A stretch of 64,000 nt of DNA, from positions 12,616 through 76,615 of the IMG/VR virus record IMGVR_UViG_3300036846_000738. One strand, given 5' to 3'. The position numbers and the translations under genes are program-made. Positions 1-64,000 of this stretch are shown piece after piece. Below the pieces are notes generated by a model, which was not told the DNA's origin, searched no databases, and was given only the letters and a program-made list of their open reading frames with translations. The stretch's first letter is position 1, and the number at the start of each line of letters is the position of its first letter. This DNA comes from a virus.

Positions 1-53
1 ATCAGACCGATGACGATCAGATATATGACCAGATAAACCAGTGAAGCGATCAT
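1..53 (-). CDS. Small membrane protein, 5' part only (holin-like candidate), runs off window start
   Basis: AAGGAG RBS then MIASLVYLVIYLIVIGL..., hydrophobic, directly downstream of endolysin. Confidence 0.5.
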   Translation of the reverse strand, partial: MIASLVYLVIYLIVIGL

Positions 54-75
54 GACTGGACTCCTTTTCGATTTT

Positions 76-1422
76 TCAAACCTGCGGAGCCATCTGCTCC
101 TGTATCGCGTAGAACATCCGATTGGCCGAGGGCAGCAGCTCAACCTCCTTGCGGTTGATTGGCCCCCAATGCTGGCGACGATTGCGCAGACCGATTGCCG
201 TGATGTCGATATGCGCGGGCGGGCACTGCTTGCTCAAATCCTGATAGTCGAGACCTTGGCCGCTGCCATAACTATCCCAGTCCGAACTGTCGCAGGACAC
301 GCCCTCGCTGAACGTCGACAGGTAGCATTGCGTGTACCCGCCTTTGACATCGAGTGACGGTGCCCACATCTCAAAGAGCTTTTCGATTTCGTCTGAGCAC
401 GATGAGATGTTCCACGAGGTCTGGAATAGTCCGGCCTCGCAGGTGTCGCTCGATACATTCTCGGCGCTCATGTCGCGACCGACACAATGCTGACCGCTGC
501 TCTCGCGCATGCCAAGCCCGAGCATCAGCACCATAAGATGGCGCAAGGTATCGATGCCGCCCTCCTCGTCGTTCGACATGCCGAGCGCGGAAAACTCGTC
601 GGCGTACCATGACAGTGCGTCCAGATCAGGATCGTGGCTGTCGGGCTTGGCCATTTCCCTGACGGCGGAATCCCGCAGATAAAAGCGCTGCACCAACTGC
701 GCCCACGCCAGCGCCATGCCCATGATGTAGCCGGGCGGTGCCTGACCGCGGTCTCGCCAGTCGTAGTCGGCAATGGCGGAGTCGACCGCGATCTCGCAAA
801 TCGCGTCGTAGGTTTGCGTATCAAACGGCGGCGGCATGACCGGAGAAGCGCCCGGAGCGACCGGCGATTCCGGTTGTTCCGGTTCGCCGATTTCCACGCC
901 GCCGATCGTCGCCGCAATGGCGCGGCAAATGTCGTCAAAATTTTCCAGATAGCTTGCGCAATCGACCGTGCTGTCGACGAAACACACCTCGATCAAAATC
1001 GCTGGTTCGGTCGTATTGTTCAGAAAGAACAGATCGGTGCGCTGCTTGGGTCCGCGATCCACTAGGCCGCCCGCAAAGGCGATCGCCTCGCTGACATCGC
1101 GCGCGAGATCGTGCTGGCTGACATAAAGACATTCGGTCCCCATCGGCTTGTCGCACACTTCAAAAGCATTGAAGTGAACGCTGCAATCAAGCTCGCGCTT
1201 CTTGCTATTATGGAAATCGACAATGGTGTTCAGATTGGTCGTCTGGTCCCGGCTGGTGTCGTCGTGAAACGTGGTCACGTCGACGCCAGCCAGCCGCAAA
1301 AATTCCGCCACGCGCTCGACCACGCGCCGCGCCTCGTCGACTTCGTCGAGCCCCCACACTTCCGGTCCGGCGGCGCCGCGTACATAGAGCCCATGGCCTG
1401 ATGAGATGACAACCGAAGGCAT
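76..1422 (-). CDS. Endolysin: N-acetylmuramoyl-L-alanine amidase (Amidase_3) plus C-terminal lysozyme/SLT-like domain
   Basis: SSGHG, DE, SVHFNA, PAILIEVCFVD amidase motifs; C-terminal MRESSG...AGLFQ motif. Confidence 0.85.
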   Translation of the reverse strand: MPSVVISSGHGLYVRGAAGPEVWGLDEVDEARRVVERVAEFLRLAGVDVTTFHDDTSRDQTTNLNTIVDFHNSKKRELDCSVHFNAFEVCDKPMGTECLYVSQHDLARDVSEAIAFAGGLVDRGPKQRTDLFFLNNTTEPAILIEVCFVDSTVDCASYLENFDDICRAIAATIGGVEIGEPEQPESPVAPGASPVMPPPFDTQTYDAICEIAVDSAIADYDWRDRGQAPPGYIMGMALAWAQLVQRFYLRDSAVREMAKPDSHDPDLDALSWYADEFSALGMSNDEEGGIDTLRHLMVLMLGLGMRESSGQHCVGRDMSAENVSSDTCEAGLFQTSWNISSCSDEIEKLFEMWAPSLDVKGGYTQCYLSTFSEGVSCDSSDWDSYGSGQGLDYQDLSKQCPPAHIDITAIGLRNRRQHWGPINRKEVELLPSANRMFYAIQEQMAPQV

Positions 1423-1430
1423 ATTCATCC

Positions 1431-1754
1431 TCACTGTTGCTGCTGTTGCTTGCTTTTGATTTCATTGGCGTCGATCTCAGCCATCACTCCGATATAGGCG
1501 CGCTGCGCTTGACGAAGCCCCACTCGGGCGCGCTCCGGCTGATTACTCTGGTCCTTCATCCATATCGCGATCAGATGCTTGACCTGATCAACATAGGCGT
1601 CATCGAGCGCCCGTCGATCCAGCACAAACATCTGTTCATCGTATTTCGATTTTTGGCGCGGCTCGGCCGCCGGGAAAGCAGGCATCAATAATTGAAGCGT
1701 CAACCATATCTCCACAACGACAACAATTGCGGCGATGACGATTGCTTTCCACAT
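1431..1754 (-). CDS. Hypothetical protein with N-terminal TM segment
   Basis: MWKAIVIAAIVVVV...; overlaps neighbours in operon fashion. Confidence 0.6.
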   Translation of the reverse strand: MWKAIVIAAIVVVVEIWLTLQLLMPAFPAAEPRQKSKYDEQMFVLDRRALDDAYVDQVKHLIAIWMKDQSNQPERARVGLRQAQRAYIGVMAEIDANEIKSKQQQQQ

Positions 1755-1761
1755 CTCACCC

Positions 1762-1929
1762 TCACCCGGAGGGCGGCGGTAACGGTGGCGCCGGATCGGG
1801 CACACCGCCAGCCGCCAGCCATTCCAGATAGGCTTCGTAGTCGATGTTGTCGTTGTCCTTTGGTATGAAGGCGTGGTCGATGGTGCGTGTGATGCTACCC
1901 GGCCACGGTGCTAATTCATATTCAGCCAT
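1762..1929 (-). CDS. Small tail-fibre-associated (chaperone-like) protein
   Basis: FIPKDNDNIDYEAYLEWLAAGGVPDP motif typical of genes following phage fibre genes. Confidence 0.65.
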   Translation of the reverse strand: MAEYELAPWPGSITRTIDHAFIPKDNDNIDYEAYLEWLAAGGVPDPAPPLPPPSG

Positions 1930-1942
1930 GACTGACCTTTCA

Positions 1943-3514
1943 TCATATCCGTGCCGCTGCTTTCCATTGCGACAAACCATAATTGTTCACCGTTCCATCG
2001 CCGCTGACGAGATAGCTGGCACAATCACCCTCGCCGATTGTCAGGTTCGCGACGTTGCGATCCGCGACGAAAACGCCGTTGACCTGTTGTTCCCCCAGCT
2101 TGCCGCTGGCTCCGGTTTGGTATGAATACCAAGTCATGGTTGGCACCACGCGCTTGCGAACCTTGAATTTGATGGTGGGCGAGGAAAGCACAAAAATGCC
2201 ACCAATAAGCGAGATGGAGGCGCCGCCAGCGTTTCCGGCAGTGCCCGGAATGACGCTGGCATCGTAAGACTTTTCAAAATATCGCTGGCTCAACTGCAAC
2301 TCTTCTGGATACGGTCGCATGATGAATGGCAAGCGTTCGACACTCGGCGCAAAGCTGCCGGGAAAAATCCCGAATCCAGTGACTTGAAAATAATCGCTGG
2401 TCGAAGCGAGCCCGTTGGTCTGACCGGCAATTCCGAAATTACCCGGTCCGCCCGTCGTTGCTGTCCATGTATTCGGCGTGCCGCAGAAAGCCGAGTGCGC
2501 AGCAAAGCAAAGGATGACGCTGAGATTTGGCCCAATCCCCGGATACCAGCCGGTGCCGCCAGTATCGCCGGGGAAGGTCAGCGCTTTGAACTCGTAAGTG
2601 TTGGCAGCGTTGATCGTGAAGCTCTGCCGGTACTGTCTATTCCAGTCGCCATCATTGAGTGTGCAAGTATAATTGCCCGGCCTGAATCCCTTGATCGAAA
2701 ATATCACGGTGACCGATGAGGCGGACGCGGTGCCGAACGCTAACGGCTGAACGCGATAGCCCTCCATGCCCATATAAAAATAAAAGCCGTCGCCAGTACC
2801 CAAGGTTGGCTTCGGAGTAGTCACTTGCATTTTGAACGCGCGGATGAACCCCGGCGGCGCGTCGCTGACTTGTTGCTGGGTCCCGGCCATGCCTGAACCG
2901 GCAAACCCTCCCCACATATTGCCGTCGAGCCCAAAAACCCCACCGGCGATGCTATGAGAGGTGCCGCACCATTCCTGATCCACCTCCATCGAACCGTTGA
3001 CCTGCATCCCGGTGTAAGCCAGTGCGTCATAGGGCGCGGCGTGAATGTTGGAGCGCGCCTGCTGACGCTGCGTCGCGTTGTAGGGCTGGGAGATGTCGCT
3101 GCGGACGCTGTTGTTGGTGATGAAGTTGGTGGTCGCCACTTGCGTGTCATCGGTACTGGCGGCCGGTGTGGGCGCGTGCGTAGCGGCACCGAAGGCACCA
3201 CCGCCCGCCACCTTGAGCGCGGCGGCGCTGGTCGGCCCGGTCGCTGGCGTGGTGGAGGTGATCGTGACGGTGTTGAAGGACACGTCGCCGCCAGCTCCGC
3301 CCGGTGGACCGGCTGGCCCCGGCGGCCCCGCTGGCCCCGGCGGTCCCGGCAAGCTCGCGCCCGGAGGCCCGACCGGACCGGGCGGACCAACCTCGCCGGT
3401 TTGAATGGTCTCGACGCCTTGATCGTCAGGCTGGATCACAATGGCCGGATCGTCCGGCTCGATGATGATGATTACATCATTTGGTTCGGCGATGATCTCG
3501 ACGTTGCTGGTCAT
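1943..3514 (-). CDS. Tail fibre / receptor-binding protein with short collagen segment
   Basis: GPP repeats, DDTQVATT, NGSMEVDQ...RPYPEELQLSQRYFEKSY fibre-type C-terminal domain. Confidence 0.8.
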   Translation of the reverse strand: MTSNVEIIAEPNDVIIIIEPDDPAIVIQPDDQGVETIQTGEVGPPGPVGPPGASLPGPPGPAGPPGPAGPPGGAGGDVSFNTVTITSTTPATGPTSAAALKVAGGGAFGAATHAPTPAASTDDTQVATTNFITNNSVRSDISQPYNATQRQQARSNIHAAPYDALAYTGMQVNGSMEVDQEWCGTSHSIAGGVFGLDGNMWGGFAGSGMAGTQQQVSDAPPGFIRAFKMQVTTPKPTLGTGDGFYFYMGMEGYRVQPLAFGTASASSVTVIFSIKGFRPGNYTCTLNDGDWNRQYRQSFTINAANTYEFKALTFPGDTGGTGWYPGIGPNLSVILCFAAHSAFCGTPNTWTATTGGPGNFGIAGQTNGLASTSDYFQVTGFGIFPGSFAPSVERLPFIMRPYPEELQLSQRYFEKSYDASVIPGTAGNAGGASISLIGGIFVLSSPTIKFKVRKRVVPTMTWYSYQTGASGKLGEQQVNGVFVADRNVANLTIGEGDCASYLVSGDGTVNNYGLSQWKAAARI

Positions 3515-3858
3515 CGAGTCGGCCCCGCATTGTTGGTGAAGGTGCCTGACCACAATCTGACCTTCATGCCATCGTCGCGGGTCATGATGTTCGAATGAAC
3601 GAAATCGCCGGTCGCAAGATGCTCAAGCGCGTTCTGCGTGATCAAAAGTGAGAATGTGCCCTGCAGCGCGTCAACCATCACGAAGTCGCCGGTATCACTG
3701 GCCAAGCGCAGCACCGCCGCCGCATCGTCGGCATTACGGCGCAGCATCATTTCCAGCGAAGAACCAATCAAGCTGACCGGGAAGCCATCCACCGTGACGT
3801 ACTGAAACACCCGATAGAAATCCGCGTCGTTGCTGGTGGTGATATTGACAATGGCCAT
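3511..3858 (-). CDS. BppU-like fibre adaptor/structural protein
   Basis: Pattern DF..F....G.PV.L.G....DALQGTFSLLIT; located between fibre genes. Confidence 0.55.
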   Translation of the reverse strand: MAIVNITTSNDADFYRVFQYVTVDGFPVSLIGSSLEMMLRRNADDAAAVLRLASDTGDFVMVDALQGTFSLLITQNALEHLATGDFVHSNIMTRDDGMKVRLWSGTFTNNAGPTR

Positions 3859-3867
3859 GATCGAACC

Positions 3868-4464
3868 CTATGCGTATGCGGCGTCGATCTGTTCGAGCGT
3901 GGTGATGGTCCCGTTGTCGATCTCGGTATTGGTGCTCGCCGAAATCGTGAAGCAGTTCTCGATATGAGTTTGTAGATCGTTGCTCATGGCGAGGACATCG
4001 TTCGAGTTCAGTTGCACGATGCTGTCGTCGGCAAAATGCCAGAACGGATTGTAGGTCGTGGTCTTGTCGATGGCCATCAGCTTGGCGCCGTTGATCTTGG
4101 CCTGCGAGCGATCATCGGTCTTGATCGGCTGGCCTGCAGTCAGCGTCACGCCGCCCTGCTCCTTCGCCCAGCGCTTGTTTTCGGAATAGGCTTTCAGTTG
4201 ATCCGTGGTGTAGGTGGTCGGCGTCGGCTGGATGAAGGACGACGAGTTCAGCAACCATGCGGGCAGCGCCGAGCCGCGATTGCGAAGCACCTCGGCCAGC
4301 TCGCTTTCATTCAGAATTGTAGAAACCGATCCACCGGCATCCGTCCATTTTATGTAATCCGCATTGTCAACAGGCACCATCGTGTTGCTGGCGCTCTGAT
4401 AGATGTCAGAGGTCGATCCGCCGATGATCCAATAGTGGTCTGCAATGTTGAGGTACAGCGTCAT
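3868..4464 (-). CDS. DUF4376-like tail fibre-associated protein
   Basis: KRWAKEQGG...IKTDDRSQAKI...HIENCF...ITTLEQIDAA. Confidence 0.75.
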   Translation of the reverse strand: MTLYLNIADHYWIIGGSTSDIYQSASNTMVPVDNADYIKWTDAGGSVSTILNESELAEVLRNRGSALPAWLLNSSSFIQPTPTTYTTDQLKAYSENKRWAKEQGGVTLTAGQPIKTDDRSQAKINGAKLMAIDKTTTYNPFWHFADDSIVQLNSNDVLAMSNDLQTHIENCFTISASTNTEIDNGTITTLEQIDAAYA

Positions 4465-5765
4465 CCGTATTGTCCTCCGTTATTAGTTGTGCCAGCAAGG
4501 GTGCCCGGCAGATACGATGCCCCGCCGCCAAAAGTCTCAACGATCCCGTTGATGTTGGCGTTGTACTTACGACCGCTGACATTGGCAGCGCCGGTGATGC
4601 TGCTGTATTTCAAGGTCACCACGCCACCATCTGAAGCGTTGGCCCAGTTTTGCACGTTAATCGGAGCTGTAATGTTCACAGTCGGCAACGTCGGAATTGG
4701 TTCGCTGAAAACAGCACCGTTGCCAGACGCAAAACAGTGGTCGCCGCCCAAGGGCGATCCGCTGACGGTGATTGGTCCCCAGAATTGAATTTGGCCATTG
4801 TTGCCAGCGACCATGTGGCCAGCCGCGACGTTGCCGAAATTCATAGCGTCAACATCAAACTCGCCACCGTTGAAGCCCGAATAAATCGCGTGCCCCGGAT
4901 CACCACCCTGCGGACCATCGACCAGAAGTCTGAAGCCGTTGGCACGATAATGGCCACCGTTCGCGTGCATGAAGGCCGTGCCAGCGGTGGAATGAATGAT
5001 GCAGTTGGCTGGCGTTGTGGGGTTGCCGGTAATGAAGATGGTGCCAGAACCGTTGGGTGTGCGTAAATTGAGTGACGTGCTGAAATACGTTCCATCCGCA
5101 ACGTGGATGGTAAAATACCAGCCGCCAAGATTGAATTTGGGTACTTGGTCGAGCGCCTTCTGAATCGTCTTGAAGGGGCCGCCCATCACGCCGGTAATGG
5201 TCGGTGTCGTACCATCATAAAGCGTATCGCTGCCGATGGCGTCATTGACGTATAGGTCACGCGGCTGCGTCAAACTCACGATCGTGCCGGGCGGCCCGCC
5301 GGAGATGAGTTGGAAGCGGGTGCCGTCATAGGCAACCTCGATCATTTCCCCGGCCAGCAATTCCCACGGATTTAATGGCGTGAGGTCGAGATGCACCAGC
5401 GGCTTCGCGCCAAGCCCGCTGACGTTGAGCGTCACTTGCGAGGTGTTGGGATAAGTCATCTTGATAATGAAGCGCTGGCCCAGCGCATAAGCCGCAATCG
5501 GCTGTGTCGGGGTTATCGCAATCGCGTTGATGGCGCCGACATCGAGGCCGTAGTTGACGATGCCGCTCTGCACCGCGCGCGTGAGCTGAAAGAGGTCGGC
5601 ATTTGTTGGCGTGAAATTGTTTCGCGTGATGAAATTGACGATCTCACGCTGCGGATACTCAATCGATGCGGCAGGCGGAATCGATCCCATCGTGCCAGTC
5701 GATGGATTGCCGTTGATATACGGAGCATTTGGGTCAGATACGCCGTAAGGTTGGTTGTAGAGCAT
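4461..5765 (-). CDS. Tail fibre protein (baseplate-attached)
   Basis: Follows gp48-like gene; EYPQREIVN...DLFQL N-terminus, PFKTIQKA...IHVADGTY beta-helix-type motif. Confidence 0.8.
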   Translation of the reverse strand: MLYNQPYGVSDPNAPYINGNPSTGTMGSIPPAASIEYPQREIVNFITRNNFTPTNADLFQLTRAVQSGIVNYGLDVGAINAIAITPTQPIAAYALGQRFIIKMTYPNTSQVTLNVSGLGAKPLVHLDLTPLNPWELLAGEMIEVAYDGTRFQLISGGPPGTIVSLTQPRDLYVNDAIGSDTLYDGTTPTITGVMGGPFKTIQKALDQVPKFNLGGWYFTIHVADGTYFSTSLNLRTPNGSGTIFITGNPTTPANCIIHSTAGTAFMHANGGHYRANGFRLLVDGPQGGDPGHAIYSGFNGGEFDVDAMNFGNVAAGHMVAGNNGQIQFWGPITVSGSPLGGDHCFASGNGAVFSEPIPTLPTVNITAPINVQNWANASDGGVVTLKYSSITGAANVSGRKYNANINGIVETFGGGASYLPGTLAGTTNNGGQYG

Positions 5766-5795
5766 GGAACAGCCCTCTTCAGGTTGTAAAGACTT

Positions 5796-6674
5796 TTAAG
5801 GTGTGCCAGCAAACTCGCCGCCGGTTTGCAGCCCGCTATAATCGAAGATGATTTTGGTATGGGCTGGTTTCCAACGATTCAGCAGGCATTCGAGATCGTC
5901 AGCGACACCGATGCGTAAATGCGGATCGACACCGCATTGACCTGACGTGCAGCGAAACCAGACCAGCTTCGCCAGCGCGACATACACAGTCCAGTAACAG
6001 CGGTTCTCGGGTGGCCCCAAGCCGTAGGACGCCCATTCCGACTCCGTGCCATCGGTCGGCACATAAGCGTCGCCCTTGACGTCCATGACGTACTGACCCC
6101 AGACAGTACGCATCGGCGCTGGCGGAGCGCCATAAACGCGACTGTCGCCGCAACAATCGATGCCAACCACCCAGACCCGATATTCCTTGATGGTGATGGT
6201 GTAGCCAATCGAAGCCGCGACCCCGATGAAGAACTCGCGCGAGGCGCCGCCAATCATCGTCATCCGCTGCAGCAGCGCTTGCTGACGCTCGCCAATGGTC
6301 AACGGCGCGGTATAGCAGGGATCAGGCAGGCCCCAGTTGCGTTCCCAGTCGGGCAGCAGGCCGTAAAGCTGGGTTGGCGGTTGTGGCGGCAACGTCAGGC
6401 GCGGATCGCTCTCGCGCTCCAGCAGATCGGCGGCGACACCATCGACGTCGCCCCAGTAGTCGGAAAGGCCGCGGCAGGTGAGATCGAGCGTGGTGCCGGG
6501 GTCTTTTGGCCATGCCTGCCCCTGCGGCAGCAAAGTCAGGAAGACGGTGCCGTAGTCGTCGCCATCGCGGCGAATGTGGCGATCGCCCTGTTTAATGGTG
6601 GGCGGCGCAGGCGGAAGAGGGTCTAGCTGAAAGACATTGAACTGAAAGACAGTTGGTTGAAAAATACCGGCCAT
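5796..6674 (-). CDS. Mu gp48/YmfQ (DUF2313)-like baseplate protein
   Basis: LLPQGQAWP, LLPDWERNWGLPD, LECLLNRWKPAHT. Confidence 0.85.
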   Translation of the reverse strand: MAGIFQPTVFQFNVFQLDPLPPAPPTIKQGDRHIRRDGDDYGTVFLTLLPQGQAWPKDPGTTLDLTCRGLSDYWGDVDGVAADLLERESDPRLTLPPQPPTQLYGLLPDWERNWGLPDPCYTAPLTIGERQQALLQRMTMIGGASREFFIGVAASIGYTITIKEYRVWVVGIDCCGDSRVYGAPPAPMRTVWGQYVMDVKGDAYVPTDGTESEWASYGLGPPENRCYWTVYVALAKLVWFRCTSGQCGVDPHLRIGVADDLECLLNRWKPAHTKIIFDYSGLQTGGEFAGTP

Positions 6675-6680
6675 CTGAGC

Positions 6681-7490
6681 TTATGGGATGTCGTCGGCGA
6701 TCAGGTAGCTGCCACGCTTGGCAGTCGTTGCTGTACCGTTGCTGGTATTTTGCGCCATCCGAACGGTGAGAGTTCCTGCCAAGTTGACCGTGATGGTGCC
6801 GGAAATGCGGACGACAATGCCTGCCGTTTCCGTGGTGAGCGTCGAGCCGACTGCAGTCCCCAGCGCCGTGGCATTGCCCTTACCCTTGATTGCGTTGTCG
6901 GCAATCGTGTAGCCGGTGTACTGGATCGCCGTGGCGGTGCATGTGCCGCCGATAGCGGCTTGCACGCCGCCCGCCGCCGCATCGGTGACGAACAGCTCCG
7001 CCACGAATGTGTAGGTTCTGCCTGCTGCGACGTTGATGCTCAGACCTGTGACGTCGACGAGGGCGGTTGAAGACGTAACGGGGAAATCGCTCGCGACGCG
7101 GGCTTGGGTCGCATCGCCGGGCGCTGCCCATGTGCCGTCACCTCGCCAGTAGGTCAGCGAGGATGCGCCTGCCCCACCGTTGAGATTGCCAACGGGCAGA
7201 TTGCCGCTGACGTGAGTCGCAAGACCGATCTTGCCCCATGACGGCGGCACACCGACACCGCCGGAAATCAGCGCGTTTCCGGCGACGACATCCGGCAGAG
7301 AAGTCAATGCAGCAGCCCCGCTGGCAACAAGGAGATCGCCAATGGTGTAGGACACCAGTCCCGTACCGCCTTGCGCTACTGATAGCGCGCCGCTCAAAGT
7401 ATGCTGGGCGTTCCATTCATCCGAGCCGATCGGATATGTTGGGTCATCGGGGACAGCGACAACAGTCGCATGTGTAATTGAAAGCGGCAT
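6681..7490 (-). CDS. Short fibre/structural protein inserted between gp47- and gp48-like genes
   Basis: [24 protein letters not shown] fibre-shaft motifs. Confidence 0.6.
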
Positions 7491-7498
7491 CAGGTCAC

Positions 7499-8566
7499 CT
7501 ATTCAAACAACAGCGTACCGAGCACAGCCATGGTCCCAAGATTGGGCATGACCGCGTCGTCGGTTGTCACCAGCGTGAAGGACTCGACGCCGGGCGTGTT
7601 CATGACCGCGTAGGAAATCCACGCCGCATAGATGGTCTGGCCGGGATGCGCCAGCTCGCGCAGCATGGTGCGAATACTGGCCTCGGCGGCAGCTTGGGCT
7701 TCGGCAGTGTCCGGCATCAGGTCTTGGATGGTGACGTCGACGAACTGCTTGATCGGCGCCAGCACATAGCAATCCTTGACCGTCACCGGCCGCTTTTGGT
7801 CTATGTAGTCCTGCACCGCGTAGACGTCCGTCTGGATCGGCCAGCCGTCGTCACTGGCGCGCAGCTCGTCCATCAGGAACCGCACGGTGATGGTGCCGAG
7901 ACCCTGCTCCGGCGCCGCCCATGCCCGCGTCACACCGGGCACTGCCAGCGCCCAAGTGATGTAGTCGGCTTCCGAGCCACCCATCGCCGGATTGCGAATC
8001 CGGTGCAGGATGCGGGCGCGCAGATCGTCGTCGTTTTCGGTGTCGGTGCCGCCGATCATCTCCACAACTGTGACCGCGGCATCGGCGCCGGGGACATTCA
8101 CGCCAAGTGTGTCGCCCAGTTGGAGATTGCCGAGGGCGCCGGGGTCAAGCGCGCGCGCGGAAGCGTTGGTCGGACCGCTGCCAATCGTGATCGCGGCGGT
8201 GGTTTCGTAGCCGACCTGCTGCCCAGTGAGCTGCGTGAATATTGGAACGACGGTGCCGTTGATCCCGGTAAAGGTCACCATGCCTTGCGCAAAGGTGGCC
8301 TGCTTGCGGCCGAGAGAATTATCGGAATTGACCAGCCAGATTGCGCCGTGCCGGTCGAGCCATTCGGTCTCCGCCGTATCGGGCAGCAACTGCAACGCCA
8401 GCCAGTCGATATACTGCAGCGTGAGATGGCATAGTCCTCCCTGCGCGTCGGAAATTACGCGCAGCACCGAATTGGGCACACTGGCATCGGCTCCGGGGAG
8501 CCTGCCGCGCACGTTGTCGCGGACAATGCCGCGAACATCTTTTAGAGTAGGAGTGGACCATGGCAT
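7499..8566 (-). CDS. Baseplate J / Mu gp47-like protein
   Basis: [50 protein letters not shown]. Confidence 0.92.
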
Positions 8567-8593
8567 CGCTGTTCCGAAACCTTTCTATTTTTT

Positions 8594-9100
8594 CTAGGCC
8601 GCCGCCTCGATTTCGTCCCACAGCACCTGAAAGCGTAACTCGACGGGGTTTTTGGGGCCGCGATAAAGCACGACGTAAGCGTCGATCCGTTCAATCCCGA
8701 CGCGCGCCACCTGCACATCGAAACTGCTGGCGATTTTCATATCGATGAACGGCTGAATGGATTCCCGAATGTAGTGTTCGACACGAGCGACGGTCGCGCC
8801 TTCAACGTCTTCGGGTCCCACGATCTTGGTGCGTTTGAGCAGCCACAGCCGCGTCCCGATCGGCCAGCCGTCGAACAGCTCCTCGGCATCCAGATCACCC
8901 CACCAGCCCGCGCGGTCGGTCGAATCCGGGTCCGGCAGAATGTCGTCAGGCTGCGCCAGCCGATCAGTGCCGAGCGCCACGATCACAGCGCTCGCCAGCG
9001 CCTGCGAATCGTCCAGCGTGCCGTCGTTTAACAGGGACCAGTCGACGCTGATCGAATAGCGCGGCCAGCGCGTGTCCTGTATGAGCCGGATGTCCGGCAT
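8594..9100 (-). CDS. Mu gp46-like baseplate protein
   Basis: AVIVALGTDRLA, GWWGD, IGTRLWLLKR. Confidence 0.88.
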   Translation of the reverse strand: MPDIRLIQDTRWPRYSISVDWSLLNDGTLDDSQALASAVIVALGTDRLAQPDDILPDPDSTDRAGWWGDLDAEELFDGWPIGTRLWLLKRTKIVGPEDVEGATVARVEHYIRESIQPFIDMKIASSFDVQVARVGIERIDAYVVLYRGPKNPVELRFQVLWDEIEAAA

Positions 9101-9101
9101 T

Positions 9102-9971
9102 TTAGGGTTCTTGATCCAGCGAGGTCGGCGGTCCCGGATTCGGCGCATTGACCAGCACCGCACCGTCGCCGGATGATTGCGTGGTCATGCCGACGCCGCC
9201 GTTGACACCGTAGACCGGGTGCGAGGCGTTCTCGCTGCCCACCCTGACCTCGCCGATGAAAACCCACCGCTTGGCCTGCTTGTCGTAGTAGCCGACCACG
9301 TCGTCGCCGGAGCGAAACTCGATCCGCTTCTTGCTGACGCGCACTTCGAGGTTGACGGTATCGCCCTCGTGCTTGAAGTCCTGCGCGCTCTGGCCGCCGC
9401 TTTGCTGCCCGGCCGCTCCGGACGAGCCACCTGCCTGCCCTCGCTTTTTGCGCTCCTGCTTTTTCTTCTCGACGTGTCGCAGCGAGACGAAGCGCTCGGT
9501 CTGCTGTTGACCACCGCTGCTATCGCGCGCGCTTGCACCACCGCCGCCGCTCTGGCTCTGTTGCTTGTCTTCCGGATTGTCGTTGGTCAAGACGTAGACG
9601 CCGGTGCGTCGCAGCAGCGTCATCTGGGCGAGATCGTCATACTGCGCATTCTCGCCGGGCTTCAACCCCATCGGCCGATAGCGCCGATCGTCCATCACCG
9701 CACAAAAGTTCGACGTGCGGTTGCCGCCGAAATACGACATGAAGCCTTCGGCGCAGTCCTCGATCTCGCCGTTCTGGCCCTTGGTCGCGGGTCGCACCAC
9801 GCTTGAAAAGCCGTAGTTTTGTGGGCACTCGACGGCCTCCCGGCCTTCGCCCAGTTGAGAGCCCTTCATCTGCTGCATCATCTTGTCGTCGTCGATGGTG
9901 TCGATCAGCGAGCGCGCGCCGCCGCTGGTGTAGCCAACAAAACCTGCCGTCAACGGTGTCTGTCTGTACAT
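9102..9971 (-). CDS. Mu gp45-like baseplate spike protein
   Basis: QNYGFSS, GGNRT, DDRRYRPMGLKPGE..YDD. Confidence 0.85.
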   Translation of the reverse strand: MYRQTPLTAGFVGYTSGGARSLIDTIDDDKMMQQMKGSQLGEGREAVECPQNYGFSSVVRPATKGQNGEIEDCAEGFMSYFGGNRTSNFCAVMDDRRYRPMGLKPGENAQYDDLAQMTLLRRTGVYVLTNDNPEDKQQSQSGGGGASARDSSGGQQQTERFVSLRHVEKKKQERKKRGQAGGSSGAAGQQSGGQSAQDFKHEGDTVNLEVRVSKKRIEFRSGDDVVGYYDKQAKRWVFIGEVRVGSENASHPVYGVNGGVGMTTQSSGDGAVLVNAPNPGPPTSLDQEP

Positions 9972-9991
9972 GGCTCTCTCTTTTTAGGTTT

Positions 9992-11107
9992 TTACATCGG
10001 CTGAACTTGCGTGATGTCCGGCGCAACGGTCACGGGATCGGCGTCGGCCGGATTGCCTATTCCGGCAAATGGCTTGTCCGACAGCATCCACGGCATCACC
10101 AGTTCAAGCACCGTCGTCGTGCCGCCCTGATTGTCCTGCTGGAATGTCGCGGTCTGGATTTTCATGACGAACTTGAGCATCGCCATTGGCGCGTTGACAT
10201 TGACGTCGTCTCCGGTGCGCCACAGATTGACGCCGTCGCGCAGCCAGCCCTGCACGGTGACGAAGGCGCGGACCAGCGTCCCGTCGCGGAATTTCAACTC
10301 GTGATAAACCCGCCGCTGCACTTCGGTGATATTCATCACCGGGTGCTCCAAAACCGTCTGAACGAATTTGTAATAGCCCTTGTAGTAACCGCTCTTAACC
10401 TCGGCTTCCATCTTGGCTGCTTGAGCCGGGCTGAGTTCTTCAGCGTTGGAGCCTTGACCGACGGCGTTGTAGATGGCCGCCATCATCTCGTTCGAGATGA
10501 TGCACTGCATCTTCTTGATGTTCTTGCCCTCGACCAAATCCTGATTCGGACTATAGGAATGGTCGCCGATCAGCAGCATATTGCCGAGTTCATCCGAGCC
10601 GAGTGTGGCGCCGCGCATTCGGCACAACTTGTCACAAAAGTCGAACACCGTTTCGCCCGGCTGCGCCTGACACTTCGGGAACGGCGTCGGATCAGCAGTG
10701 CCAACCGGCAGCACGGCCACGCCGTATTCTCCATAGGCCTTGCTACACGCCCCCTGCACCGTCATGCCGTCGAAATTCGCTTTCTTGACGGGAACGCTCG
10801 ACGTGCCAGCCGCCCACGTTCTGCCAGCGCCAGACAGCTCAACCTGATGGTTGTTGGCGTCATAGGCGGTCTGTCGCGTGAGAATGATTCCGGTGACCCC
10901 GAGCTGACCGCCGAGTTTGATCGTGCAAGAGTCTCCGGGCTTGAATTGCAGCGCCCCCCATTGCGCGGGAACGGGCGAGTATTCCGCGGCGGTAAAGCGA
11001 AACAGCGGCCAGCCATCGGACCAGCGAGTCTGGACCCAGACCGTTTCCCAGTCCTCGAATATACTGTCGTTGACTATGAGCTGCGCGACTTCCTGTGGAT
11101 TCGGCAT
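9992..11107 (-). CDS. Mu gp44-like baseplate hub/tail protein
   Basis: QPGETVFDF, DELGNMLL, LVEGKNIKK, GGTTTVLEL; synteny. Confidence 0.85.
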   Translation of the reverse strand: MPNPQEVAQLIVNDSIFEDWETVWVQTRWSDGWPLFRFTAAEYSPVPAQWGALQFKPGDSCTIKLGGQLGVTGIILTRQTAYDANNHQVELSGAGRTWAAGTSSVPVKKANFDGMTVQGACSKAYGEYGVAVLPVGTADPTPFPKCQAQPGETVFDFCDKLCRMRGATLGSDELGNMLLIGDHSYSPNQDLVEGKNIKKMQCIISNEMMAAIYNAVGQGSNAEELSPAQAAKMEAEVKSGYYKGYYKFVQTVLEHPVMNITEVQRRVYHELKFRDGTLVRAFVTVQGWLRDGVNLWRTGDDVNVNAPMAMLKFVMKIQTATFQQDNQGGTTTVLELVMPWMLSDKPFAGIGNPADADPVTVAPDITQVQPM

Positions 11108-11110
11108 AAG

Positions 11111-11785
11111 CTAAAACGACAGGGCTCGCCCTTGACGAGGTGGAAATGCGGGATGCACGACCTTGTTTTCTGCGCGGAGCTGATCGGCGCGACTGGCGTC
11201 GGCATAGAGACGGTAAGACTGGACCAGCGTCGGACGGATTGCCGCGAACTTGAAATCGAGCATCTGCGGCAATGGTCGTGCGGTCTCGTACAGGAAAAAC
11301 AGCACCGCGGCGTGCAACGCGATCAGCGTTCGATAAGCCAGCAGCGCCATCGCGTCCGCAGCCACCTCTTCGGCGGCGAGGAACGCATCGTTTAGCTGCA
11401 GCCGAACGCTATCGACATCCTCGCGGCTGGTGAATGTGGCGGCGATTACCGCCAAGCTCATTTGCTGCAGGCTGAACAAGATGCAGGACTGCGCCATCAA
11501 CACGGCGATCAAGGACACCGGAGTTTCGGCGACAAGCGCCTCGTAGATTCTGTTGAACTCATCCAGCGTGGCCCCGGTGACTCTGGCCTGATCAAAGCAA
11601 TAGGCGAGCTTGGGGGCAATGATGTTGGCGATGATGTAATTCTCGGCGTTGCTGACCATGTCGCCGCAGGCGCGCCGCAAATCGGAGCCGGAACGACCGA
11701 CTTGTTCGTTTGATGTCGCGACCAGCATTTCAGTCGCGACGCGGACAATATCGGCGGCTTCGGTGACCTCATGAATTGGGATCAT
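11111..11785 (-). CDS. C-terminal-half homologue of Mu gp43 DNA circularisation protein
   Basis: PTLVQSYRLYADASRADQL...NKVVHPAF C-terminus. Confidence 0.75.
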   Translation of the reverse strand: MIPIHEVTEAADIVRVATEMLVATSNEQVGRSGSDLRRACGDMVSNAENYIIANIIAPKLAYCFDQARVTGATLDEFNRIYEALVAETPVSLIAVLMAQSCILFSLQQMSLAVIAATFTSREDVDSVRLQLNDAFLAAEEVAADAMALLAYRTLIALHAAVLFFLYETARPLPQMLDFKFAAIRPTLVQSYRLYADASRADQLRAENKVVHPAFPPRQGRALSF

Positions 11786-12399
11786 ACCGACGTCCCCTCA
11801 TTGATCGCCTTGGTCCCGTCGGTGATGCCCGCCTGTGTGGCGTTGCCAAGGCTCTGGGCGGCGTATTGCACGCCCGCTTTGCTGTCCCGAGTACCTGTCG
11901 CTGGCGCCTGACCGTATTCGACGAACGACATGTCAAACACACAGTAGCCGCCAAACCTGTCCTCTTCGGTAATTCGATAGCGCGTACACATGACATTGAG
12001 AATGCCAAGCAGCGGCAGTTGCAGGTTGCCCGGACCCTCGGTCTCCAGTGCCACGATCAGGCTGTCACGCGCCGGAATGTAATTCTTTTTCTTGAGAGGA
12101 TCGTTCGGAAACATCGTCTCATTGCCAAAAACGATGATGTAGCCCCGAACCGTGAACTCAACAGCGCGACGACCCATGTCCTCGGCGTAGGGCACGTCGC
12201 GTTTGGGAAATTCGTGCGTCACGACGCGGCGGGCCGATTCGCGAACGCCGGTGTCCACATAAAACGCGCCCGTGTTGCGGTCGCGAAAATAAGCGCGCTG
12301 GAGTTGGCCCCGCCACTCCTTGCCGAAACTGGTAATGGTCGTGGCTTTGCCGGGATCGAGGTTGACGGGAAACTGCTGCGGAATGAGCGACAGTGGCAT
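11782..12399 (-). CDS. DNA circularisation protein N-terminal domain (Mu gp43-like)
   Basis: RRVVTHEFPKRDVPYAEDMGR, GPGNLQLP, FDMSFVE. Confidence 0.85.
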   Translation of the reverse strand: MPLSLIPQQFPVNLDPGKATTITSFGKEWRGQLQRAYFRDRNTGAFYVDTGVRESARRVVTHEFPKRDVPYAEDMGRRAVEFTVRGYIIVFGNETMFPNDPLKKKNYIPARDSLIVALETEGPGNLQLPLLGILNVMCTRYRITEEDRFGGYCVFDMSFVEYGQAPATGTRDSKAGVQYAAQSLGNATQAGITDGTKAINEGTSV

Positions 12400-15122
12400 C
12401 AGTTGTCTCCTCCCCTCATATAGCTGCGCGCAGTATCGGCCGTGCTGGGACCGGTGTCGGTTGGCATCATCGTCGTCTGCCGCTGCATCGAAGTGGCCCG
12501 CAGCAGATTGTTGCCGTTGTAATCGACCTTGGTGCCCGGCGGCGCGCTGACATCGACGCTTAATTTGCCGGTCGAGTTGATGCTGGCGCCGTTCTGCCGA
12601 TCGATGGCACTGCGGTCGATCGCCCCTCGATCAACACGCAGACGCGGCTCGCCGTAAGACCTCGGCGACAACAGGCTGTTGTCTTGCGGCAGTCCTCCCG
12701 AGAAGGCGCTGGAGTGCCCGGCCATCGACTCGGGGCTGAAATAATTTTCGCGGCGCCGCTGTATCCGCTCTCCAGCCTCTTTCAGCGACTCGGCGGTAAG
12801 ACTCGGCCGCGTCGTTCCAACCTGACTTGGATCGAGGCTCGCAACTTGGGGCGGACCATCACGCGACTCGGTGCTCTTGGCGGCAGCCAGATCACGCTCG
12901 CGCTGCCGCGTAGCCCAACGGCGACCTTGCTCTCCATGGTATGAGAACCACGCACCTTGAACCTTGTGCATGTTGTAGTAGGCTCTGTTCCCCATGTACT
13001 TGGCGAAGTTAGGATCGCCCGCCATACCTTGATCGGTCGCGTAGTCGGTAATGTTTGATCCGGCTCCCACCTTTTCGAGCGCCGCTATCCCCCTGCTCCT
13101 CTGAGCTTCTGAAATCCTCCCGCTGACCATGTGGTGTTTGACGGGACCATATTGTCCAGAATGCAATGCCTGATTTATCGTCATGCCGTGCATGCTGGCG
13201 TAGTTAAACAGTTGCTCCAAATTGGATTGGACACCGCCTTCATGCTGCATGGCGTCGATTGCAAAGTCCCTTAGTTTAGGATTGTCTTGCAGCTCCTTGA
13301 TGTGTTGCTGGCGTTGCGCAGCTAAACTCCCGCTGGCGTCACCGCCCTGCGCGCCAGTTATCGCCTCGCTGCTCGTCTCTGCCGGACGACGACCGCCCGG
13401 CGCCGTTCCAGCCTTGCCACCAAGCCCGCCGCCGCCTTTCTTCGCCCAACCCGGCATGAATTGTTCAAGGTCTCCTTGCGCCGGGCTACCACCACCAGCA
13501 CCCGCTGCAGCTCCGCCGCCGCCACCACCACCACCGCCGCCACCACCGCTCAGAGCGCCCCTCCATGCGTCCGGCGTGCCCGCTCCTGCCGCGGCTGCGC
13601 CTGCCGAGCCGCCAAACGAGGCCGCCTGAAAGCCACCTTTCCCCGCGCCGCCGGTTTGGAGAAAGCCGTAGAACTGAACCAGCGCATCGTACACGCCGCC
13701 CTTGATGATCTCTTGTGCAGCACCACTGCCACTGCCGCCGCCGAACCCCTCGACATTGTCGTTGGCGCCGCCGAATGAGATCGGCCTATAGCCGCCCCTC
13801 AACTGCTCTGCGTGAGACCCAAGCAGTTTCTCACGCTGCGCTTCCTTCAATCGCTCTAATCGTTCTTCGCGCAGTTTGTCCGGTCTCTCCCCTTTGAGAA
13901 GAAGCCCCGATGCGCCAAGGTCGGTTGCCGCCGCGCCGATCGGGTCCTTGTGATAGCGCTCGGGGAGCATTTTTTCGAACTTGATGATCGCATCGACCGC
14001 TTGCCCAATGCCTTCAAGACTTCCCTTGATGCTGTCCAAGATCGGTTGCATCTCGTGCAGCACGCTTTTTACTTTGTCGAAATTCGGACCCAGTTTGTCC
14101 AATGCCGCCGACACCTGCGGCAGGCCCCACGCCAGAATTTCATCCTTGATGTCGGAGGCCTTCTTGTAAATTTCCGCCCACTGGAGAGCGATGCTGCGGC
14201 TCAGCTTTTCGATTCTGTCGGCCTCCTCCAGCATTTCCTTGGTTGGTGGTTTCGCCGCCGGGAGGTCCATCAGATTTGTGGACTGGCCCAACTGCCCCAT
14301 GAGCCGGTTGGCTATGCCGCGGGCGACCTCGGGCGCTTTGCCCTGCTTGAGCCAGTATTCGTTGAGGTCGATCTGCGCCTGTCGCGCCATGTTCTGTCGC
14401 TTGATCGCATCGGTTTCCAGCGTGTACCGATCAAGCCAGTTCGCCGGGAGTCCCTGCCCAAGCAAGGATTGCCGCAGCTTCGAACCGTTCAGATTGAGAT
14501 CGACCAATGCCTCCTGCATCCGGCCAAGCTGCGCAGCCGTGGTTTCGGCGGAGATGCCAAGCGCTTCATTCTGCGTGGTGATGTCCTTCAATTGACCATA
14601 GGTCATGCCCAGCGCTCTCGCGGTCTGACTGAGCTGGAACACCTCGCGTGAGAACTTGAATACCGAGATGCCATAGGCCGCGAAGGCGGCACCGACAGCC
14701 GCGACGCCAAGGGCAAGACTACCAAGGCCAACAACCGCCAATCGCGTTGCGGGCGCGAGCGCGGCCATGCCTTCATTGACGCCCTTCAAACCTTGGCTCG
14801 CCTCGCGGAAGCCAAGCGCAAGCTCCGGAAACGCCTCTAAGCCGCGCCGCGCCGCGAGGCCCATCTGCAGCATGCCGCGGGTCGTCTCCTCGGCCGAACG
14901 GCTCAAATCCTTGAGCGCCCTCTCCACGCTCGTGACTTGCGGCGCCGCCTGCGCCGTTGCCGTGCCAGCCCGCTGCACGCTTGTCGCCACATTGCCGAAG
15001 GCGGTCGTCACCTGACCTGCCGTCTGAGTCAGTTGCGTGAGCTGAGTGCGAATGTTGGCCAGCCCCGCCGACGCATTGTCGACGAGGTTGACGGATAATT
15101 TTAGTTCTTCAAAGTCAGGAAT
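12399..15122 (-). CDS. Tape measure protein; reading frame extends upstream of the called start to an ATT codon at 15122
   Basis: Long Ala/Gly-rich helical ORF after chaperones; upstream in-frame PDFEELKLSVNLVDNAS; C-terminal cell-wall-hydrolase-like segment (QHEGG...SGQYGP). Confidence 0.85.
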   Translation of the reverse strand: MPDFEELKLSVNLVDNASAGLANIRTQLTQLTQTAGQVTTAFGNVATSVQRAGTATAQAAPQVTSVERALKDLSRSAEETTRGMLQMGLAARRGLEAFPELALGFREASQGLKGVNEGMAALAPATRLAVVGLGSLALGVAAVGAAFAAYGISVFKFSREVFQLSQTARALGMTYGQLKDITTQNEALGISAETTAAQLGRMQEALVDLNLNGSKLRQSLLGQGLPANWLDRYTLETDAIKRQNMARQAQIDLNEYWLKQGKAPEVARGIANRLMGQLGQSTNLMDLPAAKPPTKEMLEEADRIEKLSRSIALQWAEIYKKASDIKDEILAWGLPQVSAALDKLGPNFDKVKSVLHEMQPILDSIKGSLEGIGQAVDAIIKFEKMLPERYHKDPIGAAATDLGASGLLLKGERPDKLREERLERLKEAQREKLLGSHAEQLRGGYRPISFGGANDNVEGFGGGSGSGAAQEIIKGGVYDALVQFYGFLQTGGAGKGGFQAASFGGSAGAAAAGAGTPDAWRGALSGGGGGGGGGGGGAAAGAGGGSPAQGDLEQFMPGWAKKGGGGLGGKAGTAPGGRRPAETSSEAITGAQGGDASGSLAAQRQQHIKELQDNPKLRDFAIDAMQHEGGVQSNLEQLFNYASMHGMTINQALHSGQYGPVKHHMVSGRISEAQRSRGIAALEKVGAGSNITDYATDQGMAGDPNFAKYMGNRAYYNMHKVQGAWFSYHGEQGRRWATRQRERDLAAAKSTESRDGPPQVASLDPSQVGTTRPSLTAESLKEAGERIQRRRENYFSPESMAGHSSAFSGGLPQDNSLLSPRSYGEPRLRVDRGAIDRSAIDRQNGASINSTGKLSVDVSAPPGTKVDYNGNNLLRATSMQRQTTMMPTDTGPSTADTARSYMRGGDN

Positions 15123-15157
15123 TTTTCATTCTCCGCAGATTAAAGCGGTGCATAATT

Positions 15158-15355
15158 TCAGCCATCGTCTGAAGCTGCTCGTTCCTGCTCCATTATGCGC
15201 GCAAGCTCACCGGTCCTCGCCATGTGGACGTCAACCTCGGTCAAGCCCATCTCAAGGAAGACTGTTGGCGAGACGTGAAAATACCGCGCCAGCCGGTAGC
15301 AATCGAGAACCAGATCGTTTCCTACCATGCCGCCGGATCGGGAAGAAAAAAACCG
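15158..15355 (-). CDS. Tail assembly chaperone, -1 frameshift extension (G-T type)
   Basis: In the -1 frame relative to 15322..15729, joined at slippery GGTTTTTTTC. Confidence 0.65.
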   Translation of the reverse strand, partial: RFFSSRSGGMVGNDLVLDCYRLARYFHVSPTVFLEMGLTEVDVHMARTGELARIMEQERAASDDG

Positions 15356-15729
15356 CGCAACCGATAAGCGCACGAATTCCAGTCTCGCGGGTCCATCATC
15401 TCAATGAACGGCTGTAAGACGCCCGAGAGCACGGCAATCATCGTCGTCATCTTGCGATCGATGATAATCACGTCGCCATTCTGATCGATGTGACACGGAT
15501 TGCCGTAGCGGTTGATGTCGCCGCCGGTCGGCTCACGAAACGACAGCTCCTTCACCATGTCGCCCTTGGGACCGCGCACCGGCTTGTGCAACAGCCGCAC
15601 CTTGATCGGCCACGTCTCCGCGACCGGCTCGCTCGGAGCGGACTCGTGGTCGATCACCGGGCCAGTTGGCTTCTCGTCATCGACTGGCTCGGTGGCGACG
15701 AAACCTTCTCTCTTGTCTGGTTTGTTCAT
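15322..15729 (-). CDS. Tail assembly chaperone (Mu gp41-like)
   Basis: LSFREPTGGD...MDPRDW...GFF; between tube and tape measure. Confidence 0.8.
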   Translation of the reverse strand: MNKPDKREGFVATEPVDDEKPTGPVIDHESAPSEPVAETWPIKVRLLHKPVRGPKGDMVKELSFREPTGGDINRYGNPCHIDQNGDVIIIDRKMTTMIAVLSGVLQPFIEMMDPRDWNSCAYRLRGFFLPDPAAW

Positions 15730-15761
15730 GTTCTCTCCACGCTATCAAAAGGCAACGCTGA

Positions 15762-16184
15762 TCAGAAGGCGACGCCAGCCGTTTGGATGTTGGTTTGCTC
15801 GGTGAGCGTTGGCGGCGAGCTGCCGAGGATTTCCTCGCACCAGATTCCCTCCCAGCGGACTCGCACCTGACCGTCACGGGTGTTGGCCTCCAGCGCGGCT
15901 TTGCATGCCGCACCGACCAGCGAATAGGTGTGGCCGTTGGCGAGCTGGGCGACCACGGTCACGTCGGTCATGCCATCCAGATTTTCGAGCTGCATATCCG
16001 GCGTGGTCGAAATATCGCCCTCGATGTAGGGCACGCGCGGCAGCTCCTGAAACCCGTGAACGCCATCCTGTCCGGCGATCATGGTCCGCTCGATCGGCGA
16101 CGAGCTGACGGTGAAGTTGCCGCGCAACCGCAGTTGGTTTCCAGCGACCTGCAGGAAGGCAATTCCGGCAAATTTTTGTGCCAT
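15762..16184 (-). CDS. Tail tube protein (Mu gpM-like)
   Basis: GQDGVHGFQELPRVPYIEG, TVVAQLANG. Confidence 0.88.
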   Translation of the reverse strand: MAQKFAGIAFLQVAGNQLRLRGNFTVSSSPIERTMIAGQDGVHGFQELPRVPYIEGDISTTPDMQLENLDGMTDVTVVAQLANGHTYSLVGAACKAALEANTRDGQVRVRWEGIWCEEILGSSPPTLTEQTNIQTAGVAF

Positions 16185-16236
16185 CTTGATTTACTCCTGT
16201 GTGTTTTGAAGTTGGGGAAAGAGCGACGTGGGGCTA

Positions 16237-17796
16237 TTACGCCCCGCCGCCCGCGGCGATCTGAAGACCGGTGATGCTGGCATCGACACCGCGGTTGTAC
16301 TGCAGGCGGAACTGAGCCAGCACGGCAAACACCCGGAGCTGGTTGATCAGATCGGGCGGATACAGCACGTTGACGCGGTTCGGGTTGTTGATGTCGCGCT
16401 CAACCAGCAGGTTGGACTTGAAGGCGGCGATGTTCTCCACCAGACCGTTGAACATGTCGACCCGGTATTCCGCGACCAGCTCCGCCTTGATCAGGCTCGG
16501 CGTGACGATGGCCTGACCCGGACCGAACCGCGTCCCGTCATCGGCGAGCTTGTGCCGCGGGAAGGCCGACGTGATCGCCTGCTTTTGATTGCGCAGCAGC
16601 CGCGCCAGCGTCGCCAGCGTCGTCACCAGCTCGTAGGCATCGTCGCCCTGACCATACAGATTGAGCTGATAGGTCGTGGTCTCTCGCAGGATCATCGGCA
16701 GATTATTGGCGTCGGCTTCCTGCGTCGCGATTCCCGTGCCAGCCAGCGTGTTCAGCTCCGGCCGGTTGAAGCGCTGATAGAGCGGCGCGGTCAAAATGCC
16801 AGTGAGTTCGAGCGTTTGCAGCGGTCGCGCCGGATCGTTGATCAGAGCGCGCTGCGCCTTGGCAGCGTAGGCGGCTGCCCACTCATAATTCGGCGATGGC
16901 GATGCTGGCTCGACGGCCATGATCGAGGTGACCCCGCTGTTGCGGGTTGCACCGAATGTGATCAATGTCGGGTAGTCGCCACGTTTCGCCGAGAAGATGT
17001 GACCAAAGAGTTGACGCATCCAGCCCCATCGTCCGGTGTCGGTGAAGCCGTATTCCAATTCCCACGCCAGCAGCGTCGTCGAATCGGTCCATGGCAGCGC
17101 CACATACTCGAAAATTTTCTCGCCGAGATTGGCAATCGCATTGGTGAACACCGGAACACCAACGCCGCCGCTCAGCATGCCCAAGCCGGAATAGGTCATG
17201 GTGATGCCGGTCGGGAGTTCTTCGCTGCCGATGCGCCCGTAGTAGCTGTCGCTCATGGTGATGTCGTTGCCGCTGGCGCCCTTCCAGTTGCACGTCACCG
17301 TCACCGCGGTCGCGGTCGCAACCGCACTCACCGGGAAATCAAACTCGGCATTGATCGCCGCCGCAATCGCCGTGCAAATCGCGGCAATCGTATCGGACGC
17401 CCCGATGTTGACCGGCAGATGGTGGCCTCCGATGTAAAGATCGATGGTGCCAGCCTCATGGCTCCCGGCCGCCGTCGGCGTGATCGTGCCGAAAGCCGCG
17501 ACGCCCGCGACCGGCTCCGCGACCGGCAGTCCCCAAACCTCATTCGCAAAATTGTTGGCGAAGAACGCAGCGAACATGTTCGAAAGCATCGAGCCTTCGC
17601 CGAATTGTTTGTCGGCCTGCGCCTGCGTCCCGATCGGAATGGCGACATCCGGCAGAGCGACGCCAGTCGTTAGCTTGATGCCGACGAGCAGCGCGGGCTG
17701 ATGAATGGTCCAGAGACCAGCCTTTGATGGGTCGACTTCGACCCAGTAAAGCGGGAGCCTCCAGTCGGCAGGTATGTTGGCAAAGCTAATTGGCAT
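16237..17796 (-). CDS. Contractile tail sheath protein (Mu gpL-like)
   Basis: IPADWRLPLYWVE, FGEGSML, DPARPLQTL, RHKLADDG, PPDLINQLRVFA. Confidence 0.95.
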   Translation of the reverse strand: MPISFANIPADWRLPLYWVEVDPSKAGLWTIHQPALLVGIKLTTGVALPDVAIPIGTQAQADKQFGEGSMLSNMFAAFFANNFANEVWGLPVAEPVAGVAAFGTITPTAAGSHEAGTIDLYIGGHHLPVNIGASDTIAAICTAIAAAINAEFDFPVSAVATATAVTVTCNWKGASGNDITMSDSYYGRIGSEELPTGITMTYSGLGMLSGGVGVPVFTNAIANLGEKIFEYVALPWTDSTTLLAWELEYGFTDTGRWGWMRQLFGHIFSAKRGDYPTLITFGATRNSGVTSIMAVEPASPSPNYEWAAAYAAKAQRALINDPARPLQTLELTGILTAPLYQRFNRPELNTLAGTGIATQEADANNLPMILRETTTYQLNLYGQGDDAYELVTTLATLARLLRNQKQAITSAFPRHKLADDGTRFGPGQAIVTPSLIKAELVAEYRVDMFNGLVENIAAFKSNLLVERDINNPNRVNVLYPPDLINQLRVFAVLAQFRLQYNRGVDASITGLQIAAGGGA

Positions 17797-17847
17797 TTGG
17801 GTTTACTCCTATTGGGTTGTTGGTTTTGAAGCAGAGCCGATGCGCGG

Positions 17848-18261
17848 CTAGGCCGCGGGCGGCGGTTGCTGCTGCGATTTTGATTTCGAACCATTATCCT
17901 TCGGCTCGACCTTTCCTCTGCGGGCCGCAGCCTGTTCGCGGGCATTGAGCGACGGATCATCCGGAGCTGCATCGCCGGAGCCCGGACCATCGGTCCGCAC
18001 CGAGCCATCCGCGATACGACGCGCGGTGAAGCTGTCGTTGGGCCACTCGACCGCCTGATCGATGGTGTCGCGGAAGCGTGTCCCGTTGGCGTGCCGCAGC
18101 ACTTCGCGCATGGTCTCGTTGGCAGCCCATACCTTGATCGTCGCGGAACGACCTTCCGCAACGACCCGTAATCGGCGTTGGCGTGCCTCGCGCAGCTTCG
18201 CGCGCGGATCGACTGGGGTCTGGTTGTTCTGATTCTGGTTGTTCTGATTATTGTTCGTCAT
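17848..18261 (-). CDS. Hypothetical protein upstream of sheath (Mu gp38/DUF2635-like position)
   Basis: EWPNDSFTARRIADGSV; synteny. Confidence 0.55.
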   Translation of the reverse strand: MTNNNQNNQNQNNQTPVDPRAKLREARQRRLRVVAEGRSATIKVWAANETMREVLRHANGTRFRDTIDQAVEWPNDSFTARRIADGSVRTDGPGSGDAAPDDPSLNAREQAAARRGKVEPKDNGSKSKSQQQPPPAA

Positions 18262-18934
18262 GGTCCTCGTCCTTTCGTTTGGTTTGCGCCGCCGTGAATA
18301 GATATTCCGCTCCGGTCTGGAGCCGCTGAGCCATTTCGTCTGCGGTGTCGCCCGCCTTGACGCCGGTCCGCACACCGATTTGCAACAGATCGTCGGTGAT
18401 GATCGGCGCGTAGTCGGCGCCGTACTTCACGGTGGCGTCGTACTGCATTTCGCCGATCGGCAATTCGTTGTTGAGCCCGGCGTTGCCGTAGACATGCCGT
18501 CGCGTTCCGCGCGAGACGCCTTCGATGCGGACATTGTCCGGGGTGCCGATGCCGCCGGGATAGGAGCGGGTGTCGAAGAAGTTCGTCAGGTAGGGATCAC
18601 GCCACAACGTGTTCATGATGGTCCAGAACGCCTGATCGAGCTTGGCCTCGCAGGCCACCGGATCGTTGTTGACGACGATGACCGAGAACCCGAGCTTCAA
18701 TAGATGCGTGAAGCGAATTTCGCCCGCGTTCAGATCGCCGTCCGGCGTCATGTCCTCGTTGACAAAGTAGACGCCGAGATACGGCAATTGCGCCGCCTGA
18801 ATTTGCAGCGCCTTGTTCTTGCGCGCGGTGAATCCGGCAAAGAATGGCGTGCCGACCAGCTTGTCGAAAAACACGTCGCGGATCACAAAGCTGAAACTTT
18901 GGACCTCCGTGATGGTGGGCGGCATCGCGTTCAT
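18248..18934 (-). CDS. Putative tail terminator/neck protein
   Basis: LPYLGVYFVNED pattern; synteny. Confidence 0.6.
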   Translation of the reverse strand: MNAMPPTITEVQSFSFVIRDVFFDKLVGTPFFAGFTARKNKALQIQAAQLPYLGVYFVNEDMTPDGDLNAGEIRFTHLLKLGFSVIVVNNDPVACEAKLDQAFWTIMNTLWRDPYLTNFFDTRSYPGGIGTPDNVRIEGVSRGTRRHVYGNAGLNNELPIGEMQYDATVKYGADYAPIITDDLLQIGVRTGVKAGDTADEMAQRLQTGAEYLFTAAQTKRKDEDHDEQ

Positions 18935-19296
18935 GATGGCCGCGCCGTCAACACCTTGCGCACCACCAATGTGGTTTCACCGCCTCCGTTAGGTTCGACG
19001 TTGATCACCTCGTAGATGCCAAGGTCGGGGCCGCCATCGGGATCGGCCGGGACGTGGATTTGATCAAGCTGCGATGGGATCACCGCGAATTCCTCGTCGC
19101 GCACATCGATGATGGTTTGCGCGTCGGAGACGATCGAGCCGTCTTCCGCCTGCACGTCGATCGGTCGGGTGCCATAAATGCCGCGCGCGGTGTAGGCAGG
19201 CAGTCCCATCTGCGAGGCCAGCGGCATCACAGTGATCGGGCGCGCAAACATGTCGTAATTCGGCAGATAGACCAGCGTCGAAAAATTTACAGCCAT
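18931..19296 (-). CDS. Head-tail joining protein
   Basis: RGIY...P...D.I...YEVINVEPNGGGET; synteny. Confidence 0.65.
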   Translation of the reverse strand: MAVNFSTLVYLPNYDMFARPITVMPLASQMGLPAYTARGIYGTRPIDVQAEDGSIVSDAQTIIDVRDEEFAVIPSQLDQIHVPADPDGGPDLGIYEVINVEPNGGGETTLVVRKVLTARPS

Positions 19297-19646
19297 GTCA
19301 TGGCCTCCCCGCACATTTCCACCATGCGGTCTCGCAGTTGCTGGAATAATTCCGGGCGCAGGATCGGCCGGTGGTGACCGCCCGGCCGCCCGGCCGCGAT
19401 GCGGGCTCGCCTGCGAACTGATTTGCGAGCTTCGGGCTTGTCCCTGCGCAATCGCGACCGCGGATAAATCGTGGTCGAGACCGACAGCCCGCTGCCTTCA
19501 ACCTTCGGGAAGTGACGATGCAGGTCGTCCCGCTGCCACACGAGGAAGGTGTTCGAGGTTTGCTGTTCTAAATCCGCCAATCGCCGCGCAATCTCGTCGA
19601 GCTGCTTCAGCGCCCCGTCGGCGTCGACGGTGATCTCGAATGGCAT
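19287..19646 (-). CDS. Neck/tail-completion-type hypothetical protein
   Basis: Basic protein with RPILRP; overlaps neighbours. Confidence 0.5.
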   Translation of the reverse strand: MPFEITVDADGALKQLDEIARRLADLEQQTSNTFLVWQRDDLHRHFPKVEGSGLSVSTTIYPRSRLRRDKPEARKSVRRRARIAAGRPGGHHRPILRPELFQQLRDRMVEMCGEAMTWL

Positions 19647-19654
19647 GGGGCTCT

Positions 19655-20269
19655 TTAGACCCAGTACCGGGTGAAGGCCGACAGCACGGCCTCGACCGAC
19701 GCGGGCACGCCGAGGCGATTGGCGGCGGTCCCGCCCAAGGTCGGCGTGTGGAACATGACGCGGCTTTCCTTGTGCGAGATCATGCGAACGCCGGTGACCT
19801 GAACCATCGCCAGTTGCGCCTTCCACGACGCCGCCATCAGGGTCAGGGCTTGCTTGAGCGCCAGCGGCGCATCATCGGGCAATTTATAGCCGCCGGTGTA
19901 ATGCACGATGATCGGCTCGTTACGGGCGGTGAAGATCGACAGCTTGCCGGAGGCTTCCTCCAGCTCATAATCAATCCGGTCTTCGCCGTTGGTCGTGACG
20001 CTCACAATGTCTTCCGCGAGGACCGGCCAATGCGAGAGATAAACCCGGCGGCTGCCAAGACAGCGCCACGTCTCTTCGACTTCTTCCTTGGCGAATACCC
20101 GATTGCACCACTCCGAGATCGTTGCCGAGTTGGCTTCGATTATCCATGTCCACTGATCGTCGGTGGCCGGAGTGCCGGTCGGCGCGCCGAGCGCTGTCTT
20201 CAGCTCGGCGAGCGTCATCAGTGCGAAGCTGTCCGCTGGCGTGAGAATTTTTACGCTGACATCCGCCAT
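19655..20269 (-). CDS. Head-tail connector (HK97 gp6-like/phiE125 gp8-like)
   Basis: LMTLAELKTAL, CNRVF, VHYTGGY..P..LKQA. Confidence 0.75.
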   Translation of the reverse strand: MADVSVKILTPADSFALMTLAELKTALGAPTGTPATDDQWTWIIEANSATISEWCNRVFAKEEVEETWRCLGSRRVYLSHWPVLAEDIVSVTTNGEDRIDYELEEASGKLSIFTARNEPIIVHYTGGYKLPDDAPLALKQALTLMAASWKAQLAMVQVTGVRMISHKESRVMFHTPTLGGTAANRLGVPASVEAVLSAFTRYWV

Positions 20270-20273
20270 GCGC

Positions 20274-21671
20274 TCACCTCACCTCCATCTGGAACTGTTC
20301 GAACAGCGAGCGCAGCTCCAGCGGCGGGCCTTCGCGGCCGTCCGACATGACTGGCACCGCGATGTAGTTGTCGCGGTCGAGCTGCCATTTCATGATCGTC
20401 ACCGGAATGCCGGAGGTGCCTTGCAGGCCGCGTTCACCGCGCTCGCCCTTCGGGCCGCTCTTGCCCTGCGAGGCAATCAACTGCCACCCGTCGCCCGGAC
20501 ATGGTCCCGGATTGTCGCGCTTGGCGATGAAGCTGCCGCCGTTGAGCGCCACGATGCTCAGCTTGCGATAAGTCGTGGTGTCCTTGAACAGGCCGCAAAT
20601 TTCCGGCGAGCGCCCGTCCTCACCATCCGCGCCTGCGCGCGCGATGCAAACCCAGTCCTTGCTGCTGACCGGCGCGTCCGCCGTGTCGCGCACCGCCTGA
20701 TAGGTGGCACCGCCATCGGTCACCACGTCGTTGGCGTAGTGAACACCGGGCTCCCAGATTTTGACGCGCGGGAGCGCTCCCATCAGGCCGCGCTCGCCCC
20801 GCTCACCGGGCTGGCCCGGCTCACCGCGTGCTCCGGGTACCCCCGGCTCGCCACGTAGTCCCATTTTTCCGATCTCGCCGGGCAGACCGCGCTCGCCACG
20901 TTCACCGCGTTCGCCGCGCTCGCCCTTGATGCTCAATCCTTGCTCGCCGTGGTCGCCCTTCTCGCCGCGTTCGCCGCGTTCGCCGACGTCGCCGGGCAGA
21001 CCGCGCTCGCCTGTAAGTCCGATCGGTCCGGTTGCACCGGGAACACCGGGTGATCCGGGAACACCGGGCGATCCGGGTTCGCCAGCGGGGCCGGGCTCAC
21101 CGACGTCGCCGCGCTCACCGCGTTCGCCTGTAAGTCCGATCGGTCCGGCCGCGCCGGGTTCACCAGCAGGACCGGGTTCGCCAATGGGACCGCGCTCACC
21201 GGCGGGGCCGGGCTCACCATCCTTGCCGGGCTCGCCAGCGGGGCCGGGCTCACCATCCTTGCCATCCTTGCCGTCCTTGCCGGGCTCGCCGATTGGGCCG
21301 GGTGGTCCGGCGAAGCCGGGCGGCCCGAGCGGTCCGGGCTGGCCAGCCGGACCCGCCTTGCCGATCTCGCCCTGCAGGCCACGTTCGCCGCGCTCACCGC
21401 GTTCACCGGCCGGACCAGTCGCCCCGTCGCGCAATTCGGACAGTCGGTCGCCAACCATTTTCTCGACCATGGCGCGCAGCTCGACGATCTGCGCACGCAG
21501 CTCGGCGATCGTGAGCTTGCCCTGCGTTTCCATCAGCTCGCGCTCGCGCGTCCACTGCTTGCGACTCGACGAAATTACCTGCCCGAGGGCATCGCGAAGC
21601 GCGTCAAGGGTTGCTTCGGTCATGATGGTCTGCGCGGGCGAGAAGGGCTCGATATTCGCTGGCAACGACAT
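20274..21671 (-). CDS. Collagen-like protein downstream of portal
   Basis: Long Gly-X-Y run (GERGERG, GEPGPAG); C-terminal DVVT.GG..W modules. Confidence 0.8.
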
Positions 21672-23031
21672 CGCTGTAGTCCTTTGCCGAAGTGGGCGGC
21701 TGTGGCAGCTTTGGCGGCGGCTTCTCTGTCGCGGCGCCCGGTGGTTGAGGTGGTGCGCCCGGCGACGCTGGTGCCGCGGGAATAGCGGCGGCAGCCGACA
21801 GCGGAACCACCTGTTGCTGGACGCGGGGTTCGTCACCAAACTTGACCTCGTCCAAACTCTCCGAGGCCCGCGCTTCATTCGGCGAGAAGATGCCGCCCTG
21901 CACCGCGCGCGCCAGACCTTCGATGCGGTCCTTGAATGCAGATCGGAGCAGCGCCTTGGTATCGAACTCGACATACTCGTCGGGCTGGCCGTCGAGATTG
22001 AACAGCAGGCCGAAAGCGTCCTCGATATGATTGAGCGCAAAGCCGAGGCCGGAGGCGACCCACGACTGCATCAGCGCCTCGGTCGATCCAAACGGCGCGC
22101 CACCAATGCCAAGAATTTGCAGCGGCACCCGGAACGCCAGCGCAATGCGCTGCTCGGTCATCTTCATGACCTCGGCCAGCTCGGCATCCTTGGGCGCCGT
22201 CGATAGCGGCAATGGTTTGAGCCCCGCCGTCAGGATCGGCGTGCCGCCCTGCTTGAGGCCTTTTGATTGCTCGTCCCAGCGGTCACGAACAAACTGCAAT
22301 TGATCCTTGTCGAGTACGAGGTCGGTGCCGAGCACGAACGAAGGTCTCGCTTGGTTCAAGTAGAACGCAAGCTGTTGCGCTGTCATCGCCGTCGACGCCG
22401 CGATGTCCTGCAGCGCCGCTCCGACCGGAGTGTCGCCAACGAGTGGGAATGGATAGCGGCGCCGGGTCGCGTTCAGCCTGACATGCAGCACGTCGCGCTG
22501 CGGCACCAGCAGTTGTTCCTTGACCTGCCTGTCGATGACGGAATTGCCGCCGAGATAATAAAATACATCGCCGGTGACCGCGATCTGCGGATGACTCTGG
22601 CGCGGGTCCATCAGATGCAATTCATCGATCTCAAAGCGGTCGTTGCGCAGGGCGAGCGCGTAGGCATTGCCTTCCGAGTACAGCGAGCGCGTCAGGTTCA
22701 GCATGAAGTCTGACGGCGACTGGTAGCTGTTCGGGTAGCGCAGGATGCGCGCCAGCGCCGAATTGGTGACGCGATCGCGACCGTTCTTCTTGTTCAGCCG
22801 CCAATGATCACCGGGGCACATCGCCACCGTCTGCGCATAGGCCGACAAACACGCCTCGACCATCGCCGAGCTATCGAGCCCGGTTTGAGGGACGGTGCCT
22901 TCCTGCCACCAATTCCACGGCGATCCGGCGGGCAACCACCCGCCGGTCACCGGGAGATAGTAGGGGCCGGGATTGACCTCGCCCTCGCCCTTGGTCAGGA
23001 GCGGGCGAAATATCCGCGACAGCAAACCCAT
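21604..23031 (-). CDS. Portal protein (HK97 family)
   Basis: [38 protein letters not shown]. Confidence 0.93.
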
Positions 23032-23349
23032 TCAGGTTGTCGTCGCTGGCTTTGGCGTCGAGGCTCGCGTGGCGTAGCCGCCACTCGACGGCTTCGCCGC
23101 TTCCGACTGCCGGGTGACCTGCATCCGAAATTCCGGCTGCGGTCCGCTGCCGTCATCCTCGTGCTGTTCAAACGGCACGCCGAGCGCAGCGAGATCGTTT
23201 TCCTCCTGCGTCGGGGTTGGCCTTCCCTGATGGGCATAGGCCTCCTCGACTGACTTGGCTTTTGCTTCGGCGCTTTGCTTGACCTGCTCTTTGGCGTGCG
23301 CGGTCGCCTGCTCACGGTTCTGTGCATTTGGGTCTTTTGGGTCCGCCAT
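23032..23349 (-). CDS. Small hypothetical protein after capsid gene
   Basis: AAAAGGA RBS; PTPTQEENDLAALG. Confidence 0.6.
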   Translation of the reverse strand: MADPKDPNAQNREQATAHAKEQVKQSAEAKAKSVEEAYAHQGRPTPTQEENDLAALGVPFEQHEDDGSGPQPEFRMQVTRQSEAAKPSSGGYATRASTPKPATTT

Positions 23350-23425
23350 AGGATGTTCCTTTTCGGGTGTCTGTAGAGTTGAAGGGGTGAAGCCCGGCGC
23401 GCGGCCGGGCTTCGGGTTTGTCAAC

Positions 23426-25660
23426 TCACCAAGTAACGCCAGCGATCCACGCCACGACGCCGGAGCGCCGCATCGTCCAGTTCAGCGGCAGAATGAGCCG
23501 CAACGCCAGCGAGTCGGTCTGGAACATCGACATGGCCGGAGCTGCTACAACTGGCGGAGTGCCAACCGAGGCGAGCTGCAGCGGGTTGGTGTCTTCCATG
23601 TGCAGCGTGGCCTGATCACTGATCTCGAACCGCGGAGCATCGCCCGCGACCGAGACGTAGTCGGCCGCATCAAGACAGATCACTGTGCCAAGCGGCACCG
23701 TGCCGGACTGGATCAGCGGCCTGCCATTCAGTTTGCCCGCGTTGATTTCCTCCCGGAACGGGAACAGCCCGGACGGATTCGGCGGCTGAATGAACCCGAT
23801 CGAAAGCGCCTGTTGCGGGTTCATGATGAAGACCATGTTGCGGATGTTTCCGTTGGTGGCCGTCAGAATGGCGCCGCTCAGTTGCTTGAGATCGCCGACG
23901 AGGGCAGCGAAGGCCCCGTTCGTGATCGGCGTGGGTGTCAGACCAGACACGCCGTTGCGCAGACCGGGCGGCCGAATCGCGGTCGCTGGGTTGACATCGA
24001 GCAAGACGGTGTCGATCGAGACCGCGGTGTCCTGCTGAATGGCGTCACGCAGCAGTCCTTCAATGGCGGGCACAGAGTGCTCATCCATCTCCCTAGTCCA
24101 CGTCGATATGACGGCCATTTTCTTGGGCGTCAGCGTCTGGCTGGCGAACCCCGCCTGACGCACCGGAATCGGCGCGCCTTCGCCGACGAACGATCCGGCG
24201 ACGGTGGGGGTCAGATTGCGGGTCGGAATGATGATCCGACCATTGCGCCCGAAGCTGAGCTTCAGCCCCAGCGCCGACAGCGACGGGAAAACCGAAGCCG
24301 GGAGCAGGGTCGGCATCAGATCGGTGACAATCTGCTGCACCAGTTCCGCGGCCCAGCCCGAGACCGTGGTCATCGCCGGAGCGGATGCCGCTTTCAGGGT
24401 CAGGTCGCAAACCGCCTTGGTGGCTTCGTCGTCGCCATAGATTTTCTGGCGGGCTTCGTCGATCGAGACGTTCATCGAGCGCGCCATCGCGCGAACGGTG
24501 CCCGCCCGAACCAGAAACTCAAGCGGCTCCAACTTCTTCGGCGGCAGACTGAACGGCCGACGCTCGCCGTTCCGGAGGACGACGCTGTGGGTCGGCTGAT
24601 GCTCATCGTCTTCGATGGATTTCGCCGCCCGGAGTTCGGATTGCTTCAGCGTGGTGTAGAGTTCGTCCTGATCGGCAATCCTCTTGTTGATTTCCTTGGT
24701 GGTTTCGAGATCGGCGTCGGTGACGTTGGCATCGTCAACCGCTTCCAGATGCGCCATCAACTGATCGCGCAATTGGACTAGCCGCTGTTCGCATTCCTGT
24801 ATTCTTTTCGTGAGGGGTGACATTGTCCTGTTCTTTCTGACAGGAGACGTTTCGGCTTGCCCGCCGTTCGAACCGCGGCGACCGACGACGCTTAGGTCTT
24901 TTTTGTTGCCTTGCTCGGCAAAGACCCTGTCGATGGTGTCACGGGAGATGTTGAGCGACTTTGCAATCGCTAATGCATTCGGATTGGCCGGGATCGCGAC
25001 CAGTGAGGTCTCGACCAGTTCGGTTCGCTTGAAGCGCAGACCGTCGCCGTTCTTGGTCAGCGGCTCGGATTGCTTCGGCACAAAACCGACCGACACGGCG
25101 CGCAGCACGTTCTGCTCGACCAGCGAGATGATCTCGTTGATCCGGGCCGACGTTCCTTTCTTGGCGAGCTGCAGATGGCCGCGCAGTGCGCCGTTGACGG
25201 TCCGCAAATTGCGCCATGTGCCGATCGGGAAATCGCTGCGGTGATTAAACAGCGCCACCGGGTTTTTCTTGAAATTTTCCAAATCCCAACCCTCGGCCTC
25301 GATCACATCGCCCATCCGATCCGGCGTCGCGTCGGACAACACAAATTCGAGACCGTTGCCTTCGGAGACGTGGGTCTTGTGCAGCACCGCGCGGGCGCCA
25401 GTGCGCTCCTCCCATGCCAGTTGGCAGGCGTCCTCGTCGCCATCTTCGGCCATGCAACGATCCATGAAGTCCTCTTGGCTTTCGTCATCTTCCGGCGTGC
25501 ATTGCTTGGTCAGGGCCTTGTCCTTGTTGCGCCAGATGTCGAGACAGATCGCGACCGCCTGATCCTGCGGACGCTTGCTGTCGCCGGTGCCGATCATCTC
25601 GGGCACACACCTCGCGCTGAACTCTGATTGGCTTTCGCCCGGCTTCGGTTTCATTGGCAT
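23426..25660 (-). CDS. Prohead protease - major capsid protein fusion (HK97 fold)
   Basis: DRMGDVI, NPVALFNH, SVGF.P, ETSLVAIPANPNA protease motifs; FVGEGAPIP, LTPKK, SMFQTDSLALR capsid motifs; GGAGG RBS. Confidence 0.95.
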   Translation of the reverse strand: MPMKPKPGESQSEFSARCVPEMIGTGDSKRPQDQAVAICLDIWRNKDKALTKQCTPEDDESQEDFMDRCMAEDGDEDACQLAWEERTGARAVLHKTHVSEGNGLEFVLSDATPDRMGDVIEAEGWDLENFKKNPVALFNHRSDFPIGTWRNLRTVNGALRGHLQLAKKGTSARINEIISLVEQNVLRAVSVGFVPKQSEPLTKNGDGLRFKRTELVETSLVAIPANPNALAIAKSLNISRDTIDRVFAEQGNKKDLSVVGRRGSNGGQAETSPVRKNRTMSPLTKRIQECEQRLVQLRDQLMAHLEAVDDANVTDADLETTKEINKRIADQDELYTTLKQSELRAAKSIEDDEHQPTHSVVLRNGERRPFSLPPKKLEPLEFLVRAGTVRAMARSMNVSIDEARQKIYGDDEATKAVCDLTLKAASAPAMTTVSGWAAELVQQIVTDLMPTLLPASVFPSLSALGLKLSFGRNGRIIIPTRNLTPTVAGSFVGEGAPIPVRQAGFASQTLTPKKMAVISTWTREMDEHSVPAIEGLLRDAIQQDTAVSIDTVLLDVNPATAIRPPGLRNGVSGLTPTPITNGAFAALVGDLKQLSGAILTATNGNIRNMVFIMNPQQALSIGFIQPPNPSGLFPFREEINAGKLNGRPLIQSGTVPLGTVICLDAADYVSVAGDAPRFEISDQATLHMEDTNPLQLASVGTPPVVAAPAMSMFQTDSLALRLILPLNWTMRRSGVVAWIAGVTW

Positions 25661-25721
25661 CGCAAATTCCTCCACGCTTTCAGTGGGTTGGTATCATGTG
25701 CGAAAAGTCTGATATGACCCC

Positions 25722-25750
25722 TTGACGTATAGGCCGAAATGGCCTACATC
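25722..25750 (+). promoter_or_regulatory. Promoter/operator repeat copy 1
   Basis: TTGACG-TATAGGCCGAAATGGCC(17)-TACATC. Confidence 0.8.
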
Positions 25751-25769
25751 AGGGTTGAAAGGAAACCTG

Positions 25770-26567
25770 ATGACGCTGTTCAATCGCCACGGCCAAGAAC
25801 ATCACGGCCCGCACGCGCTCGACGCCAAGGGCGCCGCCTACATCGTTCGCGCCCGGCTGTGCAGGCGGTGCGGTGGCGCTGGCGGCTCCGAGGCTTGGCG
25901 CCACACCGGCTACACCTGCTACGATTGCGGTGGCCGCGGGTCCTGCGGCACTGAAACCGTCAAGCTCTACTCGGCCGAGCAACTGGCGAAGCTGAACGCC
26001 CGCAAGGCCAAGGCGGACGCCAAGCGCGCCGCCGCCGCCAAGGCCAAGGCCGACAAGGCCGCCGCGGAAGCCGCGGCCAATGCGGAAGCCTTCCGCGCCG
26101 CGCACGCCGAGCTGATCGCCAAGTCGGCGCCTCACATGGCCAACGAGTTCATCGGCGACGTGATGGGCCGGGCGCTGGCGAAAAACGACATCAGCGAAAA
26201 ACAGGAGGCCGCGGTCCTCGCTGCGGTTGAGCGGATCGAGGCGCGGGCGGTCGTGGCCGCCGCATCCAACCATGTCGGCACGGTCGGCAAGCGGTTCGAT
26301 GTCGCGGTCACGGTCGACCGGGTCGCCTCTTTCGCCCGGCCCGCGTTCCGCGGCTACGGCGCCATGGAAACGGTCTGGATCGTCACCATGCGCGACGCCG
26401 ACGGCAACGCGATCGTCACCAAGTCCTCGGTGTTCTCTCCGGAAAAGGGCGAGCGGTTCACGCTGCGCGCCACGGTCAAGGAGCACTCCGAGTACAACGG
26501 CGAAAAGCAAACCATCGTCAACCGGGCAAAGATTATTGAGCCCGCAACAGGAGGAAGTGTGAAGTGA
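25770..26567 (+). CDS. Zn-finger (CxxCxGxG x2) plus C-terminal OB-fold-like protein
   Basis: GAAAGGA RBS; CRRCGGAG, CYDCGGRG; HVGTVGKR...ATVKEHSEYNGEKQT. Confidence 0.75.
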   Translation: MTLFNRHGQEHHGPHALDAKGAAYIVRARLCRRCGGAGGSEAWRHTGYTCYDCGGRGSCGTETVKLYSAEQLAKLNARKAKADAKRAAAAKAKADKAAAEAAANAEAFRAAHAELIAKSAPHMANEFIGDVMGRALAKNDISEKQEAAVLAAVERIEARAVVAAASNHVGTVGKRFDVAVTVDRVASFARPAFRGYGAMETVWIVTMRDADGNAIVTKSSVFSPEKGERFTLRATVKEHSEYNGEKQTIVNRAKIIEPATGGSVK

Positions 26568-26857
26568 TCAAGGTCAAATATTCCAGCGTCGACGGCTACC
26601 GCAAAGTGAAGTCATTCAAGACGCTCAAGGGCGCGCGCAAGTACGCGCAATTTATGATCGGCAAGAACCCCGACATGGGCAGCAGCTATGCCGTCAGCAA
26701 CGACGGCATCGGCAAAATCGAAATCGGCGCCGGGGCCGCGCTGGCCGATTTGTTCGGCGACGAGCGCGAGGGCGAAGAGGCTCCCGGTTTCGACAGCCCG
26801 CGGGCGCCGGAATGGACTGGCTTCGATAGTTCCGAAATCGACATCACGGAACCGTGA
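26564..26857 (+). CDS. Hypothetical protein
   Basis: GGAGG RBS; stop sits at the next repeat. Confidence 0.7.
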   Translation: MIKVKYSSVDGYRKVKSFKTLKGARKYAQFMIGKNPDMGSSYAVSNDGIGKIEIGAGAALADLFGDEREGEEAPGFDSPRAPEWTGFDSSEIDITEP

Positions 26858-26868
26858 TATACGTCCTC

Positions 26869-26897
26869 TTGACGTATAGGCCGAAATGGCCTACATT
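26869..26897 (+). promoter_or_regulatory. Promoter/operator repeat copy 2
   Basis: TTGACG-TATAGGCCGAAATGGCC-TACATT; hairpin 26907-26933 follows. Confidence 0.85.
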
Positions 26898-26947
26898 AGG
26901 CCTGTTGGGAACGGGCGATTAGCGCCGGTTCCCGGAAAGCCCCAACC

Positions 26948-27106
26948 ATGAAACACGCCGTGATGACCCTCGCCGCCCTCGAAGCCGCGCTCTACGCGCT
27001 CTACGCCACGGCCAGCCTTGAAGAGGCGGTGCTCGCCTACCGCGCCGAGCTGGCCCACGAATACCGCGCCCGGACCGGAACTTGGTTTGCTGCCCGTTAT
27101 TACTGA
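26948..27106 (+). CDS. 52-aa hypothetical protein (below ORF-track cutoff)
   Basis: MKHAVMTLAALEAALYALYATASLEEAVLAYRAELAHEYRARTGTWFAARYY; fills the space between repeat copies 2 and 3. Confidence 0.65.
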   Translation: MKHAVMTLAALEAALYALYATASLEEAVLAYRAELAHEYRARTGTWFAARYY

Positions 27107-27115
27107 TACGACCTC

Positions 27116-27144
27116 TTGACATATAGGCCATAATGGCCTACATT
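27116..27144 (+). promoter_or_regulatory. Promoter/operator repeat copy 3
   Basis: TTGACA-TATAGGCCATAATGGCC-TACATT; hairpin 27154-27176 follows. Confidence 0.85.
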
Positions 27145-27195
27145 GAACCTGTAGGGATCGCGATGGTCGCGGCCCCGGAAAAACGAAAGGACCCC

Positions 27196-27636
27196 ATGTC
27201 CGAGTATGGAAGCCTCCGCGAAAAGATCGCGGCAGAATCGGAAGCCCGCAAGATCAAGTACGCGGCTTTCGAGGTGGCTTACGCAAAGGCCGCCGCGGCG
27301 GGCAAGGCCGCCGGTGAGGCCGCGATGCCTTGCCCGATGATCGTCCAACAGCGCGCGTCGCCGCTCAATGACAACTCGGTGGTGGTGCAGCAGTGGCGCG
27401 TGCCCGAGGGCATGTGCGGCTTTGCTTGGGTCACGGTCTCTCCCGGCAACTGCGCGTTCGCGAATTGGCTCAAGAAGAACAAGTTCGCCAGCAAGGCCTA
27501 CGGTGGCGGCGTCCAAATCTGGATCAACGCCTTCAATCAGTCGGTCGAGCGAAAGGAAGCCTGCGCCAACGCGATGGCTGCGGTGCTGCGCGAAGAACTC
27601 GGCGTCAAGGCCTTTAGCGGTTCGCGATTGGACTGA
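27196..27636 (+). CDS. Conserved-looking phage hypothetical protein (CGFAWV motif)
   Basis: GAAAGGACCCC RBS; GMCGFAWV...QSVERKEA.A.A...SRLD. Confidence 0.75.
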   Translation: MSEYGSLREKIAAESEARKIKYAAFEVAYAKAAAAGKAAGEAAMPCPMIVQQRASPLNDNSVVVQQWRVPEGMCGFAWVTVSPGNCAFANWLKKNKFASKAYGGGVQIWINAFNQSVERKEACANAMAAVLREELGVKAFSGSRLD

Positions 27637-27673
27637 CCCGACCCGTGGGGCGGCGGCGGCGAGCCCACCTAAA

Positions 27674-27737
27674 GCCTCGCCTGCCTAGCCTCGCCAAAAC
27701 CCGGCCGAGCCCCGCCGCGCCTATCCGCACCTTGCCT
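27674..27737. repeat. Degenerate 5-nt periodic (CC-NNN) tract
   Basis: About 13 CC dinucleotides spaced ~5 nt apart in an intergenic gap. Confidence 0.55.
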
Positions 27738-27778
27738 CCGCCATCTTGCACGAAAGCTCGTAGAAACTGAAAGGAAAA

Positions 27779-28126
27779 ATGAAAATGAAAGTCTACTCAA
27801 GCCCGATCCCGGCGCCGGAATATGACTACGCCAATTACGACCGCGACAAGGTCATGGCGGCAGAGGACGAGCATAGCGTCAAGCTCAAGGCGTGGCTGCT
27901 GGCCAACGGCTACAACGGCAAGCGCACCGGCGAGATCGCCAGCTTCCCGATCGCCGACGGCTACGCCTCCTACATGCTCGGCGACGGCAAGAAGTCCTGC
28001 CTGATCCACCTGCCCTATGGCGACGCCTACAACTATCCCGACGTGCGGTTCCTGCCGAAGGCCGAAGTGCTCAAGCGGATCGACTCCAGCAAGCGCATGG
28101 CGGCCCTGTTTGCCAAAAAATCGTAA
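27779..28126 (+). CDS. Hypothetical protein
   Basis: GAAAGGA RBS; FPIADGYASYM...LIHL..GDAY. Confidence 0.75.
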   Translation: MKMKVYSSPIPAPEYDYANYDRDKVMAAEDEHSVKLKAWLLANGYNGKRTGEIASFPIADGYASYMLGDGKKSCLIHLPYGDAYNYPDVRFLPKAEVLKRIDSSKRMAALFAKKS

Positions 28127-28135
28127 TACGACCTC

Positions 28136-28164
28136 TTGACGTATAGGCCACAATGGCCTAGCTT
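28136..28164 (+). promoter_or_regulatory. Promoter/operator repeat copy 4
   Basis: TTGACG-TATAGGCCACAATGGCC-TAGCTT; hairpin 28174-28196 follows. Confidence 0.85.
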
Positions 28165-28217
28165 GAACTTGCAGGGACCGCGGTAGTCGCGGTTCCGGGA
28201 ACCTCGAAAGGACCCGA

Positions 28218-28421
28218 ATGTCTTGGAAATCGGAAGTGATCGCTGATAGCAGCGGCAAGTGGGCAGGCAACGCGCTGCGCTTCGCCACCAAGGAAGAGGC
28301 AGAGCGCTACGTCGGCGACCTCTCAATGCGCTGGCTGGCGGTGCGCGAAACCCGCGCGGTCGAGAGTGACGAGCCGGTCAACTACGCCATCGTCGAAAAC
28401 GTCCTCACGGCGCTGAGCTGA
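28218..28421 (+). CDS. Hypothetical protein
   Basis: GAAAGGACCCG RBS; WAGNALRFATKEEAE. Confidence 0.75.
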   Translation: MSWKSEVIADSSGKWAGNALRFATKEEAERYVGDLSMRWLAVRETRAVESDEPVNYAIVENVLTALS

Positions 28422-28424
28422 TCG

Positions 28425-28619
28425 ATGGCCAGAAAACCGAGTGCAAAGAAACTGGCAGAGGCGCGGATCAACCGCGCCGTCGTCGGGTTCCAAATCCCGA
28501 TGCTGTCAATCCCGAAACTGTATCGGGCGCTGGAAGCGGCGATCGCTCTCAACATGTCTGACGCTGAATTGAAGGCGGTGGTCGCCGCCTTCCCCCGCGT
28601 GATCACACTGGAGCAATGA
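28425..28619 (+). CDS. Hypothetical protein
   Basis: Tightly packed in cassette. Confidence 0.6.
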   Translation: MARKPSAKKLAEARINRAVVGFQIPMLSIPKLYRALEAAIALNMSDAELKAVVAAFPRVITLEQ

Positions 28620-28620
28620 A

Positions 28621-29244
28621 ATGGGCTGGACCTTCTATCACAAGCCGAAGGGCATCAAGGCGATCGACGCGATCACGCGCGAGCTAGGCCCCGCCTTTAT
28701 GGCACAGCGTTTCGTCGTCGCCTCGGCCACGATCAACGCGGTCCATATCGTCGCGAAATATCATGAGCCGGACAGCAAGGTCTATGTCCCCGACGCCGAC
28801 GGCATGGTGCGCGCAATCCTCGTGTTCAGCATCCGGAGCGTGCCAAAGGCCAAGGACGGCCACAACTTCGGCTACAAGGACATGGATGAAGCCATGGGTC
28901 CTTACGGCTGCGAGTGCGCGCCCTCGATCATCGCCGCGGCCTCGCCGCTGCGCGATCCGATCGGACCGGAGCCGGAGTATTCGAGCCTGCGATCGGCGCG
29001 GGACTACCGCGAGCGCTCGCTGGCGATGTCCAAGGCCAAGGCCGCCAAGCGCGGCTTGAAGGTTGGCGCCAAGATCAAGCTGCCGAAACCGCTCTCGTTC
29101 TCCGGAATCCTGCTCGACGAGTTCGTCGTCGATCGCTGCCGGGTGCGCGGCCGGAAGGGCCAATCGACCGTGTTCCGGTCGGTCAAGACCGGCGGCCTGT
29201 ACGGCCTGTCCGCCCGCGATCTGGCGGAGGCGGTGGTCTCGTGA
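28621..29244 (+). CDS. DUF6927-like protein
   Basis: MGW start, FGYKDMDEAMGP..C.C motif. Confidence 0.65.
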   Translation: MGWTFYHKPKGIKAIDAITRELGPAFMAQRFVVASATINAVHIVAKYHEPDSKVYVPDADGMVRAILVFSIRSVPKAKDGHNFGYKDMDEAMGPYGCECAPSIIAAASPLRDPIGPEPEYSSLRSARDYRERSLAMSKAKAAKRGLKVGAKIKLPKPLSFSGILLDEFVVDRCRVRGRKGQSTVFRSVKTGGLYGLSARDLAEAVVS

Positions 29245-29444
29245 CCGACAATCTCGAAACCGAACTTGAAGCGCTGATCGACCGTCACGGCCTGACGCAC
29301 GTTGTCAACACCCTGTCGGTGATCTGCGCCGAGAAGGCCGACCACCTGATCGGCAATTGGCAGGACAAGAACGCTGCGAAAGTTTGGGCGGCTGACAGCC
29401 GCGTGCTCGACAAGGCCGCCCGCGCCATCCGATCCGATGGCTAA
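29241..29444 (+). CDS. Hypothetical protein
   Basis: GGAGG RBS, GTG start; LEALIDRHGL..V...ICAEKADHL..NWQD; stop at next repeat. Confidence 0.7.
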   Translation: MTDNLETELEALIDRHGLTHVVNTLSVICAEKADHLIGNWQDKNAAKVWAADSRVLDKAARAIRSDG

Positions 29445-29453
29445 TACGACCCC

Positions 29454-29482
29454 TTGACATATAGGCCGGAATGGCCTATATT
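29454..29482 (+). promoter_or_regulatory. Promoter/operator repeat copy 5
   Basis: TTGACA-TATAGGCCGGAATGGCC-TATATT. Confidence 0.88.
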
Positions 29483-29504
29483 GAGGTTGTCAGGAAAGTA
29501 AGCC

Positions 29505-30035
29505 ATGACCCACTACCTAGTTACCAAAGCCCTCGCGTTCGCCACCAAGGCGCACGAGGGCATGTTCCGTAAATGGTCCGGCGAGCCCTACATTGAGCAT
29601 CCCAAGCGGGTTGCCGTGCGGCTGTCGGCGCTGGGCTTCGGCCCCGAGGTGATCGCCGCCGCCTTCCTGCACGACGTGGTCGAGGATACCGCGACGACCG
29701 GCGCCGAGCTGGCCGCCGCGTTCGGCCCGGCCGTCGCCGCGCTGGTCGCGGAGGTCACCAAGCCCATCGTCCCCGGTGGCAACCGGGCCGCCCGAAAGGC
29801 CGCCTTCCGGGCGCATCTGGCGGGCTCGTCCTACGCTGGCGCCTCGATCAAGCTGTCCGACGAGATCGACAACTCAAGCGACGTCGCGGAGATGAACCCG
29901 CGCTTTGCCAAGGTCTATCTGCCCGAAATGTGCGCGGAACTTGCGGTGCTGGGCCACGGTCATCCCGAGCTGGTCACCAAGCTGACCGCCAACATCACCG
30001 CCGGATTGGCCAAGATCGCCGCTATGACGGCTTGA
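29505..30035 (+). CDS. Stand-alone RelA/SpoT-type HD hydrolase (small alarmone hydrolase/Mesh1-like)
   Basis: AH...RK..GEPYIEHP, AAFLHDVVEDT, EVT, IKLSD..DN. Confidence 0.85.
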   Translation: MTHYLVTKALAFATKAHEGMFRKWSGEPYIEHPKRVAVRLSALGFGPEVIAAAFLHDVVEDTATTGAELAAAFGPAVAALVAEVTKPIVPGGNRAARKAAFRAHLAGSSYAGASIKLSDEIDNSSDVAEMNPRFAKVYLPEMCAELAVLGHGHPELVTKLTANITAGLAKIAAMTA

Positions 30036-30060
30036 CATATAGGCCACAATGGCCTACATC
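30032..30060 (+). promoter_or_regulatory. Promoter/operator repeat copy 6
   Basis: TTGACA-TATAGGCCACAATGGCC-TACATC; its TGA is the stop of the HD gene. Confidence 0.85.
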
Positions 30061-30085
30061 GGGAGCGCAAGCAGAAAGGACCCCC

Positions 30086-30310
30086 ATGCCACGATATTAC
30101 GACGACGACTATTACGACCGGGACTATGACAGCGAAATCGAGTTCGCCGATCCCGGCGGCCGGTCTGCCTTGCGCGCCGCCAGCAAGACCAACCCGCGCA
30201 ACCTGCCCTGCCCCAACTGCGGCGCGAAGAACCGGCTGACGCCAGCCGATCGCGCGCTGGGCTACCAGTGCGATGCCTGCGCCGATCGCGCCGAACGGGG
30301 ACACGACTGA
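30086..30310 (+). CDS. Small Zn-finger protein with acidic N-terminus
   Basis: GAAAGGACCCC RBS; CPNC...CDAC. Confidence 0.75.
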   Translation: MPRYYDDDYYDRDYDSEIEFADPGGRSALRAASKTNPRNLPCPNCGAKNRLTPADRALGYQCDACADRAERGHD

Positions 30311-30311
30311 C

Positions 30312-30539
30312 ATGAGCGGTAAAATCAAAACCATCAAGCTGTCCTACCCGACGCCGAACTGGGCTCGTGATTTCGATCCCAAGGCGCCCGGCGCCGAGCC
30401 CAACGTCTACACAATTTTGCAGGTCACCGACTCGATCGAGTTCTCGCCCAAGCAGCAACTGCGCAAGGCACAGGTCGAAAGCCTGTGCGCCAGTCGCGAG
30501 TGGAAGGTGACCATCGTCCCGCCGCCGCCGAAAATATGA
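30312..30539 (+). CDS. Hypothetical protein
   Basis: ATG just after previous stop; stop at next repeat. Confidence 0.65.
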   Translation: MSGKIKTIKLSYPTPNWARDFDPKAPGAEPNVYTILQVTDSIEFSPKQQLRKAQVESLCASREWKVTIVPPPPKI

Positions 30540-30543
30540 CCCC

Positions 30544-30572
30544 TTGACATATAGGCCACAATGGCCTATATC
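30544..30572 (+). promoter_or_regulatory. Promoter/operator repeat copy 7
   Basis: TTGACA-TATAGGCCACAATGGCC-TATATC. Confidence 0.85.
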
Positions 30573-30597
30573 AGGATTGAAAGAGAGAAGGACCCGA

Positions 30598-30957
30598 ATG
30601 AAGATTTTCACCAAAGACGTTGTGGCGCGACTGGCCGCCAATGGTCGCGCCACCCGACTGGCGCAGCAAGCTGGCGAGAGCGAGCCGGACCACAATCCGG
30701 TGCTCAAGGTGTTCAACCCGGCCGGAGCCGCCACATGGCTGCTGACCGAGTCCGACCCCGGTGATCCGGATTGCCTGTTCGGCCTCTGCGACCTCGGCAT
30801 GGGCTCGCCGGAGCTGGGCAACGTGCTGCGCTCCGAGCTGGAAACCGCCAAGGGCCGCTTCGGTCTCGGCATGGAGCGCGACCGCTGGTTCAAGGCGGAT
30901 AAGCCGCTGTCGGCCTACACCGCCGACGCCAGCCGCAAGCAACGGATCGACGCATAA
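30598..30957 (+). CDS. DUF2958 family protein
   Basis: PVLKVFNP.GAATWLLTE.D....LFGLCDLGMG.PELG.V...EL...ERD..F. Confidence 0.85.
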   Translation: MKIFTKDVVARLAANGRATRLAQQAGESEPDHNPVLKVFNPAGAATWLLTESDPGDPDCLFGLCDLGMGSPELGNVLRSELETAKGRFGLGMERDRWFKADKPLSAYTADASRKQRIDA

Positions 30958-31181
30958 TGGTCCCGAGCAAAACACTTGAAATCGTCGGCACCGGTCAGGC
31001 TGCCGCTCAAATCAGGTTCAAGGCGCACGAGAGCTACGCGCTCGACGGCATCGACTTGAACGACCTCGCCATCCTCGCCATCCGGCTCAACTCCCGCATG
31101 GTCGATGGCGACGAATTACGCGACTGGCAGAACAGGATCAACCTGATGCTGTCGAACGTCGCAACACAGGAAGGCAAATAA
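30957..31181 (+). CDS. Hypothetical protein
   Basis: Translationally coupled (TAATG). Confidence 0.55.
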   Translation: MVPSKTLEIVGTGQAAAQIRFKAHESYALDGIDLNDLAILAIRLNSRMVDGDELRDWQNRINLMLSNVATQEGK

Positions 31182-31544
31182 ATGGAACTGCGCGAACCAA
31201 ACTACCACGAGTTCACCCATCTGCCGCAGTGGACCCAAGCCATTTGGATCGGCAAGTCAGGCGACGGCAAGCTCGCGAATGAGTTCGACCCCTACAAGTG
31301 GTCGGGCGACAAGCCGCCGCCCGCGATCGGCGAAAAGATCAAGGTGCTGTGCAACGGCTTGGGCAAGGGCACGGTGCTGCGCTACTTCGCCGAATATGGC
31401 TGGCTCGGCATGATCGTCCAGTTCGACAAGCCGCCGAAATGGTATCGGCAGCAGAACGGCGACAAGCCCGGCCACGTTTTCGGTATCGACCTCAACCCCC
31501 GCAGCAAACTGCTGCCTCAACCTGCAAAGGAATCCCGTGTCTGA
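31182..31544 (+). CDS. Hypothetical protein
   Basis: GGAAGG RBS; WSGDKPPPAIGE. Confidence 0.7.
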   Translation: MELREPNYHEFTHLPQWTQAIWIGKSGDGKLANEFDPYKWSGDKPPPAIGEKIKVLCNGLGKGTVLRYFAEYGWLGMIVQFDKPPKWYRQQNGDKPGHVFGIDLNPRSKLLPQPAKESRV

Positions 31545-32100
31545 ATATCTCTCCTGTGCCGAGACCGCCAAGCTGGTGCGTGCAGCACTCAAGAAGGCCT
31601 TCCCCGGCATCAAGTTTTCGGTGCGCTCACACGTCTACTCTGGCGGTGCCTCGATCAATGTCCGCTGGACCGACGGTCCATCGAGCAAGGCGGTCAAGGC
31701 GATGGCCGGGGCCTACTCCGGCGGCAACTTCGACGGCATGATCGACATGGCGTTTTCGAACTCGTCGTGGCTGATGCCGGACGGATCGGCGGCGCTTGCT
31801 TCCTCGCCGGGCTCCACTGGCTCGATGGGCGTCTATGCGCCGTATGACCACAAGGCCCCGGCGCCCGGCGCCCGCAAGGTCCGCTTCGGAGCGGACTTCG
31901 TGTTCTGCGACAAGGACTGGTCGATCGAGACCTACACCACCGCGGCGAAAAAGGTCTGCGCCGATTACGGCGTCGAGCTGCCGGAGATCAAAATCAGCGG
32001 CGGCCCCTACATCGCCAACGTCTGGAGCATCAAGGTGCCCAACGCCGACACCGATCTCGGCACCCTGATCAACCGCGAATTGCAGCAGGAGAACGCATGA
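31537..32100 (+). CDS. LPD29-like (large polyvalent protein-associated domain) protein
   Basis: TAKLVRAALKKAFPGIKFSVRS..YSGG.SI.V.WTDGP...FDGMID. Confidence 0.75.
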   Translation: MSEYLSCAETAKLVRAALKKAFPGIKFSVRSHVYSGGASINVRWTDGPSSKAVKAMAGAYSGGNFDGMIDMAFSNSSWLMPDGSAALASSPGSTGSMGVYAPYDHKAPAPGARKVRFGADFVFCDKDWSIETYTTAAKKVCADYGVELPEIKISGGPYIANVWSIKVPNADTDLGTLINRELQQENA

Positions 32101-32624
32101 CGCCGAACAATGACTACGGGCTGTTGATCGAGCCGATCAACCGCTACGGCGCCGAATATATCGATGCGCGCGTCGTGCGCCGCGACCCGAAATACGAACA
32201 CCCGATCGGCTGCCCCAGCGACGGCGATGTTTTCTTGGGCTACGGCACGCCGAAACATTTGCTTGGCTTGGTGCTGGACGGGCTCGGCATGTACGGTTTC
32301 GTCACCGACGGCAACGATCCCACCTTCATCGGCACTGAGATCGAATTTCGCGAGACCTACGGCATCAACGAACCCAAGCTGCGGCGGATGCTGAAAACGA
32401 TGCGGCGCGTCAACGCCCGAATCGCCAAGGATCAAGCGCGCGAGCCGGGCGACAAATTCACGTCACTGGCCGCGGCGCTAAAGCTCTCGTTCGCGGTCGA
32501 GCGGATCGCCCGGCGCGGCGATGGCCGTGACTGGCGCTGGATGTCAATCGCCGAAGGCCGCAACCGCTACCGCGCCCTGATCGACACCGCGGTCGCCGCC
32601 GCCGTGTCGCGGAAGATCGCTTAA
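32097..32624 (+). CDS. Hypothetical protein
   Basis: AGGAG RBS, ATGA overlap. Confidence 0.7.
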   Translation: MTPNNDYGLLIEPINRYGAEYIDARVVRRDPKYEHPIGCPSDGDVFLGYGTPKHLLGLVLDGLGMYGFVTDGNDPTFIGTEIEFRETYGINEPKLRRMLKTMRRVNARIAKDQAREPGDKFTSLAAALKLSFAVERIARRGDGRDWRWMSIAEGRNRYRALIDTAVAAAVSRKIA

Positions 32625-32642
32625 CCCATGGAGAATACAGGA

Positions 32643-32999
32643 ATGACCAAATTCAAAATAATGCTGGCGGCAGCTTTGCTCGCTGCCAGCTCGCTCCACG
32701 CGCTTTCTGCTTCGGAGAAAGAGGAAGAGGTCGCCAGCCGATCTGCAGCAATCCTGCTACTGGCCATCAACAAGTGCGGTCCAAGCAAGTTCGACAGTCT
32801 TCGCGCGATGGACCAACTCGACACCGTGTACAGCGCGACCGGCGTCAACCCGGCCAACTATCCCGAGGGCGAGTGGACGCGGAAGATTTTCTTCACCATG
32901 AGCCAGACGGATTTCCTGCGGAAAGTTCGCGACGACGATCCGCCGATGGTGAAAGCCTTCTGTAGTTCCATCGCCGAAAGGTTTCCAAACAAAGACTGA
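32643..32999 (+). CDS. Hypothetical exported protein
   Basis: MTKFKIMLAAALLAASSLHALSA signal-peptide-like N-terminus. Confidence 0.6.
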   Translation: MTKFKIMLAAALLAASSLHALSASEKEEEVASRSAAILLLAINKCGPSKFDSLRAMDQLDTVYSATGVNPANYPEGEWTRKIFFTMSQTDFLRKVRDDDPPMVKAFCSSIAERFPNKD

Positions 33000-33019
33000 C
33001 AACACGGGCGCCAACCGCC

Positions 33020-33050
33020 GGGGCGGGTTGATCTCAGGATCGCCCGCCCC
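33020..33050. terminator. GC-rich hairpin, possible terminator at array end
   Basis: GGGGCGGGTTGATC...GATCGCCCGCCCC; no clear U tract on +. Confidence 0.4.
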
Positions 33051-33090
33051 AAACCTTATTTGCCACAACCCCTTAACCCACGGCCCATTC

Positions 33091-33119
33091 TTGTCTTTTT
33101 TGACAGAATGGCCTAGATA
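33091..33119 (+). promoter_or_regulatory. Degenerate copy of array promoter ahead of HTH gene
   Basis: TTGTCT-17 nt ending GAATGGCC-TAGATA, same register as the repeat; right half-site only. Confidence 0.5.
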
Positions 33120-33127
33120 AGTGATTC

Positions 33128-33331
33128 ATGATGACCGCCGAACAATATCGAGCCGCGCTAGAGCGACTGCAAATGACTCAGGTCGCCGCTGGCGAGCTGT
33201 TTCGCGTTGGTGCGCGAACCTCCCGGCGCTGGGCGCTGGACGAGGCTCGCGTTCCCTTCGCCGTAGCCGCATTGCTGCATTTAATGCTAAAGAAGCGACT
33301 CAAGCCGCGGGATTTACTCGCGCTGGAGTAA
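33128..33331 (+). CDS. Small XRE/Cro-type HTH regulator
   Basis: YRAALERLQMTQVAAGELFRVGARTSRRWA....VP. Confidence 0.8.
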   Translation: MMTAEQYRAALERLQMTQVAAGELFRVGARTSRRWALDEARVPFAVAALLHLMLKKRLKPRDLLALE

Positions 33332-33338
33332 GCACACC

Positions 33339-33512
33339 ATGGCCAAGGAAAAAGAGGCCGCTCCCAAAATTCCGCCGACTGAGATTCGCGACGGCAACGG
33401 CAACCTGATTCCGCCGGAGCATTTCGATGACGATCAGCGCCCGACTGGCGACGTCGACAAGTCGCCCGGCTCGCTCTACGACCATCTGGTCCAGCGCGAC
33501 AAGAAAAAGTAA
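33339..33512 (+). CDS. 57-aa hypothetical protein convergent on zeta-toxin gene (below ORF-track cutoff)
   Basis: GGAG RBS; MAKEKEAAPKIPPTEIRDGNGNLIPPEHFDDDQRPTGDVDKSPGSLYDHLVQRDKKK. Confidence 0.65.
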   Translation: MAKEKEAAPKIPPTEIRDGNGNLIPPEHFDDDQRPTGDVDKSPGSLYDHLVQRDKKK

Positions 33513-34661
33513 TCACTTGCTCCGCGCGTGCAGCTTCGGCGACGAGCCCATGTTGTCGTAGACTTCCCAGTAATCCATGTCGTTGCGGTGACTGTCGAAG
33601 GTGTGTTCGTTGCTCACCGAACTCAGGGAATATTCCGGCGCCACGAACCGGCCCTTGCCGTTCTTCTCGTTGCCGTGGACGAAGCGCCCCAGTGCGCGCT
33701 CGGCGGCGGTCGCGGGACTGGCGTACATGTAGTGGCCTGAAATCTTGTAGCCCGCCGCCTTGTACTGCGCGATCCGCTTGGCGAGCGAGGTGTTGCTTTT
33801 CAGCGTCGCGTCGACGATGACGTTCAACTTGTTGTCGCGCGCGTACTGTTCCATCACCTCGCCGACGTGGCTCGCTTCCTCGTGCAGCAGCGAGGCGTTC
33901 CAGCCCTTGTATTCCGGCAGGCTTTCCTTGACGTCGTCGTTGTTGATGTACGCCGCCTTGCTGGCATCGACGGTGCCATTTTTGCCGGTGAACCAGCCCT
34001 TGCCGGAGCCGCCCCGGCCGCCAAGAATGTAGAGCGTTGGCTTCTCGCCCGCCGCTGGCGCCGCCGCCTTGACCACTTCCGGCGACATCAGCTTGTCGAC
34101 GATCTGCCGGTGAACCGGCAGACGGTCCGGCGCCCAGTGCCCGTTCGGCAACTTGTAGCCGCCCGCGCTTTGCTGACCGTCGGTCGGGAAGTCTTCGGAC
34201 AATTTCTGGCGTGCCGCGGCGTCCTGCTCGCGGGAGCCCGGCACTTTCGCGTAGAGATCATCGAGCGTCACATCCTCGATCTTCAGCAGCGACGACGCCG
34301 AGGTCGGATCGCTGGCATGATCCTCACCGCCTCCGCCACCACCATCGCCGCTACTGAACTGGCCACCTTGCGGGCTGCCGCCGGGCTCGTGATGCGGATT
34401 GAACTTTTGCAGCAGCGCCTGCGACCGGCTCTTGGTGCGCGCCCATTGGCTCTTGAGCCGGGCCGCTTTCTGTTCGGCCTGCTGTTCGGCGAGCCACTTC
34501 GCGCGGTTGCGCGCGCGAATCGGCGTCATGATCTTTTGGTCGATCGGATAGTCGACCGGGCCGATGATCGCCGCGTGCAGATCGGCGTCCTGCATTGTGC
34601 CGTCCTCGTCGAGATAGAAAAATTCCTGACCTTTAGGCGGCATGCTGTCTCCTGCCGACAT
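33513..34661 (-). CDS. Zeta-toxin family P-loop kinase with N-terminal extension
   Basis: Walker A GGRGGSGKG, INNDDVK..LPEY, HEEAS, NVIVDATL, A.ERA..RF..GRFV. Confidence 0.85.
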   Translation of the reverse strand: MSAGDSMPPKGQEFFYLDEDGTMQDADLHAAIIGPVDYPIDQKIMTPIRARNRAKWLAEQQAEQKAARLKSQWARTKSRSQALLQKFNPHHEPGGSPQGGQFSSGDGGGGGGEDHASDPTSASSLLKIEDVTLDDLYAKVPGSREQDAAARQKLSEDFPTDGQQSAGGYKLPNGHWAPDRLPVHRQIVDKLMSPEVVKAAAPAAGEKPTLYILGGRGGSGKGWFTGKNGTVDASKAAYINNDDVKESLPEYKGWNASLLHEEASHVGEVMEQYARDNKLNVIVDATLKSNTSLAKRIAQYKAAGYKISGHYMYASPATAAERALGRFVHGNEKNGKGRFVAPEYSLSSVSNEHTFDSHRNDMDYWEVYDNMGSSPKLHARSK

Positions 34662-36219
34662 ACTGATCGAAGCGCTTCATGGACTCCTTGTCCTTCAGAT
34701 CGAGCACGCCATCCCAGCTCTTGCCCAGCAACAGCTCCTTGCCGCGGGCGGAGTCGGCAATCTTCCAGATCGATTTCGGGTCGCTGGAGCGCACCGCGGC
34801 CAGCAACGGATCGGCTTCAGCCTTCGGCAGCTCCAGTTGCTCCGGCTCTTCCGGCGGCTCAATCGCAATGTCGGCCATGCCGTAGTCGCGGGCGTGACGC
34901 AGCCTCTCGCTGTCATCCATGCTGTCCCAGTATTCGTCCTGATATTCGCTGACGCTGTCCGCCAGATAGCTCGGCGCGTCTATCCGGGAAGCCTTGTCCT
35001 CGGCTTCCTTGTCGAAGGCGGCGATCAGGCGCTTCTCAATTCGCTTGCGCATGTCTTCGGTCAGGCGCTGCGATGGGTCCTCCGGCTCGATGCCCGGCAA
35101 GGTGCCTTGACTCGGATCGTAGCCGACCGGCTCCTTCAGCATGTTGTCGTCGAAGCCGATGTCCGGATCATCCTCGCCGTCGCCCCTGCGTGAATCAAAC
35201 GTCAGCTCAACAGCATCGTACAATTGCCTGTTGGTGTACGGGATCGGCGGCTGGCCTTTGTCCTCGCGATATTGCCGCGCGCCGTCGAGCGCTTCGTTGA
35301 CCCACGCCGGGACGTCTGCGGTGCTGACTTGGTCGTTGGTGAACTCATCGGCCAGCTCGCGCTTGGCGTCATCCTTGGCCTGTCCGCTGTCGCGCCAGTT
35401 TTGCTCCTCGCTCCTCAAGAACTCATCGTGGCTTTCGCGCATCCACCGATCGCGAACGTCGGACTGCACGTCGCTCGTCAGCATGTCCCAATCATCGGCC
35501 TCGATGACATTATCGCGTGCTGAGCTGCTGCTGCTGCTTTCTCCCGTCAACTTTCGCTCCAGCCCACGCCGCAGCTCCGCCCACGCCGCCGCCTCGGGCA
35601 CATAGCCGTACTTCGCCCACGCATAACCGCCGACGTCGATATTGGCGAAGACCTTGACCTTCTCGACGCCAAGCTCTCGGTAGGTTTCGACGTTGCCCGC
35701 GAGCAGGTTCTTGCCGATGTCGGAGCCGCGCGTCGATTTGTCGAGCGCGAAGTAGGCGCTCTTCGCCACCTTGTTGTCGAGATCGATCTCGCGGGCGAAG
35801 CTGCCGACCGCCGTGCCCGCGTCGGTGCGGATCGAGCCGGTGATCTCGATCGCCGAGCCGCTGCCACTGAGCTTCATCGTACCGTCGAGGCCGCCCATGA
35901 AACTCTTCTTGAACTCCGCGGGGTCTTCGCCGACCTTGTCGTTCCACTTGTCGATGAACGGCTCGATATTGGAGCTGATCATCGACAGCTCGACGTCGGC
36001 CTTTTCGAAATCCTCCCGCTTGACCTTTTTCTTGCCCTTCGGCTTCGCGGTCGATGTCGCGCCGCCGCCGCCTTCACCGAACTGGCCGCCGTCCGGGCCG
36101 CCTGCGGGCACGCGCGGATGCTTGCCCTCGTCCCATTCTTTCTGCAGCAGTCGGCGCGATCTTGCCTTGGCAATCTGGAAGCGCTGCGCGGTGCTGAGCT
36201 GGGTCTCGTCAAGCCGCAT
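34633..36219 (-). CDS. Polyvalent-type protein: HPR..GGQF leader plus GNAT-like acetyltransferase domain with acidic insertion
   Basis: WDEGKHPRVPAGGPDGGQF; TRGSDIGKNLL...ANIDVGGYAWAKYGY. Confidence 0.65.
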   Translation of the reverse strand: MRLDETQLSTAQRFQIAKARSRRLLQKEWDEGKHPRVPAGGPDGGQFGEGGGGATSTAKPKGKKKVKREDFEKADVELSMISSNIEPFIDKWNDKVGEDPAEFKKSFMGGLDGTMKLSGSGSAIEITGSIRTDAGTAVGSFAREIDLDNKVAKSAYFALDKSTRGSDIGKNLLAGNVETYRELGVEKVKVFANIDVGGYAWAKYGYVPEAAAWAELRRGLERKLTGESSSSSSARDNVIEADDWDMLTSDVQSDVRDRWMRESHDEFLRSEEQNWRDSGQAKDDAKRELADEFTNDQVSTADVPAWVNEALDGARQYREDKGQPPIPYTNRQLYDAVELTFDSRRGDGEDDPDIGFDDNMLKEPVGYDPSQGTLPGIEPEDPSQRLTEDMRKRIEKRLIAAFDKEAEDKASRIDAPSYLADSVSEYQDEYWDSMDDSERLRHARDYGMADIAIEPPEEPEQLELPKAEADPLLAAVRSSDPKSIWKIADSARGKELLLGKSWDGVLDLKDKESMKRFDQYVGRRQHAA

Positions 36220-36220
36220 C

Positions 36221-36613
36221 TCAGGCGACCCGATGCAGCTTGTAATTTCGCGCCACCGCGACCGAGGCCGCGGCCCGCCATGGATTGGCCGCCACGTAGA
36301 TCAGGCCGTAGGACAAGGTCGAGGTGATGCCGCCGGTGATGATGCGGATCACGTCGCTGTAGCGTCCGGCCGCCAGCGGTGCGGTTTTGGCCGCCGGGAT
36401 TTGGATCGCGCACTGCCCGGCGAGCGCATCGGTGATGGCGATGCCGACGTCGTTTTCATCGAGCGCGCGCTGAAAGTTCGCGGTCATCAGCGCCCATTGG
36501 ATTTGCGGCGATCCGCTCAGATCGAACGGGTCGCCGTTTTCGTCCAGCAGCGTGGCGTTGATCTGCCAATCGTCGCCCGCGCTCCAATACACTTGCTCGT
36601 GGGTGGTGGTCAT
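36221..36613 (-). CDS. BppU-like adaptor/structural protein
   Basis: GDDW.I...L.DENG.PFDLSG...ITDALAGQ..I; resembles 3511..3858. Confidence 0.6.
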   Translation of the reverse strand: MTTTHEQVYWSAGDDWQINATLLDENGDPFDLSGSPQIQWALMTANFQRALDENDVGIAITDALAGQCAIQIPAAKTAPLAAGRYSDVIRIITGGITSTLSYGLIYVAANPWRAAASVAVARNYKLHRVA

Positions 36614-39159
36614 GGTGGGGCATCCCGGTTCGACGGTATCGATAGCGGGCCGCTGCGCTGGGCTATGAAGGCGGCCGGTGAGGTCTTTCGCGCGGTGACG
36701 GCGGACGGTGGTTGCTTCTGCGCCGTCATATCGAACAGCGGCGTGTCCATCCCAATGATCGCCGACGGCGGAGTCTTCTTGGCGACGATGTCGTAGCTCT
36801 TGTGAATTTTGCCTGCGTTGAAGCGGGCAATGTCGGGCGCCTCTTGCGCCACCAAAATCATGCCGGTGATCGGCACCAAGAAGCCTTGCAGCAACGCACT
36901 GTCGGCGGCTTCGGTGGCGGCCAGATTGCCGTCGATGCGAACCGAGCCGTGCAGGCTCGCGCTGTCCGGCGCCTCGATCGCGGCGAGGATGCCGACGTTG
37001 CGCGCGGTGACGTTGATCGCGACAATGTCCGGCGCCTCGTTGGCGGCGAGGACGGCCAAGTTGCGCACGGCGCCCGCGAAGACCGCGGTGTCGGCCGTCT
37101 CGGTTGCGGCCAGTGCCCCGGTCCAGCTCACCACGGCGCGGAGGTTCGCTGCGTCGGGCGCCTCGCTCGCGGCAAGGTCGCCGGTGGCGACGGCGCCACC
37201 CGAGATCAGCGCAATATCGCCAGCCTCGATCGCCGCCAGTGTCGCGATCCAATGGACCGTGGCCGCACTCGCCGCACTGTCCGGGGCTTCGGTGACGGCC
37301 AAGATGCCGGTGGCAACAATGCCGCCCGAGATCGCCGCGCTATCGGCCGTCTCTGTGGCCGCCAGTGTCGCGATCCAGCGGGCCAGCGCATTGATCGCTG
37401 CCGCATCCGGCGCTTCCGTTGCCGCCAGTGTCGCCAGCACCGCCGTCAGGCCGGTCAGGCTCGCGGTGTCGGGCGTTTCGGTGGCCGCCAGATTGGCCTG
37501 CCAAGCCAGCGTCGCCGTCAGGCTCGCGCTGTCCGGCGCTTCCGTTGCGGCCAAGGTGCCGAAAGCGGCGCCGCCGGTGATGATGAAGGCGGTGTCCGGG
37601 GCCTCGATCGCCGCCAGCACCGCGGTGGCATAAATGCCGCCGGAGATCGCCGCGGTGTCGGCCGCCTCGATCGCGGCGAGTGTTGCCAGCCAGCGCACCA
37701 GACCGGTGGCTGCGGCGCTGTCCGCGGCTTCGGTTGCCGCCAGATCGGCAATCCAGCGTGTCGTCGCCGTCAGGCTCGCGGTGTCCGGCGCTTCCGTCGC
37801 AGCCAGTGCGAGCCGCCACTCGACGAACGCCGCGAGCGCTGCGGTGTCGGCCGCTTCGGTGGCGGCCAGTGCGAGCCGCCACTCGACGAACGCGGTGAGC
37901 GCGGCGCTGTCAGGCCCCTCGGTCGTCGCCAGTGCGAGCAGCCAGCGAACGAGGCCCGCGCCTGCCGCAGCATCCGCGGCTTCCGTGGCAGCCAGCGCGC
38001 CAGCAACGCCGGTCACCTGTGCGGCGAGAGCTGCCGTATCCGGGGCCTCGATCGCCGCCAGATTGGCGCCGATCCCGGCACCGATCACCGACCCGGCGCC
38101 TGCAAAGCTGTCCGCGGCTTCCGTCGCGGCCAGCGTGGCGGTCGCCACAATTCCGCCATTGATGGCGGCGGTATCCGGAGCCTCGGTCGCCGCCAGATCG
38201 GCCGTCCCATAAATGCCGCCCGAGATCGCCGCGGTGTCGGCGGCTTCGGTCGCGGCAAGTGTCGCGATCCACACGATGGTGGCGGTCAGAGCTGCGCTGT
38301 CTGGCGCTTCCGTCGCAGCCAGTGTCGCGAGCCAGCGCACGGTCGCAGCGAGGCTCGCGGTATCAGCCGCTTCGGTCGCCGCCAGTGCCGCCAGCCATGT
38401 GACGTTGCCGGTGGCCGCCGCGCTGTCGGCGGCTTCGGTGGCGGCGAGGTTTGCGATCCAGCTAACCGAACCTGTCGCCGCGGCGCTGTCGGCGGCTTCG
38501 GTCGCCGCCAACGTGCCGAGCAGGCCGACCAGCCCACTCAGTGCCGCCGTATCGGCCGCTTCCGTTGCCGCCAGCGTCGCGATCCACGCCGCATTGACGT
38601 TGATGACGGCAGCATCGCCCGCTTCAGTCGCGGTCAGCGTCAACAGCCAGCGGACCGAACCCGTGGCCGCGGCGGTGTCTGCAGCTTCCGTCGCGGCGAG
38701 GGTGCCGAACGCGGCGGTCAGACCCGAGAGGCTTGCCGTATCCGCGGCTTCCGTTGCGGCTAGATTGACTAGCCAGCTAACCAGACCCGTGCCAGCGGCA
38801 ACATCAGGCGCTTCCGTGGCTGCTAGATTGCCGGTGGCGTAAATGCCGCCCGAGATCGCCGCCGTATCCGCTGCTTCCGTCGCCGCCAGATTTGCGATCC
38901 AGCGAACCAGACCCGTGACAGCGGCGCTGTCGGCCGCTTCCGTTGCGGCCAGATCGCCACTGCCATAAATGCCGCCCGAGAGTGCCGCCGTATCCGCGGC
39001 TTCGGTCGCCGCGAGGTTCGCGGTCCAAGTCGTCGTGGCGGTCAGAGCAGCGCTATCTGCCGCCTCCGTTGCCGCCAGATCGCCAGTGATGACAGCGAAA
39101 CCGGCCCGCTGCCCAACAGCCAGCAGATCGAGAGCGCCAGAATAAATCAGGACTGTCAT
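36610..39159 (-). CDS. 849-aa protein of ~36 tandem 21-aa repeats (LAATEAxDxAx...)
   Basis: Repeat directly visible in protein and DNA (63-nt period). Confidence 0.85.
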   Translation of the reverse strand: MTVLIYSGALDLLAVGQRAGFAVITGDLAATEAADSAALTATTTWTANLAATEAADTAALSGGIYGSGDLAATEAADSAAVTGLVRWIANLAATEAADTAAISGGIYATGNLAATEAPDVAAGTGLVSWLVNLAATEAADTASLSGLTAAFGTLAATEAADTAAATGSVRWLLTLTATEAGDAAVINVNAAWIATLAATEAADTAALSGLVGLLGTLAATEAADSAAATGSVSWIANLAATEAADSAAATGNVTWLAALAATEAADTASLAATVRWLATLAATEAPDSAALTATIVWIATLAATEAADTAAISGGIYGTADLAATEAPDTAAINGGIVATATLAATEAADSFAGAGSVIGAGIGANLAAIEAPDTAALAAQVTGVAGALAATEAADAAAGAGLVRWLLALATTEGPDSAALTAFVEWRLALAATEAADTAALAAFVEWRLALAATEAPDTASLTATTRWIADLAATEAADSAAATGLVRWLATLAAIEAADTAAISGGIYATAVLAAIEAPDTAFIITGGAAFGTLAATEAPDSASLTATLAWQANLAATETPDTASLTGLTAVLATLAATEAPDAAAINALARWIATLAATETADSAAISGGIVATGILAVTEAPDSAASAATVHWIATLAAIEAGDIALISGGAVATGDLAASEAPDAANLRAVVSWTGALAATETADTAVFAGAVRNLAVLAANEAPDIVAINVTARNVGILAAIEAPDSASLHGSVRIDGNLAATEAADSALLQGFLVPITGMILVAQEAPDIARFNAGKIHKSYDIVAKKTPPSAIIGMDTPLFDMTAQKQPPSAVTARKTSPAAFIAQRSGPLSIPSNRDAPP

Positions 39160-39229
39160 GGCTCAGTCCTTACGGCCAACTTACCGCGCCGCCCCTTATC
39201 TTGCTGGATGAATGCGCCACCATATTGAT

Positions 39230-39481
39230 CTAGTCCGGCTTGAGCATGCTTTCGAGAACTTTGATGCGCTGTTCAAGGTCTGCAATGCTCGGAGGATCGG
39301 GAGGCGGAGGTGGTGGCGCGACATAGGGGTCCGGCTGTGGCGAGCCTTGCTCTCGCCAGCGGTGACCGATCCAACCGCCAATGTCTTCTGGCTGGCTTGC
39401 TGTTTTGTCCCAGTTGATCCACTCCTGAGTGTCGACATTTAGCACGAGGGACGAGTCCGGCTTTTGAAAAATCAGATGCAT
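39230..39481 (-). CDS. Small fibre-associated protein
   Basis: W...G..PDPYVAPPPP, follows a fibre gene as 1762..1929 does. Confidence 0.55.
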   Translation of the reverse strand: MHLIFQKPDSSLVLNVDTQEWINWDKTASQPEDIGGWIGHRWREQGSPQPDPYVAPPPPPPDPPSIADLEQRIKVLESMLKPD

Positions 39482-39484
39482 TTT

Positions 39485-40672
39485 TCACATCCTCGCATCG
39501 GCGACCCAGTGAAAGATCACATTGGCATTAGCAGTCGTGTCACTTGTTCCAAAAACCGCGCCTTGATTGGTTGAGGTTTCCTGTAGACCGCAAGCCTTTC
39601 CAGCGCCGCCGCGATAGCACTTTCCGACCGCGCCAGCAGTGTCGTAGAGTGTCACGGTTGGAGTTGCCCTCATAAGGGGACCAAATCGAAATGGAAAGGC
39701 AAGCGGTGATGTTGTAGTGCTGCCAAGATTGTATTCGATCGGTCCGTTGAAACTCGCGGTTCCTACCGCCTCGCTATATCCCCATGATTTTTGATAATAT
39801 CTCTGGCAAAAATTCCACTCTTCCGCGAACTCACGCACCATGTAACGCGACAAGTCCGACGGGATCGGGGATGATCCGGGGATGATAGAGACGCCGGTGA
39901 TCTGGAAGGTGTCGGTCGTTGCGGCCACACCATTTATCGTTCCAGTAACGCCTGTAAAATCGCTACTAACCCACGCTCCCGCGGTGCCCAGCCACGTCGT
40001 CCCCGCAGCCAAGGTAACGCATAATTGCCATGCTTGAACGTTAGTGTTGGCCCATGTTGACGTTGTATCTCCGGGAATAACAACGGTTTTATATTCCCAC
40101 GTATCTGCCACACTGATCGTAAAGCTAAAGGGATATGATCTAGAGGCGGACCAATTACGAATGCTTGCGGAATATGTGCCGGTCCTATGTGCCTTGACCC
40201 AGAAACCAATGGCGATCGAATTGGCTCCGGCGGCTCCCCATCCAAGCCTAGCAACACGGTAGCCTTCAACCGGAACAGCAACGGTGTACTTATCACCAGC
40301 CGCAAGCGACGTGGCCGCAGTCGTCACGCTTACCTTCGCGGAATTTGTAAAACCAGCAGGAGCATCCGTCACTTGTTGAAGAGTGAAAGCACCGGTGCCT
40401 GTAGCTGAGAAGGAAAAACAATCTATATGGTATCTCGAAACGGCAGTAACGCCAGTCAAAGCGGCGCCTACACGTTCTTGATCGACTAGCATCGCACCAT
40501 TGATGACGAGATTTGCATAGCGCATTGCCGCGATGCCATCGAACGGCGTGATCAATCCTGATGGCGAGCGATAAAAGAACTGATGATCGGCTTCGTTGAT
40601 CGCGATCTCGCCAGCCAGCAGCGACGCCGGGATGTTGCCGCTAGTAGAGCTGCGCTTGAGCTGGATCGTCAT
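39485..40672 (-). CDS. Fibre/receptor-binding protein, paralogue of 1943..3514
   Basis: IQLKRSS...LLAGEIAIN N-terminus; INGAMLVDQ, EGYRV, PGDT, CQRYYQKS. Confidence 0.8.
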   Translation of the reverse strand: MTIQLKRSSTSGNIPASLLAGEIAINEADHQFFYRSPSGLITPFDGIAAMRYANLVINGAMLVDQERVGAALTGVTAVSRYHIDCFSFSATGTGAFTLQQVTDAPAGFTNSAKVSVTTAATSLAAGDKYTVAVPVEGYRVARLGWGAAGANSIAIGFWVKAHRTGTYSASIRNWSASRSYPFSFTISVADTWEYKTVVIPGDTTSTWANTNVQAWQLCVTLAAGTTWLGTAGAWVSSDFTGVTGTINGVAATTDTFQITGVSIIPGSSPIPSDLSRYMVREFAEEWNFCQRYYQKSWGYSEAVGTASFNGPIEYNLGSTTTSPLAFPFRFGPLMRATPTVTLYDTAGAVGKCYRGGAGKACGLQETSTNQGAVFGTSDTTANANVIFHWVADARM

Positions 40673-40673
40673 A

Positions 40674-41468
40674 TCAGAACGTTCCACCAGTAATGGTTGC
40701 CATGCCAGCATCCACATAGGCCGTGGTCGCGATCTGCGTGGAGTTGTTGTTGGCAGCCGCTGTCGGTGCCGCAGGCACACCGGTAAATGTCGGTGATGCC
40801 AACGGAGCGCGCGAAGTATCAGTAGGATGAATATGATCTTGTCGGGCGAAGCGTGTGGAGGTGCCTACCGTCGCGGCCCCGTCAATCAGTGGTGCGACAG
40901 ATGCCGCCTGCGCCAACACCATCGCTGTCGTGGCAAGCTGAGTAGTGTTTGTGTCTACAGCCGCTGTCGGTGCCGCAGGCACACCGGTAAATGTCGGGCT
41001 GGTTAGGTTCGCCTTCAGTGCCGCGATTGCGTCGGCATAGGCCGTGGTCGCGATCTGCGTGGAGTTGTTGTTGGCAGCCGCTGTCGGTGCCGTTGGTGTA
41101 CCGGTCAACGCCGCCGAGACCAAAGGAGCAAAGGCTCTCAAATCTTCCGCGAGACAAACGACCTGCACCTGCGGCACTGTGCTGAAACTTATTTTGGTTC
41201 CTGCACCGGTCTGGCCCGCGCCGGTGCCGGTGCCGCTGGAATTGTACAGCACCGTGGTGCGCGCGAAGGTGCCGGTCGCAGAGTTATAATTTCCCTGCGA
41301 GTCCTCCCACTGCGTTCCGTCCGCCGACTCGGCGCGCACGCTGTAGGGCAAGGCGTTGGTCGCACCTGCCGCCGCCGGACTTTGAAATCCCGGCACGACG
41401 GCGCTGTAGGTCCAGTCGGTGGTGCCGCCCGCCGTTGGCGTGAAGCGGCAGCTATTGACAAACGCCAC
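40674..41468 (-). CDS. Fibre-shaft-like protein
   Basis: Repeated SPTFTGVPAAPTAA..NNSTQIATTAY. Confidence 0.75.
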   Translation of the reverse strand: MAFVNSCRFTPTAGGTTDWTYSAVVPGFQSPAAAGATNALPYSVRAESADGTQWEDSQGNYNSATGTFARTTVLYNSSGTGTGAGQTGAGTKISFSTVPQVQVVCLAEDLRAFAPLVSAALTGTPTAPTAAANNNSTQIATTAYADAIAALKANLTSPTFTGVPAAPTAAVDTNTTQLATTAMVLAQAASVAPLIDGAATVGTSTRFARQDHIHPTDTSRAPLASPTFTGVPAAPTAAANNNSTQIATTAYVDAGMATITGGTF

Positions 41469-41474
41469 GGCTTT

Positions 41475-41885
41475 TTACGGCGAGTGAGTGATGGTGCCGC
41501 TATTGACGGTGATGGTCTGGCCGTTGGTGATGACGGTCGAGTTCAGGATGATGTCGGTGCCGGAGGTGCCGACCGTCAAGCCGCTCACGACTGTGGCCCC
41601 GGCGTTGTTTCTAAATTCGGCCAGCGCCGCGGTGCCGGAGGCCGACGCGACGGCAGACAGCGGCACGCCCTGCAGGGTGGCGACCGCGCCCGACACCGTG
41701 AGCGGGGTGGTGGGCAGCGCGATGGTGGCGAGCACGCCGGTGGCGCCCGACAGCGAGGCGGTGCCGATCACCAACTGACCGGCGGTGGCGGTGCCGGTCG
41801 ACGCCGCGGCGACCTTGGAAGCGATCAGATCGGGCACCAACTGCATGCGGTTGGTTTTGAGCGTCGCGTTGTAACTGACGGTCAT
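41475..41885 (-). CDS. Small beta-rich virion structural protein (candidate fibre/decoration subunit)
   Basis: Thr/Ala/Gly-rich; ASGTA...GLTVGTSG.DI.L....I..GQ.....TITH. Confidence 0.6.
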   Translation of the reverse strand: MTVSYNATLKTNRMQLVPDLIASKVAAASTGTATAGQLVIGTASLSGATGVLATIALPTTPLTVSGAVATLQGVPLSAVASASGTAALAEFRNNAGATVVSGLTVGTSGTDIILNSTVITNGQTITVNSGTITHSP

Positions 41886-41888
41886 GGG

Positions 41889-42857
41889 TCACCTCTTTGC
41901 CACGTTGAGAGTTTCGTTGAGGCGCGCGAATGGAGCTGACCAGTTTTGCGCCGTGGTCTGCCGATAGGTCTGCAGGGTCGGATACCAATTTTTCGCGTGC
42001 CACCAGCGCCAGTCCATCAGGTGTGGCAGCAGCAGATGCGCGGATGGGTGCCCCATCGCGCCTGCAAGATGCGCGCACGCGGTGTCGACAGTGACGACGT
42101 GATCCATCTCGGCGATGCGCTGTTGCAGATCGGCGAAGTCGCCGTCGGGCAGCGCCTGCACCTGATCGTTGGTTGCACCGGGCTGCAGGCTGTGCAGCGA
42201 AAAGCCTTGGTGCTCGAGTCCGCCGCAGAACTGCTCCAGCGAAAATTCGGTCTGCGTGCGACCTGACCATGCGAGGCCGATGCGGCCACCGCCAAAGCGC
42301 CACGGCACCGTGAGGTAGGGCGCGTTCGGGATGGTATCGAGCGTCTGGTCGAGTGCCGTCATCACCGAGAACAGCGGCAAGCGCGCGTCGAACGCCGTGA
42401 GATCATCGGGCACGCGCGGCACCACCTCGATCTCGAAGCGCTGCGCCAGCCGGACCAGCGCCGGGTCGATCACCAGCGTGATGGCGGCGCAGCGGCGCAG
42501 CAGCTCGGGCAAAAACCGCAGCGCCATGATGGCGTCGCCGAACCCGAGTTCGTGATACAGCAACAGCGGCCCGGTCTCGCCCTGCCACAGCGGCAGCGCC
42601 GCTCTCAGCCGGTTGATGTCCTCGCGCACCGGACCAAAGCCGCGCCAGTGAAACAGCCGCCATGCCACCTCATGCTGTGCGAAGCCTTCGGCATAGGCGC
42701 CGAGCGACAGCAATGCAGTGGCCCGGTTCCAGCGCGCGTAGTTGTTGTCGGGTTCACTCGCCAGCACCGCGTCATAGTCGGCGATCGCTTCGAGAAACCG
42801 GTTGTTGCGGGAGTGCTCGATGCCGCGCAGCAGCGTCATCGCGGTATCGAGCCTCAT
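41889..42857 (-). CDS. TPR plus glycosyltransferase (GT9-like) protein
   Basis: ARWNRA..LL.LG.Y.EG, E.G.GD.I..RF, IGLAWSG, D.VVTVDT..AHLAGAMG, DWRW, WYP. Confidence 0.8.
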   Translation of the reverse strand: MRLDTAMTLLRGIEHSRNNRFLEAIADYDAVLASEPDNNYARWNRATALLSLGAYAEGFAQHEVAWRLFHWRGFGPVREDINRLRAALPLWQGETGPLLLYHELGFGDAIMALRFLPELLRRCAAITLVIDPALVRLAQRFEIEVVPRVPDDLTAFDARLPLFSVMTALDQTLDTIPNAPYLTVPWRFGGGRIGLAWSGRTQTEFSLEQFCGGLEHQGFSLHSLQPGATNDQVQALPDGDFADLQQRIAEMDHVVTVDTACAHLAGAMGHPSAHLLLPHLMDWRWWHAKNWYPTLQTYRQTTAQNWSAPFARLNETLNVAKR

Positions 42858-43417
42858 CGCAGCTCGTAGACCAGCCACGTCCCGATGACATGGATCAGCT
42901 CGCGGCCTTCGCGCTTGAGCTGGTGCAGCACCTCGGTGACTTCAACGGTGGGATTGCCGTAGTCGTGCCAGATCACCATGCCGCCCTCGCGGGTGACCTC
43001 GGCGGCCCATTCGCTGTCCTGCCGCACCGCATGCGCGCCATGGTCGCCGTCGATGAACACCACGTCGGCGACGAGCTTGCCGAGATCGGTGTCGCGATCG
43101 CGCAGCAATAATTTGAAGCGCGGATCGTCCTTGACCAGCAGGCCCGGCGTGGAGGGTCGTTCGATTTGCTGCGCCGTGACCTCGAACTGGTATTCGGCGA
43201 CGACGTCGATGCCGATGTAGCGTTCGATGCTGTCGATCTCGCGCAGCACCGCCTGCGCGGTGCGGCCGACATTGACGCCGATCTCGACCATCACCTTCGG
43301 CTTGACCTGCGCCAGCAGCGTGAGCAGCACCTCCTGCTCGCCGGGCTGCATGTAGGGGCGCGCCGTGCCGCTGCCGTTGATTCCAAGATCGCCCTTGGTG
43401 GTGGAGTTGAGGATCAC
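42854..43417 (-). CDS. Class I SAM-dependent methyltransferase (Methyltransf_24-like)
   Basis: VEIGVNVG, FIDGDH, GG.VIWHDY. Confidence 0.85.
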   Translation of the reverse strand: MILNSTTKGDLGINGSGTARPYMQPGEQEVLLTLLAQVKPKVMVEIGVNVGRTAQAVLREIDSIERYIGIDVVAEYQFEVTAQQIERPSTPGLLVKDDPRFKLLLRDRDTDLGKLVADVVFIDGDHGAHAVRQDSEWAAEVTREGGMVIWHDYGNPTVEVTEVLHQLKREGRELIHVIGTWLVYELR

Positions 43418-44973
43418 TAGCCGATGATGGTGGAAACGTCGACCGGCCGTACCTGCTGGGCGACCCCGATCGCCATCGCCAGTGCGACGAGGCCGTCGAT
43501 CCGGCCCGAGCTTTTGTTCTTGCTGAGACGGCGGTTGGCGTCATCCTTGCCCTCGACCACCGCGCAGGCCGCGCACATCGCCAGCACCGGGTGATCGCCA
43601 TGGGCGATCAGCTTGTCGCGCAGCAGCTCCTCCAGACTGCGCAGCGCCGGGCTCATCGACTGGGTGCCCTGCCCGAACTCGACGAAGCGGTCCTCGATCA
43701 TGTTGGCGCCGAAGCCCGCCTTCTCCAGCCACGGCTTCAAGTGCGTCATGTTCCAGCGATCGAACGCCAGCTTGCGGATGTTGTACTTGTCGAACAGGTC
43801 ACGAAGAATGTGCGCGACGTATTCGTACTTGATCGAGGAGCCGTCAGTGGTCTGCAGCAGGCCCTTGTCGGCCCACATGTCATACGGCACCCGATCGAGC
43901 CGGGCCTTCTCGACCAGACCGTCCTTTGGCAGCCAGAACGTCGGATGGACGTGCCATGTCTTGCCGCCGTCGGGCTGGCCGATCAGCACCAGCGCGGTGA
44001 GGTCGGCGACGCTCGACAGATCGAGCCCGGCATAGAGCGGGGTGGTCGAGGCGAACGGCAGCGGCTTGGCACCGCAGGCCTTCCAGATCGAGGGCGACAC
44101 AAACGGGTTCGAGGCCTCGACCCGCTGGTTCAAAACCAGATTGCGAAACTCGGCCTCGCGCGACGGCAGCCGCCGGGCGTCGTGGGCCATCGCCAGCACT
44201 TCGGCCTTGTTCATGAAAATGTTCAGCGCCGGGTTGGCCTTGGCGATCGTCGCCTCGATCAGCGGATCATCGTCCATCGGCGCCGTGTTGAAGCGCAGCA
44301 CCGTGCGCGGATCGGCGCCCGACAGCGCGTCGTCGATCAGCATCGACAACAGGTCGCTGTCGCTCGGCGCCTGCGTCGAGATCACCACGGTCAGCGGCTC
44401 TTCCTGCGCCGCGGTCGCGGTCTCCATCGCCTCGTACAGCGGAAAGCGCGGCCCCCTCACCTGCCCGAGTTCGTCATGGATCGTCAGCACCGGCGACAGA
44501 CCGAACGCGGTGGTGGTCTCCGCGCTCAGCGCCTTGTACGAGGTGCCGACGCCCGGACACTGCAGCTCCTTGGCGCTCTCCCTGATCTTGACCACCCGCC
44601 GCAGCACCGGCGACAGCCGCACCATCTTGCTCGCCAGCCGGAAGATGATCCCGGCCTGATCGCGGCTCTGCGCGCAGGAATAGATCGTGCCATTCGGCCG
44701 ATACTCCGGCCCGCACAGATGCAGCAGCACGATCGAGGCGCACTCGACCGACTTGGCGTTCTTGCGCCCGCGCGAGATGATCGCCCGCCGCGTCCCGGCC
44801 GGGTTGCCGTAGATCGCGCGAAAGTCGTCCTTCATGAACTCGGCCATCCGCATCGGCTTGCCGACGTCCTTGCCCTCGGGCAGGAACAGAAACCGCTCAC
44901 ACCACTCGATGTTCTCCTCGGCGCGCTCCGCCGGGATGCCGCGGTCCCAGACCCGCTCGCGGGTTTCGCTCAT
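43417..44973 (-). CDS. terL: Terminase large subunit
   Basis: GRKNAKS Walker A, IHDELG Walker B, VISTQ, GLDLSS..DLTA, FDRWN, RIDG.VA. Confidence 0.95.
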   Translation of the reverse strand: MSETRERVWDRGIPAERAEENIEWCERFLFLPEGKDVGKPMRMAEFMKDDFRAIYGNPAGTRRAIISRGRKNAKSVECASIVLLHLCGPEYRPNGTIYSCAQSRDQAGIIFRLASKMVRLSPVLRRVVKIRESAKELQCPGVGTSYKALSAETTTAFGLSPVLTIHDELGQVRGPRFPLYEAMETATAAQEEPLTVVISTQAPSDSDLLSMLIDDALSGADPRTVLRFNTAPMDDDPLIEATIAKANPALNIFMNKAEVLAMAHDARRLPSREAEFRNLVLNQRVEASNPFVSPSIWKACGAKPLPFASTTPLYAGLDLSSVADLTALVLIGQPDGGKTWHVHPTFWLPKDGLVEKARLDRVPYDMWADKGLLQTTDGSSIKYEYVAHILRDLFDKYNIRKLAFDRWNMTHLKPWLEKAGFGANMIEDRFVEFGQGTQSMSPALRSLEELLRDKLIAHGDHPVLAMCAACAVVEGKDDANRRLSKNKSSGRIDGLVALAMAIGVAQQVRPVDVSTIIG

Positions 44974-45455
44974 TGCGTCCGCTCACCGCGGCCCGGCGTC
45001 CCGCTCGCCCACGGCGCCACCTCGACATACTCCTGCTTGACCCGCTCCCGCGTGCGATCGGCCACATCGGCATCGGGTATCCGCTGCTGGCTGGTCAGCC
45101 GCAGCCGCACCATCAGCGCCGTCATCGCCCGGCCCTCGCGGTCGTGCAAATGCTGCAGCACCCGGAGCCGGTCCAGTGCGTCGTCATCGGTCGGGTCCAG
45201 CAACCCGGCCCGAACCTCCTGCAAACACTGCCCAACCCAGCGCGACTGGCAGATGTGTCGGCACAACTGCGCCAGCATCGGCCACGTCTCCGGCGGGAAC
45301 CAGTCCGGTGGCATCCGATTGGTAAATTTGTACCACTCAACCCGCTCCTCTGCGGCAAGCTCCTCCAGCGGTTCCGGTTGAGTGCCCGGAACCATCGGTG
45401 GAACCGACACATCTTCCGGTTGTGTTTTTTTGGAAGCATTAGATACCGGCTTCAT
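44970..45455 (-). CDS. terS: Terminase small subunit (putative)
   Basis: Directly upstream of TerL; P.EL....W...LAQLCRH...RLRLT.Q.R. Confidence 0.75.
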   Translation of the reverse strand: MKPVSNASKKTQPEDVSVPPMVPGTQPEPLEELAAEERVEWYKFTNRMPPDWFPPETWPMLAQLCRHICQSRWVGQCLQEVRAGLLDPTDDDALDRLRVLQHLHDREGRAMTALMVRLRLTSQQRIPDADVADRTRERVKQEYVEVAPWASGTPGRGERTQ

Positions 45456-45696
45456 TTGGCATGTCCTTTCACAAAAACCCAAGTTCCTAGAAGGATTTGC
45501 TTTTGTTCCCGTTGCGCCGCCGCGCGGGAATATCATACCGCCGGAAAAAACCGCGGGTCCCCCCCGCCCCTGATGGGGCTTGGACGGGCTTGGCGAGGCC
45601 GCTGGTGCGGTAATCCCCCTGTTCTGGCACTTTCCCTGCGCTCCCGGCACCCCAACCCATCCACGGGCTTCCTATTGGGTCCCCCCTTAAACCTCA

Positions 45697-45755
45697 TAAG
45701 TGCTTGATGCCATTGCCTTATCCGCTCTCGACCTCGACCAGTTAAGTGCTTGATA
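45697..45755. promoter_or_regulatory. Two IHF-like boxes in putative cos/packaging region
   Basis: TAAGTGCTTGAT at 45697 and 45743; reverse complement fits WATCAANNNNTTR (second copy fully). Confidence 0.45.
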
Positions 45756-45916
45756 TGATTGGCTTATTCGGCGTTCCGACGAGGCCATATCGGCCTAGAA
45801 TGCCCTTCTCTTGGCGCGTTGTTTCAGGTTGTATCGTGGGGAACGCTATTCTCACCACACACACGGAGGTTGCATTGAGCGGGTGTGTGGTTGTGGGTTT
45901 AGGACTGCAGGAACAG

Positions 45917-46225
45917 TCACTTATAGACCGGATGCTTGGGATCGATGGGCCAGCCGTCCTCGCCGATGTCGGATCGATAGCCGCGGATGTCCTGATATTT
46001 CTTGCCGCTTTCGTGGCAGGTCCGGCACAGCGACTGCAGATGCCCGAGCCAGAACTCGTTCCAGTCACCACGGTGGGGACGGATGTGGTCGGCGATCACG
46101 GCGGGCGCGACAAGGCCCTTCTGCAGGCAATGGGCGCAGAGCGGATGCTGGCGCATCTGGAATCGGGCGCGCTTCTTCCAGCGCCCGAGGCCGTACCAGT
46201 CACGCGGATTGGCGGGATGCAGCAT
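45917..46225 (-). CDS. Terminase-associated HNH endonuclease (HK97 gp74-like)
   Basis: PLCAHC, ADHIRPHRGD, LQSLCRTCH. Confidence 0.88.
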   Translation of the reverse strand: MLHPANPRDWYGLGRWKKRARFQMRQHPLCAHCLQKGLVAPAVIADHIRPHRGDWNEFWLGHLQSLCRTCHESGKKYQDIRGYRSDIGEDGWPIDPKHPVYK

Positions 46226-46406
46226 GGGCAAAGCCGTTGTTGGTGGGGTGAATTGGTTGCCGCCAGAAACCAAGCTCCGAAGAGCTTTGCCGCCGATCGA
46301 GGAAGGCATTCAAATATCGGAGTTTCTGGCGGCGTTCGCGTTCGGGAAGGAGGCACCCGAAAGCGAATTGGGACTAGCTCCGCCATTTCGGCTAGGTCAC
46401 TTTGAC

Positions 46407-46961
46407 CTACCAATGGCTGCGCGATGAACTGGTCTGTGAATCGCGTCTAAGTGTTTCGCTGTGCGAACGCAATCTATTTCTGGGGGGTAGCTTGATCTCG
46501 GGCGCTAGGTCTGTGGTGGCTACCAGCAGGGTGACGTTCTGGCCGAGCATTTCGATCAGGACGCGCTCGCGGTCGCGGCCGGACATTCCGGCGTAGATCA
46601 CGACGCGGTGCTTGAGTGAGCCGCGCAGGATGGTGAGGCGCTGGCCGGGCGCGAAGCGCGGTGGCGGCGGGAGCTGGACCAGACCGCCGCGTTCCTTGGC
46701 GCGCCAGTTGGCGATGACCCCTCCGGAAATGCATGCCGGTTGGTCGCCGGTCTTGAGCAGGCAGCGGACGCCGACCGTGTTGGTGATCGGGCTCCAGTCC
46801 CGCATTTTGGGAACAAAGAGGTATCCAGCGAATAATGCTGCGATGCGGCCTTTGGTGGTTTTGAAGCGAGGCAGGTAGGGATCGAGGGCTTTCAGGCGCT
46901 CGCTGACGAAGTTTTCGCGCTGCGGATGGGTCTGAACGATAAACCATTGATCTTGCAGCAT
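46407..46961 (-). CDS. NusG/RfaH-like antiterminator
   Basis: WFIVQTHPQRE, LFAGYLFV, NTVGV, KOW-like FAPGQRL.I..G, RERVLIEMLG. Confidence 0.85.
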   Translation of the reverse strand: MLQDQWFIVQTHPQRENFVSERLKALDPYLPRFKTTKGRIAALFAGYLFVPKMRDWSPITNTVGVRCLLKTGDQPACISGGVIANWRAKERGGLVQLPPPPRFAPGQRLTILRGSLKHRVVIYAGMSGRDRERVLIEMLGQNVTLLVATTDLAPEIKLPPRNRLRSHSETLRRDSQTSSSRSHW

Positions 46962-46962
46962 T

Positions 46963-47416
46963 CCGCAAATCCCCTGTCCCTCGTTTGAATTGCGGAAAAT
47001 CGCTCTTTTCGTGAGAAACCCAATAGAACAAGGCACTTTTGACATTTCGGAATTTTCAAATCGGCACTTTTTCTTGAAATCGCGATTTTGGCCAAAATGC
47101 TAAGTGTCTGATCTTGCTGCAAAGCCGCAATTCCGCAATTGATTCTGACGTTTTTTCCGCATTTGAAAAAACTCGCGTGAAATTTGAAACCTCCGGAAAT
47201 TCTGCAAGGAATGCTTTTCCCGCAAATAGCGGAAAAGCATTTGCGGTCGCTTTTCCGCAATTGCAGTAATTTCCGGAGGAAATTCACGCTCGTCAATTGC
47301 GGAAGGCGTTTCCGCAATTGCCGCAAATGGCCAAAATCAATTGCGGAGCTTTGAGCGCAGCGCAAAAATTATTTTTGCCGCAATCCATTTTGGGCAATCG
47401 CGGAGCTTTTGCGGCC
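46963..47416. repeat. AT-rich tract with many CCGCAA/TTGCGG motifs (iteron-like)
   Basis: Roughly a dozen copies in both orientations, many as CCGCAATT/AATTGCGG. Confidence 0.6.
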
Positions 47417-47543
47417 GTCTTTTGACCCGGATGAAATCACGCACTCTATGCAGATGCATGGTTCGACCGGCGGCCGGACGTCCCGGATCGCTTGGAAATG
47501 CCGGTCCCGGAGCCTTGCGGTCAGCGCATGGCTTGGCGGTATT

Positions 47544-47583
47544 GTCGTGGGACAAAAACACCTCCGAAAATGTCTCACGAAAA
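47544..47583. repeat. Inverted repeat, left copy
   Basis: GTCGTGGGACAAAAAC-N6-GAAAATGTCTCACGAAAA. Confidence 0.8.
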
Positions 47584-47594
47584 TTAGTGAGCGC

Positions 47595-47625
47595 AAAAAA
47601 GAGGCCGCCAAACTGAAGCGGCCTC
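47595..47625 (-). terminator. Intrinsic terminator for small peptide gene
   Basis: Minus strand GAGGCCGC-loop-GCGGCCTC-TTTTTT. Confidence 0.75.
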
Positions 47626-47703
47626 TCGAAGTCCTTAAACCTCGCAATGTTGATTTTTGGACCCCTACAGGATGGGAGAAAAAATCAACATCGCGTGCAG
47701 AGA

Positions 47704-47844
47704 TCAGTAGCAGCTACGGGTGCAGGTGCGCTGTCCGGGCGGGCCACTGCAGGTGCTGGTGCAGGTCTTGCCTGATTGAGCAAAAGCTGGCGCGACGGCC
47801 TCCATGACGAAGAACGTCGCAATCGCGATAAACAGAACTTTCAT
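47704..47844 (-). CDS. 46-aa secreted Cys-rich peptide (below ORF-track cutoff)
   Basis: GAAGGAAGGA RBS; MKVLFIAIATFFVMEAVAPAFA-QSGKTCTSTCSGPPGQRTCTRSCY. Confidence 0.75.
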   Translation of the reverse strand: MKVLFIAIATFFVMEAVAPAFAQSGKTCTSTCSGPPGQRTCTRSCY

Positions 47845-47948
47845 ATTGTACGATCCTTCCTTCACGTCCGATGAAGTTTAGACGCGAGGCACCCTTAACC
47901 AGTCACGCTCGGGTTGCAAGCCCCATATAGGCCACTTAGGCCTTGCCT

Positions 47949-47988
47949 TTTTCGTGAGACATTTTCAGCCCGGTTTTTGTCCCACGAC
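47949..47988. repeat. Inverted repeat, right copy
   Basis: TTTTCGTGAGACATTTTC-N6-GTTTTTGTCCCACGAC, reverse complement of left copy except the central 6 nt. Confidence 0.8.
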
Positions 47989-48006
47989 TTTGCTGGTGGG
48001 CAGCCT

Positions 48007-48705
48007 TTATCGATCCGCAAACCGCTTGCAGAGCCACCGCCAGATCGATCTGGCTTCGGCCGTGGTGATCTGGTTGAAAAACTGTGTGCGCTCTTCTGGG
48101 CTCGTCCTCTGCCACCAATGCTGGAGCTGATCGAGTGACGTCTTGGTCTTGACGATGCCAGCTTCGATGGCGGCAGCTCGCACCGATCGAAATTCACCGT
48201 TGGCCAACCGCTCCGCGATCTCCTTGTGGTCGCGCTGCAGAACTCCCTTGAGATAATCAGCGCTATTGCCTCGCTCGGAACTATTCAAGGTTACATTGTC
48301 ACCTTGATTAGTTCCATCTTTCTCATCGCCAAATTTTGGTCGGCCAGCGCCGGGACGTTTCCCGCCGTGCGATCCCAGCACATCACCAAGCAGCTCAGCA
48401 TCGTTGACCGCGTCGATGACCGTCTGTGCGCTCTCGGGCGGCATGCCGAGACCATTCGGCTCCGGATGCCGGACGTAGGCCTCCCACGATTTAAATGGAT
48501 GGTTCTTGTTGTCATAGAGCTGACGCCAGCGCTCGTCCCGCTTGAACTCAAGCAGGCCATACTTCAAATGCCGCACCTCCCAGTCGAGCTTCCGTTTTGC
48601 CGCGCACAGTTCGACGTGCGATGCTTTACACCACGGCTGCGAACCGATCGGCGCACTGGCATCACCAACATCGACAAAATCCTTGACAGCAGTGCGTTTG
48701 ATCAC
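48007..48705 (-). CDS. Putative DNA-binding protein
   Basis: HGGKRPGAGRP, GNSADYL...L.RDH, SVRAAAIEAGI. Confidence 0.65.
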   Translation of the reverse strand: MIKRTAVKDFVDVGDASAPIGSQPWCKASHVELCAAKRKLDWEVRHLKYGLLEFKRDERWRQLYDNKNHPFKSWEAYVRHPEPNGLGMPPESAQTVIDAVNDAELLGDVLGSHGGKRPGAGRPKFGDEKDGTNQGDNVTLNSSERGNSADYLKGVLQRDHKEIAERLANGEFRSVRAAAIEAGIVKTKTSLDQLQHWWQRTSPEERTQFFNQITTAEARSIWRWLCKRFADR

Positions 48706-50645
48706 TGCTTCATCCAGATGTGCCGCATCTCAAACACCGTCTGCAATTGCGGCTCAGTCAGCTCTTCCAGCCGCTTATTGAAAATTTTCCACATTGCCTT
48801 TCCTCGCAGCTCGATCCGTTTTGATGTTTCTGGATCATGAGGATTGTATCCGCTGCGGTGTAGCTTACTGATTTGCTTTCTGAGTTTGTCCTCGCGCTTG
48901 CTTGGCGGTTCGATGTCCTCAACGACCGCCAATTGCTCTGGAGCTATCTCCGGAGACTGTTGACCTGTCATGGCTTCGAAAAATCTCTGGGCTGCCGTTG
49001 TCGAAATGGCACCATGAATGTCGGCGAGCTTCAACGCAGTGGTAAGTTGCTCATGAGTGCCGCCAGTAATTGGAGGGTCGTTGAAAGTTGCCGCAGTGCT
49101 TTCCGTCAACGACGATTCACGCGGACGCACTCGTGTGGGGCCACCGCCTCCACCACCCGGTCCGGGTGGACCTATATTGAGATCGTCGGTTACGAACGGC
49201 GCCTGCTCAGCCTTGATCTCGGCCATGATGTCGCAGAAAAATTTATCTTTTGGCGCGAAGATCGTCGCAAATTGGTTATCCCAAGACAGTGAACTCTTGG
49301 AATCATAGCGCGTGACACGATGGATCATCTGCTCGATCCAGCCACGCGATCTGATATGTGTCAGCGCCACCAAGACGTCTGCTTGCGGAGCATCCATACC
49401 CTCATAAGCCATCGCAACAGTCACCAGCGCATCGAGATACGGTCTTTCCTTGCGACGGAAACGCTCAATTGATGTTTGTGCCTCGTCACCATCATCGCTC
49501 GTCGCGATCCCAGCGTTGACTCCCATTTTTTTGAGAATGCCAAGAGCCCATTGGGCTTTTTTAATCGATCGGGCCACAATCAGGAATGTCGATCTAGGAT
49601 TGTGCTTGCGACGATTGCGCCAGAATTCAGTGGCCTCGATCAGCAACGATTCCGCAAACTCAGTATTCAATGCAGTGTACAATCCCTTGTGAGTATCTTT
49701 GACGGAAGCTCCATCGAAACTCTCGATCTTGCCGTTGCCAAAGAAGTCGTCGTTATCGTCAACCTCGTCCCAAGCGGCGGCGCAGTCGCGCAGCTCGAAA
49801 TTGATCTTGATGATTGCGTGCTCGCGCGTGGCGTCAGCTAAACCGTATTTAATCGTCGCCACCGTAGAACTAGGATTGAGGTCAACCAAACAATGCCCAC
49901 TGGTGTCCCGATCGAGATAGTTTAGAAATGCAATCCTCTTATTGTCGTGACGCGAGAGTGATCCGCTCATGACCGCAACGACCGCCGCCGATTGCACCAA
50001 CGGCCGAAGCGCCAAGTCAAATTCACCGTCCTGATAGGCGTGCTGCACCTCATCCAAAAACAGGATCATCCGACGTCGCTTGAAAAGCTCGACATGCGGA
50101 TTGATCCGATATGTGCTCGCGACCGAGAGCGCCTGATAAGTTGTCGCGTAACCAACCTTGTCGCGCAGCAAATCGACTTCATTGACCATCGCCCGAATTT
50201 CATGGTTATGCCCAATGATGCCGCGCAACCATCCATCGGTAAAAGCCGATTCGGCCTGATTGCGCAGATTGGTGCGTGGAGCAATCCAAGCGATTGCGTC
50301 GCCGACATATGGAATCAACTCTTTCGCCGCAATAACCGGCAACGCACTCTTGCCACCACCCGGCACTATCGACGCGACCACCTTGCGCAACTCTTTTCTT
50401 GTTTTGATCAGGCGACAGATTTCCAGAAACTCCTGCTGATGTTGTCGCAGCATATTCGCTCCCTTCTTTAAACTACACCGAGGGCAAAGCGCTTGCCCGT
50501 TTGCGGTGTCCGTAGCCCCACCTTTGCTCCACGGCTCTTTATGATCTGCGTGATAGCTCGCTCCTAACGGGCCACCGCAAAGCGCACAATTACCGTTGCT
50601 CGCGAGGCCAAGTTCAGTTCGTTCGCGCGAAGTGAAACGTCGCAT
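48702..50645 (-). CDS. HNH nuclease - SF2 (DExH, ResIII-like) helicase fusion
   Basis: CALC..HADH..PWSKGG.T...NGQALC..C; PGGGKS, LDEVQH, SGS, MAYEGMDAP, QMIHRVTR. Confidence 0.85.
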   Translation of the reverse strand: MRRFTSRERTELGLASNGNCALCGGPLGASYHADHKEPWSKGGATDTANGQALCPRCSLKKGANMLRQHQQEFLEICRLIKTRKELRKVVASIVPGGGKSALPVIAAKELIPYVGDAIAWIAPRTNLRNQAESAFTDGWLRGIIGHNHEIRAMVNEVDLLRDKVGYATTYQALSVASTYRINPHVELFKRRRMILFLDEVQHAYQDGEFDLALRPLVQSAAVVAVMSGSLSRHDNKRIAFLNYLDRDTSGHCLVDLNPSSTVATIKYGLADATREHAIIKINFELRDCAAAWDEVDDNDDFFGNGKIESFDGASVKDTHKGLYTALNTEFAESLLIEATEFWRNRRKHNPRSTFLIVARSIKKAQWALGILKKMGVNAGIATSDDGDEAQTSIERFRRKERPYLDALVTVAMAYEGMDAPQADVLVALTHIRSRGWIEQMIHRVTRYDSKSSLSWDNQFATIFAPKDKFFCDIMAEIKAEQAPFVTDDLNIGPPGPGGGGGGPTRVRPRESSLTESTAATFNDPPITGGTHEQLTTALKLADIHGAISTTAAQRFFEAMTGQQSPEIAPEQLAVVEDIEPPSKREDKLRKQISKLHRSGYNPHDPETSKRIELRGKAMWKIFNKRLEELTEPQLQTVFEMRHIWMKQ

Positions 50646-50893
50646 CCAACACCTCACACACAAGCGGCGGCCCGGACCGCCCCTGTCAGGGAGAAGCCGG
50701 GCCGCCTACCTTCGTTGCGCGCGCACAAAGGGTCAGAAAAATGGTTTTGAAGGCCTGACAGGGGCAGCGCAAACCAGATTCCAAAATTGCGCTTCTGACA
50801 AGCGGTGAGTTGTTTCTGTCTTTCCTTGAGCTTTGAAAGGTGCGGACCCCGGCCTTAGCTGGCGAGTGCGGTTGCAAGGCAAGCCTCGCCAAC

Positions 50894-51172
50894 TTAGGCC
50901 TTGCCCTGCATTTCCGCTTGTCCCTCGAACCGAGCCAACTGCTCTTTCAGGAGGGTGACGACGTCCTCGCGCTTGGCGTTGGACACGTAGTTGGCGCGGC
51001 CATCGAACCCGGCAAACGGAAACACCATCAGGCAAAAACCAAACTTCTTGTCCTTTGGCTCGGTGTCTTTGCCGTTGATGATCTCGTCGAGGCCGTGCGC
51101 GAGCGCATTCATCGTGCCGTGTAGCTCGGGCTCGATCGGTGCGTCGCCAAGTCCTCCGGTGTGCTGGCTCAT
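50894..51172 (-). CDS. Hypothetical phage protein
   Basis: GFCLMVFPF....RANYVSNAKREDV. Confidence 0.7.
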   Translation of the reverse strand: MSQHTGGLGDAPIEPELHGTMNALAHGLDEIINGKDTEPKDKKFGFCLMVFPFAGFDGRANYVSNAKREDVVTLLKEQLARFEGQAEMQGKA

Positions 51173-51528
51173 TTGGTTTCTCCTAAACGCTCCGTTTCTT
51201 TTGTACGCGGTTCAGTTACCCATATGGCCATTTCGCCGCACCGAGGGCAGGGCCGATCCCATAGACCGGGTTCTTGAGGAAAATGCTCAGGCGGTGTGAA
51301 GCCCACCAAGAAGCATTTCGTGCAGCCCATCACCTGCTCATGTGTTTCTGCGGTCATCCTACTCATTCTGCCTCTCGATCGGTTGGCCTTCACTTTAAGG
51401 GTGGGGACCGCAAACTCCCCGCAGCGTCGGATCAGCGCCGCGGTCCCCATGCTCGCATCCTTGCTGCCCGGATTCCAACCCGGAGGCGCGCGCATCTCGT
51501 ATTTGTGCCAGCCTCGATCAGTGTTCAC
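51169..51528 (-). CDS. Hypothetical Zn-ribbon protein
   Basis: CTKC, CPRC; overlaps neighbours; start uncertain. Confidence 0.45.
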   Translation of the reverse strand: MNTDRGWHKYEMRAPPGWNPGSKDASMGTAALIRRCGEFAVPTLKVKANRSRGRMSRMTAETHEQVMGCTKCFLVGFTPPEHFPQEPGLWDRPCPRCGEMAIWVTEPRTKETERLGETK

Positions 51529-51724
51529 TCTGCTCGGCGGCGACCGCGGTGGCCGTCTCGATCATGGTGCGATAGTCCGCGGCGATCTCGGTCATCAGCT
51601 CGATCTCGTGGTCGCGCTGTTCGGGCGACATCTTACCCTTCTCGACCAAGCGGGCATAGACCCGCTGCCGCAGCGCCAGCTCGCGCTCGATGCAGTGCAA
51701 TTTCTCCTTGGCTGTGAACTCCAT
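51518..51724 (-). CDS. Hypothetical phage protein
   Basis: GGAGG RBS; CIERELALRQRVY.R.V..GKM. Confidence 0.7.
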   Translation of the reverse strand: MEFTAKEKLHCIERELALRQRVYARLVEKGKMSPEQRDHEIELMTEIAADYRTMIETATAVAAEQSEH

Positions 51725-51735
51725 GATTGCACCTC

Positions 51736-51957
51736 CTATTTGGGTCTCATGGGTGGCGGTGGCTTGGGGCGCGGCCATGGCTTCTGCTCGCTGCAGGTCC
51801 ATGCGCCGTCGCGTGGCGGCAACTGGTCCAGCACGCAACCCGGCCTGATCCCGAAATATTTCAGGATCGCGTACTGGTCGTGAAAAATCTTGCAGTTGCG
51901 ATGGTTGTCGAGATGCTGGCAGTTCGGTGGCGCGCGATAGGTGATGCGGTAGTTCAT
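51736..51957 (-). CDS. Hypothetical protein
   Basis: ATGA overlap with upstream gene. Confidence 0.45.
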   Translation of the reverse strand: MNYRITYRAPPNCQHLDNHRNCKIFHDQYAILKYFGIRPGCVLDQLPPRDGAWTCSEQKPWPRPKPPPPMRPK

Positions 51958-52277
51958 GGCGAAGCCTCGTTCATCAACCGGTCGACCACGGCGCCGACGA
52001 TCGATGATGGTTTGCCTTGGCCGTCGCGGGTGATGGCATGGCGCAGTGTTACAAGTGAAACACCCATCTGCAGCGCCACGCTGAGCAGCACGGCGCCGTC
52101 GCGGGCAATCGCCTCGACCTGTTCGCCGCTCTTGCCGCCGTTGATGAAGACCTCGCCGATCGACCCATCGGCGTAGAAGCCGACCGTGATGGTGTGGTTC
52201 TTGTGCAGGCCGCCGAATGCCACCTCGAAGGTTTCCGACCGGCGGCGGGCGGGCAGCGCACGGCGATCATGGCTCAT
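51954..52277 (-). CDS. Stand-alone TSCPD/NrdJ C-terminal-like domain protein
   Basis: RRALPARRRSETF, TVGFYADG..GEVFI..GK.G, SVALQ.GV. Confidence 0.75.
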   Translation of the reverse strand: MSHDRRALPARRRSETFEVAFGGLHKNHTITVGFYADGSIGEVFINGGKSGEQVEAIARDGAVLLSVALQMGVSLVTLRHAITRDGQGKPSSIVGAVVDRLMNEASP

Positions 52278-52912
52278 TGTGGCCGCTCCACCTCGGTGAC
52301 GGTCGACACCCCGTATTGCGTGCTGACCAACCATTGGTTGCCGCACTGTGTGCATCGATAAGCCGTCGTTGTGGTATTTGGATCGCCGCGATCGGTGCGC
52401 TTGCCGCTCTTGTCGTAACTCGGCGTCCATCCCATGCACGTCACTGTGCCGAGGCCTTGCGTGATCGAGCAATCCTCGCGCGGACAATTGTCGGTCATGG
52501 CTGCGATCAGGTTCATCGTCACTTCTCCAGATATGCGGCTTTTCGCGTCACCGGCTCCTGTGGAGGGGGCGGCGAGAATACGAGCGAGAGCATTCAATTC
52601 GTGATTCCAATAGTATTCGTCAGCCAGATCGCCATGACTGATCGCCTTATCGCGGGCAGCTTCAAGTAGCCGCCTCCAAACTTCGTAGTGCGACTGAACG
52701 TCCGCTATCGCCGCCACCGGCTCCTGTGAGGGGGAGCCTGCGGATTCTTGTTGGTAGTGTGCAATGCGCTTGGCCGCCTCATGAAGCGCAGCCTCGGAAG
52801 CCTCGTCAACATTGAGGTCGGCAAGATCGTTAAGCACTTCGACCAGCAACGGATCGTTAAGCGATGAATAGTCAAATTCTCTCGCGGCCTTCTTATTTTG
52901 TTCGCTCATCAT
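52274..52912 (-). CDS. Hypothetical mosaic protein
   Basis: ATGA overlaps at both ends; C-terminal CTQC. Confidence 0.55.
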   Translation of the reverse strand: MMSEQNKKAAREFDYSSLNDPLLVEVLNDLADLNVDEASEAALHEAAKRIAHYQQESAGSPSQEPVAAIADVQSHYEVWRRLLEAARDKAISHGDLADEYYWNHELNALARILAAPSTGAGDAKSRISGEVTMNLIAAMTDNCPREDCSITQGLGTVTCMGWTPSYDKSGKRTDRGDPNTTTTAYRCTQCGNQWLVSTQYGVSTVTEVERPQ

Positions 52913-53142
52913 TTCCCCTCCGTGGGCTGTAGAGCGGCGCGCTTGCGGCTTTCGAGTATGAGCACCGCCTGCGTTAGATCGCGCTCCATCTGTGCCGTGA
53001 CGTTAACGGCATACTCCGCATCTTTTGGCGCGTCGGAATTTTCGCGAACCTTATCGTCATAGGTTTGACGATCAAGTTCGCCGTGAAGCGGGTTGAGCAG
53101 ATCGAGCAGCGCTTGAATTGTCTCAAGGTCCGCAAGCGTCAT
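52909..53142 (-). CDS. Hypothetical protein
   Basis: Coupled start/stop. Confidence 0.55.
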   Translation of the reverse strand: MTLADLETIQALLDLLNPLHGELDRQTYDDKVRENSDAPKDAEYAVNVTAQMERDLTQAVLILESRKRAALQPTEGK

Positions 53143-53474
53143 AGTTCAGTCTCCCTCAAGGCGAGGCGTTCGATGGCGGCGTCAACGAGCGCCAAGGCCT
53201 GCTCGCGATAGGCTGCGCGTTCCGCGTCCTTGCGGACGGGGACATGCTGGTCGGCCATAATGACCGCCTTGCAGTATTCCAGCGCTCGACGGGTCTCGTG
53301 CGAAATGCCGAAATCGATTTGTCGCTTCACAACACGCTCAAAGAATATTTTGGCAGCGTCATCTATCGGCATGTCGCCAGCGACAAAGCGAAGAGTGCCG
53401 TCGCTCCAGTCAATTCTGGCTTCGGTCCCATTGTCGCCCCCGAAGCACAGGGCGTCGGTCTGAAGGCGGATCAT
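53139..53474 (-). CDS. Hypothetical protein carrying duplicated DWSDG..RFVAGDMPIDDAAKIFFE module
   Basis: Module shared with 53845..54201. Confidence 0.55.
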   Translation of the reverse strand: MIRLQTDALCFGGDNGTEARIDWSDGTLRFVAGDMPIDDAAKIFFERVVKRQIDFGISHETRRALEYCKAVIMADQHVPVRKDAERAAYREQALALVDAAIERLALRETEL

Positions 53475-53848
53475 CAGCACACCCTGATCATTGATTTTTC
53501 CAGACGCGCTTCGTTTGCATCCCAACCCGCGTAGCGCACCAGCCGTGGAGTCGAATCGACTCCATGTTGCTGCTTCGGCGGTTTCGGTGGTTTCGGCGGC
53601 CTCGGTGGGTGCAGCCGCGGCTGTCGCTTCCGGATTCTGCCGAGATAGTAACAGACGGTGGTGTGATTGCGGTTCATCACGTTGCCAATCCGTTGGCAGC
53701 TATAGCCGCGTGCTACCAGCGCCATCGCAATCTCGATCCGCGCCGCCAGCAGCCGCCGCGGCTTGCGACGCTGCAGAATTAGCTCAACCGTGGCGCCATG
53801 GCGCGCGGCCACCTCGCTGATCAATTGCCGGGTTGATGGTCGCATCAT
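53474..53848 (-). CDS. DnaA C-terminal-like HTH protein
   Basis: ISEVA..HG.....R......AR....GYS..RIG..MNRNHTTV. Confidence 0.75.
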   Translation of the reverse strand: MMRPSTRQLISEVAARHGATVELILQRRKPRRLLAARIEIAMALVARGYSCQRIGNVMNRNHTTVCYYLGRIRKRQPRLHPPRPPKPPKPPKQQHGVDSTPRLVRYAGWDANEARLEKSMIRVC

Positions 53849-54201
53849 CCACCGCCCCTCAGAAAGCCTTGCGCGTAGAGCGGGCGCTGCTCGATCAAAT
53901 GCGAAAAATTCTCGAACGAGCAGTTACCCGCTTTCCATTCCTGTTCGCCGACGTAGCGCCATTGCCACGCCACCGGTGGACCCCGGAAAGCGAGGCAATG
54001 CTTTATGACGCCCTCAAAGAATATTTTGGCAGCGTCATCTATCGGCATGTCGCCAGCGACGAAACGAACGGTGCCATCGCTCCAATCAAGTTTGGCGGCG
54101 ACCCCTGCGGCGGTTTCGAATATCCAACAGGTCGACCTCAATTCAGCAGCCGTCAGCACTTCTCCAAGGTTAAGCTCAAGCCTTTCATCGGCATGCGTCA
54201 T
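53845..54201 (-). CDS. Hypothetical protein carrying the same duplicated module
   Basis: GAGGAG RBS; PVAWQWRY. Confidence 0.55.
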   Translation of the reverse strand: MTHADERLELNLGEVLTAAELRSTCWIFETAAGVAAKLDWSDGTVRFVAGDMPIDDAAKIFFEGVIKHCLAFRGPPVAWQWRYVGEQEWKAGNCSFENFSHLIEQRPLYAQGFLRGGG

Positions 54202-56297
54202 ATCGTCTCCTCTGACACCAGCTTGCCCGGCCGCTTCGAATCGTTGACGAACAGCCCCTTGCGCTTGACGCCCTTCGATGTCGTGGTGGCAACTGCGCGT
54301 TCGGTCAGCAGTCCGGACTTCATCCAAGCGTCCAGCACCTTCTGCGCCTCGGTATCGGTGCAGTCGACCACATCGTGAATGATGTTGCCCGCCCAGCGTT
54401 TGTTGCCGCGGCCCTTGCGCGTCAGCGTGAACAGATCGCGCTCGCCCTTGTCGTCGCGCAGTCCGGCGGCGATGCCATCGAGCATCTGGTTCATCATCTC
54501 GTTGGTGACGCGCTTGAAGATCGTGGTCGGTTCCCACGGCAGCAGCACGCCGATCTCGTCGCCGGGCTCGCTGTCGCTGGCGTTCGGCAGCGTGAAGCTC
54601 TTCTTGAAGAACCATCGCGCGGTGAACGTCACCAAGGTCAGATTGGCCTTGGCGTCATCGAACCGCAGATACTGGTGGCGGTCATCCGGCTTGATGCCGA
54701 AGATCACCGCTTCCTCTTCGGTCATCTGGAACAGCGTCGACACGGTGCGCGCGACACCGACCAGCGCGCCGCCGCCGCGCGCACTGTCCATGTTGCCAGC
54801 CTCGGCGCCAAATTTGCGGGTGTGATGCACCAGCACCACTGCCGCATTGGTGCGCCGCGCGATCTCGCGCCACAACACCGCCGCCCATTTCAGTTCGGAA
54901 TTTGAGTTCTCGTCGCCCTCGAACGTCTCGGCGAACGGATCGACCACCAGCACGTCGAAGGCGTTGTCGGTCATGGTCTGGATCAGCCGCTTCACCATCG
55001 GGGTCCGCACCACGGTCTTGGAGCGCGAATCGGCCTTGGCGATAATGATGTCGCTGGGGTTCTCCGCGATCGCAACCCGCTCGCGCAGCTCCGTGTCGGC
55101 GTCGATCTTCATCTCGTGGCGCGCGGCGTATAAGCGGCGGCACATTTCGTCGTTGTCATCCTCGGCATTGATGATCAGCGTCTTGAAGGAGGCACGCGGT
55201 CGCCAGCCGTTCCATGGTGCGCCGGTCGCCAGCATCAGTCCCCACTGCAGCGTTAGCAGACTCTTGCCGGAGCCCGGTGGCGCCACCAATACCGTGACGT
55301 TGCGCCGGAGCAGCAGGCCGGGCACGATCCATTGCCGCCGCGCGATGGCCTCGCCCTCGATCGGGAACGGGTACAGCACCGGCACCGTGGGCGGCGCCTC
55401 GGTCTTCGGTGACGCATCACTCGGTGCCCACAGCGGGGTCTGCTCGATCAGCGCATAAAGCCGCTCGGCGTTGCCACCGGCGCTGATCCAGTCGCTGACA
55501 TCACCCTTCCAAGGCATCTCGGGCCAGTGCTTCCATAGCTCCAGCACCCGGACCTTGGTCGCGACATCCGCCAGCGCCTGCGCCACCGCCTGCGCATGAT
55601 CCTGACCGGGCAGGATCGGCCTGCCGTCGGAATGGCACATCGGGGCGCCGGTCTTGGGATGCCGCTTCTGCGGATCGCGGTCGGGGATGATGACGACGTC
55701 GGCACCGCGGAAATATTCGCTCAGCTCGTCGCGCCATTTGCCAGCGCCACCGGGATTGCAGGTCGCCGGAACACCGATCGACCATAACCGGTCGACGTCC
55801 CGTTCGCCCTCGACGATGCAGATCACGCGGTCGACATTGTCCATCAGTCGCGGCAGGCGATACGGCACATGCTTGACGCCCTTGACGCTCCACACCCAGC
55901 CGCCATGGCCGTCGGGGCGCCGCTGCCGGAAATCCTTTGGATCGAACCGGCACACCTGAAACAACAGTTCGCCGTCCTGATCGGTGTAGTCGTAGGTGGC
56001 GACGATCTTGGCGCGCGGCTGCTGGCCGCCGTTGCTGTGAATGGTCTCGAACACGAAGCCGCGGCTCTTCAACCAGTCGAGCCGGTCCTGTCCCGTGAGC
56101 TGGGTCTCGCGCGTCACCAGATCGAGCACGCCACCACCCTCGTTGGCCTCATGGTCAAACCATTGGCCGTTGACCAGATCGACCGACAGCGAGCCGTGCG
56201 CGCCATAGCGCAGCTCGGTGATTGACGACATCGCCCGGTTGGGCTCGCCAAGCAGACTTTGGGCCAAAGGCCCTATGATCTGCGCGAACTCTGTCAT
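54198..56297 (-). CDS. Primase-helicase (TOPRIM plus AAA_25/RepA-type)
   Basis: IVEGERDV, IIPDRD, GDVSDW; APPGSGKS, NAEDD, LVVDPF, LVHHTRK. Confidence 0.9.
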   Translation of the reverse strand: MTEFAQIIGPLAQSLLGEPNRAMSSITELRYGAHGSLSVDLVNGQWFDHEANEGGGVLDLVTRETQLTGQDRLDWLKSRGFVFETIHSNGGQQPRAKIVATYDYTDQDGELLFQVCRFDPKDFRQRRPDGHGGWVWSVKGVKHVPYRLPRLMDNVDRVICIVEGERDVDRLWSIGVPATCNPGGAGKWRDELSEYFRGADVVIIPDRDPQKRHPKTGAPMCHSDGRPILPGQDHAQAVAQALADVATKVRVLELWKHWPEMPWKGDVSDWISAGGNAERLYALIEQTPLWAPSDASPKTEAPPTVPVLYPFPIEGEAIARRQWIVPGLLLRRNVTVLVAPPGSGKSLLTLQWGLMLATGAPWNGWRPRASFKTLIINAEDDNDEMCRRLYAARHEMKIDADTELRERVAIAENPSDIIIAKADSRSKTVVRTPMVKRLIQTMTDNAFDVLVVDPFAETFEGDENSNSELKWAAVLWREIARRTNAAVVLVHHTRKFGAEAGNMDSARGGGALVGVARTVSTLFQMTEEEAVIFGIKPDDRHQYLRFDDAKANLTLVTFTARWFFKKSFTLPNASDSEPGDEIGVLLPWEPTTIFKRVTNEMMNQMLDGIAAGLRDDKGERDLFTLTRKGRGNKRWAGNIIHDVVDCTDTEAQKVLDAWMKSGLLTERAVATTTSKGVKRKGLFVNDSKRPGKLVSEETI

Positions 56298-56764
56298 GCC
56301 GGTTGCGTTTCAAAAGCGTGACGGCCAGCCAAGTGGCTGTGACGCTGGCAGTACGGTCTGCCACTCGACAGGCAGGCGGTCGTGATCCCGCAATACAGCC
56401 GCTCCGAATGCGGCGCGCCGATTTGCCACAACGGGTAGCGGCACGAGGCATCGACCAGATCGTAGATCGTGCAGCGATAGTCGCGCTCGGGATCAATAAC
56501 TTCCATCGGCTCCTCATTGATGGTCTTGGTGCAGGTGGAGCGGCGGCGCGTGGGGCAGACGCTGACGACGACGGGACGCTTGCTGTCGATGATCACGCCG
56601 CGGCGCGGCAACTCCAGCCGGTGGGCCTTGCCGATCGCCGCGCTGCGACTGACGCCGATCTCGGCCGCGATCAGGCTGAACGATTTGCCCTCACGGTATA
56701 ATTGCTGCAGTCGCTCGACTTGTGTCTCATCCCAGTAATTTGCTGCTGTGATGCCCATTGCCAA
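56294..56764 (-). CDS. GcrA-like cell-cycle regulator homologue
   Basis: W....VE.L..L..EG.S.S.IA..IGVSRSA.IGKAHRL; CRYP, YCG, PYC..H. Confidence 0.85.
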   Translation of the reverse strand: MAMGITAANYWDETQVERLQQLYREGKSFSLIAAEIGVSRSAAIGKAHRLELPRRGVIIDSKRPVVVSVCPTRRRSTCTKTINEEPMEVIDPERDYRCTIYDLVDASCRYPLWQIGAPHSERLYCGITTACLSSGRPYCQRHSHLAGRHAFETQPA

Positions 56765-56777
56765 AGCCCTGTGTTTG

Positions 56778-57218
56778 TCATTGCACTTTCATCCCCCGGA
56801 GGATTCGCCAGTCGACCAGCGTCGCGATGGCGTCGTCGAAACTGTTGGTCATGAGATAGCCGTGCCCGGCCCGGATCAGATGCTTGGCGATCGCGACCTG
56901 CTCCTCGCTCAAGTCTCCGCCCTGCCGTTTCAATTCCAGAAAACAACAGCGCCCCTGCAGGTGGAAAAACTGGAAATCCGGAAAGCCGGGGTTCAGTCCC
57001 ATCCGCTGCAGCCGCGCGCCGGTCAGCGACACGCGCTCGCCCCTGATGACCTCATGCGGTCGCGCCTCACCGGCCGGAAAGTGACTCCAAATCCAGCCCG
57101 GCAAAATCCAGCGCCGCACGGTGTCGGCGACCGCACAATGCAGCGCGAACTCTTTCGGCGGCGGCGGCCGGGTGCCGCGCTGTCGCTTGCCCTTGAAGAG
57201 TGAGAGCTGGCCGGTCAT
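56778..57218 (-). CDS. VRR-NUC domain nuclease
   Basis: HFPAGE, G...GFPD, FLELK..GG.LS.EQ. Confidence 0.8.
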   Translation of the reverse strand: MTGQLSLFKGKRQRGTRPPPPKEFALHCAVADTVRRWILPGWIWSHFPAGEARPHEVIRGERVSLTGARLQRMGLNPGFPDFQFFHLQGRCCFLELKRQGGDLSEEQVAIAKHLIRAGHGYLMTNSFDDAIATLVDWRILRGMKVQ

Positions 57219-57638
57219 TCAGAACATGCTCTGTTGTTGCACCCCGCCGCGAACGGCGTTCTCGACACATTGCCGGTGCGCCCATCGATTCGATCGTTCC
57301 GGCAGCGAGATGCCATGACCGCCGCCGCCCGCGCGCTGCATCACCCAGCCCGCGGTCCATTGATGGATGCCGTCGGCCTGCGTGTTGAGTTCGCTGCCGC
57401 AAAATTCGCAAGTCGCGCGGAAGCGGCTTGGAATCGGAGGTGGTGTTCGAACTGCTTGCTCCACTGGCTTCTCCTCTCGTGCTTCGGCGATGTGCGCGGC
57501 GCAGTACCACTGCCCGAGCTTATTGTTCAGCAAGCGGACGCCGATGCCGCGCGAGCCCCACTGCCCGCAATGGCAGTAGTGCAGGAATCGACCACGTTCG
57601 TAGAAGGCGCTCTGGCGAATTGGTTCGGCATTACTCAT
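57219..57638 (-). CDS. Cys/His-rich hypothetical protein
   Basis: HYCHCG.WG, WYC..H, CEFCG. Confidence 0.6.
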   Translation of the reverse strand: MSNAEPIRQSAFYERGRFLHYCHCGQWGSRGIGVRLLNNKLGQWYCAAHIAEAREEKPVEQAVRTPPPIPSRFRATCEFCGSELNTQADGIHQWTAGWVMQRAGGGGHGISLPERSNRWAHRQCVENAVRGGVQQQSMF

Positions 57639-58270
57639 GCTGGCACCCACCGGATGCGATCGATCGTTGCCTTGCCGCGATGCTTACGGTCGAACACAAA
57701 CCACGCGAACGCGATCGCGCTCGATGCGCGGCGACCGTTCCAGCCATCGCGATGCATCATCGGAAGTCGGTTTGCGAAAACATGAACGCGCGCCAGCAAG
57801 CCGGTATCGAGCAGCGGCGCCCGCCGCTCCGATTCCAAGAACGCCAAGCGCAGCAGCATCGCCACCAGCGGCACGACGTCCAATGACTTGACGATGAAGC
57901 GCTCGGCCAGCGCGTAAGGCGGGTTGGTGACGATGGCGTGCGGGGCTGACGTCCCTTCCAGCCTACCCAACTGTTCACAGCGAGACCACGCTTGGGGCTT
58001 TGCCGCACTCAGGAAGTCGAGCACGCGACTGTTGGGGCAGCCGCGATCATTCAGATCGGACGCGATGACCTTATGTCCAGCCTTGCGCAGCACCCTGACG
58101 ATGTTGCCGGTGCCGCAGCACGGCTCCCAGATACAATGCGGCAAGCTCTCGATCGCGAGTAGTGCCGTGACTGCACAGGCGGGCGTGTCGTAGCAATCAT
58201 GGGGATGCAGATGCAGCGGCGCGCGGCCCGCATTGGCTGATTTGTCGAGCCTGTTGGTCGCACGCTGCAT
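57635..58270 (-). CDS. Putative DNA amino-methyltransferase
   Basis: Y.TP, WEPCCGTG, IVTNPPY, LLRLAFLES. Confidence 0.8.
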   Translation of the reverse strand: MQRATNRLDKSANAGRAPLHLHPHDCYDTPACAVTALLAIESLPHCIWEPCCGTGNIVRVLRKAGHKVIASDLNDRGCPNSRVLDFLSAAKPQAWSRCEQLGRLEGTSAPHAIVTNPPYALAERFIVKSLDVVPLVAMLLRLAFLESERRAPLLDTGLLARVHVFANRLPMMHRDGWNGRRASSAIAFAWFVFDRKHRGKATIDRIRWVPA

Positions 58271-58295
58271 TGGCTTTTTACCTTTATTTTTTGCA

Positions 58296-58523
58296 TCAGC
58301 GTTCAACAAATCCCCAAAGCGCGCGCTTGGCACGTCGTGCGCCGCGTTTCTTCAGCTCAGCCTGCATCAGAAAGTAATACTTGGTTGGAAAGCGCTTGCG
58401 ACGGCGCCGCCAGTTGCACACCGCCGCAGTGTCCTGACGAGTCAATCGTCCAACCTCGCGAAGACCCCCGAGGGCTTCAACCACAGCGTCAAATGTTTTG
58501 AGAGGATCGGGAGCGGAGCGCAT
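58296..58523 (-). CDS. Cro-like HTH protein
   Basis: VVEALGG...V.RL......V.NW...FP; first gene of leftward replication operon. Confidence 0.7.
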   Translation of the reverse strand: MRSAPDPLKTFDAVVEALGGLREVGRLTRQDTAAVCNWRRRRKRFPTKYYFLMQAELKKRGARRAKRALWGFVER

Positions 58524-58730
58524 CGCGCGATCATGCGCTGTTCTTTGGCCAGACCAACTGAAAAATTTTTTTTGCAAAGATAGAACTGTAAAAGAAACCA
58601 AGACCGTCGAGCGCCAAGTCTGGAAAATGAGACCGGTAGAAAAAAGATAGGAAAGATAGGAACAAACTCGAAATACGTCACACGTGATGACCATGCGTTA
58701 CGCAGCGTCAGCATGGGAATTTTTTCTCCA

Positions 58731-58758
58731 TTGACAACGATGTGAAGAGGACTAGGTT
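58731..58758 (+). promoter_or_regulatory. Putative rightward sigma70 promoter
   Basis: TTGACA-16 nt-TAGGTT in AT-rich divergent intergenic region. Confidence 0.45.
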
Positions 58759-58889
58759 TGCCGCCTTCGGACGCGGGCATGGCGTGTCGGACGCACCCCT
58801 TGCCGTTAGCTGCCGGTTTCTTGGAAGTCGCCAATATCAATGGTGCCCAGCGCGGCGGCGTGCGGCAGAACTAAAAGCGTCCGTTCCCC

Positions 58890-59690
58890 ATGGTGTTGAC
58901 CGCGGATCAAATCACGCGGAGACAGTTCAAGGTTTCCGCCTCGATGCTGCCGATCCTGATGCACGGCGACGAAGCCGCGCTGCGGCGGCTGTACGCCGAA
59001 GAGATCGGCCTGCTCGAACGCGAGCCTCCCAATTATGCGATGCTGTTCGGTTCTTACGTGGAACCGTTCATACTCAACTTCCACGAGAGTGATACGGGTC
59101 ACCCGATCAGTCGCCGCGGCGAAGTCATCGACCATCCCACCATTCCGGAATTCTGTTGCACCCTCGATGGTTACCGCGCCCACGACGACGCGGTGATCGA
59201 AACGAAATTTCTCTCGACCTACCGCGCCAAGGAAGAATTCGTTCCCTACTACTACCCGCAAGTGCTGGCGCAGATGCGGTGTGTCGGGGCGGAACGCGGC
59301 ATCCTGCTGGTCGCTAAAGGCACCTCGCCGCCGGTCGAGTATGAGATCACGCCCGACGCCGACTACGAAGCCACCATGTGGGCAAGGGTCGAGGCGTTTC
59401 GGATGTGCCTGCGGACCTTCACCCCGCCGGTCCCGATGCCGCGCGTCGTGCCGCCCGACCAGTGGCGGACCGTTGATCTATCGCAAGAGCCGATGCCGAA
59501 CTGGGGCCACCCACTGATGCCGATGCTGCAGCTCTACGAGGACACCCGTGAGGCAGCCGAGATGCACGATCAGGCAGGCCGGGAAGCGCGCGCGCTGGTG
59601 CCAGACGATGTTGGTGTCGTGCTGGCGGGCGATCACAAATTGTCACGCAACCGCAAGGGCAATCTTGCAATCACGAGGGTCAGGTCATGA
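58890..59690 (+). CDS. YqaJ/lambda-exonuclease-like recombination nuclease
   Basis: SAS, G..VEP.I, CTLDG, IETK, YYPQV..QM. Confidence 0.8.
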   Translation: MVLTADQITRRQFKVSASMLPILMHGDEAALRRLYAEEIGLLEREPPNYAMLFGSYVEPFILNFHESDTGHPISRRGEVIDHPTIPEFCCTLDGYRAHDDAVIETKFLSTYRAKEEFVPYYYPQVLAQMRCVGAERGILLVAKGTSPPVEYEITPDADYEATMWARVEAFRMCLRTFTPPVPMPRVVPPDQWRTVDLSQEPMPNWGHPLMPMLQLYEDTREAAEMHDQAGREARALVPDDVGVVLAGDHKLSRNRKGNLAITRVRS

Positions 59691-60493
59691 ACCAGCTCGC
59701 CACGCTCGATCCCCGCGCCAACCTCGAACTCGCAAGGGCGTTCGCCGATTCCAAGATGGTGCCGGAGCACTTCAAGAAGTCGGTCGGCGATTGCTACATC
59801 GCCATCAATCTCGCGCACCGCTACGGCATGGAGCCGTGGATGCTGATGCAGGAGATGTACATCATCCAAGGCCGCCCGATGATGAGCGGCAAGCTCGCCA
59901 CCGCGATCCTCAACAACTCGCTCGCCGAGCCGCTGCGACCGACCTATGCAGGCAAGGACGACGATCGCGAGATCACCCTGACCGGCCGCCCGGAGGGCTC
60001 GGCGCCGCTCTCGGTCACGCTCAAGGTCAAGGACGCCAAGACCGCCAACGAACAATGGAAAAAGAATCCGGATCAAATGCTGATGTATGCCGCCGCCCGG
60101 ATGTGGGGTCGGCGCTACACGCCGGACCTTATTCTCGGCATCGTGTTTGACGACGAGGAGATCACCTCGGGCGCGACCTTGGTGCCGAGCGCTCCGACCA
60201 CCCCGATTGCGGGGCCGCAACCGACAAGCGCCGACGCCCCGTTCGATCCGCACACCGGCGAAGTCGGCGTGGTGGCAAGGGGGCCTGACGAGAAATGGTA
60301 CGACTGGGGCGCGCGTCTCGTCACCACGATCCGCAAGGCCCACGACATCGACACAATCGATCAGTGGCTCGCCGCCAACGCCGAGACGCTGGCGCTGTGC
60401 CAGAAGGAAAGCGCCAAGGTTGCGGGCAACATCGCCACCGCCGTCACCCAGTACAAGCTCGACCTCGTGCGCCGGGAGGATTCGGCAACATGA
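59687..60493 (+). CDS. RecT/Bet-like ssDNA annealing protein (putative)
   Basis: S.MVP.HF....DC, IQGRP, W.K.P.QML.Y.A.R.W.R...PD...G; coupled to exonuclease. Confidence 0.7.
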   Translation: MNQLATLDPRANLELARAFADSKMVPEHFKKSVGDCYIAINLAHRYGMEPWMLMQEMYIIQGRPMMSGKLATAILNNSLAEPLRPTYAGKDDDREITLTGRPEGSAPLSVTLKVKDAKTANEQWKKNPDQMLMYAAARMWGRRYTPDLILGIVFDDEEITSGATLVPSAPTTPIAGPQPTSADAPFDPHTGEVGVVARGPDEKWYDWGARLVTTIRKAHDIDTIDQWLAANAETLALCQKESAKVAGNIATAVTQYKLDLVRREDSAT

Positions 60494-60909
60494 CGTGCGG
60501 AAGGTTCTCGGTCGAAAAGGACGGCGTGCTGCGCGCGATCGACGATGGCGCGCGGGAGATCGCCCGCAAGGTCGGCGAGCAACTGACCGTCGAGGTGATG
60601 TACGACCGCGACATGATTTATCATCGCCGGGTATTCGCCACCATCGGCGACTTGGCCTTGGCCGTGGGACAGTCGGCCGAATGGATGCGCGCCCAACTGC
60701 TTGTCTACACCGGGCTGTGCCATGTCGTCGGCGCGCTCGACGACAGTCGTGTCGTCGCCGTCAATTCGATGTCGCGCCATTCGATGCGCGACGAAGAGCT
60801 GCACCATTTTTGGGAAGACGCAAAGCAGCATGTGGTCGATCGCGTGCTGCCAACGATAAGAAACGAAACTGTGAGGGATCGACTGCATACCGCAGTCACC
60901 GCGTTCTGA
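60490..60909 (+). CDS. DUF1367-like protein
   Basis: R...YHRRVFA, SMS...M...E...F; position after recombinase. Confidence 0.5.
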   Translation: MTCGRFSVEKDGVLRAIDDGAREIARKVGEQLTVEVMYDRDMIYHRRVFATIGDLALAVGQSAEWMRAQLLVYTGLCHVVGALDDSRVVAVNSMSRHSMRDEELHHFWEDAKQHVVDRVLPTIRNETVRDRLHTAVTAF

Positions 60910-61040
60910 TCCGAAAGGATCGGGAGGTCCAAAGCCCGTCGTTGACCTTATCGTCCGTGGTTTCTGTTTCAATCAAGCCCCCGAAACAGGCGCCAAAGTA
61001 TGGTCGGCGGCGGGTGGCGGGTCGAAGAGAGAGGAAGAAC

Positions 61041-61235
61041 ATGGCGTCAACATCAGTCCCAATCCCCGGCGGCTCAAAAGCTCTCGCCGGGTGGCTCGAA
61101 CGCCGCGTCGGCAATCGCGCCAACGCGATGTACGTGGTCGGAAAATTATACAAGTTCTATGCCGCCAGCTTGGAAAAGGAGGCGGCCGATTACGCCAAAG
61201 CCAAACCCCGAAGGAGGAAAGCCGCCCATGGTTAA
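61041..61235 (+). CDS. Hypothetical protein
   Basis: GAGG RBS. Confidence 0.55.
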   Translation: MASTSVPIPGGSKALAGWLERRVGNRANAMYVVGKLYKFYAASLEKEAADYAKAKPRRRKAAHG

Positions 61236-61680
61236 TCAACCCTTGGCACTGAGCCGCAAGAAACCGTTCGACGTCAGCCAGATCGCCGAGACCGAGACGG
61301 ATAGCGAGATCGAGAGGCAGATCGCACGCTTGGGGCCGGTCGACTTTGCCCCGCCCAAGGTGCGGTTGCCGGAAGACATCTCACATAAGGACGGCGTCGG
61401 CGAGGTGGGCCGTCTCTCTGCCGAGGCCGTACTGGCCGAATACGAACAGGCGGCGCGGAGCGTCGAGGCGATGGGTGAAGACGTCAAGGAACGGATCAGG
61501 CGGCTCGAAGCGGCGTTGCTGGAAGCCGACGCCGATCTCAAGACCATTGCCGAAGCGGCGCGTGACATCCGCGAGAAGGGCAAGCTGATTTTTGTCCAGA
61601 TCGAGGAAGCCTCGTCGGTGTCGAACGAAATCCGCACAACCTGCACCGAGTTTCGCAAGAAGGTTGGACACGAAACTTGA
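61228..61680 (+). CDS. Coiled-coil hypothetical protein
   Basis: AGGAGG RBS; heptad pattern. Confidence 0.7.
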   Translation: MVNQPLALSRKKPFDVSQIAETETDSEIERQIARLGPVDFAPPKVRLPEDISHKDGVGEVGRLSAEAVLAEYEQAARSVEAMGEDVKERIRRLEAALLEADADLKTIAEAARDIREKGKLIFVQIEEASSVSNEIRTTCTEFRKKVGHET

Positions 61681-61961
61681 CGACGCCGGGCCGATACTAC
61701 GCGCTGCAATGGTTTGCCGATCACGAAGACCTCGGCGCCACGGCGGTGTTAACCCGCAAATCGCCGTCGAAGAAAATGCGCGGGTGGATGCTCAGGGAAG
61801 GCCAACTGAAAATGATACCGCGCGGCCAGTTCAGTTTCCATAACTCGGTGTTGACAGCCGAGGGCCGCGCGGCGCTGGCCAAGAAGCCAAAGCCGAGACG
61901 GCGACCGAACGCGCAGCGCTATCAAGAGATGCTTGGCGCTTCGCGAGGAGAGTTGAAGTGA
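61677..61961 (+). CDS. Hypothetical protein
   Basis: Coupled; LTAEGRAAL winged-helix-like end. Confidence 0.5.
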   Translation: MTTPGRYYALQWFADHEDLGATAVLTRKSPSKKMRGWMLREGQLKMIPRGQFSFHNSVLTAEGRAALAKKPKPRRRPNAQRYQEMLGASRGELK

Positions 61962-62179
61962 GTGATGAGGAGAGAAAGAACCCGCTGGCGGACTACCAGA
62001 CCGTCACCATGGATGAGATTTGCGACACGCTGTGCATCAAGCGACGCGCGCTCGACCGCATCATCGCTGGCGACAAGACCTTCCCCAAAGAGCTGGCGCT
62101 GCCCGGTCTGCGGCGCTGGTCTCTCAGCGAAGTCGAAGCGTGGTTGGCGGCGCAAGCGACAGGACGGAGCGCGTCATGA
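61958..62179 (+). CDS. AlpA-like HTH protein
   Basis: EIC..L.I.R....R......FPK...L....RW...EVEAWL. Confidence 0.75.
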   Translation: MSDEERKNPLADYQTVTMDEICDTLCIKRRALDRIIAGDKTFPKELALPGLRRWSLSEVEAWLAAQATGRSAS

Positions 62180-62394
62180 GTGACGACGATGTGGTTCAGG
62201 AAAAACTCGCCTACACGATAACTGAGGTCGCCAAGGTCACGGGCTTCAGTGCAGCATCGATTTATCGATGGTGCCATGACGGCAGGCTGCGATTGAAGCG
62301 AGTTGGTGCTCGCACCTTTGTCACCCGCGAAGAATTGTTGCGGTTTCTCGACGAGGCGCCGGAGATCGCGTCCAAGCAACAGGAGCCGAAATAA
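62176..62394 (+). CDS. Excisionase-like HTH_17 protein
   Basis: LAYTITEVAKVTG.S..SIYRW...G.L..KRVG.RT. Confidence 0.8.
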   Translation: MSDDDVVQEKLAYTITEVAKVTGFSAASIYRWCHDGRLRLKRVGARTFVTREELLRFLDEAPEIASKQQEPK

Positions 62395-62395
62395 A

Positions 62396-62743
62396 ATGGT
62401 GTTCACTCGCTATCACGGTTGGCGTGACGAAAAGGGTGCCCACGTTGCGGTCTACAGTGGGTCGGGCTCGCGGCCTCTGCCGTTACGGCTCGATCTCGAC
62501 AATCATTCACCAACCGGCTTCGAGTGGGGTTATGGCGGCAGTGGTCCTGCGCAGTTGGCGCTCGCGCTTCTCGCCGACGCATTGCAAGACGATGGGGCGG
62601 CGTTGCGGCTGCATCAGCCTTTCAAATGGCAGGTGATCGCCAAGCTGTCCGATCGATGGCTGATAAACGCCTGCGACATCGTTGAGTTTCGAAATGCAAA
62701 CGAAACCGGCGCGTCAGAAAGGAGGTCGAGCCCCGCTGACTGA
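62396..62743 (+). CDS. DUF6166-like protein
   Basis: NHSPTGFEWGYGGSGPAQLALALL. Confidence 0.75.
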   Translation: MVFTRYHGWRDEKGAHVAVYSGSGSRPLPLRLDLDNHSPTGFEWGYGGSGPAQLALALLADALQDDGAALRLHQPFKWQVIAKLSDRWLINACDIVEFRNANETGASERRSSPAD

Positions 62744-62790
62744 ATCAGGAATCTTTCGTTCACACGCGCAACCCATAGAGGGAGCTTCAA

Positions 62791-63309
62791 ATGTCATCTT
62801 TCCTAGCATTGATCACGCCAATCGATGGCGGCCTGCATCCGTCGCATCCGATCGCACCCGGCGGGCAGCCTCCGGGAATCTGGCCGTCACCCGGACATCC
62901 GTCCCATCCGATTGCACCGGGCGGACAGCCTCCGGGAATTTGGGGAGGAGCGCCGAGCTACCCTGACATTGGCGGACCACCGCCGCAGCCGGGAATCTGG
63001 CCGTCGCCGGGACACCCGTCGCATCCGATCGCACCCGGCGGACAGCCTCCGGGAATCTGGCCGTCGCCGGGACATCCGTCGCATCCGATTGCGCCGGGCG
63101 GGCAACCTCCGGGAATTTGGGGTGGCGGCAACGAGCCCTTCCCGACTCCTCCCATCTTCATCGGGCCGCCAGCGGAGCAGCCCGCCGACAGGCCGATCGA
63201 GTGGCATTCGGCATGGTCGCCACAGACCGGCTGGATCGTGGTCGGCGTGCCGACTGTCCCGGTGCCGACGCCGTCAGCATCACCCGACAGCGCCGCAAAG
63301 CAGCAGTAA
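62791..63309 (+). CDS. Pro/Gly-rich tandem-repeat protein (HPSHPIAPGGQPPGIW)
   Basis: GGGAG RBS; four copies of the unit with third-position variation; hairpin 63317-63359 downstream. Confidence 0.75.
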   Translation: MSSFLALITPIDGGLHPSHPIAPGGQPPGIWPSPGHPSHPIAPGGQPPGIWGGAPSYPDIGGPPPQPGIWPSPGHPSHPIAPGGQPPGIWPSPGHPSHPIAPGGQPPGIWGGGNEPFPTPPIFIGPPAEQPADRPIEWHSAWSPQTGWIVVGVPTVPVPTPSASPDSAAKQQ

Positions 63310-63379
63310 CCGCTGTGAATGAAGGGAGGAGGCGCTTAGCGCGTCCTCCTCCCTCATTCCAAACAGCACGAGTGATCCA

Positions 63380-63763
63380 GTGCCGCGCAAGAGTTTTCTG
63401 ATCGCCGCATTGTTAGCGTGGACCGGCATCGTCGCGGCGATGATTTCGTCGGCGCGCGAACCGGTGACAGTGACACCGGCCGCGGCACTCGACGAGCGTT
63501 GGCCAGCGGAAGAAACGTCGACGCTGAAGAAACAGGATCGCCTTCCGCTGCCGCAGCTCGATCCGTTGCCGGTCAAGACCGAGACCATCACGCCAGTGCC
63601 GCCGCCGCCGATGCTGCCGCCCGAGAAGGCGGTGGTCGTTGTGCCGGAAAAAGCACAGCGCGAAAAAGCACAACACGAATTTGAGCCCGACGGCATCTGC
63701 AGTCGCGGCAAGATTTGGCGAACGGGACGACATGGGTGGAAATCTTGGAGATGCCGACGATGA
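63380..63763 (+). CDS. Hypothetical exported/membrane protein
   Basis: Hydrophobic N-terminus, KKQDRL, C-terminal IC...SWRCRR. Confidence 0.65.
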   Translation: MPRKSFLIAALLAWTGIVAAMISSAREPVTVTPAAALDERWPAEETSTLKKQDRLPLPQLDPLPVKTETITPVPPPPMLPPEKAVVVVPEKAQREKAQHEFEPDGICSRGKIWRTGRHGWKSWRCRR

Positions 63764-64000
63764 AGCGACAGGCGCCGGAGGACAACAGCCCGAAAAAAGA
63801 TGACGTGCGGGTCATGCTCAACGCGAAACAGGTTCTGTCCCTGATTGCGATCTCGCGCACGACACTGTTCCGGCTGGAGCGCGAAAAACTATTCCCGCAA
63901 GGTCAGGCGATCACACCGCATAGAAAACTGTGGTTCAAAGATGAAGTGATCGCTTGGCAGCGAGACTTGCAAGACGAAGACAGCGCGCTGTCGCAGAAAG
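63760..64000 (+). CDS. AlpA family regulator, runs off window end
   Basis: MLNAKQVL....ISRTTLFRLE....FP........KLW.KDEV.AWQ. Confidence 0.8.
   Translation, partial: MKRQAPEDNSPKKDDVRVMLNAKQVLSLIAISRTTLFRLEREKLFPQGQAITPHRKLWFKDEVIAWQRDLQDEDSALSQK

Follow-up and report, generated by a model that had tools for sequence, protein, structure and literature searches.

Repeated promoter-like units with a conserved palindrome punctuate variable small-gene arrays in a temperate soil myophage

The genome studied here, that of a 76.6-kb myophage of Bradyrhizobium-type bacteria from soil, temperate and equipped with a tyrosine integrase, carries ten copies of a short intergenic unit in which a near-consensus host-type promoter is overlaid by a palindrome of fixed sequence. 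The copies fall into two small-gene arrays, one of 7.8 kb and a smaller one 34 kb distant, with none elsewhere in the genome. On balance, we favor the reading that the units are early promoter-operators repressed by a small helix-turn-helix (HTH) protein of the A6 family, in the style of anti-CRISPR (acr-aca) operons, in a hyperplastic region like that of the promoter-early stem-loop (PeSL) cassettes of T4-type phages. Such a design would combine two known phage designs, promoter/stem-loop cassettes and anti-CRISPR operon control.

Units and gene cassettes

The window, a stretch of 64,000 nucleotides (positions 12,616 to 76,615 of IMG/VR record IMGVR_UViG_3300036846_000738), was scanned with TTGACN-TATAGGCC-N5-GGCCTA allowing up to 2 mismatches, using 100 shuffles as the control. 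Seven matches were found, all on the plus strand and with 0 mismatches (25722, 26869, 27116, 28136, 29454, 30032, and 30544), exactly where the initial annotation had placed them, and the pattern was absent from all 100 shuffles. The exact form TTGACR-TATAGGCC-N5-GGCC-TA likewise occurs seven times, with none expected by chance. Each unit comprises a -35, a 17-nt spacer occupied by the palindrome TAGGCC-N5-GGCCTA, and a -10 of the form TA(C/T/G)(A/C)T(T/C), and leads to a purine-rich ribosome-binding site followed by a start codon; predicted +1 sites lie 6 to 8 nt past the -10, and the candidate operator is the 21-bp TATAGGCC-N5-GGCCTATA. The N5 had been described as free sequence; it is not, and in this genome it reads NNAAT. 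As had been claimed, six of the seven units have the upstream gene's stop codon in their conserved 5′ flank or -35, and the first unit retains the flank although it has no upstream plus-strand gene. A GC hairpin is found in the 5′ leader of three units, and shared N5 and leader sequence define subgroups of units. The features are as follows, in window coordinates.

23426..25659, minus strand: left flank, prohead protease fused to major capsid protein; likely start ATG 25659, ribosome-binding site GGAGGA; the start is 62 nt away from the unit 1 -35
25710..25750, plus strand: unit 1; flank TGATATGACCCC, -35 TTGACG, TATAGGCC-GAAAT-GGCC, -10 TACATC; predicted +1 near 25757
25770..26857, plus strand: cassette 1; 265-aa protein with a Cys-rich N terminus, matching functionally uncharacterized phage families, overlapped by a 97-aa gene (family A5)
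26857..26897, plus strand: unit 2; upstream stop TGA 26855-26857; predicted +1 near 26904; leader hairpin 26907-26933
26948..27106, plus strand: cassette 2; 52-aa open reading frame unique to this phage
27104..27144, plus strand: unit 3; upstream TGA 27104-27106 within the flank; predicted +1 near 27151; leader hairpin 27154-27175
27196..28126, plus strand: cassette 3; 146-aa backbone gene (A0, found in every relative) plus a unique gene of 115 aa (27779-28126)
28124..28164, plus strand: unit 4; upstream TAA 28124-28126 within the flank; predicted +1 near 28171; leader hairpin 28174-28196
28218..29444, plus strand: cassette 4; 67-aa A13, 64-aa A2, 207-aa DUF6927 protein A3 (28621-29244; 2.6e-9), and a 67-aa gene (29241-29444)
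29442..29482, plus strand: unit 5, which matches best; TTGACA-17-TATATT and a perfect palindrome with 8-bp arms; upstream TAA 29442-29444; predicted +1 near 29489
29505..30035, plus strand: cassette 5; 176-aa HD_4/RelA-SpoT-type hydrolase domain protein (7.6e-16), backbone family A1
30020..30060, plus strand: unit 6; its -35 TTGACA contains the HD gene stop, TGA 30033-30035; predicted +1 near 30067
30086..30539, plus strand: cassette 6; 74-aa protein with weak zinc-ribbon matches and an 88-aa gene (A14)
30532..30572, plus strand: unit 7; upstream TGA 30537-30539 within the flank ATATGACC; predicted +1 near 30579
30598..32999, plus strand: cassette 7, a long operon; DUF2958 protein (30598-30957; 3.7e-34), 74 aa, 120 aa, LPD29 protein (31537-32100; 4e-23), 175-aa backbone A4 (32097-32624), and a 123-aa protein whose hydrophobic N-terminal stretch is a putative signal peptide
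33020..33050, plus strand: GC-rich hairpin GGGGCGGG...CCCGCCCC with a partly T-rich tail; read from sequence alone as the likely end of the cassette 7 operon
33513..34661, minus strand: right flank, 382-aa match to phage minor-head families, with a Zeta_toxin/P-loop kinase domain
58890..60493, plus strand: YqaJ-like exonuclease and RecT-like annealing protein, machinery for short-homology recombination that the phage itself encodes

These positions bear out the description of a small-gene array punctuated by units and antisense to head genes. The HD_4, DUF6927, DUF2958, and LPD29 assignments of the cargo hold, with the zinc-ribbon matches being weak, and the cassette 5 protein resembles a small alarmone hydrolase. 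PADLOC gave no defense-related result, and no cargo gene matched any characterized inhibitor; an anti-defense role, suggested by family associations, had been overstated.

The three further units, which lie beyond the window at genome positions 3556, 4265, and 4494, have right arms GACC or GCCC against a left arm GGCC and are thus asymmetric.

Conservation and gene shuffling among relatives

Nine relatives, phage or prophage records from soil metagenomes and from Bradyrhizobium and Pseudolabrys genomes, were compared with this phage. Across the ten records, 58 units were found, all on the array strand, with a search matrix that was trained on this genome and therefore inflates apparent conservation. 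Their consensus, C-TTGAC-N17-CTATAT, is the alpha-rhizobial sigma-70 consensus, given as CTTGAC-N17-CTATAT for Sinorhizobium meliloti (PMC2873474), and a G is conserved at the expected +1 in 49 of the 58, in agreement with the initial view of near-consensus host-type promoters carrying a conserved palindrome. To judge by their sequence, the units would be active as promoters. Outside this genome (48 units), the arms were 93% and 94% identical to the consensus versus 82% for the -35 hexamer, and arm sequence was retained where the -35 had decayed to TGGACA, TTGCCA, or TGGTCG. This conservation exceeds the demands of the polymerase, which places no such constraint on the spacer, and selection on the palindrome across diverged relatives is supported. 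In a 9.7-Mb Bradyrhizobium genome, the palindrome was confined to a prophage region of ca. 50 kb.

Units were more alike within genomes than between them (66.6% versus 60.9% identity), and the nearest neighbor of a unit lay in the same genome in 19 of 58 cases (expected, 5.6), which fits exchange or duplication among units. The within-genome likeness, together with the N5 and leader sequences common to subgroups, would also be expected if the units were recent duplicates of one strong promoter and leader, with a functionless palindrome symmetric by descent. We regard this as very improbable, given that the arms are retained although flanking proteins have diverged to 45 to 70% identity, that they are better kept than the -35 hexamer, and that symmetric double changes exist. 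The latter all affect arm position 7, namely, GGTC/GACC twice (L024), GGGC/GCCC twice (L025), and GGAC/GTCC (L020). One-sided mismatches at this position were present in 20 of the 58 units and mismatches at the outer pairs in 12; the former, together with the asymmetric arms of the small array, indicate that a strictly symmetric operator is not required.

In all eight relatives holding both flanks, the array lies antisense between the capsid gene and the minor-head gene. It is therefore ancestral in this phage family and not a recent insertion, as the term "inserted" had implied. Gene content between units differed strongly among relatives, as anticipated, with families A5, A13, A14, A16, and A25 in different slots in different phages (A5 occupies another slot in three relatives, A13 is relocated in L015, and A14 sits in another slot in L020). 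Breakpoints at the units, also proposed initially, were only weakly enriched: 86% of unit-bearing junctions were broken versus 77% of the others (odds ratio, 1.8; pairs nonindependent), in relatives whose protein identity of 45 to 70% is too diverged for junction mapping. We infer that the units mediate cassette shuffling. The repeated units, of 40 to 70 nt, would give the upstream gene its stop codon and the downstream gene its ribosome-binding site and would offer short homologies for cassette exchange by the RecT/YqaJ system, a possible agent, or by the host; unit-mediated exchange would explain why gene content is scrambled among relatives. The absence of a dedicated integrase holds for the array itself but not for the phage, which has the tyrosine integrase and this recombination pair.

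Likeness to promoter-early stem-loop cassettes

PeSL cassettes are known from the T4-type phages phi1/RB49, PST, and nt-1 (PMC2839356, PMC4122927). The likeness drawn in the initial annotation stands: in both systems, there are many copies of a short intergenic unit that spans the upstream stop, a sigma-70-consensus early promoter, a ribosome-binding site, and the start of a small uncharacterized gene; a dyad lies between the -35 and -10 or over the -10; and the units cluster in a hyperplastic region whose gene content varies among relatives. The contrast had been overstated, since PeSL stem-loops also lie most often between the -35 and -10 (PMC2839356). The differences are that the sequence and position of the dyad are fixed here but vary in PeSL stems, which are G/C runs; that the upstream flank is ATAYGACC here and AT rich in PeSL; that the host phage here is a temperate alphaproteobacterial myophage unrelated to T4; and that a dedicated HTH family accompanies the arrays.

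Such an identical layout (upstream stop, sigma-70 promoter, stem-loop, ribosome-binding site, and start codon) raises the alternative of a composite promoter/terminator, in which the palindrome works as a stem-loop of read-through RNA or single-stranded DNA, its sequence unread by protein, attenuating upstream transcription while each cassette has its own promoter and is shuffled as in T4-type phages. PeSL stem-loops terminate transcription in reporter tests (PMC2839356); folding energies of the units here range from -9.7 to -19.7 kcal/mol (z-scores as low as -4.7), and in some copies the pairing reaches the -35 and the leader. The five double changes at position 7 are compensatory, and no other terminators were found between cassettes. 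However, the stem is fixed in sequence and position in 58 copies despite the divergence of the phages' proteins, while PeSL stems vary in both and form five subclasses (PMC2839356). No U-tract follows the stem, which has just 6 to 8 bp, half of them A-T, and the mismatches at position 7 and the outer pairs also speak against pairing as its function. The exclusive tie to one HTH family would be left unexplained as well, and we consider this alternative possible but unlikely.

A candidate HTH repressor

The following features lie downstream of the last cassette or, in the case of P0002, in the small array.

33091..33119, plus strand: degenerate eighth unit, promoter of the HTH gene; TTGTCT-17-TAGATA, with the right arm AATGGCCTA alone kept
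33128..33331, plus strand: 67-aa HTH protein of family A6 (P0001), the units' candidate repressor; fold XRE/Aca2/MqsA-like, homodimer predicted
33339..33512, plus strand: 57-aa gene (A9), a conserved neighbor of the HTH gene; its stop adjoins that of the convergent minus-strand gene
genome 5444-5698: paralogue P0002, an A6 profile match, last gene of the small array's operon

The ATG of the HTH gene lies 8 nt past the -10 of the degenerate unit, so its mRNA is probably leaderless. This eighth unit is conserved in six relatives, and the promoter also carries an inverted repeat, TTGTC-N6-GACAA, beside the half unit; this repeat could be the cognate site of the HTH protein.

That the units are operator controlled gains from the distribution of A6, which is present in nine of the ten unit-bearing records. 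A profile search of the six-frame genome found one other gene only, P0002 (E value, 2.9e-9). In the 9.7-Mb genome of Bradyrhizobium sp. SRL28, there are just two matches, one 2.5 kb downstream of the unit at the prophage start and the second 3.5 kb beyond the final unit of the main array. The pairing of two clusters with A6 recurs in G007 and the Pseudolabrys prophage, and in all four records with two unit clusters, an A6 gene lies downstream of each.

The A6 structure model (pLDDT, 89.9) was closest in fold to Aca2 of phage ZF40 (TM, 0.80; root mean square deviation, 1.0 Å; 26% identity), followed by HigA2, the HTH domain of MqsA, Aca10, and P22 c2, with E values that are weak (6e-3) because the domain is small. 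All of these are dimeric repressors acting on palindromic operators. Homodimer prediction scored 0.76 versus 0.08 for the best of three controls, with 100% contact agreement between runs and a partner pLDDT of 92; this mark was attained by 20 of 30 proteins solved as same-chain pairs and by 1 of 23 single-chain proteins, and the pass may reflect likeness to solved dimers only. The recognition helix barely varies among phages with GGCC, GGTC, or GGGC arms, and no covariation between regulator and operator was seen for the arm types compared.

The palindrome could instead be the operator of another protein, a lysogeny repressor or other phage or host factor, that silences all accessory promoters in the lysogen, much like the C1 operators scattered over P1 or the repressor sites repeated in SPbeta, the small HTH genes regulating something else. 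The phage is temperate, ten near-consensus promoters would need silencing in the lysogen, the A6 promoter contains a separate inverted repeat, and a 156-aa HTH_3 protein of the Cro/CI type is encoded at genome positions 10163-10633. Nevertheless, homologues of this protein were missing from three of the four related phage records searched, and its matches in the Bradyrhizobium genome were far from the prophage; the early region contains a single divergent gene pair (minus strand, genome 8657-9058; plus strand, genome 9109-9654), which has no unit, and the A6 family tracks unit clusters one to one. We judge this reading to be unlikely.

Under the favored A6 reading, each unit would be a strong promoter for the host sigma-70 RNA polymerase, with the operator TA(TA)GGCC-N5-GGCC(TA)TA underlying the 17-nt spacer and the start of the -10. 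Upon infection or induction, the ten promoters would become active together and express about 20 to 25 small accessory genes from the two arrays. The small dimeric HTH proteins whose genes lie distally in the two arrays (P0001 and P0002) would then bind the palindromes and block the polymerase between the -35 and -10, shutting the arrays down or keeping them low, much as Aca proteins do at acr-aca operons. With its own leaderless promoter and half operator, the HTH gene of the large array could stay on while the others are shut.

In acr-aca operons, anti-CRISPR genes are expressed from a strong promoter repressed by a distally encoded HTH protein, Aca (PMC6765145, PMC9410906). The systems share a near-consensus constitutive promoter, an inverted repeat in the core promoter, a small HTH gene located distally in the gene set, its modeled product here being closest in fold to Aca2, and a cargo of small variable genes of unknown function. 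A second repeat is nearby in some members; some relatives of this phage have a second, overlapping palindrome 15 bp upstream of the unit, comparable to IR2 of acr-aca promoters (PMC9410906). On the other hand, one regulator family here would control ten promoters, seven spread over 8 kb and three over 1 kb, instead of one, the cargo includes no known Acr, and the large-array HTH gene has its own leaderless promoter. The A6 protein lacks the C-terminal dimerization domain of Aca2 and is no sequence member of the Aca families with solved structures, with a profile search reaching only Aca2 and Aca10 (E values of 0.43 and 0.16).

Dispersed repressor-site regulons are found in other temperate phages, namely, the C1 operators of P1, the stoperators of mycobacteriophage L5, the SPbeta repeated element with MrpR, and the conserved inverted repeats of phiC31. 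In these, one phage repressor has many conserved sites genome-wide, several of them inside accessory or early promoters, and most of the sites can be separated from the promoter and are found in varied settings. Here, in contrast, site, promoter, flank, and leader form one repeated unit, and every copy heads a small-gene cassette in one of the two arrays.

The repeated unit and its promoter

A pattern search of the window recovered the seven sigma-70-like promoter units, each with the palindrome TAGGCC-N5-GGCCTA in a 17-nt spacer, exactly where the initial annotation had placed them. With up to two mismatches allowed, TTGACN-TATAGGCC-N5-GGCCTA had only these seven matches in the window, all perfect and all on the plus strand, and 100 shuffled controls gave none. 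Among the aligned copies, the conserved block runs from ca. 12 nt 5' of the −35, where the flank reads (T/A)ATAYGACCYC, through the −10, and conservation returns weakly in the leader and ribosome-binding site. The stop of the upstream gene falls inside this flank or inside TTGACA in six of the seven copies, as had been claimed. The regulatory repeat is real, nonrandom, and conserved. Three further units, with right arms GACC or GCCC, lie before the window at genome positions 3556, 4265, and 4494, and a degenerate copy at window position 33091 retains the right arm alone. Beyond these ten units in two arrays and the degenerate copy, the palindrome was not found elsewhere in the genome. The smaller array and the two HTH genes associated with the arrays are as follows.

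L022:3556-5701 (L022 is the whole viral genome), before the window: second, smaller array of three units with asymmetric putative operators, ending in the paralogous HTH gene P0002
Genome 5444-5698: P0002, HTH paralogue, final gene of the operon starting from the unit at genome position 4494
Window 33128-33331, plus strand: P0001, 67-aa HTH protein, which with a 57-aa partner makes up the last genes of the window array

If the C immediately 5' of each hexamer is included, the unit consensus is CTTGAC-N17-CTATAT, identical to the sigma-70 consensus reported for Sinorhizobium meliloti (PMC2873474). A rhizobial consensus fits the host, since prophage relatives were located in two Bradyrhizobium genomes and one Pseudolabrys genome. 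There is a conserved G at the expected transcription start, and a search of the genome for a single-subunit RNA polymerase (PF00940) found none, which is weak evidence given that control genomes also gave no match. Together, these sequence features indicate that the units are very probably promoters of the host polymerase. We also considered a T7-like promoter, of which the flank TAATACGAC is reminiscent, but its spacing to TATAGG is off by 5 nt and the idea was rejected.

GC-rich hairpins stand at the start of the 5' leader in three of the seven units (window 26907-26933, 27154-27175, and 28174-28196). Their stems differ in sequence (−13.5 to −22.8 kcal/mol), leaders related to these are found in relatives, and the hairpins may act as mRNA-stabilizing 5' stem-loops. 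Every one of the seven units also contains GGCC-N5-GGCC, the SfiI recognition site, which is handy for mapping and probably without biological meaning.

The palindrome and its candidate repressor

Pattern scanning and protein-guided searches identified eight metagenomic phage contigs and a prophage of Bradyrhizobium sp. SRL28 as unit-carrying relatives. The matrix scan of relatives that the initial annotation had suggested found 58 units in ten records, all on the array strand barring reverse readings of the palindrome itself. In units outside this genome, the two arms were 93% and 94% identical to the consensus versus 82% for the −35; because the matrix was trained on the units of this genome, in which the −35 is as invariant as the arms, it inflates the absolute values, but the gap between arms and −35 is informative despite this bias. 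Along similar lines, TATAGGCC was retained beside decayed −35 hexamers, and within host genomes the palindrome was restricted to the prophage. Because polymerase places no constraint on the spacer sequence, the palindrome, as DNA or in its transcript, must, to judge from this conservation, be read by something other than polymerase. A literature search with the arm sequence returned primers only.

One possible reading of the palindrome is purely structural, as in the promoter-stem-loop (PeSL) elements, in which a stop, a promoter, a dyad, and a ribosome-binding site follow one another and the stem-loops, mostly between −35 and −10, act as terminators (PMC2839356). The units have the same layout and fold at −9.7 to −19.7 kcal/mol; like PeSLs, they are concentrated in two arrays of small genes whose cargo varies among relatives, and by sequence they carry the host sigma-70 consensus −35 and −10. 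In contrast to PeSLs, the flank is not AT-rich, and the stem is fixed in sequence and position. The stem is also short, half A-T, frequently mismatched, and followed by no U-tract. At arm position 7, for example, 33 of the 58 units had a C:G pair, 20 a mismatch on one side, and 5 a symmetric double change. A terminator scan of positions 25000 to 34000 gave 12 candidates against 9.8 in shuffles, that is, no enrichment. A hairpin alone would also leave the association with HTH genes, described below, unexplained. We therefore consider the purely structural reading unlikely, and to us the dyad resembles a protein-bound operator more than a simple hairpin, although the two roles are not mutually exclusive.

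A candidate reader of such an operator belongs to the A6 family, which was present in nine of the ten unit-bearing records. BLASTP gave no alignment between P0001 and P0002; a profile of five A6 orthologues, however, matched the P0002 gene as the only other site in the six-frame genome (E value of 2.9e-9). Within the whole 9.7-Mb genome of SRL28, the family had exactly two matches, one 2.5 kb downstream of a unit at the prophage start and the other 3.5 kb beyond the last unit of the main array. Phage contig G007 and the Pseudolabrys prophage likewise have two unit clusters, each paired with an A6 gene. P0002 also bears a Lys/Arg-rich N-terminal extension.

The predicted structure of P0001 is an XRE-type HTH (pLDDT of 89.9), and its closest fold was Aca2 of phage ZF40 (TM score of 0.80; root mean square deviation of 1.0 Å), followed in order by HigA2, the HTH domain of MqsA, Aca10, and P22 c2. 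The homodimer prediction scored 0.76 versus 0.08 for the best of three controls; of the reference proteins, 20 of 30 known homodimers attained that mark, as did 1 of 23 monomers. Contact agreement between runs was 100% and the pLDDT was 92, and the pass may reflect mere likeness to solved similar dimers. On the grounds of co-occurrence, fold, and predicted homodimer, we propose the A6 HTH protein as a candidate repressor of the units. That the palindrome is the operator bound by this family is the reading toward which we lean, if only slightly. Another protein might instead own the operator, but given the pairing of A6 genes with unit clusters this seems quite improbable. A 156-aa HTH_3 (Cro/CI-type) protein encoded elsewhere in the genome was considered as binder and discarded, as it did not co-occur with the units.

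The arrangement resembles that of acr-aca operons, in which a consensus promoter has an inverted repeat in its core, in some cases accompanied by another repeat, and a small HTH gene lies distally (PMC9410906; PMC6765145). Here, too, the promoter has a strong consensus, with the palindrome occupying its spacer and extending into the −10; in some relatives (L017 and L024) the −35 lies within a second palindrome, which overlaps the first and is placed 15 bp upstream; and the HTH gene is distal in both arrays and in relatives. Unlike the known cases, P0001 belongs by sequence to none of the Aca families that have a solved structure: against solved chains, the A6 profile gave E values of only 0.16 (Aca10) and 0.43 (Aca2), and the only Pfam and NCBIfam matches of P0001 were to the MqsA and VC1465 HTH families, all subthreshold. 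The VC1465 match (Xer recombination activation factors; E value of 5e-5, 23 bits against a cutoff of 70) probably reflects shared HTH similarity only. A 2026 survey of Aca proteins makes no mention of Bradyrhizobium or rhizobia.

The genes for P0001 and its partner are situated 3' of a GC hairpin and the degenerate unit. The P0001 promoter is kept in six relatives, and its mRNA is probably leaderless, because the ATG lies only 6 to 8 nt 3' of the −10. This promoter has an inverted repeat of its own over the −35, TTGTC-N6-GACA(A/G) (window 33091-33110), which is conserved in relatives; TTGTC-N6-GACAA had no other copy in the genome.

The units combine two known designs, those of PeSLs and acr-aca operons, in a lineage where neither was described. 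To our knowledge, hardly anything is known of how phages of Bradyrhizobium and related soil alphaproteobacteria regulate their genes or counter host defences. Across a whole family of such phages and prophages, accessory genes are marked by a fixed-sequence 41-nt unit, which comes with a candidate repressor that lends itself to straightforward tests of binding and reporter activity. The concept of regulatory cassettes repeated across a hyperplastic region, introduced with lytic T4-type phages, is thereby extended to an unrelated temperate lineage. Much as aca genes served to discover anti-CRISPRs, the unit and its HTH gene could together guide searches for new genes of anti-defence or host takeover.

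Location of the array within the late genes

The virus record, from soil and rated complete, is 76,615 bp long, the window covering bases 12616 to 76615. The phage encodes a tyrosine integrase, a YqaJ/RecT pair, and an RfaH-like protein, and its minus-strand genes include those for a sheathed tail, a portal, a large terminase, and a protease-capsid fusion. The first and last 168 nt of the record (L022:1-168 and window 63833-64000) match except at one position, either as a circular assembly overlap or as prophage end repeats, and span a gene that by eye resembles the AlpA/excisionase type. Two minus-strand genes bear on the setting of the array.

Window 33513-34661, minus strand: Zeta_toxin/P-loop kinase-domain protein, matching phage minor-head families and located among the head genes
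Window 46407-47045, minus strand: NusG/RfaH-like protein, 212 aa (Pfam NusG, 6.5e-10; NCBIfam RfaH, 5.4e-14, below cutoff)

In all eight relatives with both flanks, the array is flanked by the protease-capsid gene on one side and by the zeta-like or the following minus-strand gene on the other, and runs in the opposite orientation. Given this common arrangement, the location is ancestral, and the array is not an insertion as the initial annotation had described it. The capsid-protease gene starts at ATG 25659 with a GGAGGA ribosome-binding site, and the −35 of unit 1 is only 62 nt away, which leaves no space for a capsid promoter; at the other end, the last stop of the array (33510-33512) abuts that of the convergent zeta-like gene at 33513. 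With no capsid promoter or intervening terminator possible, transcription of the late genes may traverse the full array in antisense. The NusG/RfaH-like gene lies upstream of the genes for packaging and head on the minus strand, and its product could serve the phage as a processive antiterminator of the long late operon. The Zeta_toxin-domain protein could be a virion-packaged enzyme.

A broader and speculative scheme, which we regard as doubtful, would make both arrays one regulon, in which an Aca-like repressor family controls a multipromoter, recombination-shuffled anti-defence set that is embedded in the late operon and faces the opposite way. Transcription of the late genes, possibly with its processivity aided by the RfaH-like protein, would then cross the entire array antisense, and repressor-mediated silencing of the seven strong opposing promoters would act as an early-to-late timing switch.

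Cargo genes and rearrangement

The Pfam assignments made for the cargo (HD_4, DUF6927, DUF2958, and LPD29) proved correct. Most cargo proteins had no match or matched only families of unknown function; the same was true of PHROGs, with the exception of the phosphohydrolase, and PADLOC matched none of ten cargo proteins to a defence system. The HD protein consists of a RelA/SpoT-type hydrolase domain standing alone and resembles phage small alarmone hydrolases, one of which, PaSpo of phage SSU5, neutralizes toxSAS toxins (PMC9712102). An anti-defence or host-takeover role of the cargo is a reasonable suggestion.

The array has a conserved backbone, namely, a unit followed by families A0-A2-A3 (DUF6927), a unit followed by A1 (HD), a further unit, and then A4, A6, and A9. 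The slots between backbone genes are filled differently in each phage, and families A5, A13, A14, A16, and A25 change slots among phages. Thus, of the gene gain and loss at repeats that had been anticipated, the variable content and the relocation of families held up, but breakpoints were only weakly enriched at units: in a crude count with nonindependent pairs and rough ORF calls and unit placement, 86% of junctions with a unit versus 77% of those without were rearranged (odds ratio, 1.8). Units were more alike within than between genomes, with the nearest neighbor in the same genome 19 times versus 5.6 expected, a pattern consistent with units being duplicated or exchanged, plausibly by means of the RecT/YqaJ pair.

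Searches for a relative close enough for junction mapping found none: megablast of positions 25000 to 34000 against deposited phages had no match, a metagenome pattern scan yielded one 2-kb contig only, and a locus search with a single protein recovered no relatives, an alignment query being needed to retrieve them. Contigs of three soil DNA runs, two of them perhaps the source sample, had loose ends at unit 5 that led to the leaders of the other units; we do not take these as evidence of recombinants and attribute them to assembly-graph branching from repeat collapse.

The more distant relatives L018 and L019 lack the TAGGCC unit and have another repeated intergenic unit before the same kind of genes. 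At L019:9122-11448 and L018:3424-5281, three to four copies of a GGCGCCC-CATGC-GGGCGCC hairpin with the leader TCAAGGGCAGATCGAAGCCCGGAGGGA precede homologous small genes.
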